Source of the DNA: Schmidtea polychroa
Taxonomy: Eukaryota
DNA length: 64,000 nucleotides
Reading direction: 5' to 3'
Assembly: GCA_044892525.1 (NCBI GenBank)
Contig: CM097885.1
Coordinates: 24,120,001-24,184,000, forward strand
Shown: piece by piece, positions 1-64,000 of the stretch
How positions within the stretch are numbered: position 1 is the stretch's first letter
Layout: each line of letters begins with the position of its first letter
Made by a program: the position numbers and the translations under genes
The notes under the pieces: generated by a model
Database searches by the model: none
What the model saw: the letters and a program-made list of their open reading frames with translations, nothing else
What the model was told of the DNA's origin: nothing

Positions 1-13
1 CGCAATATTACTT

Positions 14-68
14 CTTTTACCGAAGGTACGGATCTAATTTGCCGACTTCCCTTACCTACATTGTTCTA
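14..68 (-). rRNA. 55-bp fragment of eukaryotic 28S (LSU) rRNA, not a gene
   Basis: Reverse complement reads TAGAACAATGTAGGTAAGGGAAGTCGGCAAATTAGATCCGTACCTTCGGTAAAAG, matching the conserved LSU segment GTAAGGGAAGTCGGCAA..GATCCGTAACTTCGG. The flanks are not rDNA. Confidence 0.9.
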
Positions 69-364
69 AGGCTTTATAAAAAAATAATATAATATAAAAA
101 TAATATATTAGTATAATATCCAAATGTGGATGTTTTTATACATAATTTTCGGTTAATTGTCTAATATTGCGATATTATTCCGCAATATTACTTCTTTCTC
201 AACTTATTTATTCTCAGCACATACTATCAACATCTTTGTTGTTATTTTCTCTTTGGTGAATTCTTTATTCTCAAACAACCTGTCAACAAGGTCCTCCACT
301 TTTTAAAAATATATTTCAATCTCTTCGCCTCTTCTTTTATAATTCAATAAACTTTCCATATTTT

Positions 365-934
365 TTCCTAATTTTATAGACCACTCTGGAGTAGTTTTTC
401 ATACTGTTTATCTGATCTCTTTGCTTGTCTACTTTGTCCATCAGAATTAGTGTTTCCTTTATTTCCTCTGTGCTTTTTATTTTCCGTAGTATCACTTCTT
501 TCTAAACTTCTTTATTCTCCGCACATACTATTAACATCCTTGCTGTTAATTTCTCTTTGGTAAATTCTTTATTTTCAAACAACCTATCAACTAGGTCCTC
601 CAACTTTTTAAAATAACGTTTCTATTTCTTCACCCTTCCGCTTGTAATTCAACAAGTTTCGTATATCCTTTAAAACATCTCCTTCGCGATCGAATGCCAA
701 TCGCAACCTAGCCAGGAATCCTTCTGCTTTTTTATGTGTTTTGGCATACACTTCCAGGAGATCCTCATCAATCATGCAAGATGTTAGTCTTTCCTGATCT
801 TTCTTATGCGTGATTCCCTTGGCGTCGAAATAAATTTCGCATCTCTTAATGAACTATACCAAGTCCTCACCTTGCCAGAATACCTTTGGTAGCAATCTTT
901 CGGTGATTGCGTCAGTGTTTACCGCTGCCACCAT
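365..934 (-). pseudogene. LTR-retrotransposon gag-like remnant (variant B) with tRNA-Leu PBS
   Basis: Translates MVAAVNTDAITERLLPKVFWQGEDLV*FIKRCEIYFDAKGI...VCAENKEV*KEVILRKIKSTEEIKETLILMDKV, with in-frame stops. Starts at TGGTGGCAGCGGT (921-933). Copy at ~40455-41024. A further partial piece at ~205-361. Confidence 0.7.
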
Positions 935-1175
935 ATTAGGATGTTCATCCTGTAAAACATTAAAATCAGTGTTTGTTTCCATAAATTTTATTTCAGTAAA
1001 TATCAGTATCAAATTATATCTTCTTTAAACTTTCTTATTTAAACAAATTTTCTACGAAGATATTTTTAATTAAAATATCTTAATATATATCTTAATAATA
1101 ATAATATATATCTTAATAATAATATATATCTTAATATATATCTTAATAATATCTTAATATCTTTTTAATTAAAAT

Positions 1176-2335
1176 ACCAAGTACTCACAACCGACAACAA
1201 CCAGTTACTAAGCATTATTAACCAACTACTAAGTACCTACAACCAACTAGCTACAATCTACCATGTACTAACAACCGACAACAACCAGGTACTAAGCATT
1301 AATTACCTACAACTGGTACTAACAACCAACCAACTAGGTACTAGCTACCAAGTACTCACAAGCGACAACAACCAAGTACTAAGCATTATTAACCAACTAC
1401 TAAGTACCTACAACCAACTACTAAGTACCTACAACCAACATCAACCAGATACCTACAACTAGATACTAACAACCAGTTACCTGCTACCAAGTACTTACAA
1501 CTAGATACCACGTACTAACTAACTCTCAACCCCCACCTACCCATTAACTAGCTACTAAGTACTAACAACCAGCTAACAACTAGATACCAAGTACTTACAA
1601 CCAACATCAACCAGGTACTAAGCATTATCAACCAACTAAATACTAAGTACTAACAACCAACCAACTAGGTACTAGATACCAAGTACTTACAACCAACATC
1701 AACCAGGCACTAAACATTATCAACCAACTACTAAGTACCTACAACCACCTATCAAGTACTAACAATCAAAAGCAACAACTAGATTCTAACAACCAAAAAC
1801 ATGCAACCAACTAGCTACAACCAGCACTCAACTAGATACCAACTACTAAGTACCTACAACCAACTAGCTACCACCTACCAAGTACTAACAACCAGTTACC
1901 AACTACTAAGCATTAATTACCTACAACTAGTTACTAACAACTAGATACCAAGTACATACAACCAACAACTAAGCATTATCAACCATGTACTAACAACCAA
2001 CTACTAACAACCTACAACAACTAGGTACTAAGCATTATCAACCAAGTACCTAAAACCACCTACCAAGTACATACAACCAACATCATTCAGATACCTACAA
2101 CTAGATACTAACAACCAGTTACCAAGTACCTACAACCACCTACCCATTAACTAACTACAACCAGCTAACAGCAACCAACCAACTACCAAGTACTAACAAC
2201 CAACAACCAGCTAACAACTAACTACCAGATACCAACTACTTACAACCAACAACTAAGTACTAACAACCAGCTAACAACTAGATACCTAGTACTAAGCACT
2301 GTCAACTTGATACCAAGCACTGACAACCAGATGAC
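1176..2335 (+). repeat. C/A-rich, G-poor complex satellite (copy of 7073-8232)
   Basis: Scrambled units such as CAACCAAC, AAGTACTAACAAC, AGATACCAAG, CTAAGCATTAT. Homology with the 7073 block continues through AT-rich DNA to ~2662/8626. Copy at 41266-42425. Confidence 0.9.
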
Positions 2336-2660
2336 CACATGAAATTATTGGTTAAATAAGTAAAATAATGTTTAATTTTTAAATTAACTAATCAATGATC
2401 TAAAATATTAAAGTTAAAGTCAATTTAAGATGAAGATTTTCTGGGATTTCCAATGTTAATTTTAGATGCAAATCTTCGTCAATTAATCAATGACCACATG
2501 AAATTATTGGTTAAATATGAAAATAAGGATTATATTTAGTTGTTAAGTAAATTATGGTGTAAAATTAAGAAATAAAGAATAATTAGGTAAATTAAGGATA
2601 AGTAAAGTTAAAAATTTTAAATAAGTAAATTAAGGTTCAAAATCTAAAATTAAGTAACCA

Positions 2661-2784
2661 AAAAATTTTTTCTCAAAACATTTAGTGAAAAATTTCAAAA
2701 TAAAAAATCGAATTCGATTATCAAGAATTCAATTATCAATGAGCCGCAGTTTACTCAACGAAGAGCCGCATTTGCCCACCGTTG
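2661..2784. mobile_element. Orphan terminal fragment of the hAT element (duplicated end)
   Basis: Identical to ~38276-38400, ending TTTGCCCACCGTTG and followed by the same CTATATAA flank. Copy at ~42751-42874. Confidence 0.85.
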
Positions 2785-2959
2785 CTATATAAGGATTCTC
2801 ATTCGTTAAAACATTAATATTGGTTTGCAAATTATTAGATAACTCCATAAATTTCATTTTATAAATTAAGCACTAAAAACTTATCTTTTCTTTAGTTTTT
2901 TATTTAAACTAATTTCAATCTTTTTTTAAAATATTTTTGGATAAAACATTGAGAATCTT

Positions 2960-3180
2960 TTCTCTTCCTCATAATTAACACATTCTATAATGAATATCTC
3001 TACACCATATCCTTTATGGTAATCGTTCTGAAATAGCTTCTTTATAAAGAAATCATATATTTGGTCACCATTTTCGAATTTCCTAGAATATTTCCTTGTT
3101 TAATTCATGTCCCAATATTTTATCAACTAACTCTTCTATAATCGTGAAATAATTTTTGGGCTCCTTGTATTTATGTATTT
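2960..3180 (-). pseudogene. Highly decayed, rearranged gag-like remnant
   Basis: YFTIIEELVDKILGHELNKE resembles YFKKVEDLVDRLFENKEFTKE of the other gag copies, and KEAISERLP resembles DAITERLLP. Confidence 0.45.
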
Positions 3181-3559
3181 TTTACTACAATATATTTCGA
3201 CAGAATCACTGTGATCTTCAGGAAGAATTGAAATTCAAAATCAACATCTGAACATCTTCTAAGCAAGAACAGAAATAGACTAAATTCATAATTTTTATCA
3301 CATATATCCAATTTAATCATTGATAGTTATTCTTTCATTAACATTCTACATCTCTTCATCAATTCCAAAGAGCTTCTATTGAGTAATACAAAAAAAACAA
3401 AGTGTCACTTTCAAATTTATTATAACAATCACTATTTAATGGCATTGATTTAGATATAACGAAAAGCACTAAATCTAATATATATATTTTACTACAATAT
3501 ATTTCGACAAAATCACTGTGGTCTTCAGGTAGAATTAAAATTCAAACTAAATCAATCGA

Positions 3560-4660
3560 AATTGCTCTTTCTCTTAATTTCTTTTTTAAACATTGAATAG
3601 CCTCTTTTGGTTCGATAGATGTGTATAGTGATACGACATCAAGACTGAATGGGTATTTGAATTCTCTATGAGAAGTTTTGTTATTATTTAATCTTGTCAT
3701 GAGGCAGTCGCTGCTTTAAAGATGGTGTGGTCCAATAAAGGTTTCAAGATCTTTGCAAGGAGCCAACTTGTTTTAGTTGTTGGTCCATTTTTGTTGAACA
3801 CTATAGGCCTATTTTTGATAACAGAATCCTCTTTGTGAGTTTTAATTAGGTGGTAGAAGTTTGGAAGATCAGAATTTTTTGTGACGAAGCTGTTGGTTAT
3901 TCTGTTGCTGAGCTTCATTTCCAAAGCTATGGCTTTCAATACTTTGTTGATCTTCATTTCGATATTGTTTGGTGACATGCGGCTGACTTTCTTGTATGTT
4001 TCGATATTGCCGAGGTGTTCGTAACCAGCTTCAAAGTACCGATTCTTCTCTATAATGCAAAATTCTCCCCCTTGTCACTTGGTAAGTAAACGTATGGTTT
4101 CTTTTCGAGGGATTTTAATATTGCTTGTTCATCTTTCGATAGGTTTGAGAGTTATGGTTTTCTTTTTTCCTTCTCAACTATCTCCATAATTTTGTGACAG
4201 ACCTTTGAGAGTGTTGAATCTAATTCTGCATCAGGATTTAGTTGATAGAGTTTATCTGCGTTTATGTATACTGGGAGCTTTTCTTCGCTATTTTCATTTT
4301 CATGAGGTATTGTATTGTTCCATTTGATCTGGTACGCAATGCGACAAAAAGCTGTTTTGAAATTGAGGATGGCTGCTTCATCTATTTTTCTGTTTATACT
4401 GAACTTTGGTCCTAGTGAAAGTAATCCTTTTGCACCTTCAGATAGACAATTTGTGAGGTCGGTTACCGATTTTTTGTTCAATGTAATGCTGTTGTTTCTA
4501 TCCAGTGTTTCATTGTTTGATCCTTTTGTCTAATCACAGGGAATAATGTGCTTCTGCTGTCATGAAAGATTGTCTTTGTACCTATTAAATCAATTCTTTT
4601 GGGTGGTTATTCAAATAAGGTTTCTTGATTTCGTTGATTCTAGCTAAATATTTGCTAAGC
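3560..4660 (-). mobile_element. Penelope-like retroelement, N-terminal/RT pseudogene fragment
   Basis: Motifs occur in order across frameshifts: LLSLGPKFS, YLPSDKG, PNFYHLIKTHK..RPIV..GPT, and PFSLDVVSLYTSIEPKEAI (RT motif A, ~3600-3652). Truncated before the YxDD motif. Confidence 0.85.
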
Positions 4661-5435
4661 TAATTATAGAAACTTTATAAAAAAATTGTTCTAAGACTTT
4701 ATAAAAAAATAATATAATATAAAAATAATATATTAATATAATATCCAAATGTGGATGTTTTTATACATAATTTTCGGTTAATTGTCTAATATTGCGATAT
4801 TATTCCGCAATATTACTTCTTTCTCAACTTATTTATTCTCAGCACATACTATCAACATCTTTGCTGTTATTTTCTCTTTGGTGAATTCTTTATTCTCAAA
4901 CAACCTGTCAACAAGGTCCTCCACTTTTTAAAAATATATTTCAATCTCTTCGCCTCTTCTTTTATAATTCAATAAACTTTCCATATTTTTTCCTAATTTT
5001 ATAGACCACTCTGGCGTAATTTTTCATACTGTTTTCATACAAAAATCCGACTACCACTAAAAAAGCATGGAATTTTCAGACTATAGTGACGGCGTCTCGA
5101 TGGTCCTAGGATTTTCAATACAAAAAAAATTTTTCAATACAAAAATCCGACTACCACTAAAAAAGCATGGTAATTTAAGGTCTCAGGATATTTTCAATAC
5201 AAAAATCCGATTATCACTAAAAAAGCCAAGGATTTTTCAGACTATAGTGAGGTGAGTCTCCTTGGTCCTGAGAAATAGATGGTCTACACTAAAAAAACGT
5301 GGTAATTTAAGGTCTCAGGATATTTTCAATACAAAAATCCGACTATCAATAAAAAAGCATGGATTTTTCGATTTAAATTAAGGTGAGTCTCCTTGGTCCT
5401 GAGAAAAAGGTGGTCTACACTAAAAACCTGGTAAA

Positions 5436-6060
5436 TTTTTCAATTACAGTAAATTATGGCTCAAATTTTTGAATTACAGTAAATTATGGGTCTAAAAAAT
5501 TAAATTACAGTAAATAATGGTTCAAATTTTTCAATTACAGTAAGTAATGGGTCTAAAAATTAAATTACAGTAAATAATGGTCCAAATTTTAAAATTACAG
5601 TAAATTATGGTCCAAAAATTTAAATTAAAGTAAATTATGGTTCTAAAAATTGAATTAAAGTAAATAATGGTCCAAATTTTTAAATTAAAGTAAATTATGG
5701 TTCTAAAAATTGAATTAAAGTAAATAATGGTCCAAATTTTTAAATTAAAGTAAATTTAAGTTCTTAAAAATTAAATTACAGTAAATTATGGTCCAAATTT
5801 TTCAAATACAGTAAATTATGGGTCAAAAAATTAAATTACAGTAAATAATGGTTCTAAAAATTAAATTAAAGTAAATTAAGGTTCTAAATTTTAAATTAAA
5901 GTAAATTAAGGTTCTAAAAAATTAAAATAAAGTAAATTAAGGTTCAAATTTTTGAATTAAGTAATCAATGGTAAAAAATTTTAAATAAGTAAATTAAAGT
6001 AATAATTTTTAAATTAAGTAATCAATGGTAAAAAATTTTAAATAAGTAAATTAAAGTAAG
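5436..6060 (+). repeat. ~30-bp tandem minisatellite in the left inverted arm
   Basis: About 20 degenerate units of AATTA(C/A)AGTAAAT(T/A)ATGG(T/G)TC(T/C)AAA. Mirror copy at ~13515-14145. Confidence 0.9.
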
Positions 6061-6099
6061 ATTTTAAAATTTATTAACAAAAAGTTGAAGGTGTTTGAG

Positions 6100-6340
6100 A
6101 ATTGAAATTTTTTATTGAAAATTTTTATGGAATAATTTTTTAAGTAATTTTTAATGGAAATTTTTATGAAATAATTTTTTAAGTTAATTTTTAATGGAAA
6201 TTTTTATGGAATAATTTTTTAAGTAATTTTTAATGGAAATTTTTATGAAATATTTTTCAATGATAATTTTAGATCTAAATTTTTAAGATAATTTTTAATG
6301 GAAATTTTTATGAAATATTTTTCAATGACAAATTTTAATA
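6100..6340 (+). repeat. ~33-bp tandem repeat in the left inverted arm
   Basis: Repeated TTTTAATGGAAATTTTTATG(G/A)AATA. Mirror copy at ~13240-13475. Confidence 0.8.
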
Positions 6341-6344
6341 ATAA

Positions 6345-8232
6345 TTCAACAACAAACCAACAACTTAGTACCAACAACCAGTAACTTACGAACATGTATT
6401 AACAACCAGATACCTACAACTAGTTACTAACAACTAGTTACATGATACTAAGTAAATACAACCACCTAACAAGTACTAACAACCAAAAACAAGCAACCAA
6501 CCAGGTACCAGTTACCACCTACCAAGTACCTACAACCAACTACTAAGTACCTACAACCAAAAACAACCAACTAGGTACTAGATACCAAGTACTTACAACA
6601 AACATCAACCAAGTACCTACTACCACCTACCAAGTACTTACAACTAGTTACTAACAACCAGTTACCTGCTACCAAGTACTTACAACTAGTTACTAACAAC
6701 CAATTACCTGCTACCAAGTACTTACAACTAGATACCACGTACTAACTAACTCTCAACCCCCACCTACCCATTAACTAGCTACTAAGTACTAACAACCAAC
6801 AACAACCAAGAACTAAGCATTATCAACCAACTAAATACTAAGTACTAACAACCAACATCAACCAGGTACCAGATACCAACTAGCTACCAAGTACTAACAA
6901 CCAACAACAACCAGGTACTAAGCATTATTAACCACCTACTAAGTACCAACAACCAGTAACTTACGAACATGTATTACCAACCAGATACCTACAACCAGTT
7001 ACCTGATACCAAATACTTACAACTAGATACCAAGTACTATCAACCAAAAACCACCAACCAACTAGGTACTAGATACCAAGTACTCACAACCGACAACAAC
7101 CAGTTACTAAGCATTATTAACCAACTACTAAGTACCTACAACCAACTAGCTACAATCTACCATGTACTAACAACCGACAACAACCAGGTACTAAGCATTA
7201 ATTACCTACAACTGGTACTAACAACCAACCAACTAGGTACTAGCTACCAAGTACTCACAAGCGACAACAACCAAGTACTAAGCATTATTAACCAACTACT
7301 AAGTACCTACAACCAACTACTAAGTACCTACAACCAACATCAACCAGATACCTACAACTAGATACTAACAACCAGTTACCTGCTACCAGGTACTTACAAC
7401 TAGATACCACGTACTAACTAACTCTCAACCCCCACCTACCCATTAACTAGCTACTAAGTACTAACAACCAGCTAACAACTAGATACCAAGTACTTACAAC
7501 CAACATCAACCAGGTACTAAGCATTATCAACCAACTAAATACTAAGTACTAACAACCAACCAACTAGGTACTAGATACCAAGTACTTACAACCAACATCA
7601 ACCAGGCACTAAGCATTATCAACCAACTACTAAGTACCTACAACCACCTATCAAGTACTAACAATCAAAAGCAACAACTAGATGCTAACAACCAAAAACA
7701 TGCAACCAACTAGCTACAACCAGCACTCAACAAGATACCAACTACTAAGTACCTACAACCAACTAGCTACCACCTACCAAGTACTAACAACCAGTTACCA
7801 ACTACTAAGCATTAATTACCTACAACTAGTTACTAACAACTAGATACCAAGTACATACAACCAACAACTAAGCATTATCAACCATGTACTAACAACCAAC
7901 TACTAACAACCTACAACAACTAGGTACTAAGCATTATCAACCAAGTACCTAAAACCACCTACCAAGTACATACAACCAACATCAACCAGATACCTACAAC
8001 TAGATACTAACAACCAGTTACCAAGTACCTACAACCACCTACCCATTAACTAACTACAACCAGCTAACAGCAACCAACCAACTACCAAGTACTAACAACC
8101 AACAACCAGCTAACAACTAACTACCAGATACCAACTACTTACAACCAACAACTAAGTACTAACAACCAGCTAACAACTAGATACCTAGTACTAAGCACTG
8201 TCAACTAGATACCAAGCACTGACAACCAGATG
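6345..8232 (+). repeat. C/A-rich complex satellite
   Basis: Strongly strand-asymmetric CAAC/TAC/AAGTAC repeats. The first ~480 bp are mirrored at 12756-13232. Copy at 46435-48322. Confidence 0.9.
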
Positions 8233-8750
8233 ACCACATGAAATTATTGGTTAAATAAGTAAAATAATGTTTAATTTTTAAATTAACTAATCAATGATCT
8301 AAAATATTAAAGTTAAAGTCAATTTAAGATGAAGATTTTCTGGGATTTCCAATGTTAATTTTAGATGCAAATCTTCGTCAATTAATCAATGACCACATGA
8401 AATTATTGGTTAAATATGAAAATAAGGATTATATTTAGTTGTTAAGTAAATTATGGTGTAAAATTAAGAAATAAAGAATAATTAGGTAAATTAAGGATAA
8501 GTAAAGTTAAAAATTTTAAATAAGTAAATTAAGGTTCAAAATTTTAAATTAAAGCTAAATGAGTAAATTAAAGTAATAATTTTTAAATAAGTAAATTAAG
8601 GTTCAAAATCTAAAATTAAGTAACCAATGGTTCAAATTTTTAATTAAAGCTAAATAAGTAAATTAAAGTAAGATTTTTAAATTTATTATCAAAATATTGA
8701 ATAACCACCAATTTTTTTGAGAAATGTAATTTTTAATGAAAATTTAAATG

Positions 8751-8789
<39 letters not shown>

Positions 8790-9214
8790 TAATAATAATA
8801 ATAATTCAACAGTTACCAACAATCGGTTACTAAATATTTTTAACTAGGTGCTGACAAATACTTACAACATGATACCACGTACTAACTCTCAAACAACCAG
8901 ATACTTACAACGAACTACTAAATATTCTTCATTGTATTTTATGAAATGCTTTTTAAATTAATTTTTTATACATCTTCTATAATAATTTTAATTACAATCA
9001 GTAGAAAAACCTTTTCATATTTAACAAAAATGTTGATTTTCATCAAAAAATGAATAATTGTCAACTCATCCCCACGCGAAATTCAAAATAATTACAATGA
9101 AAGACTAATGAATTCTAATTTACAAAACATTCTTCTTTTAATTGATAACTTATTATTGCAATGTAAAAATCGCATTCAATAAATACTTATTGTTGATCAA
9201 TTTTATTATATATA

Positions 9215-12085
9215 CTCTGAGTTTATCCGACAGGATGTTTTGACCCCCTAAAGGTACTGGTCGTAAGGGTACTGGTCGTAAGGGTATTGGTAACACTCAA
9301 CCCCCACCTACTCATTAATTAGTTACCATGTACTAACAACTAGGTTTCAAACAACTAAATACTAAACACTAACATCCAACAACAACCAGGTACTAAGCAT
9401 TATCAACCTACAACTATATAACAACAATCAGTAAACAACACTGTACCAACTACCAAATACAAGAAACCAACAACTTAGTACCAACAATCAACTAACAACA
9501 CATAAAAATAATAGCAATTAAATAAAAAAATTATTCTTCATCGCATACACTATTTTCTAATCAAAATCTAAAAAGTCAACCAACTACTTACAACCAACAA
9601 CTATGTACTAACAAATTGATCTTTAAAAGCAAATACTCATCACTTGAAAAAAATTAGATGAAAAATTAATTGAACTCAAGGCACTTTTAAGATATTTGAA
9701 CTCAAGGCATCAATAACTTGGTAAAAATTGATTAAATTATTGTAAAAATTTAAATTATTCAAAATATACTAAATTAAAAAAATATAATTAATGGGCAAGA
9801 AAGAACTTTAAATTCTAGTCATAGATCATTCAGGTTAATATGAATCAACTAAGATAATAAATAATAAGATAAGATCTAGTAGATAATTGATTTAGATTGA
9901 ATAAATTAATTTAAATAAAATAAAATTTAATTATTTTTGTAAAAGTAATACATGTACTCAAATTGATTGACTGATTTCTCAATATATTCAAAAAATCAGT
10001 ATAAATTCATTACAATTATCAAAGTCAGCAATCTACAATAAAAATAATTATCATTAAATTCCAAAAGAGACTAGATAACTAATGATAACATCTAACAAAC
10101 CAGTAAATTCATTTAAATGACAATAATTGGTATATCCAAGTGAATTCTCCAATAAAATCATCTAAAAAGAATCATTTTCCCCTAAATATATCAATATTTA
10201 AAGATTGGTATTTTAATGATAAGTACTTGTTAAAGATCATATATTCACCTCAAACTAACAAGATTCCTTAAAATCCCCTTAAATGACTTTAATTCCTATT
10301 ATCACGAATATTTCCCTATAAAACATGTAAAATAATTTGGTCATTAACCCTAAATAATTGATAAAATCTAATGATAAAACCGGTTATAATTAACTTTTTG
10401 TTAATCACTGTACTCGAAATTTAAAATAAATATAACTGACTAGGTCCCATTAAAAGATTAAATTTATCCATTCAATAAAATATATTTCTTCAAATGATCA
10501 TTTTACCGATATTCAACCGATTTAATTACTAATTAAAATCAAGATTTCTTTCAATAAAGATCAATTTTATTTAGTCGATGTTTTAAGTCCATATTTCTAA
10601 ACTTTTGTCATTCTCCGTCTAAATAAAGATAAAAATAATTTAAAGTTGATATCAATCCCAATTATCTGTCAAGTTTTCATTGTCAAAACCAAGTAAATCG
10701 ATCATTATCCCTACTTAATAATCCATAAATCTAAATTAATATACAATGGATTAATCACAACCTAATAAAACGATATAATTATTATTGATTCATAACTGAC
10801 TAATGTATTGCAATTTCCTTAAAAAACATTGATATTTTACCAACATCACCCTTAAAAAATCATATATTCCCATCGAAACCCTTCCCTCATTAAAAGGAAC
10901 CGACTATATCTCCCTTACAATAATATATTCCCATCTTAACCCATCTCACATTAAATCTAACCGACTATATCCCCTTAAAAGATCATATTTTCCCCATCTT
11001 AACCGATCTCTCATTAAATCTAACCAACAATATCCCATCTTAACCGATCTCTCAGCAAATATTTCTACCCTTTTAAACATCTATCCGATTATATCCCTTA
11101 TTTTCCCTAAAGATTTCACCCACTTGAGCCCTTTAATATATATCAATCCTCTCAAAATCCTCAGAGAACTTCAAAAATATGACTTTTAATTAATTGTTAT
11201 AGAACCAGACAAATAATAAGAGCCCATTAAAAGATCAAAATTCACTAAATTTTCTACAAATATTTACCATCAAATACTGGAGATGATAGTATATTGTTTG
11301 ATCATAATTCTTCATCGATTCAGCCAATCATTTTCAAGCAAACTAAATTTCAGTATATTCTACAATCATTTTCATGTAAATTTAAAGTTAACTGGTTTCT
11401 TAGCTTATGTTTTTTAAAGTTCATCAATGAGTAAATTATTGAAAAAATTATTTAGTCAAATATATTACAAAGTTATCATCAAAAATCACTTAATTATTAA
11501 CCTAATTGTCAATGAAATTAATTTTTATTTAAAAACTATTCAATAAAATACCACTAATTATCAAGAAATTAACTAAATTTATCAATTAAATTTATCACCA
11601 TTAAAACTTTTAATCAGTTAACATGAAATTCTTAGAAAATTATTCAATATCCTCATCAAAATTTATCCTATCACTTGATTATTGTACAAACTTTAATTAT
11701 TAACCTCATTAAAATAAATTTTTATTTAAAATTAAAAAACAAGTCAATAAAAATACATTCAATTATCAAGAAATTAATTAAATTTACCTTAGAATTAGTA
11801 TTAAATTACAGATATTCACAAAAATTACGGAAATTCATGAAAATAATGGAAATTCACAAAATTGATAAAAATTCACAAAAATTATAGAAATTTACTTGAA
11901 TATTTACTAAAACCATCAACTCTAAAAATTATCAATGAATGCCTTAAACAACAAATTTGCTTAAATTCAAATAAAAGCAATAAATATCTTTACGACTTAT
12001 ACCCTTACGACATGTTGAATGTGAGTAGTACCCTTGTGAGCAATACCCATAGGGGGACAGAATATTTTGTCGGATAAACTCAGAG
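9215..12085. repeat. Inverted-repeat pair with 15-bp subterminal repeats (possible DNA-transposon ends)
   Basis: CTCTGAGTTTATCCGACA (9215-9232) is perfectly inverted at 12068-12085, extending imperfectly to ~36 bp. TATATA lies outside both. Tandem GTCGTAAGGGTACTG units lie inside. Related end at ~24535-24600. Copy at 49337-52207. Confidence 0.6.
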
Positions 12086-12598
12086 TATATATTAATTAAC
12101 TTATTCTTCATTGAATCAGTAAAATTATCATAAATTTCGATAAAAAATCTTATGTGGTAAGCAATGTAAAGAGAAATATTCTTTAAACTTTGATAAAATT
12201 AACAATGAAGGTGGTAAGAATCTTCATTAAAGTGAGGAAATTACTCGATGATAAATTCAAATGGGTGAAAATAATTGGTAGAATAATTCATTAATGGAGG
12301 TAAATAATGAGAAGTGGCATAGATAAGAAGAAGGTTGATAAAAATGTAAATATATTAATTGAATTTATTTAAAATTATTTCATAAAATTCATAAATTTAA
12401 TAAAAAAAACTTTTAAAACAAATATTTGTGGGGAATAATTAATCAAAATCGGAGGGATATTAGTGATTAATTAATTGAAAATAGAGAATCGGGGAATATA
12501 AGTGAATAATTAATGGAAAATCGGGAATCGGGGGTAATATAGGGATTAAATAGTGGAGAATAATAGTGAATATAAGTGAGGAGGATATATAATTTAAG

Positions 12599-12676
12599 CT
12601 AGTTTATTACATAACAAGCCGTGACTAGTTTATTACATAACATGCCGCAACTAATTTATTACATAACAAGCTGTGA
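12599..12676 (+). repeat. Three tandem 26-bp repeats
   Basis: CTAGTTTATTACATAACAAGCCGTGA / CTAGTTTATTACATAACATGCCGCAA / CTAATTTATTACATAACAAGCTGTGA. Copy at 52721-52798. Confidence 0.9.
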
Positions 12677-14686
12677 ATGGTATTTTACCAACATTTTACT
12701 TAATTTTTAAAGTATGTAATTTAATTTTAATTATATTTTAAAATTGTATATATTGTAATGCTTAGTACTTGGTTGTTGTTGGTTGTTAGTACTTAGTAGC
12801 TAGTTAATGGGTAGGTGGGGGTTGAGAGTTAGTTAGTACGTGGTATCTAGTTGTAAGTACTTGGTAGCAGGTAATTGGTTGTTAGTAACTAGTTGTAAGT
12901 ACTTGGTAGCAGGTAACTGGTTGTTAGTAACTAGTTGTAAGTACTTGGTAGGTGGTAGTAGGTACTTGGTTGATGTTTGTTGTAAGTACTTGGTATCTAG
13001 TACCTAGTTGGTTGTTTTTGGTTGTAGGTACTTAGTAGTTGGTTGTAGGTACTTGGTAGGTGGTAACTGGTACCTGGTTGGTTGCTTGTTTTTGGTTGTT
13101 AGTACTTGTTAGGTGGTTGTATTTACTTAGTATCATGTAACTAGTTGTTAGTAACTAGTTGTAGGTATCTGGTTGTTAATACATGTTCGTAAGTTACTGG
13201 TTGTTGGTACTAAGTTGTTGGTTTGTTGTTGAATTATTATTAAAATTTGTCATTGAAAAATATTTCATAAAAATTTCCATTAAAAATTATCTTAAAAATT
13301 TCCATCTAAAATTATCATTGAAAAATATTTCATAAAAATTTCCATTAAAAATTACTTAAAAAATTATTCCATAAAAATTTCCATTAAAAATTAACTTAAA
13401 AAATTATTTCATAAAAATTTCCATTAAAAATTACTTAAAAAATTATTCCATAAAAATTTTCAATAAAAAATTTCAATTCTCAAACACCTTCAACTTTTTG
13501 TTAATAAATTTTAAAATCTTACTTTAATTTACTTATTTAAAATTTTTTACCATTGATTACTTAATTTAAAAATTATTACTTTAATTTACTTATTTAAAAT
13601 TTTTTACCATTGATTACTTAATTCAAAAATTTGAACCTTAATTTACTTTATTTTAATTTTTTAGAACCTTAATTTACTTTAATTTAAAATTTAGAACCTT
13701 AATTTACTTTAATTTAATTTTTAGAACCATTATTTACTGTAATTTAATTTTTTGACCCATAATTTACTGTATTTGAAAAATTTGGACCATAATTTACTGT
13801 AATTTAATTTTTAAGAACTTAAATTTACTTTAATTTAAAAATTTGGACCATTATTTACTTTAATTCAATTTTTAGAACCATAATTTACTTTAATTTAAAT
13901 TTTTGGACCATAATTTACTGTAATTTTAAAATTTGGACCATTATTTACTGTAATTTAATTTTTTAGCACAATAATTTACTGTAATTTAAAAATTTGAACT
14001 ATAATTTACTGTAATTTAATTTTTAGACCCATTACTTACTGTAATTGAAAAATTTGAACCATTATTTACTGTAATTTAATTTTTTAGACCCATAATTTAC
14101 TGTAATTCAAAAATTTGAGCCATAATTTACTGTAATTGAAAAATTTACCAGGTTTTTAGTGTAGACCACCTTTTTCTCAGGACCAAGGAGACTCACCTTA
14201 ATTTAATTCGAAAAATCCATGCTTTTTTATTGATAGTCGGATTTTTGTATTGAAAATATCCTGAGACCTTAAATTACCACGTTTTTTTAGTGTAGACCAT
14301 CTATTTCTCAGGACCAAGGAGACTCACCTCACTATAGTCTGAAAAATCCTTGGCTTTTTTAGTGATAATCGGATTTTTGTATTGAAAATATCCTGAGACC
14401 TTAAATTACCATGCTTTTTTAGTGGTAGTCGGATTTTTGTATTGAAAAATTTTTTTTGTATTGAAAATCCTAGGACCATCGAGACGCCGTCACTATAGTC
14501 TGAAAATTCCATGCTTTTTTAGTGGTAGTCGGATTTTTGTATTGAAAATCCCAGGACCATCGAGACCCCCCTCACTATAGTCTGAAAAATAGCCTAATCA
14601 AAAGTTGCAACAAAAAAAAATCGTGCAACAAAAAAAATATTGCAAACGCGGGGGGGGGGGTTGCAGCGGGCTACTATCTACCTACT

Positions 14687-15095
14687 CACATACTATCAAC
14701 ATCTTTGCTGTTATTTTCTCTTTGGTGAATTCTTTATTCTCAAACAACCTGTCAACAAGGTCCTACACTTTTTTAAAATATGTTTCAATCTCTTCGCCTC
14801 TTCTTTTATAATTCAATAAACTTTCCATATCCTTTATTACGTCCCTTTCGTAATCAAATGCCATTCGTAACCTGGCTTGAAATCCTTCTGCTTTTTTAAC
14901 TGTTTTCGCATATTTCTCCAATAGATCCTCGTCGATCATGCATGCGGTGAATCTTTCTTGTTCTTTTTTATTGATGCCTTTAGCATCGAATTAGATCTTG
15001 GATCTTCTGATGAATTTTTCCAAGTCATCACCTTGACAGAACACTTTTGGCAATAATCTTTCGTTAATCGCGTCGGTGTTTACCGCTGCCACCAT
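14687..15095 (-). pseudogene. gag-like remnant (variant A) with tRNA-Leu PBS
   Basis: MVAAVNTDAINERLLPKVFCQGDDLEKFIRRSKI*FDAKGI...CMIDEDLLEKYAKTVKKAEGFQARLRMAFD, with stops. Copies at ~27547-27961 and ~54873-55281. Confidence 0.7.
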
Positions 15096-15817
15096 ATCAG
15101 GATTCTCATCCGTTTTTAAATCACTAAATAATTCCATGAATTTTCTTTAATAAAAGATATTTCAATTCGGGTAAAGTATACCTATAAAATAAAAATTTAA
15201 TAAAAAAATATTATAATTTAAATGATATATTTTAATAAATGTTTACGCAAAAATTTGCAAATCATTATTATTTATTACAATGAATATTTACAAAATTTAT
15301 TTTACAAATTTTATTTACTAAAAAATAAAAATTTACTAAATTAAAAATATTAACATTTACTTAAATAAAAAATTATATTAAATTTCCTTTAAATTATAAA
15401 AAGGAATCAATACTTACATTGTAAATTTTTATTTCGATTTATTGACATAATTTTTCTCTTTATTCGTATTACCTAAATTATCAATTAATTAAATCAATAA
15501 ATTAAAAATTATGTTTACTTTTTCTTTTCAAATTTCCTTTAATCTTCGATTTCAAATTGTCTTCATTAATATTATGTAACTAAATAAATTATTTAATTAA
15601 TCAATAAATTAAAATTTACCAAATTTCTGAATTTTTTTCTCGGACATTCATAACGTTTTCTATTAGAGAATTCATTTTTAAAGTTAAATATTTGTAAAAT
15701 GTGACTAATGATAGATTAGTAGATAGATAATGATAGATAGATAATGATAGATAGTAGACTGAAGATAATAAACAGGAACAAATTCTAACCAATCAAAATC
15801 AAGGAAAGGTAGGAAAA

Positions 15818-15869
<52 letters not shown>

Positions 15870-18205
15870 CGTTGCGGTATTTAAATTTAAATTTATTTTA
15901 AAAATCCATTTTGACGCTAAAGTCGATTTATATAACAAAGACATAATATACTCATTATTTCCTACAAATATTTCACCCATCAAATACCTACCTAGAGATG
16001 ATATATATTGATTGATCATAATAGCAAACTAAATCACAAATTTCAGTATATCTTACAATAATTTTCAAGTAAATTTGAAGTCCTTGATAAAGTTAACTGG
16101 TTTCTTAGCTTATGTATTTTTAAAAGTTCATCAATGTGTAAATGAAAATATTCTTAGAAAAGTATTGAAAAGATTATTGAGTCAAGTGCAATACAAAGTC
16201 ATCTAAAATTAAACCTATTACTTGATTATTAACTTAACAGTCATTAAAAAAATTAATTTTTTTTTTAAAATTTAGAAAATTATCAAGAAATTCAATTAAT
16301 ATCACCATTAAAACTTTAAATATTTAATCAATCAACATGAAATTCTTAGAAAATATACAAAAAACTACTTAGTCAAATTCAATTACATTACAAAGTCATA
16401 TCCTATCACTTGATAATTAACCTAACTGTCAATAAAAATAATTTTTATTTAAAATTAAAAATCAATCAATAAAAATGCATCCAATTATCAAGAAATTAAT
16501 TAAATTTATCTTAGAACTAACTTTAAATTTTTAAATATTCATTCAATCCACATGAAATTCACGAAAATGATAAAAATTCTCAAAAACCATCAACTCTAAA
16601 AAAAATTACTAATGAATAGACACCAAAATTTATCTAAATAATCTTTCAAATTAATTCATTAAAATTGAAGACAACACGTTGGAATTTGTCATTACATTCA
16701 ATTAAAATTAACTAAATCAAGATATGAACTTTGATAAAAAATATTATTGTAAAATGGTTAGAATTAACACTGTAGTGTTCTTTAAATCTAATTAATTTAG
16801 TCATAATTTTCTTTAATTATTACTACTAATTCTCATCATCTTTCAAAATTTATTACTTAATTTAAAATTGCATCCTTTAATTTTCTTAATTTTAAATTTT
16901 AGCATTCAATTTACCAAAAATTGCATTTAATTACTTTTTTTAAATATATCTCTTATTATTATTTCATAAAAATTCTATTTAAATTTATCATTGAAAATTA
17001 TTTCAAAAAGATTTGCATCTGAAATTGTCAATTCTCATCGTTGATAGTTTTTCAAAATATCTGACAATAAATTATTACTGTAATTTTAAAATTTTTACTT
17101 TAATTTACTTAATTTAAAAGTATTACTATAATTTAAAAATTTTAATTTTAATTTAATTCTAGACCATTGATTACTCAAGTATAAAATTTTAAACCTTAAT
17201 TTACCTATTTATCATTAATTTACTTTAATTTAACCCTTGTTTAAAATATTGACCATTGATTACTTTAATTTAAAAATGTATCCCTTAATTTACATTATTT
17301 CCATCTAAAATTTATTCATAAAAATATTTATATAAAATTGTCATAGAAAAATATTTTATAAAAGTTTTCATTTTAAATTTTCATTTCTCATCAGATGATA
17401 GTTATTCAAAATATCTGACAATAAATTATTAATTTAATTTAAAATTTTACATTAATTTACTTTAATTTAAAATTTTGAACTAAATTACTTTAATTTAAAA
17501 CTTAACCTTAATTCACCTATTTATTTTATTTTACTTAATTTTAAAATTTGGTCCTTAAATTACTAATTTGAACCCTTAATTTACTTAAGTTTAAAAATTT
17601 AGAACTTAATTTAAAATTTTCGACCATAATTAACCTATTTATCATTCATTTACTTTAGTTTAATTTTTGATCCTTGATTAATTCAATATAAAAATTTAGA
17701 CCCTTAATTTAATTTAATTGAAAATATTAGACCTTAATTTGCTTATTTATCCTTAATTTATTTAAGTTTAAAAATATAGACTTTTTTAAATTTACTTTAA
17801 TTTAAAATTTAACCATTAATTTACAAATTGAAAATTTTAGACCTTAATTTACTTAATTGAAAATTTTAGACCATAATTTTCATGTAAAAATGTCATTGAA
17901 AAAATTTATATTGTTAGATAATTTTAAATATATTTCTAGATAATTTTAAATATATTTTAGAATAACTCAGTAATTGGTCTCAATAAGAATTAATTCTCAA
18001 TGAGAATTAAGAAAAAGGAAATAAAAGAAAGAAAGAAATGTATTTTCGGGAAGAAGATTGCAAAGTTCCAGGAGATTGACAAAGACTATCTTATAGTCGA
18101 AAATGTTTTTTCATTAAATACATTATTTACAGCTAAAGGTTTAAATTATCACTTTATTGTTTTAAATAATATTTTGAAAATAATAATAATAATAGTAATA
18201 ATAAC

Positions 18206-18251
<46 letters not shown>

Positions 18252-19585
18252 GTAATAAGATCTTTGTTCTAGTGGAGTCCTGTTTTATGAGTCTTTGTTC
18301 TAAAAATATAGATGATGAATCGTTTGACGAGTCTTTGTTCTAAAAAGGATAAGTCATCGATGAGTCATACAGAAAGGGGGATGTGAAAAAAAAATAAAAC
18401 AGTACCCACATTTAAACGATGAGTCATCGATAAGTCATTGTCTTTGGTAAAGTGTCAGCATTGGCATCGACATGGAGTTCCAATATTCATTATTATATTT
18501 AATATTACTGTTTATATTTCACATTTGTCTGTTATTGAATGAATGTAGAAAGCCTTCTTCTCTATATAGATGACTTGTTAATGAATTCCTAATTAGAAAG
18601 TTTACTCATGTCAAGAGGCTATAATTACTTTGTGAAATAGGCAAAGATTTTTTCTTCATGTTAACATAAATTTAGATTTCAACAACTGATTAATGACAAA
18701 TTGCAAATTATTGACTATTTTCAATTAATATAATCTTATTACATTTCATTAATAAATGTTTTAAGGCAGTACGAATATTAGTAATCAATTAAAAGTTGAG
18801 CAGATCTTTTGTGAATAAAAATTAAAATTCTATAGTCTTTCGTTGTTATTTTAAAATATTTGAATTATTTTCAATTTCACGTGGTGTTTTAAAGTGTTTG
18901 AGTTGATAATTATTCATTTTTGACGAAAATCAATATTTTTGTTAAATTTAGACTTAGACAGAAAATGTTTTTCTACTGATTGTAATTAAATATATTTTTG
19001 AATTTAATACATATAAAAGGTTAATTTATTTAAAAAGCATTTGATAAAATACAATGAAGAATATTTAGTTGATTGTAAATACCTGGTTGTAAGTCTTTAG
19101 TATCTGGTTGTTTGAGAGTTACTTAGTATTTGGTATCTGGTACCTAGTTAGTTGGTTGTTGTTGATTGTTAGAAAATAATCTTTGAAACTAATCTGTTAG
19201 TAGCTAGTTGTTTGTTGGTTGTTAATACATGGTAGCAGCTATCTGGTTGTAAGTTCTTAGTTGTAAGTATTTGGTACTTATTTGTTAGTACCTAGTTAAA
19301 AATCCTTAGCAGCTGATAGTTGGTATTTATTATCTGAATGTAAATAATACCTAGATAGTACATATTTGTTAGTATTTTGGTTGTAGGTATCTGGTTGAAT
19401 TTTAGATTTTGACAAGAATTTAAGAAATATTCTTCTTCCTGAATTAGGAAAAGCTTCTTATAAGCAAATATATGATGATGAATAAATTTTGTATCTTTAT
19501 CACTGTCTTGTTAATTTTTATTTATTATTATAGTTATTTTTTATGTGTTGTTAATAAAGTCTTTAGTTGTTAAGTATTTGGTTGA

Positions 19586-19636
<51 letters not shown>

Positions 19637-21207
19637 ATTATTACTTGCGAAATTTGCATCTAAATTTTCTTTAAAAATTATTTCATAAAAACTTTCATTA
19701 AAGATTTTCATTTCTCAAAAGCTGCCTATCATTCAAACTTTTTGATTATAAAATTAAAATTATTACTTTAATTAACTTATTTAAAAATTTACTTTAATTT
19801 AAAATTTTTATTTATTTTACTTAATTTAAAAATATTACTTAAATTTTTAAAATCTTTGAACAATGATTACGTTTTTTTAAAAATAAAAGCCCATAATTTA
19901 ATTTGATCAATTTTTAGACTCTTAATTTACTTAAAATTAAATTATTCTCATCATCTTTCAAAGTTTATTACTAGTTTTTAAAATTTAGCCCTTCATTTAC
20001 TTATTTACCAAATATAACCCTTATTTACTAATATTTTTAGTAGAAAAAATTAATTGAAATCGATCTTTGAAATTAATTTAATAAAAATTTGTATTAAATT
20101 TTGCCTTTGAAAATTATTTCATAAAACTTTCTATTTAAAATTATCTTACAAAATTATTTCATAAAAAATTTCATTTCTCAACAGCTTGCAATTATTCAAA
20201 CTTTGTCATAATAAATTTAAAATTCTTTCTTTTATTTACTTTCAATATATAAGAAGTTATATTATACAAAGAAATTCAATAGACTGACTGTATTATGGAA
20301 ACACACAAACTTACCTGCGCTTTAAATTTTAATGTTTTAATGAATAAAATCTTTTATATAGAAGGTGAGAAAGTGGTAGAAAAATAAAATTAACACACAA
20401 ATACAGCACATATACACCAAACACCACTGAGATACGTTCTCTATAGTGGTGGTTGGCGTGTAAATTCACTCACCAATTTATTTACCAATTGTAATTGGTT
20501 GTAATTGTAAATCATCTTTGTCAATTTATCATGTCTCATTTATATATTTTGGAAATTTATTTTAGCCATTTTACAAATGGCTTTCAAGTAATTTTTTTTA
20601 TTTAAAGTAAATTTTAAGACTTGAATTCTGATCCATATGAGATATGAGATCATTATTCAAGTTCTTAAATATTACTTTTAATCAACAGTATAATTATATA
20701 TTATTTTAATTAATTTTCAGGGTTTCTAGGAATTTTATGATATTTAGCTCTATTTATTTTAGAATTATTTCAAAAAAATGTGAGTCCGATATATTTTTAA
20801 TTATAGTTAATGAAATAAATCAATCACCTAAAATATTTATTTTTTTAAAACATTTTGGGGAAAATCGATGATTAAAATAATTTTTGTAATTTTTTTTCTG
20901 AGCTCAATATGAGGAGCTTCTTTCAGGAAATCAAATCTGGATTGAAATGATATTGAACCAAATTCATCTGCTCTTAATATTTTCATTAAAAATATAATTT
21001 TAAAAATTTTCAACGATCTTTTTTTTCTAAAAATTGTCAAAAATAAAGTTTATTATAGAAACGTATCTCATCGTTACATTTATACGAATCAAAAATTTGT
21101 ATGTGCTTTTTAGTATGTGTTGCGTTTGTGTGCAGTTTTTAATTTTCCTTCCACTTTTCAGTTTTCTATAATATAAGATGTATCTCACTGAGCTATAAAT
21201 TAGAACA
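14687..21207 (+). repeat. ~6.5-kb direct repeat, copy A
   Basis: Colinear with 27554-33968, from cacatactatcaac to gagctataaattagaaca. Small indels and SNPs. Confidence 0.92.
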
Positions 21208-21251
21208 CCATGTTAGTAATTATTATATTATATTTTTACATAAATTTATTT

Positions 21252-21343
<92 letters not shown>

Positions 21344-21487
21344 TGCAATAACTTAGGGGAAATAGTCAGTATTCATTATTAGTTGATTGAATGTGTTGGA
21401 ATATTATTAGTGTTGGTTTTGAATCCTCGTGCTCTTCTTCAATTTTCAAAATAAGGCTCAAAACATTTTATTAAAGAGGTTTTATAC

Positions 21488-23353
21488 AATAATTTTTATT
21501 TAAAATAAAAAAACCAATCAAGAAAAATGCATCCAATTATCAAGAAATTAATTAAATTTATCTTAGAACTAACTTTAAATTTTTAAATATTCATTCAATC
21601 CACATGAAATTCACGAAAATTATAAAAATTCTCAAAAACCATCAACTCTAAAAAAAATTACTAATGAATAGACACCAAAATTTATCTAAATAATCTTTTA
21701 AATTATTTCATTAAAATTGAAGACAACACGCTGGAATTGATCATTACATTCAATTAAAATTAACTAAATCAAGATATGAACTTTGATAAAAAAATATTTT
21801 TGTAAAATGATTAGAATTAACACTAGTGTTCTTTAAATCTAATTAACTTAGTCATAATTTTCTTTAATTATTACTGCGAATTCTTATCATCTTTCAAAAT
21901 TTCTTACTTAATTTAAAATTGCATCCTTTAATTTACCAAAAATAGCATTTAATTACTTTTTTTTAAATATATCTCTTATTATTATTTCATAAAAAATCTA
22001 TTTAAATTTATCATTTAAAATTATTTCAAAATATTTTGCATCTCAAATTGTCAATTCTCATCGTTGATAGTAAATTGTTGACAATAAAATATTACTGTAA
22101 TTTTAAAATTTTTACTTTAATTTACTTAATTTAAAAGTATTACTATAATTTAAAAATTTTAATTTTAATTAAATTCTAGACCATTGATTACTCAAGTATA
22201 AAATTTTAAACCTTAATTTACCTATTTATCATTAATTTACTTTAATTTAACCCTTTATTTAATTAATTTAGCCCTTGTTTACCAAATATAGAAGTTTTAA
22301 ATATAGACCATTGATTACTTTAATTTAAAAATGTATCCCTTAATTTACATAATTTCCATCTAAAATTTATTCATAAAAATATTTATATAAAATTGTCATA
22401 GAAAAATATTTTATAAGTTTTCATTTTAAAAATTCATTTCTCATCAGATGATAGTTATTCAAAATATCTGACAATAAATTATTAATTTAATTTAAAATTT
22501 TACATTAATTTACTTTACTTTAAAATTTTGAACTTAATTACTTTAATTTAAAACTTAACCTTAATTCACCAATTTAATTTAATTTACTTAATTTTAAAAT
22601 TTGGTCCTTAAATTACTAATTTGAACCCTTAATTTACTTAAGTTTAAAAATTTAGAACTTAATTCAAAATTTTCGACCATAATTTAACTATTTATCATTA
22701 ATTTACTTTAGTTAATTTTAGATCCTTGATTAATTCAATTTAAAAATTTAGACCCTTTATTTAATTTAATTGAAAATTTTAGACTTTAATTTGCTTATTT
22801 ATGCTTAGTTTATTTAAGTTTAAAAATATTGACTTTTTTTAATTTACTTTAATTTAAAATTTAATCATTAATTTACCTAATTGAAAATTTTACACCGTAA
22901 TTTTCATGTAAAAATGTCATTGAAAAAATTTATATTGTTAGATAATTTTACATATATTGTTAGATAATTTTAAATATATTTCTAGATAATTTTAAATATA
23001 TTTTAGAATAACTCAGTAATTGGTCTCAATAAGAATTAATTCTCAATGAGAATTAAGAAAAAGGAAATAAAAGAAAGAAAGAAATGTATTTTCGGGAAGA
23101 AGATTGCAAAGTTCCAGGAGATTGACAAAGACTATCTTATAGTCGAAAATGTTTTTTCATTAAATACATTATTTACAGCTAAAGGTTTAAATTATCACTT
23201 TATTGTTTTAAATAATATTTTGAAAATAATAATAATAACAGTAATAATAATAGTAATAAGATCTTTGTTCTATTGGAGTCCTGTTTTATGAGTCATTGTC
23301 TTTGTTCTAAAAAAGATGAGTCATCGATGAGTCATTGTCTTTGGTAAAGTGTC
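21488..23353 (+). repeat. More diverged partial copy of 16438-18455
   Basis: Colinear AT-rich sequence. ORF 23046-23291 matches 18000-18272. Confidence 0.85.
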
Positions 23354-23625
23354 TATATGTCTTTCTTTAAAAATGATGAGTCATTGACTTTGTTTTGGCG
23401 CGTTTAACTAGTACTTTATATTGTTTTAGAAGTATTGTCCCTTTTTTTTGCATTCCTGTGGATGCTGCTGTGTGAGTTGTATGACTTAAATTGACAATAA
23501 ATTGATTTGAACTGCTATATTCCAAATTATCAGTCGACAAACCTGCACCGCTTCACCATCCGCAGTGCTTGTGTAGAAATATATTTGCCATTTCAGGAGA
23601 CCAATCGAAATCAAGGAAAGAATAG

Positions 23626-23688
<63 letters not shown>

Positions 23689-24019
23689 GTTGTGGTTTTT
23701 TAAAACTTAAATATATTTTACAAACACATTTTAAACGTTAATGTTGACTTATTTAACAAAGACATAATAAAACTAAAATTATTAAATTAAAGATGCAATA
23801 ATTAAACCAAAATACATGACATACAGAATACATTAGATATTTGATGGATAAATCTTCTAGAAAATTATAATTATTCATTGATGTAGTAATCAACAAAAAA
23901 ACAAAATAGAGAAAAATTCAATAATTAAAATAAAACAAGAGTGCAAATAAAATTATATATTGGATTTTTTGGACCGACTTTTATTTTAGATTTTTAAGGA
24001 AGGTGGAGGAAATTGCTAC

Positions 24020-24310
24020 CACAGTTGTGATTTCTAGTCACTATTCTAGTCTGCGGTACAGAAATCACCTGATTTGTATGATGTTCGGTGGTTTATGGAT
24101 GTCCCAGGTAATTTAAACCCTTTTGCTTTAACTGTTTCCTTACTGCCTAAAAGACTATAACATTTCGGGCGTAAGAAAACCCATTCAGAATATCCTAATC
24201 CATTTCACTCATCTTTAAACTTCCCGATGACTGAGTCAAGGTTCCTATTATACAAGGGGTGTGTTGGATCATAGTTCGATGTAACCAATAAATTATCTGA
24301 GATCGTCTGA
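24020..24310 (-). pseudogene. Polinton/Maverick-type protein-primed DNA polymerase B, C-terminal fragment
   Basis: Manual translation (absent from the ORF track): TISDNLLVTSNYDPTHPLYNRNLDSVIGKFKDE*NGLGYSEWVFLRPKCYSLLGSKETVKAKGF, then frameshifted VISVPQTRIVTRNH. Matches the pPolB pattern DTSNY..HPLY...IGKFKDE....F.LRPK.YS....KAKG. Confidence 0.85.
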
Positions 24311-25129
24311 GGTAATAATATTGATAATTTAAGATTTTTTTTTTCGAGAAATGCTAAATATTTTACTCAATTACCTTTTGCTAAATATTATTTTAAATGA
24401 CTAAAAATGACAAAGTTAACCAATAAATTAGTCGCTCAAAATAGGAATATTAACGAAATATATTACATAAATGGAAATATTTCTCACTAAATTACCTAAG
24501 AATTTCTAACTAATATATATGTGCCTTAATTAATATACCGTTGCGACCAATACCTTTACGACAAATACCGATAGGGGGACAAAATATCTTTGCGGATAAA
24601 TATATATATATATATATAAAAGAACTTACAATATGCTATGATCTTTATTGATTAATTTGTTATATATATCAAGAGACTGATATTCATAAATTAACTAAAA
24701 TTACTCAAATATATTATATTACCTAAATGTTTTTACTTAATGATACATTAAATGATCTTGTTTTTTTAATATACCTATGAGTCAATTTCTAAAATAATCA
24801 TGTTATTTTATCATGCATTATTTGAATATAAATTTGCTGAATGTGAAATGAACAAGTTTCTTGTTAAATTTCGTAAGAATTTAATAATTAATGATATTTT
24901 GCAGAAAGGTATATAAAATCTCTATGAATGTTTTCGTCAAAATAAATTAGTTCCTAAAAAACTCACAAAGAATTGCCCTATAAATTTTATTCGAAACTAC
25001 CCCCAATTAAATGTTTTGTTGTTTTATTATTTTCACAAGTTTATTATTATTATTTTTTTAAATCGGCATTAATTGAGAAGGAGATTTCGATTTCCACTTG
25101 TCTCATTGGAAAACCTTATAAAATAGGAC

Positions 25130-25617
<488 letters not shown>

Positions 25618-26076
25618 ATATACCGAATTTTATGTCTGGTACAAATATTGTGGATTAAATTTATTTTAAAAATTGAGACATCCGAACTCAGATATAAGAG
25701 AAGTAAAAATTAAAAAAATATAAAACAAAAATAAAATAATATTCAGAGTAAATATAAAAGTCAAATTAAAAATCTAAATTTATTATAATTTATAACAATT
25801 AAAATTTTGGTAAAATAGTTTTGACATTTTTGTGCAGAATCTAAGTAGAAATTATATGAATTAAAATATAACAATATAAACTTTCAATTATTTATCGTTA
25901 AAACAAATTAAATAAAATTAAATCTGTGGCTGTTTTTTATGGGAAGTAATGAAGAAGTAATTAAAATTTTGTATTCTTAGTATAAATAAATAAAATAACA
26001 GGAAACAAATAAAATAATAATCAATGTAAATATAAAAGTCAAATTATAAATCTAAATTTATTACATTTTATAAATA

Positions 26077-26982
26077 TTAATATTTTGGTAAAATAATTTT
26101 GACATTTTTGTGCAGAATCTTAGAAAAGGAGGCGATATTCGATTTTGACAATCCAATTGAATCTGCTAGCAATTTTGCGTCTACGTCGACATTTTTTAAG
26201 TCACAGACCAATTGAATGCAACATACCGCAATCAAAACGCTTCCTTTAATGCGAAATTCACTAATTTCACTTACATTTTTTACTGCTTCTTTTACAAGCT
26301 TTTCTATTTTGAAATCCGTCACGTCTAAATAATATAAAAATCTGCCAACGAGTAAATCTGGCTTGATTTCACGCGTTGGTCGTTTCAATGCAGTTTGGAT
26401 AAGTTTTAATAACTTTTTGAATTTCTTTTCATCAACCAGTGGACATTCGTTTAATATTTCTTTCGGCAGTCTCGGAACTTCATTGTCTACGCAAGCCAAA
26501 TATAGACATACGCAATTCAAGGTCGCTTTGTTTCGCTTGACACAGGCCTCTGATTTTGTAATTTCATGGAGTAGAGATACAGCTCGCGAATAAACATTTC
26601 TATCTACTTTTATTCTTTCACACAAATCTGCGATTTGTCGTTTCTGGGACGCCAATGACACTTCTTTGCTACTCTTAGTTGAAAGGAATTTAAATTTCGA
26701 ATTTCCATTTTCATCTAGAAATCTGAGGTTAAAACCTGTTTGAACGGCAGTCGATGTTTGTCCATCTGTTTCTGACGTTTCCACCTCTCCGACTCGACAA
26801 GCGTCATGTCCATCCGTTCCATCGGATGCGAATGTTCTCCATTCACTAGAAGGATCAATCGCCCGTTCAACTACAACCAGACCACAAGCGGAACATATCA
26901 TATCTCCAGTTCGACAATCAGTTATTAGAACTCTATTTGGATGATATTTACAATGAACCATTTTCATATTGTCATTATTCAT
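26077..26982 (-). CDS. TFIIB: Transcription initiation factor IIB-like protein, divergent, intronless (301 aa)
   Basis: Zinc ribbon CKYHP..D.RTGDMICSACGLVV, B-reader ID.SSEWRTF..D.CRVG, first cyclin repeat CLYLAC..EVPR..KEI, full-length second repeat. Open ATG-to-TAA frame, more GC-rich than its flanks. Confidence 0.93.
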   Translation of the reverse strand: MNNDNMKMVHCKYHPNRVLITDCRTGDMICSACGLVVVERAIDPSSEWRTFASDGTDGHDACRVGEVETSETDGQTSTAVQTGFNLRFLDENGNSKFKFLSTKSSKEVSLASQKRQIADLCERIKVDRNVYSRAVSLLHEITKSEACVKRNKATLNCVCLYLACVDNEVPRLPKEILNECPLVDEKKFKKLLKLIQTALKRPTREIKPDLLVGRFLYYLDVTDFKIEKLVKEAVKNVSEISEFRIKGSVLIAVCCIQLVCDLKNVDVDAKLLADSIGLSKSNIASFSKILHKNVKIILPKY

Positions 26983-27030
26983 TTTATTTGTTTAATAATT
27001 ATATAAATTAATTAATTAATTAAGCAAATT

Positions 27031-27065
27031 ATTTATATATTATTATTTATTTAATTCTTCATTGG
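27031..27065 (-). promoter_or_regulatory. Candidate TATA and CCAAT boxes of the TFIIB-like gene
   Basis: Minus strand CCAAT at 27065-27061 and TATAAA at 27037-27032, about 80 and 50 bp upstream of the ATG. Weak evidence because the background is so AT-rich. Confidence 0.3.
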
Positions 27066-27546
27066 TTAAAAGTAATTGTTAATCTAAAAAATGCTAAAAT
27101 ATTTTTATATTTAATGTTTTGTGTAAGGTTTTCCGATGAGACAAATGAAAATCGAAACCTCCCTCTCAATTAATGCACATCTGTAATCAGCAAATGTAAT
27201 AATTGTAATAATAAATTCGAAATTATTTCGCTGTTTTTTCAAATATGTAAAACTATTTTCTTCTGATTTAAATTTTATTTGAATTTGGACAGTTTCATAT
27301 TTGTGAAAAATAGGGCTGGAATAGCTGTACTGACCTCATGGAAATGTATTTTCCTTATAATTTCGTTTATAAAGTTAATTATCATAGGAATCTATGTAAT
27401 GTATTGACAAAAAAAGATTTTGAAAGTAATTAAATGATAAATTATTATATTTTTACATAAATTTATGTAATTAAATTTTCTTTAGTTTGTTTTATTTTTT
27501 TATTTATTATTTTAAAATTCTTTAATTAATCTTACTCGAGGAAAAT

Positions 27547-28654
27547 TCTCAGCACATACTATCAACATCTTTGCTGTTATTTTCTCTTTGGTGAATTCTT
27601 TATTCTCAAACAACCTGTCAACAAGGTCCTACACTTTTTTAAAATATGTTTCAATCTCTTCGCCTCTTCTTTTATAATTCAATAAACTTTCCATATCCTT
27701 TATTACGTCCCTTTCGTAATCAAATGCCATTCGTAACCTGGCTTGAAATCCTTCTGCTTTTTTAACTGTTTTCGCATATTTCTCCAATAGATCCTCGTCG
27801 ATCATGCATGCGGTGAATCTTTCTTGTTCTTTTTTATTGATGCCTTTAGCATCGAATTAGATCTTGGATCTTCTGATGAATTTTTCCAAGTCATCACCTT
27901 GACAGAACACTTTTGGCAATAATCTTTCGTTAATCGCGTCGGTGTTTACCGCTGCCACCATATCAGGATTCTCATCCGTTTTTAAATCACTAAATAATTC
28001 CATGAATTTTCTTTAATAAAAGATATTTCAATTCGGGTAAAGTATACCTATAAAATAAAAATTTAATAAAAAAATATTATAATTTAAATGATATATTTTA
28101 ATAAATGTTTACGCAAAAATTTGCAAATCATTATTATTTATTACAATGAATATTTACAAAATTTATTTTACAAATTTTATTTACTAAAAAATAAAAATTT
28201 ACTAAATTAAAAATATTAACATTTACTTAAATAAAAAATTATATTAAATTTCCTTTAAATTATAAAAAGGAATCAATACTTACATTGTAAATTTTTATTT
28301 CGATTTATTGACATAATTTTTCTCTTTATTCGTATTACCTAAATTATCAATTAATTAAATCAATAAATTAAAAATTATGTTTACTTTTTCTTTTCAAATT
28401 TCCTTTAATCTTCGATTTCAAATTGTCTTCATTAATATTATGTAACTAAATAAATTATTTAATTAATCAATAAATTAAAATTTACCAAATTTCTGAATTT
28501 TTTTCTCGGACATTCATAACGTTTTCTATTAGAGAATTCATTTTTAAAGTTAAATATTTGTAAAATGTGACTAATGATAGATTATTGTTTATAGACTGAA
28601 GATAATAAACAGGAACAAATTCTAACCAATCAAAATCAAGGAAAGGTAGGAAAA

Positions 28655-28714
<60 letters not shown>

Positions 28715-30909
28715 CGTTGCGGTATTTAAATTTAAATTTATTTTAAAAATCCATTTTGACGCTAAAGTCGATTTATATAACAAAGACATAATATACTCAT
28801 TATTTCCTACAAATATTTCACCCATCAAATACCTACCTAGAGATGATATATATTGATTGATCATAATAGCAAACTAAATCACAAATTTCAGTATATCTTA
28901 CAATAATTTTCAAGTAAATTTGAAGTCCTTGATAAAGTTAACTGGTTTCTTAGCTTATGTATTTTTAAAAGTTCATCAATGTGTAAATGAAAATATTCTT
29001 AGAAAAGTATTGAAAAGATTATTGAGTCAAGTGCAATACAAAGTCATCTAAAATTAAACCTATTACTTGATTATTAACCTAACAGTCATTAAAAAATTAA
29101 TTTTTTTTTAAAATTTAGAAAATTATCAAGAAATTCAATTAATATCACCATTAAAACTTTAAATATTTAATCAATCAACATGAAATTCTTAGAAAATATA
29201 CAAAAAACTACTTAGTCAAATTCAATTACATTACAAAGTCATATCCTATCACTTGATAATTAACCTAACTGTCAATAAAAATAATTTTTATTTAAAATTA
29301 AAAATCAATCAATAAAAATGCATCCAATTATCAAGAAATTAATTAAATTTATCTTAGAACTAACTTTAAATTTTTAAATATTCATTCAATCCACATGAAA
29401 TTCACGAAAATGATAAAAATTCTCAAAAACCATCAACTCTAAAAAAAATTACTAATGAATAGACACCAAAATTTATCTAAATAATCTTTCAAATTAATTC
29501 ATTAAAATTGAAGACAACACGTTGGAATTTGTCATTACATTCAATTAAAATTAACTAAATCAAGATATGAACTTTGATAAAAAATATTATTGTAAAATGG
29601 TTAGAATTAACACTGTAGTGTTCTTTAAATCTAATTAATTTAGTCATAATTTTCTTTAATTATTACTACTAATTCTCATCATCTTTCAAAATTTATTACT
29701 TAATTTAAAATTGCATCCTTTAATTTTCTTAATTTTAAATTTTAGCATTCAATTTACCAAAAATTGCATTTAATTACTTTTTTTAAATATATCTCTTATT
29801 ATTATTTCATAAAAATTCTATTTAAATTTATCATTGAAAATTATTTCAAAAAGATTTGCATCTGAAATTGTCAATTCTCATCGTTGATAGTTTTTCAAAA
29901 TATCTGACAATAAATTATTACTGTAATTTTAAAATTTTTACTTTAATTTACTTAATTTAAAAGTATTACTATAATTTAAAAATTTTAATTTTAATTTAAT
30001 TCTAGACCATTGATTACTCAAGTATAAAATTTTAAACCTTAATTTACCTATTTATCATTAATTTACTTTAATTTAACCCTTGTTTAAAATATTGACCATT
30101 GATTACTTTAATTTAAAAATGTATCCCTTAATTTACATTATTTCCATCTAAAATTTATTCATAAAAATATTTATATAAAATTGTCATAGAAAAATATTTT
30201 ATAAAAGTTTTCATTTTAAATTTTCATTTCTCATCAGATGATAGTTATTCAAAATATCTGACAATAAATTATTAATTTAATTTAAAATTTTACATTAATT
30301 TACTTTAATTTAAAATTTTGAACTAAATTACTTTAATTTAAAACTTAACCTTAATTCACCTATTAAATTTAATTTACTTAATTTTAAAATTTGGTCCTTA
30401 AATTACTAATTTGAACCCTTAATTTACTTAAGTTTAAAAATTTGGAACTTAATTTAAAATTTTCGACCATAATTAACCTATTTATCATTAATTTACTTTA
30501 GTTTAATTTTTGATCCTTGATTAATTCAATATAAAAATTTAGACCCTTAATTTAATTTAATTGAAAATATTAGACCTTAATTTGCTTATCTATCCTTACT
30601 TTATTTAAGTTAAAAAAATAGACTTTTTTAAATTTACTTTAATTTAAAATTTAGCCATTAATTTCCAAATTGAAAATTTTAGACCATAATTTTCATGTAA
30701 AAATGTCATTGAAAGGAAATAAAAGAAAGAAAGAAATGTATTTTCGGGAAGAAGTTTGCAAAGTTCCAGGAGATCTGCAAAGACTATCTTATAGTCGAAA
30801 ATGTTTTTTCATTAAATACATTATTTGCAGCTAAAGGTTTAAATTATCACTTTATTGTTTTAAATAATATTTTGAAAATAATAATAATAATAGTAATGAT
30901 AACAATAAT

Positions 30910-30990
<81 letters not shown>

Positions 30991-32361
30991 TGTAATAAGT
31001 TCTTTGTTCTAGTGGAGTCCTGTTTTATGAGTCTTTGTTCTAAAAAAATAGATGATGAATCGTTTGACGAGTCTTTGTTCTAAAAATAAATGATGCATTG
31101 TCTTTGTTCTAAAAAGGATAAGTCATCGATGAGTCATACAGAAAGGGGGATGTGAAAAAAAAATAAAACAGTACCCACATTTAAACGATGAGTCATCGAT
31201 AAGTCATTGTCTTTGGTAAAGTGTCAGCATTGGCATCGACATGGAGTTCCAATATTCATTATTATATTTAATATTACTGTTTATATTTCACATTTGTCTG
31301 TTATTGAATGAATGTAGAAAGCCTCCTTCTCTATATAGATGACTTGTTAATGAATTCCTAATTAGAAAGTTTACTCATGTCAAGAGGCTATAATTACTTT
31401 GTGAAATAGGCAAAGATTTTTTCTTCATGTTACCATATTCATGTTAACATGTTATCAACAACTGATTAATGACAAATTGCAAATTATTGACTATTTTCAA
31501 TTAATATAATATTATTACTTTTCATTAATAAATGTTTTAAGGCAGTACGAATATTAGTAATCAATTAAAAGTTGAGCAGATCTTTTGTGAATAAAAATTA
31601 GAATTCTATAGTCTTTCGTTGTTATTTTAAAATATTTGAATTATTTTCAATTTCACGTGGTGTTTTAAAGTGTTTGAGTTGATAATTATTCATTTTTGAC
31701 GAAAATCAATATTTTTGTTAAATTTAGACTTAGACAGAAAATGTTTTTCTACTGATTGTAATTAAATATATTTTTGAATTTAATACATATAAAGGGTTAA
31801 TTTATTTAAAAAGCATTTGATAAAATACAATGAAGAATATTTAGTTGATTGTAAATACCTGGTTGTAAGTCTTTAGTATCTGGTTGTTTGAGAGTTACTT
31901 AGTATTTGGTATCTGGTACCTAGTTAGTTGGTTGTTGTTGATTGTTAGAAAATAATCTTTGAAACTAATCTGTTAGTAGCTAGTTGTTTGTTGGTTGTTA
32001 ATACATGGTAGCAGCTATCTGGTTGTAAGTTCTTAGTTGTAAGTATTTGGTACTTATTTGTTAGTACCTAGTTAAAAATCCTTAGCAGCTGATAGTTGGT
32101 ATTTATTATCTGAATGTAAATAATACCTAGATAGTACATATTTGTTAGTATTTTGGTTGTAGGTATCTGGTTGAATTTTAGATTTTGACAAGAATTTAAG
32201 AAATATTCTTCTTCCTGAATTAAGAAAAGCTTATTATAAGCAAATATATGATGATGAATAAATTTTGTATCTTTATCACTGTCTTGTTAATTTTTATTTA
32301 TTATTATAGTTATTTTTTATGTGTTGTTAATAAAGTCTTTAGTTGTTAAGTATTTGGTTGA

Positions 32362-32394
<33 letters not shown>

Positions 32395-33968
32395 ATTATT
32401 ACTTGCGAAATTTGCATCTAAATTTTCTTTAAAAATTATTTCATAAAAACTTTCATTAAAGATTTTAATTTCACAATAGCTGCCTATCATTCAAACCTTT
32501 TGATTATAAAATTAAAATTATTACTTTAATTAACTTATTTAAAAATTTACTTTAATTTAAAATTTTTATTTATTTTACTTAATTTAAAAATATTACTTAA
32601 ATTTTTAAAATCTTTGAACAATGATTACGTTTTTTTAAAAATAAAAGCCCATAATTTAATTTGATCAATTTTTAGACTCTTAATTTACTTAAAATTAAAT
32701 TATTCTCATCATCTTTCAAACTTTATTACTAGTTTTTAAAATTTAGCCCTTCATTTACTTATTTACCAAATATAACCCTTATTTACTAATATTTTTAGTA
32801 GAAAAAATTAATTGAAATCGATCTTTGAAATTAATTTAATAAAAATTTGTATTAAATTTTGCCTTTGAAAATTATTTCATAAAACTTTCTATTTAAAATT
32901 ATCTTACAAAATTATTTCATAAAAAATTTCATTTCTCAACAGCTTGCAATTATTCAAACTTTGTCATAATAAATTTAAAATTCTTTCTTTTATTTACTTT
33001 CAATATATAAGAAGTTATATTATACAAAGAAATTCAATAGACTGACTGTATTATGGAAACACACAAACTTACCTGCGCTTTAAATTTTAATGTTTTAATG
33101 AATAAAATCTTTTATATAGAAGGTGAGAAAGTGGTAGAAAAATAAAATTAACACACAAATACAGCACATATACACCAAACACCACTGAGATACGTTCTCT
33201 ATAGTGGTGGTTGGCGTGTAAATTCACTCACCAATTTATTTACCAATTGTAATTGGTTGTAATTGTAAATCATCTTTGTCAATTTATCATGTCTCATTTA
33301 TATATTTTGGAAATTTATTTTAGCCATTTTACAAATGGCTTTCAAGTAATTTTTTTTATTTAAAGTAAATTTTAAGACTTGAATTCTGATCCATATGAGA
33401 TATGAGATCATTATTCAAGTTCTTAAATATTACTTTTAATCAACAGTATAATTATATATTATTTTAATTAATTTTCAGGGTTTCTAGGAATTTTATGATA
33501 TTTACCTCTATTTATTTTAGAATTATTTCGAAAAAATGTGAGTCCGATATATTTTTAATTATAGTTAATGAAATAAATAAATCAATCACCTAAAATATTT
33601 ATTTTTTTAAAACATTTTGGGGAAAATCGATGATTAAAATAATTTTTGTAATTTTTTTTCTGAACTCAATATGAGGAGCTTCTTTCAGGAAATCAAATCG
33701 GGATTGAAATGTTATTGAACCAAATTCATCTGCTCTTAATATTTTCATTAAAAATATAATTTTAAAAATTTTCAACGATCTTTTTTTTCTAAAAATTGTC
33801 AAAAATAAAGTTTATTATAGAAACGTATCTCATCGTTACATTTATACGAATCAAAAATTTGTATGTGCTTTTTAGTATGTGTTGCGTTTGTGTGCAGTTT
33901 TTAATTTTCCTTCCACTTTTCAGTTTTCTATAATATAAGATGTATCTCACTGAGCTATAAATTAGAAC
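27547..33968 (+). repeat. ~6.5-kb direct repeat, copy B
   Basis: Shares spurious ORFs with copy A (15705/28622 and 20837/33599) and is colinear with it. Confidence 0.92.
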
Positions 33969-34067
33969 ATCAACGTGAAATCAAAGTAAGTATGATGTTT
34001 CTATAATGTAAGATTATTGATTTTTTTGTTATATTATAGGAAACGGTTCTCAGTGGTGTTTGGTGTA
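33010..34067. mobile_element. MITE/foldback-like non-autonomous element
   Basis: Perfect 20-bp inverted match TACACCAAACACCACTGAGA (33171-33190 vs 34048-34067), plus a looser inverted match of 33010-33170 to 33875-34035. Right-truncated copies at ~20260-21207 and ~60425-61371. Confidence 0.6.
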
Positions 34068-35267
34068 AACCAAAGCGCAATTGATAATGACTAAATGGAC
34101 ATTAAATAAAATCCAGTCAATTGCGCTTTTTATTAATTTTAATATTAACAGAAATTTTAAATGATTAATCATGTGTATTTAATTGACTTATTTTCTTTTT
34201 TATTTAATATAAATATTTTAAAATATAAATTAGGAAAGCCAATGAATGCCGTTTATAGGTTATTGTAATGAAAATTTGAAATTAATATTTTGGGGAATTA
34301 GATAAATTTTTATAACTTGAGAATACAATTTAATATTTAACGAGTTTGTGAAGCTTTAAATTAAAGTTTGTGTAAAGCATGTTTAAACATTTCCGTATTT
34401 TAAAATACAATTTTTCATATAACTTGTTGAAAGTTGTAATTGTTAATTTTTTTAAAGACACCTGAAATCAGAAAAAAATTTTTATTAAATTTGTATTGAA
34501 ATAAACTTTGTAAAAAAATATTTTTAATGAACAATCTTCGTTTAAGTCAAAGAATTTTAAAATGATAATTTATTTAAAATATATATCAATAAAATTAAAT
34601 ATTATTTAAAATAAATAATAATTTTTAAATTGTAAAATTTAATTATTTTTATTTTAATAGTCATTTAAAATTATTTATTTTGCTTATGCTATAAATTATT
34701 AAATACATATTAAATATTAAGTTTAAAGCGTTTAAAAAATAATTTATTAGTAATTTAGATATAATTGGTGTTGTATTATAAATAAGAAAAAGTGAATTTA
34801 GTATAAAAATATATTTTAAAAAAACAAAATTTGTCATATTCTGATATTTGCGACCAAATATTTTATAAGAATAAAATTTTTTTTACAATTTATTTTTAAA
34901 CTTTATAAATTTTATATATTTTTTTGGAAAATATTGTAAATTTGAATATCATTTAAGTTAATAATTAATTTGTTTAAATTTATCTAAATTATATAATATA
35001 TAAACTAATCCAAAAACCAAATAAATGTTTTGATTCAGAAAAGATTTCGAGTTCAGTTCTGAATGTTTTACATTGAATGACAAATAGAATATAACAGAAA
35101 ATACCAGAAATGGAAGGAAAATATTTTTGTAACAGAGTTTAATGAAATTCTATTCGGGTTATGATGTAAAATAACCATTGATGTTTGAAATAACGAATAT
35201 TTACCAGGAAGGTCATTGTGGAGTAATTGAGATATTAATTAAAGAAAAATGTGCGAAAACATAGTAG

Positions 35268-35537
35268 ATCCTTTAAAACATCTGTTTCGCAATCGAATGC
35301 CAATCGCAACCTAGCCTGGAATCCTTCGGCGTTTTTCAGTGTTTTGGCGTACACTTCCAGGAGATCCTCATCAATCATGCAAGATGTTAATCTTTCATGA
35401 TCTTTCTTCTGCGTGATTCCCTTGGCGTCGAAATAAATTTCGCATCTTTTAATGAACTTTTCCAAGTCGTCACCTTGGCAGAATACCTTTGGTAGCAATC
35501 TTTCGGTGATTGCGTCAGTGTTTACCGCTGCCACCAT
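35268..35537 (-). pseudogene. gag-like remnant (variant B-prime), open frame but 3'-truncated
   Basis: Part of ORF 35235-35615: MVAAVNTDAITERLLPKVFCQGDDLEKFIKRCEIYFDAKGI...FDCETDVLKD. PBS at 35524-35536. Upstream DNA matches 935-1080. Confidence 0.7.
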
Positions 35538-35799
35538 ATTAGGATGTTCATCCTGTAAAACATTAAAATCAGTGTTTGTTTCTATAAATTTTATTTCAGT
35601 AAATATCAGTATCAAATTATATCTTCTTTAAACTTTCTTATTTAAACAAATTTTCTACGAAGATATTTTTAATTAAAATATCTTTTTATTATTTTTTTAA
35701 AAATTAATCTAAAATTTTATTTTTAAAATTTTATATTTAAAAATTTCTTCATCATAAAACTTCCTCATAATATATCTTATGATTATTAAGTCTTTCATT

Positions 35800-36230
35800 C
35801 AGACGACAATGTCAGGTTCCAGCACTTTTTTTGATTGTTTCCATTGGCTACGATTTTGATTGAAATATTTTTTCTTTCTTTTTTTGGTTGACAATGTTGG
35901 AGATGTATGTTCACCGAAGATTTCCCACCAGGATCTAGATGTTCTTTAACTCTTTGGTGCAAGGTCCTGAGTGTACTTACAATGTATATTTCCTTGCATA
36001 AATTGCACGTGATGCAATAAACATAGTTTTTTTCTAAAGCACACATCTTTCGGTGTCTGGCAGTTTTCCATTGTGCAATTGTTTTCTTTATTTGTGTTGT
36101 TTGCCAGAGTTTTACTCAATGTCCAAGATTTATGTGCTATCTGAATCGAACGACCGATGCGTTTAAGTTCTTTAAAGATCTCGAAATCCAGTAAGTCACT
36201 GATGAATGGGATATTAAGATAGAAATATTC
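35800..36230 (-). mobile_element. Penelope-like element C-terminus: GIY-YIG endonuclease pseudogene
   Basis: YLNIPFISD..., Cys-rich linker CTMENC..DVC, frameshift, then NYVYCITCNLCKEIYIVST.RTLHQRVKEH...VNIHLQHC. YIG is mutated to YIV. Confidence 0.85.
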
Positions 36231-36239
36231 CTTCTTCTT

Positions 36240-36435
36240 TTTCTTCTCCAATTGATCCTCGTCAATCATGCATGCAGAGAATCTTTTCTGTTCATTTTAT
36301 TTCTTTTTTATACCTTTATCATCGAAATAAATCTCGCATCTTCTAATGAACTTCTCCGAGTCATCAATTTAACAAACGACCTTTGGCAACAATCTTTTGG
36401 TGATCTTATCGGTGTAAACTGCTGACACTATATAA
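36240..36435 (-). pseudogene. gag-like remnant (variant C), interrupted by the hAT insertion
   Basis: VSAVYTDKITKRLLPKVVC*IDDSEKFIRRCEIYFDDKG..CMIDEDQLEK. Its upstream part (GGATTCTCAT on the plus strand) resumes at 38409, beyond the hAT. Confidence 0.7.
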
Positions 36436-38400
36436 CAAGGGTGGGCACGCATGGGTTCAATAAGAGCCATTTTCCGAAAATTTATTTTTTACAGAGCCAC
36501 CATAGTAAAGTACATATTTTTTTTATTTCATTAATTTGATTAAAGAGACTTAAACGCTATTAAAAAAAACAAAATAATTATTTCAAACATTAAGTAACAA
36601 ACATAAAAATCCATTAATAAAAAGTAATAAAATTTCTTGAATTAACGAAGACTTTTGGTCAAATCTTTGAAATTTGGTGTATACTTTGTTAAAGCTGTTC
36701 GCAGCAATTCTGTAAGATGCTGATAGGTCAACTGTGAACGATATTTCGACTTTACGAACTTCATTGTGGAGTACAAAGATTCACAACAATATGTTGTACC
36801 AAAAATTGAAATTAGACGGCAAGCAGCTTGTTTTAAGTGTGGATATTTTGCCTCTGGTACGAGTTTCCAAAATTCAACTATAGAAGTAGATTTATGGTGC
36901 ATTTGCAAAGCCTGGTCCTCTTTCATATCTAATAACTCCAATTCCCCAACCGCTTTTTTAACAAGTATTACTTCAGAAATTGGAAATCCATCTTCAATAA
37001 TATCACAAATAAATGGGTTCACAAAAAATGCAAATGTAGATTTATAACTTTTCAAATCTTCAAACCTACATTTGAAATCCGCTTGCAATTCTTGCAATTC
37101 TTCCAATTTTTCACTGTATTCGTTTACTTTTTCTTCTGTAATATCAATTATATTAGCTTTTATTCGTGGAAAATGATTAAATATTTTCGACCTAAGATCG
37201 TTCACAAAAAGCCGAAGTTTAGCTTCAAAACTAAATTTTGACATCGATACCGTGAGTTGTTTCGAGAAGAGCTACTAGGTCTAACATTTCTTCCTTCACT
37301 TTTACGTCAGAAGATACAAAGCGGACAAAAACGGCTAATTGTGGAACATCCTGAATGTCAGTAGACTCGTCGAGAGCTAAACTGAATGCTGTACAATTTT
37401 TTAAATCACACATCAAATTATTTTCAACATTTTCGCTAATTTGGCCAATTCGACGCTCAGTTGTACGACGTGAAATAGGAATACGTGAGATCAATTTATG
37501 TAGTTTTGAGTTGTCCGGATCCAAAACTTTAATCACTTCTTCCAAGTTTCTCTGAATAAATTCACCTTCTCCATATGGACGTTTAGCACGAGCTATATTC
37601 CAAGCTATCAAAAAACTAGCTTCGTTGGCACTGTCATCTTCTCGACTAAAAGTAGATAATAGTCCTTGTTGGGCTTCAAGCCCTGATTGCAATGACTTAA
37701 GTTTTTCTGTCCGCAAGTTTGAATTGAGTGGATATTGAATTGATAAGTGTGGATGACTTACTTCATAGTGTCGACGTAAATTGGTTACTTTGTAGTTGGA
37801 AATTGTACCTTTACAAATAAGACACAACGATTTACCATTATTGTCAATAAAAAAAACTTTTCTGTCCATTCTTCTTGAAAAGTTCTATTTTCTTGTCTGT
37901 ATTGTCGTTTTTTGATGTTTTCTTATGTCATTATAATAATAAATTTAAATAACTATATGGCTGAAATTTAAACAAAATAATAAAAAGACATTAATTTAAT
38001 TTAGTTAGTTTAAAATTTTAAAATGCTTCATAAAAAAATCTTCTTACCAAATTTTTCAAAAAACACGAATAGAAAACTATACTAAAATATACAAACGACC
38101 GCAATCTTGTACAAACAAAATAATAACCAATCAAAATTCACTAAATTTATTTTTGATGCTTCTCTCTCGTTGTTATAACAAAGCGCCGCCTACTACAAAA
38201 TAATTTTAAAAAGCAGTAAAATGTGAAAAACAATGTTTCGTTATTTTTTGACATTTATGAAACAACAATTGCAACAAAAAATTTTTTCTCAAAACATTTA
38301 GTGAAAAATTTCAAAATAAAAAATCGAATTCGATTATCAAGAATTCAATTATCAATGAGCCGCAGTTTACTCAACGAAGAGCCGCATTTGCCCACCGTTG
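36436..38400 (-). mobile_element. hAT (Buster/Charlie-type) DNA transposon, internally deleted, 1965 bp
   Basis: TIRs CAAGGGTGGGCA (36436) and TGCCCACCGTTG (38400). Perfect 8-bp TSD CTATATAA at 36428-36435 and 38401-38408, fitting nnnTAnnn. Confidence 0.95.
36642..37920 (-). pseudogene. GTF2IRD2/EPM2AIP1-like hAT transposase pseudogene
   Basis: ENRTFQEEWTEK (frameshift in a T8 run), BED-like CLIC..NLRRHYEVSH, FSLALDESTDIQDVPQLAVFVR, a deletion junction near 37235, and the hAT dimerisation region FGTTYCCESLYSTMKFVKSKYRSQL. Confidence 0.9.
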
Positions 38401-38869
38401 CTATATAAGGATTCTCATTCGTTAAAACATTAATATTGGTTTGCAAATTATTAGATAACTCCATAAATTTCATTTTATAAATTAAGCACTAAAAACTTAT
38501 CTTTTCTTTAGTTTTTTATTTAAACTAATTTCAATCTTTTTTTAAAATATTTTTGGATAAAACATTGAGAATCTTTTCTCTTCCTCATAATTAACACATT
38601 CTATAATGAATATCTCTACACCATATCCTTTATGGTAATCGTTCTGAAATAGCTTCTTTATAAAGAAATCATATATTTGGTCACCATTTTCGAATTTCCT
38701 AGAATATTTCCTTGTTTAATTCATGTCCCAATATTTTATCAACTAACTCTTCTATAATCGTGAAATAATTTTTGGGCTCCTTGTATTTATGTATTTTTTA
38801 CTACAATATATTTCGACAAAATCACTGTGGTCTTCAGGTAGAATTAAAATTCAAACTAAATCAATCGAA

Positions 38870-39960
38870 ATTGCTCTTTCTCTTAATTTCTTTTTTAAAC
38901 ATTGAATAGCCTCTTTTGGTTCGATAGATGTGTATAGTGATAAGACATCAAAACTGAATGGGTATTTGAATTCTCTATGAGAAGTTTTGTTATTATTTAA
39001 TCTTGTCATGAGACAGTCGCTGCTTTAAAGATGGTGTGCTCCAATAAAGGTTTCAAGATCTTTGCAAGGAGCCAACTTGTTTTAGTTGTTGGTCCATTTT
39101 TGTTGAACACTATAGGCCTATTTTTGATAACAGAATCCTCTTTGTGAGTTTTAATTAGGTGGTAGAAGTTGGGAAGATCAGAATTTTTTGTGACGAAGCT
39201 GTTGGTTATTCTGTTGTTGAGCATCATTTCCAAAGCTATGGCTTTCCATACTTTGTTGATCTTCATTTCGATATTGTTTGGTGACATGCGGCTGACTTTC
39301 TTGTATGTTTCGATATTGCCGAGGTGTTCGTAACCAGCTTCAAAGTACCGATTCTTCTCTATAATGCAAAATTCTCCCCCTTGTCACTTGGTAAGTAAAC
39401 GTATGGTTTCTTTTCGAGGGATTTTAATATTGCTTGTTCATCTTTCGATAGGTTTGAGAGTTATGGTTTTCTTTTTTCCTTCTCAACTATCTCCATAATT
39501 TTGTGACAGACCTTTGAGAGTGTTGAATCTAATTCTGCATCAGGATTTAGTTGATAGAGTTTATCTGCGTTTATGTATACTGGGAGCTTTTCTTCGCTAT
39601 TTTCATTTTCATGAGGTATTGTATTGTTCTATTTGATCTGGTACGCAATGCGACAAAAAGCTGTTTTGAAATTGAGGATGGCTGCTTCATCTATTTTTCT
39701 GTTTATACTGAACTTTGGTCCTAGTGAAAGTAATCCTTTTGTACCTTCAGATAGACAATTTGTGAGGTCGGTTACCGATTTTTTGTTCAATGTAATGCTG
39801 TTGTTTCTATCCAGTGTTTCATTGTTTGATCCTTTTGTCTAATCACAGGGAATAATGTGCTTCTGCTGTCATGAAAGATTGTCTTTGTACCTATTAAATC
39901 AATTCTTTTGGGTGGTTATTCAAATAAGGTTTCTTGATTTCGTTGATTCTAGCTAAATAT
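38870..39960 (-). mobile_element. Penelope-like RT fragment (diverged copy)
   Basis: ORF 39006-39287 is near-identical to 3697-3978, with several substitutions. Confidence 0.85.
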
Positions 39961-40103
39961 TTGCTAAGCTAATTATAGAAACTTTATAAAAATATAATAT
40001 AATATAAAAATAATATATTAGTATAATATCCAAATGTGAATGTTTTTATACATAATTTTCGGTTAATTGTCTAATATTGCGATATTATTCCGCAATATTA
40101 CTT

Positions 40104-40158
40104 CTTTTACCGAAGGTACGGATCTAATTTGCCGACTTCCCTTACCTACATTGTTCTA
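40104..40158 (-). rRNA. 55-bp 28S rRNA fragment (copy in second unit)
   Basis: Identical to 14-68. Confidence 0.9.
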
Positions 40159-43100
40159 AGGCTTTATAAAAAAATAATATAATATAAAAATAATATATTA
40201 GTATAATATCCAAATGTGGATGTTTTTATACATAATTTTCGGTTAATTGTCTAATATTGCGATATTATTCCGCAATATTACTTCTTTCTCAACTTATTTA
40301 TTCTCAGCACATACTATCAACATCTTTGTTGTTATTTTCTCTTTGGTGAATTCTTTATTCTCAAACAACCTGTCAACAAGGTCCTCCACTTTTTAAAAAT
40401 ATATTTCAATCTCTTCGCCTCTTCTTTTATAATTCAATAAACTTTCCATATTTTTTCCTAATTTTATAGACCACTCTGGAGTAGTTTTTCATACTGTTTA
40501 TCTGATCTCTTTGCTTGTCTACTTTGTCCATCAGAATTAGTGTTTCCTTTATTTCCTCTGTGCTTTTTATTTTCCGTAGTATCACTTCTTTCTAAACTTC
40601 TTTATTCTCCGCACATACTATTAACATCCTTGCTGTTAATTTCTCTTTGGTAAATTCTTTATTTTCAAACAACCTATCAACTAGGTCCTCCAACTTTTTA
40701 AAATAACGTTTCTATTTCTTCACCCTTCCGCTTGTAATTCAACAAGTTTTGTATATCCTTTAAAACATCTCCTTCGCGATCGAATGCCAATCGCAACCTA
40801 GCCAGGAATCCTTCTGCTTTTTTATGTGTTTTGGCATACACTTCCAGGAGATCCTCATCAATCATGCAAGATGTTAGTCTTTCCTGATCTTTCTTATGCG
40901 TGATTCCCTTGGCGTCGAAATAAATTTCGCATCTCTTAATGAACTATACCAAGTCCTCACCTTGCCAGAATACCTTTGGTAGCAATCTTTCGGTGATTGC
41001 GTCAGTGTTTACCGCTGCCACCATATTAGGATGTTCATCCTGTAAAACATTAAAATCAGTGTTTGTTTCCATAAATTTTATTTCAGTAAATATCAGTATC
41101 AAATTATATCTTCTTTAAACTTTCTTATTTAAACAAATTTTCTACGAAGATATTTTTAATTAAAATATCTTAATATATATCTTAATAATAATAATATATA
41201 TCTTAATAATAATATATATCTTAATATATATCTTAATAATATCTTAATATCTTTTTAATTAAAATACCAAGTACTCACAACCGACAACAACCAGTTACTA
41301 AGCATTATTAACCAACTACTAAGTACCTACAACCAACTAGCTACAATCTACCATGTACTAACAACCGACAACAACCAGGTACTAAGCATTAATTACCTAC
41401 AACTGGTACTAACAACCAACCAACTAGGTACTAGCTACCAAGTACTCACAAGCGACAACAACCAAGTACTAAGCATTATTAACCAACTACTAAGTACCTA
41501 CAACCAACTACTAAGTACCTACAACCAACATCAACCAGATACCTACAACTAGATACTAACAACCAGTTACCTGCTACCAAGTACTTACAACTAGATACCA
41601 CGTACTAACTAACTCTCAACCCCCACCTACCCATTAACTAGCTACTAAGTACTAACAACCAGCTAACAACTAGATACCAAGTACTTACAACCAACATCAA
41701 CCAGGTACTAAGCATTATCAACCAACTAAATACTAAGTACTAACAACCAACCAACTAGGTACTAGATACCAAGTACTTACAACCAACATCAACCAGGCAC
41801 TAAACATTATCAACCAACTACTAAGTACCTACAACCACCTATCAAGTACTAACAATCAAAAGCAACAACTAGATTCTAACAACCAAAAACATGCAACCAA
41901 CTAGCTACAACCAGCACTCAACTAGATACCAACTACTAAGTACCTACAACCAACTAGCTACCACCTACCAAGTACTAACAACCAGTTACCAACTACTAAG
42001 CATTAATTACCTACAACTAGTTACTAACAACTAGATACCAAGTACATACAACCAACAACTAAGCATTATCAACCATGTACTAACAACCAACTACTAACAA
42101 CCTACAACAACTAGGTACTAAGCATTATCAACCAAGTACCTAAAACCACCTACCAAGTACATACAACCAACATCATTCAGATACCTACAACTAGATACTA
42201 ACAACCAGTTACCAAGTACCTACAACCACCTACCCATTAACTAACTACAACCAGCTAACAGCAACCAACCAACTACCAAGTACTAACAACCAACAACCAG
42301 CTAACAACTAACTACCAGATACCAACTACTTACAACCAACAACTAAGTACTAACAACCAGCTAACAACTAGATACCTAGTACTAAGCACTGTCAACTTGA
42401 TACCAAGCACTGACAACCAGATGACCACATGAAATTATTGGTTAAATAAGTAAAATAATGTTTAATTTTTAAATTAACTAATCAATGATCTAAAATATTA
42501 AAGTTAAAGTCAATTTAAGATGAAGATTTTCTGGGATTTCCAATGTTAATTTTAGATGCAAATCTTCGTCAATTAATCAATGACCACATGAAATTATTGG
42601 TTAAATATGAAAATAAGGATTATATTTAGTTGTTAAGTAAATTATGGTGTAAAATTAAGAAATAAAGAATAATTAGGTAAATTAAGGATAAGTAAAGTTA
42701 AAAATTTTAAATAAGTAAATTAAGGTTCAAAATCTAAAATTAAGTAACCAAAAAATTTTTTCTCAAAACATTTAGTGAAAAATTTCAAAATAAAAAATCG
42801 AATTCGATTATCAAGAATTCAATTATCAATGAGCCGCAGTTTACTCAACGAAGAGCCGCATTTGCCCACCGTTGCTATATAAGGATTCTCATTCGTTAAA
42901 ACATTAATATTGGTTTGCAAATTATTAGATAACTCCATAAATTTCATTTTATAAATTAAGCACTAAAAACTTATCTTTTCTTTAGTTTTTTATTTAAACT
43001 AATTTCAATCTTTTTTTAAAATATTTTTGGATAAAACATTGAGAATCTTTTCTCTTACTCATAATTAACACATTCTATAATGAATATCTCTACACCATAT

Positions 43101-43649
43101 CCTTTATGGTAATCGTTCTGAAATAGCTTCTTTATAAAGAAATCATATATTTGGTCACCATTTTCGAATTTCCTAGAATATTTCCTTGTTTAATTCATGT
43201 CCCAATATTTTATCAACTAACTCTTCTATAATCGTGAAATAATTTTTGGGCTCCTTGTATTTATGTATTTTTTACTACAATATATTTCGACAGAATCACT
43301 GTGATCTTCAGGAAGAATTGAAATTCAAAATCAACATCTGAACATCTTCTAAGCAAGAACAGAAATAGACTAAATTCATAATTTTTATCACATATATCCA
43401 ATTTAATCATTGATAGTTATTCTTTCATTAACATTCTACATCTCTTCATCAATTCCAAAGAGCTTCTATTGAGTAATACAAAAAAAACAAAGTGTCACTT
43501 TCAAATTTATTATAACAATCACTATTTAATGGCATTGATTTAGATATAACGAAAAGCACTAAATCTAATATATATATTTTACTACAATATATTTCGACAA
43601 AATCACTGTGGTCTTCAGGTAGAATTAAAATTCAAACTAAATCAATCGA

Positions 43650-44750
43650 AATTGCTCTTTCTCTTAATTTCTTTTTTAAACATTGAATAGCCTCTTTTGG
43701 TTCGATAGATGTGTATAGTGATACGACATCAAGACTGAATGGGTATTTGAATTCTCTATGAGAGGTTTTGTTATTATTTAATCTTGTCATGAGGCAGTCG
43801 CTGCTTTAAAGATGGTGTGGTCCAATAAAGGTTTCAAGATCTTTGCAAGGAGCCAACTTGTTTTAGTTGTTGGTCCATTTTTGTTGAACACTATAGGCCT
43901 ATTTTTGATAACAGAATCCTCTTTGTGAGTTTTAATTAGGTGGTAGAAGTTTGGAAGATCAGAATTTTTTGTGACGAAGCTGTTGGTTATTCTGTTGCTG
44001 AGCTTCATTTCCAAAGCTATGGCTTTCAATACTTTGTTGATCTTCATTTCGATATTGTTTGGTGACATGCGGCTGACTTTCTTGTATGTTTCGATATTGC
44101 CGAGGTGTTCGTAACCAGCTTCAAAGTACCGATTCTTCTCTATAATGCAAAATTCTCCCCCTTGTCACTTGGTAAGTAAACGTATGGTTTCTTTTCGAGG
44201 GATTTTAATATTGCTTGTTCATCTTTCGATAGGTTTGAGAGTTATGGTTTTCTTTTTTCCTTCTCAACTATCTCCATAATTTTGTGACAGACCTTTGAGC
44301 GTGTTGAATCTAATTCTGCATCAGGATTTAGTTGATAGAGTTTATCTGCGTTTATGTATACTGGGAGCTTTTCTTCGCTATTTTCATTTTCATGAGGTAT
44401 TGTATTGTTCCATTTGATCTGGTACGCAATGCGACAAAAAGCTGTTTTGAAATTGAGGATGGCTGCTTCATCTATTTTTCTGTTTATACTGAACTTTGGT
44501 CCTAGTGAAAGTAATCCTTTTGCACCTTCAGATAGACAATTTGTGAGGTCGGTTACCGATTTTTTGTTCAATGTAATGCTGTTGTTTCTATCCAGTGTTT
44601 CATTGTTTGATCCTTTTGTCTAATCACAGGGAATAATGTGCTTCTGCTGTCATGAAAGATTGTCTTTGTACCTATTAAATCAATTCTTTTGGGTGGTTAT
44701 TCAAATAAGGTTTCTTGATTTCGTTGATTCTAGCTAAATATTTGCTAAGC
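43650..44750 (-). mobile_element. Penelope-like RT fragment (copy in second unit)
   Basis: ORFs 43787-44068 and 44242-44571 match 3697-3978 and 4152-4481. Confidence 0.85.
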
Positions 44751-45126
44751 TAATTATAGAAACTTTATAAAAAAATTGTTCTAAGACTTTATAAAAAAAT
44801 AATATAATATAAAAATAATATATTAATATAATATCCAAATGTGGATGTTTTTATACATAATTTTCGGTTAATTGTCTAATATTGCGATATTATTCCGCAA
44901 TATTACTTCTTTCTCAACTTATTTATTCTCAGCACATACTATCAACATCTTTGCTGTTATTTTCTCTTTGGTGAATTCTTTATTCTCAAACAACCTGTCA
45001 ACAAGGTCCTCCACTTTTTAAAAATATATTTCAATCTCTTCGCCTCTTCTTTTATAATTCAATAAACTTTCCATATTTTTTCCTAATTTTATAGACCACT
45101 CTGGCGTAATTTTTCATACTGTTTTC

Positions 45127-48100
45127 ATACAAAAATCCGACTACCACTAAAAAAGCATGGAATTTTCAGACTATAGTGACGGCGTCTCGATGGTCCTAGG
45201 ATTTTCAATACAAAAAAAATTTTTCAATACAAAAATCCGACTACCACTAAAAAAGCATGGTAATTTAAGGTCTCAGGATATTTTCAATACAAAAATCCGA
45301 TTATCACTAAAAAAGCCAAGGATTTTTCAGACTATAGTGAGGTGAGTCTCCTTGGTCCTGAGAAATAGATGGTCTACACTAAAAAAACGTGGTAATTTAA
45401 GGTCTCAGGATATTTTCAATACAAAAATCCGACTATCAATAAAAAAGCATGGATTTTTCGAATTAAATTAAGGTGAGTCTCCTTGGTCCTGAGAAAAAGG
45501 TGGTCTACACTAAAAACCTGGTAAATTTTTCAATTACAGTAAATTATGGCTCAAATTTTTGAATTACAGTAAATTATGGGTCTAAAAAATTAAATTACAG
45601 TAAATAATGGTTCAAATTTTTCAATTACAGTAAGTAATGGGTCTAAAAATTAAATTACAGTAAATAATGGTCCAAATTTTAAAATTACAGTAAATTATGG
45701 TCCAAAAATTTAAATTAAAGTAAATTATGGTTCTAAAAATTGAATTAAAGTAAATAATGGTCCAAATTTTTAAATTAAAGTAAATTATGGTTCTAAAAAT
45801 TGAATTAAAGTAAATAATGGTCCAAATTTTTAAATTAAAGTAAATTTAAGTTCTTAAAAATTAAATTACAGTAAATTATGGTCCAAATTTTTCAAATACA
45901 GTAAATTATGGGTCAAAAAATTAAATTACAGTAAATAATGGTTCTAAAAATTAAATTAAAGTAAATTAAGGTTCTAAATTTTAAATTAAAGTAAATTAAG
46001 GTTCTAAAAAATTAAAATAAAGTAAATTAAGGTTCAAATTTTTGAATTAAGTAATCAATGGTAAAAAATTTTAAATAAGTAAATTAAAGTAATAATTTTT
46101 AAATTAAGTAATCAATGGTAAAAAATTTTAAATAAGTAAATTAAAGTAAGATTTTAAAATTTATTAACAAAAAGTTGAAGGTGTTTGAGAATTGAAATTT
46201 TTTATTGAAAATTTTTATGGAATAATTTTTTAAGTAATTTTTAATGGAAATTTTTATGAAATAATTTTTTAAGTTAATTTTTAATGGAAATTTTTATGGA
46301 ATAATTTTTTAAGTAATTTTTAATGGAAATTTTTATGAAATATTTTTCAATGATAATTTTAGATCTAAATTTTTAAGATAATTTTTAATGGAAATTTTTA
46401 TGAAATATTTTTCAATGACAAATTTTAATAATAATTCAACAACAAACCAACAACTTAGTACCAACAACCAGTAACTTACGAACATGTATTAACAACCAGA
46501 TACCTACAACTAGTTACTAACAACTAGTTACATGATACTAAGTAAATACAACCACCTAACAAGTACTAACAACCAAAAACAAGCAACCAACCAGGTACCA
46601 GTTACCACCTACCAAGTACCTACAACCAACTACTAAGTACCTACAACCAAAAACAACCAACTAGGTACTAGATACCAAGTACTTACAACAAACATCAACC
46701 AAGTACCTACTACCACCTACCAAGTACTTACAACTAGTTACTAACAACCAGTTACCTGCTACCAAGTACTTACAACTAGTTACTAACAACCAATTACCTG
46801 CTACCAAGTACTTACAACTAGATACCACGTACTAACTAACTCTCAACCCCCACCTACCCATTAACTAGCTACTAAGTACTAACAACCAACAACAACCAAG
46901 AACTAAGCATTATCAACCAACTAAATACTAAGTACTAACAACCAACATCAACCAGGTACCAGATACCAACTAGCTACCAAGTACTAACAACCAACAACAA
47001 CCAGGTACTAAGCATTATTAACCACCTACTAAGTACCAACAACCAGTAACTTACGAACATGTATTACCAACCAGATACCTACAACCAGTTACCTGATACC
47101 AAATACTTACAACTAGATACCAAGTACTATCAACCAAAAACCACCAACCAACTAGGTACTAGATACCAAGTACTCACAACCGACAACAACCAGTTACTAA
47201 GCATTATTAACCAACTACTAAGTACCTACAACCAACTAGCTACAATCTACCATGTACTAACAACCGACAACAACCAGGTACTAAGCATTAATTACCTACA
47301 ACTGGTACTAACAACCAACCAACTAGGTACTAGCTACCAAGTACTCACAAGCGACAACAACCAAGTACTAAGCATTATTAACCAACTACTAAGTACCTAC
47401 AACCAACTACTAAGTACCTACAACCAACATCAACCAGATACCTACAACTAGATACTAACAACCAGTTACCTGCTACCAGGTACTTACAACTAGATACCAC
47501 GTACTAACTAACTCTCAACCCCCACCTACCCATTAACTAGCTACTAAGTACTAACAACCAGCTAACAACTAGATACCAAGTACTTACAACCAACATCAAC
47601 CAGGTACTAAGCATTATCAACCAACTAAATACTAAGTACTAACAACCAACCAACTAGGTACTAGATACCAAGTACTTACAACCAACATCAACCAGGCACT
47701 AAGCATTATCAACCAACTACTAAGTACCTACAACCACCTATCAAGTACTAACAATCAAAAGCAACAACTAGATGCTAACAACCAAAAACATGCAACCAAC
47801 TAGCTACAACCAGCACTCAACAAGATACCAACTACTAAGTACCTACAACCAACTAGCTACCACCTACCAAGTACTAACAACCAGTTACCAACTACTAAGC
47901 ATTAATTACCTACAACTAGTTACTAACAACTAGATACCAAGTACATACAACCAACAACTAAGCATTATCAACCATGTACTAACAACCAACTACTAACAAC
48001 CTACAACAACTAGGTACTAAGCATTATCAACCAAGTACCTAAAACCACCTACCAAGTACATACAACCAACATCAACCAGATACCTACAACTAGATACTAA

Positions 48101-48869
48101 CAACCAGTTACCAAGTACCTACAACCACCTACCCATTAACTAACTACAACCAGCTAACAGCAACCAACCAACTACCAAGTACTAACAACCAACAACCAGC
48201 TAACAACTAACTACCAGATACCAACTACTTACAACCAACAACTAAGTACTAACAACCAGCTAACAACTAGATACCTAGTACTAAGCACTGTCAACTAGAT
48301 ACCAAGCACTGACAACCAGATGACCACATGAAATTATTGGTTAAATAAGTAAAATAATGTTTAATTTTTAAATTAACTAATCAATGATCTAAAATATTAA
48401 AGTTAAAGTCAATTTAAGATGAAGATTTTCTGGGATTTCCAATGTTAATTTTAGATGCAAATCTTCGTCAATTAATCAATGACCACATGAAATTATTGGT
48501 TAAATATGAAAATAAGGATTATATTTAGTTGTTAAGTAAATTATGGTGTAAAATTAAGAAATAAAGAATAATTAGGTAAATTAAGGATAAGTAAAGTTAA
48601 AAATTTTAAATAAGTAAATTAAGGTTCAAAATTTTAAATTAAAGAAAACAATGGTTTTAATTTTAAATTAAAGCTAAATGAGTAAATTAAAGTAATAATT
48701 TTTAAATAAGTAAATTAAGGTTCAAAATCTAAAATTAAGTAACCAATGGTTCAAATTTTTAATTAAAGCTAAATAAGTAAATTAAAGTAAGATTTTTAAA
48801 TTTATTATCAAAATATTGAATAACCACCAATTTTTTTGAGAAATGTAATTTTTAATGAAAATTTAAATG

Positions 48870-48911
<42 letters not shown>

Positions 48912-51900
48912 TAATAATAATAATAATTCAACAGTTACCAACAATCGGTTACTAAATATTTTTAACTAGGTGCTGACAAATACTTACAACATGATACCAC
49001 GTACTAACTCTCAAACAACCAGATACTTACAACGAACTACTAAATATTCTTCATTGTATTTTATGAAATGCTTTTTAAATTAATTTTTTATACATCTTCT
49101 ATAATAATTTTAATTACAATCAGTAGAAAAACCTTTTCATATTTAACAAAAATGTTGATTTTCATCAAAAAATGAATAATTGTCAACTCATCCCCACGCG
49201 AAATTCAAAATAATTACAATGAAAGACTAATGAATTCTAATTTACAAAACATTCTTCTTTTAATTGATAACTTATTATTGCAATGTAAAAATCGCATTCA
49301 ATAAATACTTATTGTTGATCAATTTTATTATATATACTCTGAGTTTATCCGACAGGATGTTTTGACCCCCTAAAGGTACTGGTCGTAAGGGTACTGGTCG
49401 TAAGGGTATTGGTAACACTCAACCCCCACCTACTCATTAATTAGTTACCATGTACTAACAACTAGGTTTCAAACAACTAAATACTAAACACTAACATCCA
49501 ACAACAACCAGGTACTAAGCATTATCAACCTACAACTATATAACAACAATCAGTAAACAACACTGTACCAACTACCAAATACAAGAAACCAACAACTTAG
49601 TACCAACAATCAACTAACAACACATAAAAATAATAGCAATTAAATAAAAAAATTATTCTTCATCGCATACACTATTTTCTAATCAAAATCTAAAAAGTCA
49701 ACCAACTACTTACAACCAACAACTATGTACTAACAAATTGATCTTTAAAAGCAAATACTCATCACTTGAAAAAAATTAGATGAAAAATTAATTGAACTCA
49801 AGGCACTTTTAAGATATTTGAACTCAAGGCATCAATAACTTGGTAAAAATTGATTAAATTATTGTAAAAATTTAAATTATTCAAAATATACTAAATTAAA
49901 AAAATATAATTAATGGGCAAGAAAGAACTTTAAATTCTAGTCATAGATCATTCAGGTTAATATGAATCAACTAAGATAATAAATAATAAGATAAGATCTA
50001 GTAGATAATTGATTTAGATTGAATAAATTAATTTAAATAAAATAAAATTTAATTATTTTTGTAAAAGTAATACATGTACTCAAATTGATTGACTGATTTC
50101 TCAATATATTCAAAAAATCAGTATAAATTCATTACAATTATCAAAGTCAGCAATCTACAATAAAAATAATTATCATTAAATTCCAAAAGAGACTAGATAA
50201 CTAATGATAACATCTAACAAACCAGTAAATTCATTTAAATGACAATAATTGGTATATCCAAGTGAATTCTCCAATAAAATCATCTAAAAAGAATCATTTT
50301 CCCCTAAATATATCAATATTTAAAGATTGGTATTTTAATGATAAGTACTTGTTAAAGATCATATATTCACCTCAAACTAACAAGATTCCTTAAAATCCCC
50401 TTAAATGACTTTAATTCCTATTATCACGAATATTTCCCTATAAAACGTGTAAAATAATTTGGTCATTAACCCTAAATAATTGATAAAATCTAATGATAAA
50501 ACCGGTTATAATTAACTTTTTGTTAATCACTGTACTCGAAATTTAAAATAAATATAACTGACTAGGTCCCATTAAAAGATTAAATTTATCCATTCAATAA
50601 AATATATTTCTTCAAATGATCATTTTACCGATATTCAACCGATTTAATTACTAATTAAAATCAAGATTTCTTTCAATAAAGATCAATTTTATTTAGTCGA
50701 TGTTTTAAGTCCATATTTCTAAACTTTTGTCATTCTCCGTCTAAATAAAGATAAAAATAATTTAAAGTTGATATCAATCCCAATTATCTGTCAAGTTTTC
50801 ATTGTCAAAACCAAGTAAATCGATCATTATCCCTACTTAATAATCCATAAATCTAAATTAATATACAATGGATTAATCACAACCTAATAAAACGATATAA
50901 TTATTATTGATTCATAACTGACTAATGTATTGCAATTTCCTTAAAAAACATTGATATTTTACCAACATCACCCTTAAAAAATCATATATTCCCATCGAAA
51001 CCCTTCCCTCATTAAAAGGAACCGACTATATCTCCCTTACAATAATATATTCCCATCTTAACCCATCTCACATTAAATCTAACCGACTATATCCCCTTAA
51101 AAGATCATATTTTCCCCATCTTAACCGATCTCTCATTAAATCTAACCAACAATATCCCATCTTAACCGATCTCTCAGCAAATATTTCTACCCTTTTAAAC
51201 ATCTATCCGATTATATCCCTTATTTTCCCTAAAGATTTCACCCACTTGAGCCCTTTAATATATATCAATCCTCTCAAAATCCTCAGAGAACTTCAAAAAT
51301 ATGACTTTTAATTAATTGTTATAGAACCAGACAAATAATAAGAGCCCATTAAAAGATCAAAATTCACTAAATTTTCTACAAATATTTACCATCAAATACT
51401 GGAGATGATAGTATATTGTTTGATCATAATTCTTCATCGATTCAGCCAATCATTTTCAAGCAAACTAAATTTCAGTATATTCTACAATCATTTTCATGTA
51501 AATTTAAAGTTAACTGGTTTCTTAGCTTATGTTTTTTAAAGTTCATCAATGAGTAAATTATTGAAAAAATTATTTAGTCAAATATATTACAAAGTTATCA
51601 TCAAAAATCACTTAATTATTAACCTAATTGTCAATGAAATTAATTTTTATTTAAAAACTATTCAATAAAATACCACTAATTATCAAGAAATTAACTAAAT
51701 TTATCAATTAAATTTATCACCATTAAAACTTTTAATCAGTCAACATGAAATTCTTAGAAAATTATTCAATATCCTCATCAAAATTTATCCTATCACTTGA
51801 TTATTGTACAAACTTTAATTATTAACCTCATTAAAATAAATTTTTATTTAAAATTAAAAAACAAGTCAATAAAAATACATTCAATTATCAAGAAATTAAT

Positions 51901-54872
51901 TAAATTTACCTTAGAATTAGTATTAAATTACAGATATTCACAAAAATTACGGAAATTCATGAAAATAATGGAAATTCACAAAATTGATAAAAATTCACAA
52001 AAATTATAGAAATTTACTTGAATATTTACTAAAACCATCAACTCTAAAAATTATCAATGAATGCCTTAAACAACAAATTTGCTTAAATTCAAATAAAAGC
52101 AATAAATATCTTTACGACTTATACCCTTACGACATGTTGAATGTGAGTAGTACCCTTGTGAGCAATACCCATAGGGGGACAGAATATTTTGTCGGATAAA
52201 CTCAGAGTATATATTAATTAACTTATTCTTCATTGAATCAGTAAAATTATCATAAATTTCGATAAAAAATCTTATGTGGTAAGCAATGTAAAGAGAAATA
52301 TTCTTTAAACTTTGATAAAATTAACAATGAAGGTGGTAAGAATCTTCATTAAAGTGAGGAAATTACTCGATGATAAATTCAAATGGGTGAAAATAATTGG
52401 TAGAATAATTCATTAATGGAGGTAAATAATGAGAAGTGGCATAGATAAGAAGAAGGTTGATAAAAATGTAAATATATTAATTGAATTTATTTAAAATTAT
52501 TTCATAAAATTCATAAATTTAATAAAAAAAACTTTTAAAACAAATATTTGTGGGGAATAATTAATCAAAATCGGAGGGATATTAGTGATTAATTAATTGA
52601 AAATAGAGAATCGGGGAATATAAGTGAATAATTAATGGAAAATCGGGAATCGGGGGTAATATAGGGATTAAATAGTGGAGAATAATAGTGAATATAAGTG
52701 AGGAGGATATATAATTTAAGCTAGTTTATTACATAACAAGCCGTGACTAGTTTATTACATAACATGCCGCAACTAATTTATTACATAACAAGCTGTGAAT
52801 GGTATTTTACCAACATTTTACTTAATTTTTAAAGTATGTAATTTAATTTTAATTATATTTTAAAATTGTATATATTGTAATGCTTAGTACTTGGTTGTTG
52901 TTGGTTGTTAGTACTTAGTAGCTAGTTAATGGGTAGGTGGGGGTTGAGAGTTAGTTAGTACGTGGTATCTAGTTGTAAGTACTTGGTAGCAGGTAATTGG
53001 TTGTTAGTAACTAGTTGTAAGTACTTGGTAGCAGGTAACTGGTTGTTAGTAACTAGTTGTAAGTACTTGGTAGGTGGTAGTAGGTACTTGGTTGATGTTT
53101 GTTGTAAGTACTTGGTATCTAGTACCTAGTTGGTTGTTTTTGGTTGTAGGTACTTAGTAGTTGGTTGTAGGTACTTGGTAGGTGGTAACTGGTACCTGGT
53201 TGGTTGCTTGTTTTTGGTTGTTAGTATTTGTTAGGTGGTTGTATTTACTTAGTATCATGTAACTAATTGTTAGTAACTAGTTGTAGGTATCTGGTTGTTA
53301 ATACATGTTCGTAAGTTACTGGTTGTTGGTACTAAGTTGTTGGTTTGTTGTTGAATTATTATTAAAATTTGTCATTGAAAAATATTTCATAAAAATTTCC
53401 ATTAAAAATTATCTTAAAAATTTCCATCTAAAATTATCATTGAAAAATATTTCATAAAAATTTCCATTAAAAATTACTTAAAAAATTATTCCATAAAAAT
53501 TTCCATTAAAAATTAACTTAAAAAATTATTTCATAAAAATTTCCATTAAAAATTACTTAAAAAATTATTCCATAAAAATTTTCAATAAAAAATTTCAATT
53601 CTCAAACACCTTCAACTTTTTGTTAATAAATTTTAAAATCTTACTTTAATTTACTTATTTAAAATTTTTTACCATTGATTACTTAATTTAAAAATTATTA
53701 CTTTAATTTACTTATTTAAAATTTTTTACCATTGATTACTTAATTCAAAAATTTGAACCTTAATTTACTTTATTTTAATTTTTTAGAACCTTAATTTACT
53801 TTAATTTAAAATTTAGAACCTTAATTTACTTTAATTTAATTTTTAGAACCATTATTTACTGTAATTTAATTTTTTGACCCATAATTTACTGTATTTGAAA
53901 AATTTGGACCATAATTTACTGTAATTTAATTTTTAAGAACTTAAATTTACTTTAATTTAAAAATTTGGACCATTATTTACTTTAATTCAATTTTTAGAAC
54001 CATAATTTACTTTAATTTAAAAATTTGGACCATTATTTACTTTAATTCAATTTTTAGAACCATAATTTACTTTAATTTAAATTTTTGGACCATAATTTAC
54101 TGTAATTTTAAAATTTGGACCATTATTTACTGTAATTTAATTTTTTAGCACAATAATTTACTGTAATTTAAAAATTTGAACTATAATTTACTGTAATTTA
54201 ATTTTTAGACCCATTACTTACTGTAATTGAAAAATTTGAACCATTATTTACTGTAATTTAATTTTTTAGACCCATAATTTACTGTAATTCAAAAATTTGA
54301 GCCATAATTTACTGTAATTGAAAAATTTACCAGGTTTTTAGTGTAGACCACCTTTTTCTCAGGACCAAGGAGACTCACCTTAATTTAATTCGAAAAATCC
54401 ATGCTTTTTTATTGATAGTCGGATTTTTGTATTGAAAATATCCTGAGACCTTAAATTACCACGTTTTTTTAGTGTAGACCATCTATTTCTCAGGACCAAG
54501 GAGACTCACCTCACTATAGTCTGAAAAATCCTTGGCTTTTTTAGTGATAATCGGATTTTTGTATTGAAAATATCCTGAGACCTTAAATTACCATGCTTTT
54601 TTAGTGGTAGTCGGATTTTTGTATTGAAAAATTTTTTTTGTATTGAAAATCCTAGGACCATCGAGACGCCGTCACTATAGTCTGAAAATTCCATGCTTTT
54701 TTAGTGGTAGTCGGATTTTTGTATTGAAAATCCCAGGACCATCGAGACCCCCCTCACTATAGTCTGAAAAATAGCCTAATCAAAAGTTGCAACAAAAAAA
54801 AATCGTGCAACAAAAAAAATATTGCAAACGCGGGGGGGGGGGGGGGTTGCAGCGGGCTACTATCTACCTACT
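45127..54872. mobile_element. Foldback/Polinton-like element (copy in second unit)
   Basis: Arms at 45127-46912 and 52878-54724. Terminus ...CTACTATCTACCTACT at 54872. Confidence 0.65.
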
Positions 54873-55974
54873 CACATACTATCAACATCTTTGCTGTTAT
54901 TTTCTCTTTGGTGAATTCTTTATTCTCAAACAACCTGTCAACAAGGTCCTACACTTTTTTAAAATATGTTTCAATCTCTTCGCCTCTTCTTTTATAATTC
55001 AATAAACTTTCCATATCCTTTATTACGTCCCTTTCGTAATCAAATGCCATTCGTAACCTGGCTTGAAATCCTTCTGCTTTTTTAACTGTTTTCGCATATT
55101 TCTCCAATAGATCCTCGTCGATCATGCATGCGGTGAATCTTTCTTGTTCTTTTTTATTGATGCCTTTAGCATCGAATTAGATCTTGGATCTTCTGATGAA
55201 TTTTTCCAAGTCATCACCTTGACAGAACACTTTTGGCAATAATCTTTCGTTAATCGCGTCGGTGTTTACCGCTGCCACCATATCAGGATTCTCATCCGTT
55301 TTTAAATCACTAAATAATTCCATGAATTTTCTTTAATAAAAGATATTTCAATTCGGGTAAAGTATACCTATAAAATAAAAATTTAATAAAAAAATATTAT
55401 AATTTAAATGATATATTTTAATAAATGTTTACGCAAAAATTTGCAAATCATTATTATTTATTACAATGAATATTTACAAAATTTATTTTACAAATTTTAT
55501 TTACTAAAAAATAAAAATTTACTAAATTAAAAATATTAACATTTACTTAAATAAAAAATTATATTAAATTTCCTTTAAATTATAAAAAGGAATCAATACT
55601 TACATTGTAAATTTTTATTTCGATTTATTGACATAATTTTTCTCTTTATTCGTATTACCTAAATTATCAATTAATTAAATCAATAAATTAAAAATTATGT
55701 TTACTTTTTCTTTTCAAATTTCCTTTAATCTTCGATTTCAAATTGTCTTCATTAATATTATGTAACTAAATAAATTATTTAATTAATCAATAAATTAAAA
55801 TTTACCAAATTTCTGAATTTTTTTCTCGGACATTCATAACGTTTTCTATTAGAGAATTCATTTTTAAAGTTAAATATTTGTAAAATGTGACTAATGATAG
55901 ATTATTGTTTATAGACTGAAGATAATAAACAGGAACAAATTCTAACCAATCAAAATCAAGGAAAGGTAGGAAAA

Positions 55975-56024
<50 letters not shown>

Positions 56025-58360
56025 CGTTGCGGTATTTAAATTTAAATTTATTTTAAAAATCCATTTTGACGCTAAAGTCGATTTATATAACAAAGACATA
56101 ATATACTCATTATTTCCTACAAATATTTCACCCATCAAATACCTACCTAGAGATGATATATATTGATTGATCATAATAGCAAACTAAATCACAAATTTCA
56201 GTATATCTTACAATAATTTTCAAGTAAATTTGAAGTCCTTGATAAAGTTAACTGGTTTCTTAGCTTATGTATTTTTAAAAGTTCATCAATGTGTAAATGA
56301 AAATATTCTTAGAAAAGTATTGAAAAGATTATTGAGTCAAGTGCAATACAAAGTCATCTAAAATTAAACCTATTACTTGATTATTAACTTAACAGTCATT
56401 AAAAAAATTAATTTTTTTTTTAAAATTTAGAAAATTATCAAGAAATTCAATTAATATCACCATTAAAACTTTAAATATTTAATCAATCAACATGAAATTC
56501 TTAGAAAATATACAAAAAACTACTTAGTCAAATTCAATTACATTACAAAGTCATATCCTATCACTTGATAATTAACCTAACTGTCAATAAAAATAATTTT
56601 TATTTAAAATTAAAAATCAATCAATAAAAATGCATCCAATTATCAAGAAATTAATTAAATTTATCTTAGAACTAACTTTAAATTTTTAAATATTCATTCA
56701 ATCCACATGAAATTCACGAAAATGATAAAAATTCTCAAAAACCATCAACTCTAAAAAAAATTACTAATGAATAGACACCAAAATTTATCTAAATAATCTT
56801 TCAAATTAATTCATTAAAATTGAAGACAACACGTTGGAATTTGTCATTACATTCAATTAAAATTAACTAAATCAAGATATGAACTTTGATAAAAAATATT
56901 ATTGTAAAATGGTTAGAATTAACACTGTAGTGTTCTTTAAATCTAATTAATTTAGTCATAATTTTCTTTAATTATTACTACTAATTCTCATCATCTTTCA
57001 AAATTTATTACTTAATTTAAAATTGCATCCTTTAATTTTCTTAATTTTAAATTTTAGCATTCAATTTACCAAAAATTGCATTTAATTACTTTTTCTAAAT
57101 ATATCTCTTATTATTATTTCATAAAAATTCTATTTAAATTTATCATTGAAAATTATTTCAAAAAGATTTGCATCTGAAATTGTCAATTCTCATCGTTGAT
57201 AGTTTTTCAAAATATCTGACAATAAATTATTACTGTAATTTTAAAATTTTTACTTTAATTTACTTAATTTAAAAGTATTACTATAATTTAAAAATTTTAA
57301 TTTTAATTAAATTCTAGACCATTGATTACTCAAGTATAAAATTTTAAACCTTAATTTACCTATTTATCATTAATTTACTTTAATTTAACCCTTGTTTAAA
57401 ATATTGACCATTGATTACTTTAATTTAAAAATGTATCCCTTAATTTACATTATTTCCATCTAAAATTTATTCATAAAAATATTTATATAAAATTGTCATA
57501 GAAAAATATTTTATAAAAGTTTTCATTTTAAATTTTCATTTCTCATCAGATGATAGTTATTCAAAATATCTGACAATAAATTATTAATTTAATTTAAAAT
57601 TTTACATTAATTTACTTTAATTTAAAATTTTGAACTAAATTACTTTAATTTAAAACTTAACCTTAATTCACCTATTTATTTTATTTTACTTAATTTTAAA
57701 ATTTGGTCCTTAAATTACTAATTTGAACCCTTAATTTACTTAAGTTTAAAAATTTAGAACTTAATTTAAAATTTTCGACCATAATTAACCTATTTATCAT
57801 TCATTTACTTTAGTTTAATTTTTGATCCTTGATTAATTCAATATAAAGATTTAGACCCTTAATTTAATTTAATTGAAAATATTAGACCTTAATTTGCTTA
57901 TTTATCCTTAATTTATTTAAGTTTAAAAATATAGACTTTTTTAAATTTACTTTAATTTAAAATTTAACCATTAATTTACAAATTGAAAATTTTAGACCTT
58001 AATTTACTTAATTGAAAATTTTAGACCATAATTTTCATGTAAAAATGTCATTGAAAAAATTTATATTGTTAGATAATTTTAAATATATTTCTAGATAATT
58101 TTAAATATATTTTAGAATAACTCAGTAATTGGTCTCAATAAGAATTAATTCTCAATGAGAATTAAGAAAAAGGAAATAAAAGAAAGAAAGAAATGTATTT
58201 TCGGGAAGAAGATTGCAAAGTTCCAGGAGATTGACAAAGACTATCTTATAGTCGAAAATGTTTTTTCATTAAATACATTATTTACAGCTAAAGGTTTAAA
58301 TTATCACTTTATTGTTTTAAATAATATTTTGAAAATAATAATAATAATAGTAATAATAAC

Positions 58361-58403
<43 letters not shown>

Positions 58404-59737
58404 GTAATAAGATCTTTGTTCTAGTGGAGTCCTGTTTTATGAGTCTTTGTTCTAAAAATATAGATGATGAATCGTTTGACGAGTCTTTGTTCTAAAAAGG
58501 ATAAGTCATCGATGAGTCATACAGAAAGGGGGATGTGAAAAAAAAATAAAACAGTACCCACATTTAAACGATGAGTCATCGATAAGTCATTGTCTTTGGT
58601 AAAGTGTCAGCATTGGCATCGACATGGAGTTCCAATATTCATTATTATATTTAATATTACTGTTTATATTTCACATTTGTCTGTTATTGAATGAATGTAG
58701 AAAGCCTTCTTCTCTATATAGATGACTTGTTAATGAATTCCTAATTAGAAAGTTTACTCATGTCAAGAGGCTATAATTACTTTGTGAAATAGGCAAAGAT
58801 TTTTTCTTCATGTTAACATAAATTTAGATTTCAACAACTGATTAATGACAAATTGCAAATTATTGACTATTTTCAATTAATATAATCTTATTACATTTCA
58901 TTAATAAATGTTTTAAGGCAGTACGAATATTAGTAATCAATTAAAAGTTGAGCAGATCTTTTGTGAATAAAAATTAAAATTCTATAGTCTTTCGTTGTTA
59001 TTTTAAAATATTTGAATTATTTTCAATTTCACGTGGTGTTTTAAAGTGTTTGAGTTGATAATTATTCATTTTTGACGAAAATCAATATTTTTGTTAAATT
59101 TAGACTTAGACAGAAAATGTTTTTCTACTGATTGTAATTAAATATATTTTTGAATTTAATACATATAAAAGGTTAATTTATTTAAAAAGCATTTGATAAA
59201 ATACAATGAAGAATATTTAGTTGATTGTAAATACCTGGTTGTAAGTCTTTAGTATCTGGTTGTTTGAGAGTTACTTAGTATTTGGTATCTGGTACCTAGT
59301 TAGTTGGTTGTTGTTGATTGTTAGAAAATAATCTTTGAAACTAATCTGTTAGTAGCTAGTTGTTTGTTGGTTGTTAATACATGGTAGCAGCTATCTGGTT
59401 GTAAGTTCTTAGTTGTAAGTATTTGGTACTTATTTGTTAGTACCTAGTTAAAAATCCTTAGCAGCTGATAGTTGGTATTTATTATCTGAATGTAAATAAT
59501 ACCTAGATAGTACATATTTGTTAGTATTTTGGTTGTAGGTATCTGGTTGAATTTTAGATTTTGACAAGAATTTAAGAAATATTCTTCTTCCTGAATTAGG
59601 AAAAGCTTCTTATAAGCAAATATATGATGATGAATAAATTTTGTATCTTTATCACTGTCTTGTTAATTTTTATTTATTATTATAGTTATTTTTTATGTGT
59701 TGTTAATAAAGTCTTTAGTTGTTAAGTATTTGGTTGA

Positions 59738-59800
<63 letters not shown>

Positions 59801-61415
59801 ATTATTACTTGCGAAATTTGCATCTAAATTTTCTTTAAAAATTATTTCATAAAAACTTTCATTAAAGATTTTCATTTCTCAAAAGCTGCCTATCATTCAA
59901 ACTTTTTGATTATAAAATTAAAATTATTACTTTAATTAACTTATTTAAAAATTTACTTTAATTTAAAATTTTTATTTATTTTACTTAATTTAAAAATATT
60001 ACTTAAATTTTTAAAATCTTTGAACAATGATTACGTTTTTTTAAAAATAAAAGCCCATAATTTAATTTGATCAATTTTTAGACTCTTAATTTACTTAAAA
60101 TTAAATTATTCTCATCATCTTTCAAAGTTTATTACTAGTTTTTAAAATTTAGCCCTTCATTTACTTATTTACCAAATATAACCCTTATTTACTAATATTT
60201 TTAGTAGAAAAAATTAATTGAAATCGATCTTTGAAATTAATTTAATAAAAATTTGTATTAAATTTTGCCTTTGAAAATTATTTCATAAAACTTTCTATTT
60301 AAAATTATCTTACAAAATTATTTCATAAAAAATTTCATTTCTCAACAGCTTGCAATTATTCAAACTTTGTCATAATAAATTTAAAATTCTTTCTTTTATT
60401 TACTTTCAATATATAAGAAGTTATATTATACAAAGAAATTCAATAGACTGACTGTATTATGGAAACACACAAACTTACCTGCGCTTTAAATTTTAATGTT
60501 TTAATGAATAAAATCTTTTATATAGAAGGTGAGAAAGTGGTAGAAAAATAAAATTAACACACAAATACAGCACATATACACCAAACACCACTGAGATACG
60601 TTCTCTATAGTGGTGGTTGGCGTGTAAATTCACTCACCAATTTATTTACCAATTGTAATTGGTTGTAATTGTAAATCATCTTTGTCAATTTATCATGTCT
60701 CATTTATATATTTTGGAAATTTATTTTAGCCATTTTACAAATGGCTTTCAAGTAATTTTTTTTATTTAAAGTAAATTTTAAGACTTGAATTCTGATCCAT
60801 ATGAGATATGAGATCATTATTCAAGTTCTTAAATATTACTTTTAATCAACAGTATAATTATATATTATTTTAATTAATTTTCAGGGTTTCTAGGAATTTT
60901 ATGATATTTAGCTCTATTTATTTTAGAATTATTTCAAAAAAATGTGAGTCCGATATATTTTTAATTATAGTTAATGAAATAAATCAATCACCTAAAATAT
61001 TTATTTTTTTAAAACATTTTGGGGAAAATCGATGATTAAAATAATTTTTGTAATTTTTTTTCTGAGCTCAATATGAGGAGCTTCTTTCAGGAAATCAAAT
61101 CTGGATTGAAATGATATTGAACCAAATTCATCTGCTCTTAATATTTTCATTAAAAATATAATTTTAAAAATTTTCAACGATCTTTTTTTTCTAAAAATTG
61201 TCAAAAATAAAGTTTATTATAGAAACGTATCTCATCGTTACATTTATACGAATCAAAAATTTGTATGTGCTTTTTAGTATGTGTTGCGTTTGTGTGCAGT
61301 TTTTAATTTTCCTTCCACTTTTCAGTTTTCTATAATATAAGATGTATCTCACTGAGCTATAAATTAGAACACCATGTTAGTAATTATTATATTATATTTT
61401 TACATAAATTTATTT

Positions 61416-61519
<104 letters not shown>

Positions 61520-63802
61520 TGCAATAACTTAGGGGAAATAGTCAGTATTCATTATTAGTTGATTGAATGTGTTGGAATATTATTAGTGTTGGTTTTGAAT
61601 CCTCGTGCTCTTCTTCAATTTTCAAAATAAGGCTCAAAACATTTTATTAAAGAGGTTTTATACAATAATTTTTATTTAAAATAAAAAAACCAATCAAGAA
61701 AAATGCATCCAATTATCAAGAAATTAATTAAATTTATCTTAGAACTAACTTTAAATTTTTAAATATTCATTCAATCCACATGAAATTCACGAAAATTATA
61801 AAAATTCTCAAAAACCATCAACTCTAAAAAAAATTACTAATGAATAGACACCAAAATTTATCTAAATAATCTTTTAAATTATTTCATTAAAATTGAAGAC
61901 AACACGCTGGAATTGATCATTACATTCAATTAAAATTAACTAAATCAAGATATGAACTTTGATAAAAAAATATTTTTGTAAAATGATTAGAATTAACACT
62001 AGTGTTCTTTAAATCTAATTAACTTAGTCATAATTTTCTTTAATTATTACTGCGAATTCTTATCATCTTTCAAAATTTCTTACTTAATTTAAAATTGCAT
62101 CCTTTAATTTACCAAAAATAGCATTTAATTACTTTTTTTTAAATATATCTCTTATTATTATTTCATAAAAAATCTATTTAAATTTATCATTTAAAATTAT
62201 TTCAAAATATTTTGCATCTCAAATTGTCAATTCTCATCGTTGATAGTAAATTGTTGACAATAAAATATTACTGTAATTTTAAAATTTTTACTTTAATTTA
62301 CTTAATTTAAAAGTATTACTATAATTTAAAAATTTTAATTTTAATTAAATTCTAGACCATTGATTACTCAAGTATAAAATTTTAAACCTTAATTTACCTA
62401 TTTATCATTAATTTACTTTAATTTAACCCTTTATTTAATTAATTTAGCCCTTGTTTACCAAATATAGAAGTTTTAAATATAGACCATTGATTACTTTAAT
62501 TTAAAAATGTATCCCTTAATTTACATAATTTCCATCTAAAATTTATTCATAAAAATATTTATATAAAATTGTCATAGAAAAATATTTTATAAGTTTTCAT
62601 TTTAAAAATTCATTTCTCATCAGATGATAGTTATTCAAAATATCTGACAATAAATTATTAATTTAATTTAAAATTTTACATTAATTTACTTTACTTTAAA
62701 ATTTTGAACTTAATTACTTTAATTTAAAACTTAACCTTAATTCACCAATTTAATTTAATTTACTTAATTTTAAAATTTGGTCCTTAAATTACTAATTTGA
62801 ACCCTTAATTTACTTAAGTTTAAAAATTTAGAACTTAATTCAAAATTTTCGACCATAATTTAACTATTTATCATTAATTTACTTTAGTTAATTTTAGATC
62901 CTTGATTAATTCAATTTAAAAATTTAGACCCTTTATTTAATTTAATTGAAAATTTTAGACTTTAATTTGCTTATTTATGCTTAGTTTATTTAAGTTTAAA
63001 AATATTGACTTTTTTTAATTTACTTTAATTTAAAATTTAATCATTAATTTACCTAATTGAAAATTTTACACCGTAATTTTCATGTAAAAATGTCATTGAA
63101 AAAATTTATATTGTTAGATAATTTTACATATATTGTTAGATAATTTTAAATATATTTCTAGATAATTTTAAATATATTTTAGAATAACTCAGTAATTGGT
63201 CTCAATAAGAATTAATTCTCAATGAGAATTAAGAAAAAGGAAATAAAAGAAAGAAAGAAATGTATTTTCGGGAAGAAGATTGCAAAGTTCCAGGAGATTG
63301 ACAAAGACTATCTTATAGTCGAAAATGTTTTTTCATTAAATACATTATTTACAGCTAAAGGTTTAAATTATCACTTTATTGTTTTAAATAATATTTTGAA
63401 AATAATAATAATAACAGTAATAATAATAGTAATAAGATCTTTGTTCTATTGGAGTCCTGTTTTATGAGTCATTGTCTTTGTTCTAAAAAAGATGAGTCAT
63501 CGATGAGTCATTGTCTTTGGTAAAGTGTCTATATGTCTTTCTTTAAAAATGATGAGTCATTGACTTTGTTTTGGCGCGTTTAACTAGTACTTTATATTGT
63601 TTTAGAAGTATTGTCCCTTTTTTTTGCATTCCTGTGGATGCTGCTGTGTGAGTTGTATGACTTAAATTGACAATAAATTGATTTGAACTGCTATATTCCA
63701 AATTATCAGTCGACAAACCTGCACCGCTTCACCATCCGCAGTGCTTGTGTAGAAATATATTTGCCATTTCAGGAGACCAATCGAAATCAAGGAAAGAATA
63801 GG

Positions 63803-63905
<103 letters not shown>

Positions 63906-64000
63906 TTGTGGTTTTTTAAAACTTAAATATATTTTACAAACACATTTTAAACGTTAATGTTGACTTATTTAACAAAGACATAATAAAACTAAAATTATTA

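Follow-up and report, generated by a model that had tools for sequence, protein, structure and literature searches.

Analysis of a 64,000-nucleotide stretch of Schmidtea polychroa DNA (contig CM097885.1; hereafter the window) revealed a gene-less foldback element of ~9.7 kb at positions 5032 to 14686, with a non-coding middle, a broken left end and an intact right end. The foldback is real, and it is a damaged copy of an element with the build of Tetris and Rehavkus; comparable foldbacks are already known. The evidence supports a non-autonomous element, and we tentatively regard it as a foldback transposon whose integrase, and possibly also protein-primed polymerase, most likely comes from Polinton/Maverick elements; derivation from a Polinton is plausible rather than shown. 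The parts of the element are as follows.

5032 to 6826, plus strand: left arm, without the outer 138 bp, 98.55% identical to 14548–12753
12753 to 14548, minus strand: part of the right arm that pairs with the left arm, its inner boundary within the 7-bp satellite
14549 to 14686, minus strand: tip, present in the right arm only, 138 bp, 46% GC
14671 to 14686, minus strand: terminal 16 nt, the first 14 nt in register with the 7-bp satellite matrix from base 1
5032 to 5436, plus strand: subterminal modules with a 130–132-bp period and shuffled sub-blocks, mirrored at ~14141–14548
5438 to 6053, plus strand: 30-bp array with 60-bp dimer structure, grading into 28–29-bp units, mirrored at 13525–14147
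6109 to 6322, plus strand: 39/40-bp array built of 13-bp subunits, mirrored at 13241–13472
6345 to 8236, plus strand: satellite of 7-bp period, C/A-rich on this strand, mirrored at 12756–13222
8412 to 9153, plus strand: older, diverged arm cassette and AT-rich module, with a 29-bp array, an AAT run and a satellite remnant
9199 to 12102, no strand assigned: inner segment, with ~70-bp inverted repeats (9199–9273 and 12027–12102, 82–83% identical) within TA runs

The arms pair over 1.8 kb (1,798 aligned columns) and enclose an unpaired middle of 5.9 kb; with its tip, the right arm measures 1.93 kb. Identity rises to ~99.8% when whole 60-bp array units are excluded, and outside one 103-bp patch, which represents 60-bp dimers gained or lost, only 4 base differences separate left from right in ~1,690. 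The near-identical arms of ~1.8 kb described in the initial annotation were thus recovered, as was the non-coding interior: the longest frame in the element (133 aa) lies within the satellite, and no Pfam cut-off was reached in the frames scanned. Of the limits given there (5037 to 14686), the right one held and the left arm was found to begin at 5032.

Each arm is layered, with modules of the TACAAAAATCCGAC type followed inwards by the 30-bp array and, further in, the C/A-rich satellite. The order tip, modules, 30-bp array and satellite agrees with that initially proposed, as does the restriction of the GC-rich tip to the right arm. The supposed 33-bp array, however, has a period of 39/40 bp: autocorrelation was 0.65–0.70 at 13, 39–40 and 79 bp against 0.32 at 33 bp, and TRF gave periods of 39, 65 and 79. 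The satellite, previously read as CAAC/TAC, is present with a basic period of 7 bp (226 parsed heptamers, 84% coverage); it extends to 8236 on the left side, where only the first ~490 bp are mirrored. GC content is 12–38% in the arm layers compared with 46% in the tip, and the arrays acquire and lose units fast. In the middle, the cassette at 8412–9153 shares 66–72% identity with the arm and with outside relatives at 18777–20036, older copies in which nhmmer found no match to tip or modules, and the inner segment is a probable nested non-autonomous element.

The arms and tip bear on whether the inverted arm or the 40-kb repeat described below was created during assembly from chimeric or uncollapsed reads, which we consider extremely unlikely. 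The element lies in a 40,090-bp tandem duplication, whose two copies differ by 16 substitutions in 23,651 columns, a level also expected of uncollapsed haplotypes. Against an artefact, the differences between left and right arm are fixed and common to both copies, which is not expected of read-level fold-back, and the right arm holds 138 bp that are missing from the left. Furthermore, 46–87% of the sampled words were present in four public runs of two studies, possibly including the source sample (five listed rows stood at 0.46 or more of sampled words); none of the listed public runs holding sampled words was an RNA run. The 40-kb repeat carries a TFIIB gene, for which a search for homologues found no close relative with a name, and foldback arm is found at repair junctions beside the repeat. 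The element copy within the duplication was rejected as a second insertion, its junctions being the same. This copy, the flanks and a detached piece are located as follows.

45122 to 54872, no strand assigned: second element copy, both junctions the same, within the 40,090-bp tandem duplication
14687 to 15095, minus strand: target, a dead gag-like fragment with two stops, adjoining the right end
27545 to 28566, minus strand: empty target form, with no difference from the right flank in 1,014 bp and with the element absent at 27552|27553
4685 to 5034, minus strand: left flank, a chimeric gag-like paralogue interrupted by the broken left arm
1174 to 2653, plus strand: detached 1.48-kb interior piece corresponding to 7073–8552, with 9 differences

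At the right end the element stops sharply at 14686|14687, inside a dead retrotransposon-gag-like fragment, and three distinct empty target forms were found in the window (218, 4843 and 27553). The gag label derives from Atlas features of the paralogue at 35238–35540, which scored 0.90–0.94 to gag-like clusters; a Pfam search of the gag-like target found nothing. Among the 24 listed of 612 matches to public runs (4 runs of the 24 listed; all contigs), there was no loose end at 14686, and no contig piece bridging the right junction was among the 32 listed of 42,803. At the left end 138 bp are missing, and the arm continues into a gag paralogue through 3 bp of microhomology, accompanied by a short duplication of local sequence, which shows a microhomology repair junction of the end-joining pattern. 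Because this end is lost, no target-site duplication can be read, whether the 6 bp of Polintons or the 8–10 bp of Mutator types: at 17 candidate left boundaries the longest match was 2 bp, as expected of a broken end. A 144-bp direct repeat (4843–4986 and 14687–14830) was rejected as a long target-site duplication, as it reflects gag paralogy and ends 45 bp short of the arm. Kolobok and piggyBac insert at TTAA and were set aside, the first bases of the right flank being CACATA. Ginger/Tdd and GingerRoot termini are TGT or TA (PMC2836005, PMC6839031), in contrast to the AG start found here, and these were also rejected, as was a Helitron-like hairpin end for the tip (z = +0.9; 163 of 200 shuffles folded equally well).

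The intact terminus is consistent with a Polinton/Maverick helper. At the right end, the one end where its position is fixed by the empty target forms, the element starts 5'-AG; on the minus strand the tip reads AGTAGGTAGATAGTAG and comprises the 16-nt AG-initiated terminus, a C-run and TTGCAAC-type short repeats. An AG start occurs at 4.4–4.6% of random positions and AGTAG at 0.07–0.13%, and within the window the final 9 tip bases occur nowhere but at 14678 and 54864. In variant elements the modules are joined to the same outer tip, from 14554 to 14660 in three of four public runs (two studies) and from 14618 to 14662 in one of the four, which fits a family terminus. Non-autonomous Polintons were reportedly already listed in the founding 2006 Polinton paper; that paper aside, searches of the literature found no account of Polinton derivatives that lack genes and carry multi-layer satellite arms.

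Polinton ends start 5'-AG (PMC6839031), common end motifs of vertebrate Mavericks are (AGT)2, (AG)3 or (AC)3A (PMC8097293), and Polintons are among the repressed transposons of planarians (PMC10558129). The element had initially been annotated as a non-autonomous Polinton derivative, Polinton termini being described there as beginning with AG and short AG/AGT-type repeats. Its non-autonomous foldback nature and its AG start were upheld; AGTAGG, however, matches (AGT)2 at only five of six bases and is none of the three motifs, in a list that covers vertebrates only. Long terminal inverted repeats (1.8 kb, 98.55%), a feature not specific to Polintons, an end of AG plus a short repeat and a size of several kb are further likenesses, but the 1.93-kb arm exceeds the 46–1,447 bp spanned by vertebrate Maverick terminal repeats (PMC8097293). 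A further difference is that genes for pPolB, integrase, ATPase, protease and capsid were not found in the element, where no Pfam cut-off was reached in the 24 scanned of 41 frames of at least 40 aa. The one Rfam match scored 25.8 bits against a cut-off of 70, and a tRNA search found none. Tip and module patterns matched 0, 0 and 12 loci in viral contigs and 0 and 11 loci in metagenome contigs; the 12 extended for at most 18 bp and the 11 for at most 40 bp, and both sets are attributed to chance.

It is possible, with less confidence, that the element belongs instead with the cut-and-paste foldbacks of Mutator type (FB, Rehavkus, Tetris) or P type (Galileo), with modules and heptamers offering the transposase additional binding sites and the AG start being incidental. 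Drosophila FB elements also start with AG. Galileo ends begin with CA, unlike the AG end described here, and Galileo makes 7-bp duplications. Long modular arms, tandem repeats of variable number and a non-coding middle, all features of Mutator-type foldbacks, are present, and local rearrangements lie at the arms. No Mutator or P transposase fragment was found among the window frames scanned, where a hAT was the sole DNA transposase, and a GC-rich block behind a repeated AG-T start is a Polinton-like layout.

In the sources cited here, foldbacks are mostly described as Mutator-type and the layered arm is a hallmark of that type, as in Tetris (PMC4079207) and Rehavkus (10.1101/2024.12.02.626372). 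Tetris of Drosophila virilis resembles our element as a non-autonomous foldback with modular arms, a variable tandem-repeat domain and a non-coding middle, and also in its rearranged copies, its link to a satellite and a helper not found in that account (PMC4079207). By analogy, the layers here would correspond to its outer, tandem-repeat and inner domains; Tetris differs in having 8–10-bp duplications and one 220-bp repeat, compared with four repeat layers here. Rehavkus of Tribolium, a member of the Mutator group compared here by architecture, has long inverted termini, some over 11 kb, with tandem repeats whose number varies and which can grow into satellites (bioRxiv 10.1101/2024.12.02.626372), and the variable subterminal repeats of our arms appear similar. 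Galileo, of the P superfamily, likewise has long arms with internal repeats and is associated with rearrangements; its internally repeated terminal units act as binding sites (PMC4079207), and the reappearance of the terminal heptamers as an internal array may be analogous.

The relation between tip and satellite also bears on whether the structure is a transposon end at all. The first 14 tip nucleotides fit the 7-bp satellite of the element as two units in register, with a score of 13.1 bits that is reached at 2 of 70,548 non-satellite positions, so that the AG motif may derive from the satellite. A palindrome formed by break repair in satellite-rich DNA, with the 16-nt tip as satellite-derived filler at a repair junction, seems to us rather unlikely. 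In its favour, 28 places in the window share 13 of the 16 tip bases with the G-rich satellite strand, and the tip also fits the satellite in register; repair-type junctions occur on the left and at 1174, and the right junction lies only 8 bp from a break in the empty target copy. In addition, modules greatly outnumber tips in the public runs, with a very high summed depth in four of them. Templated filler would nevertheless be expected to be exact, and even the closest stretch of satellite differs at 3 bases; no other source of the 138-bp tip was found in the window, and module-joined tip variants occur in runs of two studies.

Under the favoured reading of a Polinton-borrowing foldback, the element would have inserted with two ends; loss of the left tip would have followed, probably no later than the event that produced the 40-kb tandem repeat. 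Arm identity may have been made or maintained recently, one end being copied onto the other by copy-back or conversion, and the arrays appear to turn over through whole-unit slippage; that the helper was a Polinton is the least certain step. The initial proposal that the element may seed satellite DNA is touched by the abundance of modules over tips in the public runs and by the fast turnover of array units, though the path may have led from element to satellite or the other way. A more specific version, which we hold to be improbable, is that a Polinton-mobilised foldback amplified its own terminal heptamer into the inverted 7-bp satellite of each arm, and that the free 3' end, annealed to same-strand satellite, could prime copy-back synthesis. 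This would account for the position of the inner arm boundary inside the satellite, for the close similarity of the arms and for the way in which a virus-like origin became dispersed satellite DNA. If the helper is a Polinton, such elements would reveal the cis sequences needed by the Polinton integrase, and the agreement in register of terminus and internal satellite offers a concrete, testable path by which an element end could become a satellite.

The foldback structure is real, and the outline drawn in the initial annotation was right except for one repeat period. Comparison of the window with itself paired the inverted arms (5032-6826 and 12753-14548) at 98.55% identity over 1,798 columns. 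The right arm alone extends 138 bp past the paired part, to 14686, and this extension is the GC-rich tip originally described; within the window, its last 9 bases are found only at 14678 and 54864.

Layers of the arms, from the outside inward
Outermost, right arm only: tip, 46% GC
Second: modules with a 130-132-bp period
Third: 30-bp array with a dimer structure
Fourth: 39/40-bp array built of 13-bp subunits
Innermost: satellite with a 7-bp period

The fourth layer had been read as a 33-bp array, a period it lacks (autocorrelation 0.32 at 33 vs 0.65-0.70 at 39, 40 and 79). Because the left-side satellite continues to 8236, the right arm's end falls within satellite. The 7-bp satellite (6345-8236 and 12756-13222) has a strong strand skew, its G-rich strand being directed toward each element end, like telomeric repeats. 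No coding capacity was found in the element, whose interior had been called non-coding: the longest of its 41 stop-to-stop frames of at least 40 aa (133 aa) lies within satellite, and a Pfam scan of 24 of the 41, the other 17 being mainly mirror or satellite frames, gave three weak matches, all under curated cut-offs. An Rfam search gave a single match, far under its cut-off, and ARAGORN gave none.

The two arms differ in 27 of 1,789 columns, of which 21 fall within 5576-5678 and two at the edges of the alignment, leaving four elsewhere. Since the 5576-5678 patch consists of one dimer lost and another gained among the 30-mers listed, point divergence between the arms is ~0.2%. Older relatives at 15957-16608 and at 18777-20036 share interior modules with the element at 68-71% identity. 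Near-identical arms, together with an interior copy of the arm cassette (its layered arrays and satellite) at 8412-8805 with 66-72% identity, point to an old family with young present arms, a state that would require one end to have been copied onto the other recently. The arm cassette and interior modules also have older relatives (65-85%), in several local duplications at 15957-20241, 21488-23259 and 28802-33000, that carry neither the tip nor the second-layer modules. Inverted repeats of ~70 bp (9199-9273 and 12027-12102, 82-83%), set in TA runs, enclose a 2.9-kb inner segment that is probably a nested non-autonomous element; a 78% relative of its end lies outside the element, at ~24535-24620.

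Beyond 14686, the right flank consists of a gag-like fragment interrupted by two stops, a paralogue of which scored 0.90-0.94 against retrotransposon-gag and related clusters (Atlas); Pfam gave no match for the gag-like sequence. Element-free versions of this flank occur at 218, 4843 and 27553, and because ATTCTCAG precedes each of them the right boundary lies exactly at 14686|14687. The flank is identical to the 27553 version across 1,014 bp, so either the insertion or the block duplication was recent. The right junction (14686-14687) also lies just 8 bp from the point at which the target's empty copy (27545-27553) breaks off beside the TFIIB upstream region.

The surrounding DNA is AT-rich and eukaryotic. 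Positions 1-23685 have a second copy, 40091-63862, from which they differ by 16 substitutions over 23,651 columns; this 40,090-bp tandem duplication represents either true amplification or uncollapsed haplotypes. The second element copy (45122-54872) is part of this repeat and has identical junctions, which rules it out as a separate insertion; it differs from the first by 5 substitutions and 4 indels. Three of these indels, of 29, 3 and 60 bp, are entire repeat units, and the fourth is a G-run change.

Other features of the window
26080-26991, minus strand: TFIIB gene, intronless and divergent, within the 40-kb unit
35798-36115: GIY-YIG, weak Pfam match below cut-off
36645-37884: hAT transposase fragments (Pfam)

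Named relatives of the TFIIB gene are animal and fungal proteins at ~28% identity or less. The hAT transposon remnant spans 36436-38275, with a Spin-doc zinc finger, DUF4371 and dimerisation domains spread over two frames. The GIY-YIG-like frame and duplicated frames (35798-36296, 3700-4529 and 39009-39900) resemble a Penelope-type retroelement.

The left arm lacks the outer 138 bp and abuts a chimeric gag paralogue; their junction shows a TTT microhomology and a local 9-bp duplication. With the left tip lost, the longest target-site duplication candidate across 17 possible left boundaries was a 2-bp match to the right-flank start; a 144-bp direct repeat flanking the element on both sides was rejected as gag paralogy. 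At 1174, a further copy of the gag chimera meets a 1.48-kb stretch of the element's interior, which is preceded by iterated AT-rich repeats and differs from the element at nine sites common to both 40-kb copies. These 10-18-bp repeats (1075-1174), copied from neighbouring sequence and placed between the gag-like fragment and the element piece, look like templated repair filler. On established end-joining signatures, both junctions are best read as repair junctions. That repair built the palindrome itself is considered unlikely. The gag-like sequence at 60-1081 (and 4685-5034) is chimeric, a 152-bp block of 97-98% identity to one paralogue meeting, at 361|362, sequence from a paralogue of 78% identity. 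An intact left tip may persist beyond the window, in the array's first 40-kb unit.

Depth over 14420-15150 was sampled in four of 24 listed public runs (all contigs, three studies), the best run possibly being the window's own source. Summed depth, which is not copy number and is lowered over the tip by the G-run, was 1.4e7, 2.1e6, 2.1-2.5e6 and 4.7-6.8e3 over the modules (14520-14569), 1.6e4, 1.6e3, 4.6e2 and 0.13 over the tip (14645-14669) and 4.9e5, 9.3e4, 9.0e4 and 31 over the gag flank (14720-14744). The contrast between modules and tip identifies the modules as a highly abundant repeat, which for the most part runs on into more modules. Variant elements link modules to the same outer tip, by joints from 14554 to 14660 (three of four runs) and from 14618 to 14662 (one of four) among the 15 of 36 joints listed; the 24 of 612 rows listed held no loose ends at 14686. 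None of the 32 contig pieces listed (of 42,803) bridges the right junction, and four start exactly at 14687 within longer records, compatible with gag relatives free of the element. An assembly artefact is considered highly improbable.

The terminus begins with AG, as do 4.4-4.6% of positions, and with AGTAG, as do 0.07-0.13%. Polinton ends carry 5'-AG with 6-bp duplications (PMC6839031); vertebrate ends show (AGT)2, (AG)3 or (AC)3A, and the TIRs there measure 46-1,447 bp (PMC8097293). Of the Polinton-type terminus first proposed, the AG start stands; AGTAGG matches (AGT)2, from a vertebrate motif list, at only 5 of 6 bases. The terminus resembles the element's own satellite, a match that lowers the weight of the Polinton reading. 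At 28 places that satellite agrees with the terminal 16-mer in 13 of its 16 bases. Against a matrix built from 226 parsed satellite heptamers, the first 14 nt reach 13.1 bits when read in register from base 1 and give negative values at each of seven further offsets tried; two of 70,548 non-satellite positions score as high, and 19% of true satellite dimers fall below that value. The match was seen before this post hoc test and stands at ~1 in 2,500 after allowing for registers and strands. Within each arm, the satellite is oriented opposite to the tip. The terminal heptamer may have been the source of the satellite, or satellite may have been the material from which the end was built.

The element is most likely a gene-less foldback transposon moved by enzymes in trans, which would have inserted it into the dead gag fragment; recent homogenisation of both arms and then loss of the left tip through break repair would have followed. 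It is a one-ended, damaged copy of a kind already known, the foldback element. A Polinton is the leading, though still tentative, candidate for the helper. A Mutator- or P-type helper is somewhat less likely. The element resembles Tetris (PMC4079207) and Rehavkus (bioRxiv 10.1101/2024.12.02.626372) in having arms of modular build, tandem repeats of variable number, a middle that does not code for protein and a link to a satellite; most foldbacks are Mutator-type, duplication length being the main clue (PMC4079207). Among the other papers compared (also PMC6431247, PMC10558129, PMC2836005 and PMC8502044), one describes the involvement of Polinton TIRs in C. elegans rearrangements (bioRxiv 10.1101/2024.01.15.575659), and a survey of Anolis detected no Polintons of the non-autonomous type (PMC3014272). 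No paper on satellite-armed, gene-less derivatives of Polintons emerged from the literature listings searched, most subscription papers and Repbase being outside their coverage. Non-autonomous Polintons were reportedly listed by Kapitonov and Jurka in 2006. Only the in-register correspondence of the terminus with the satellite could raise the significance of the element.
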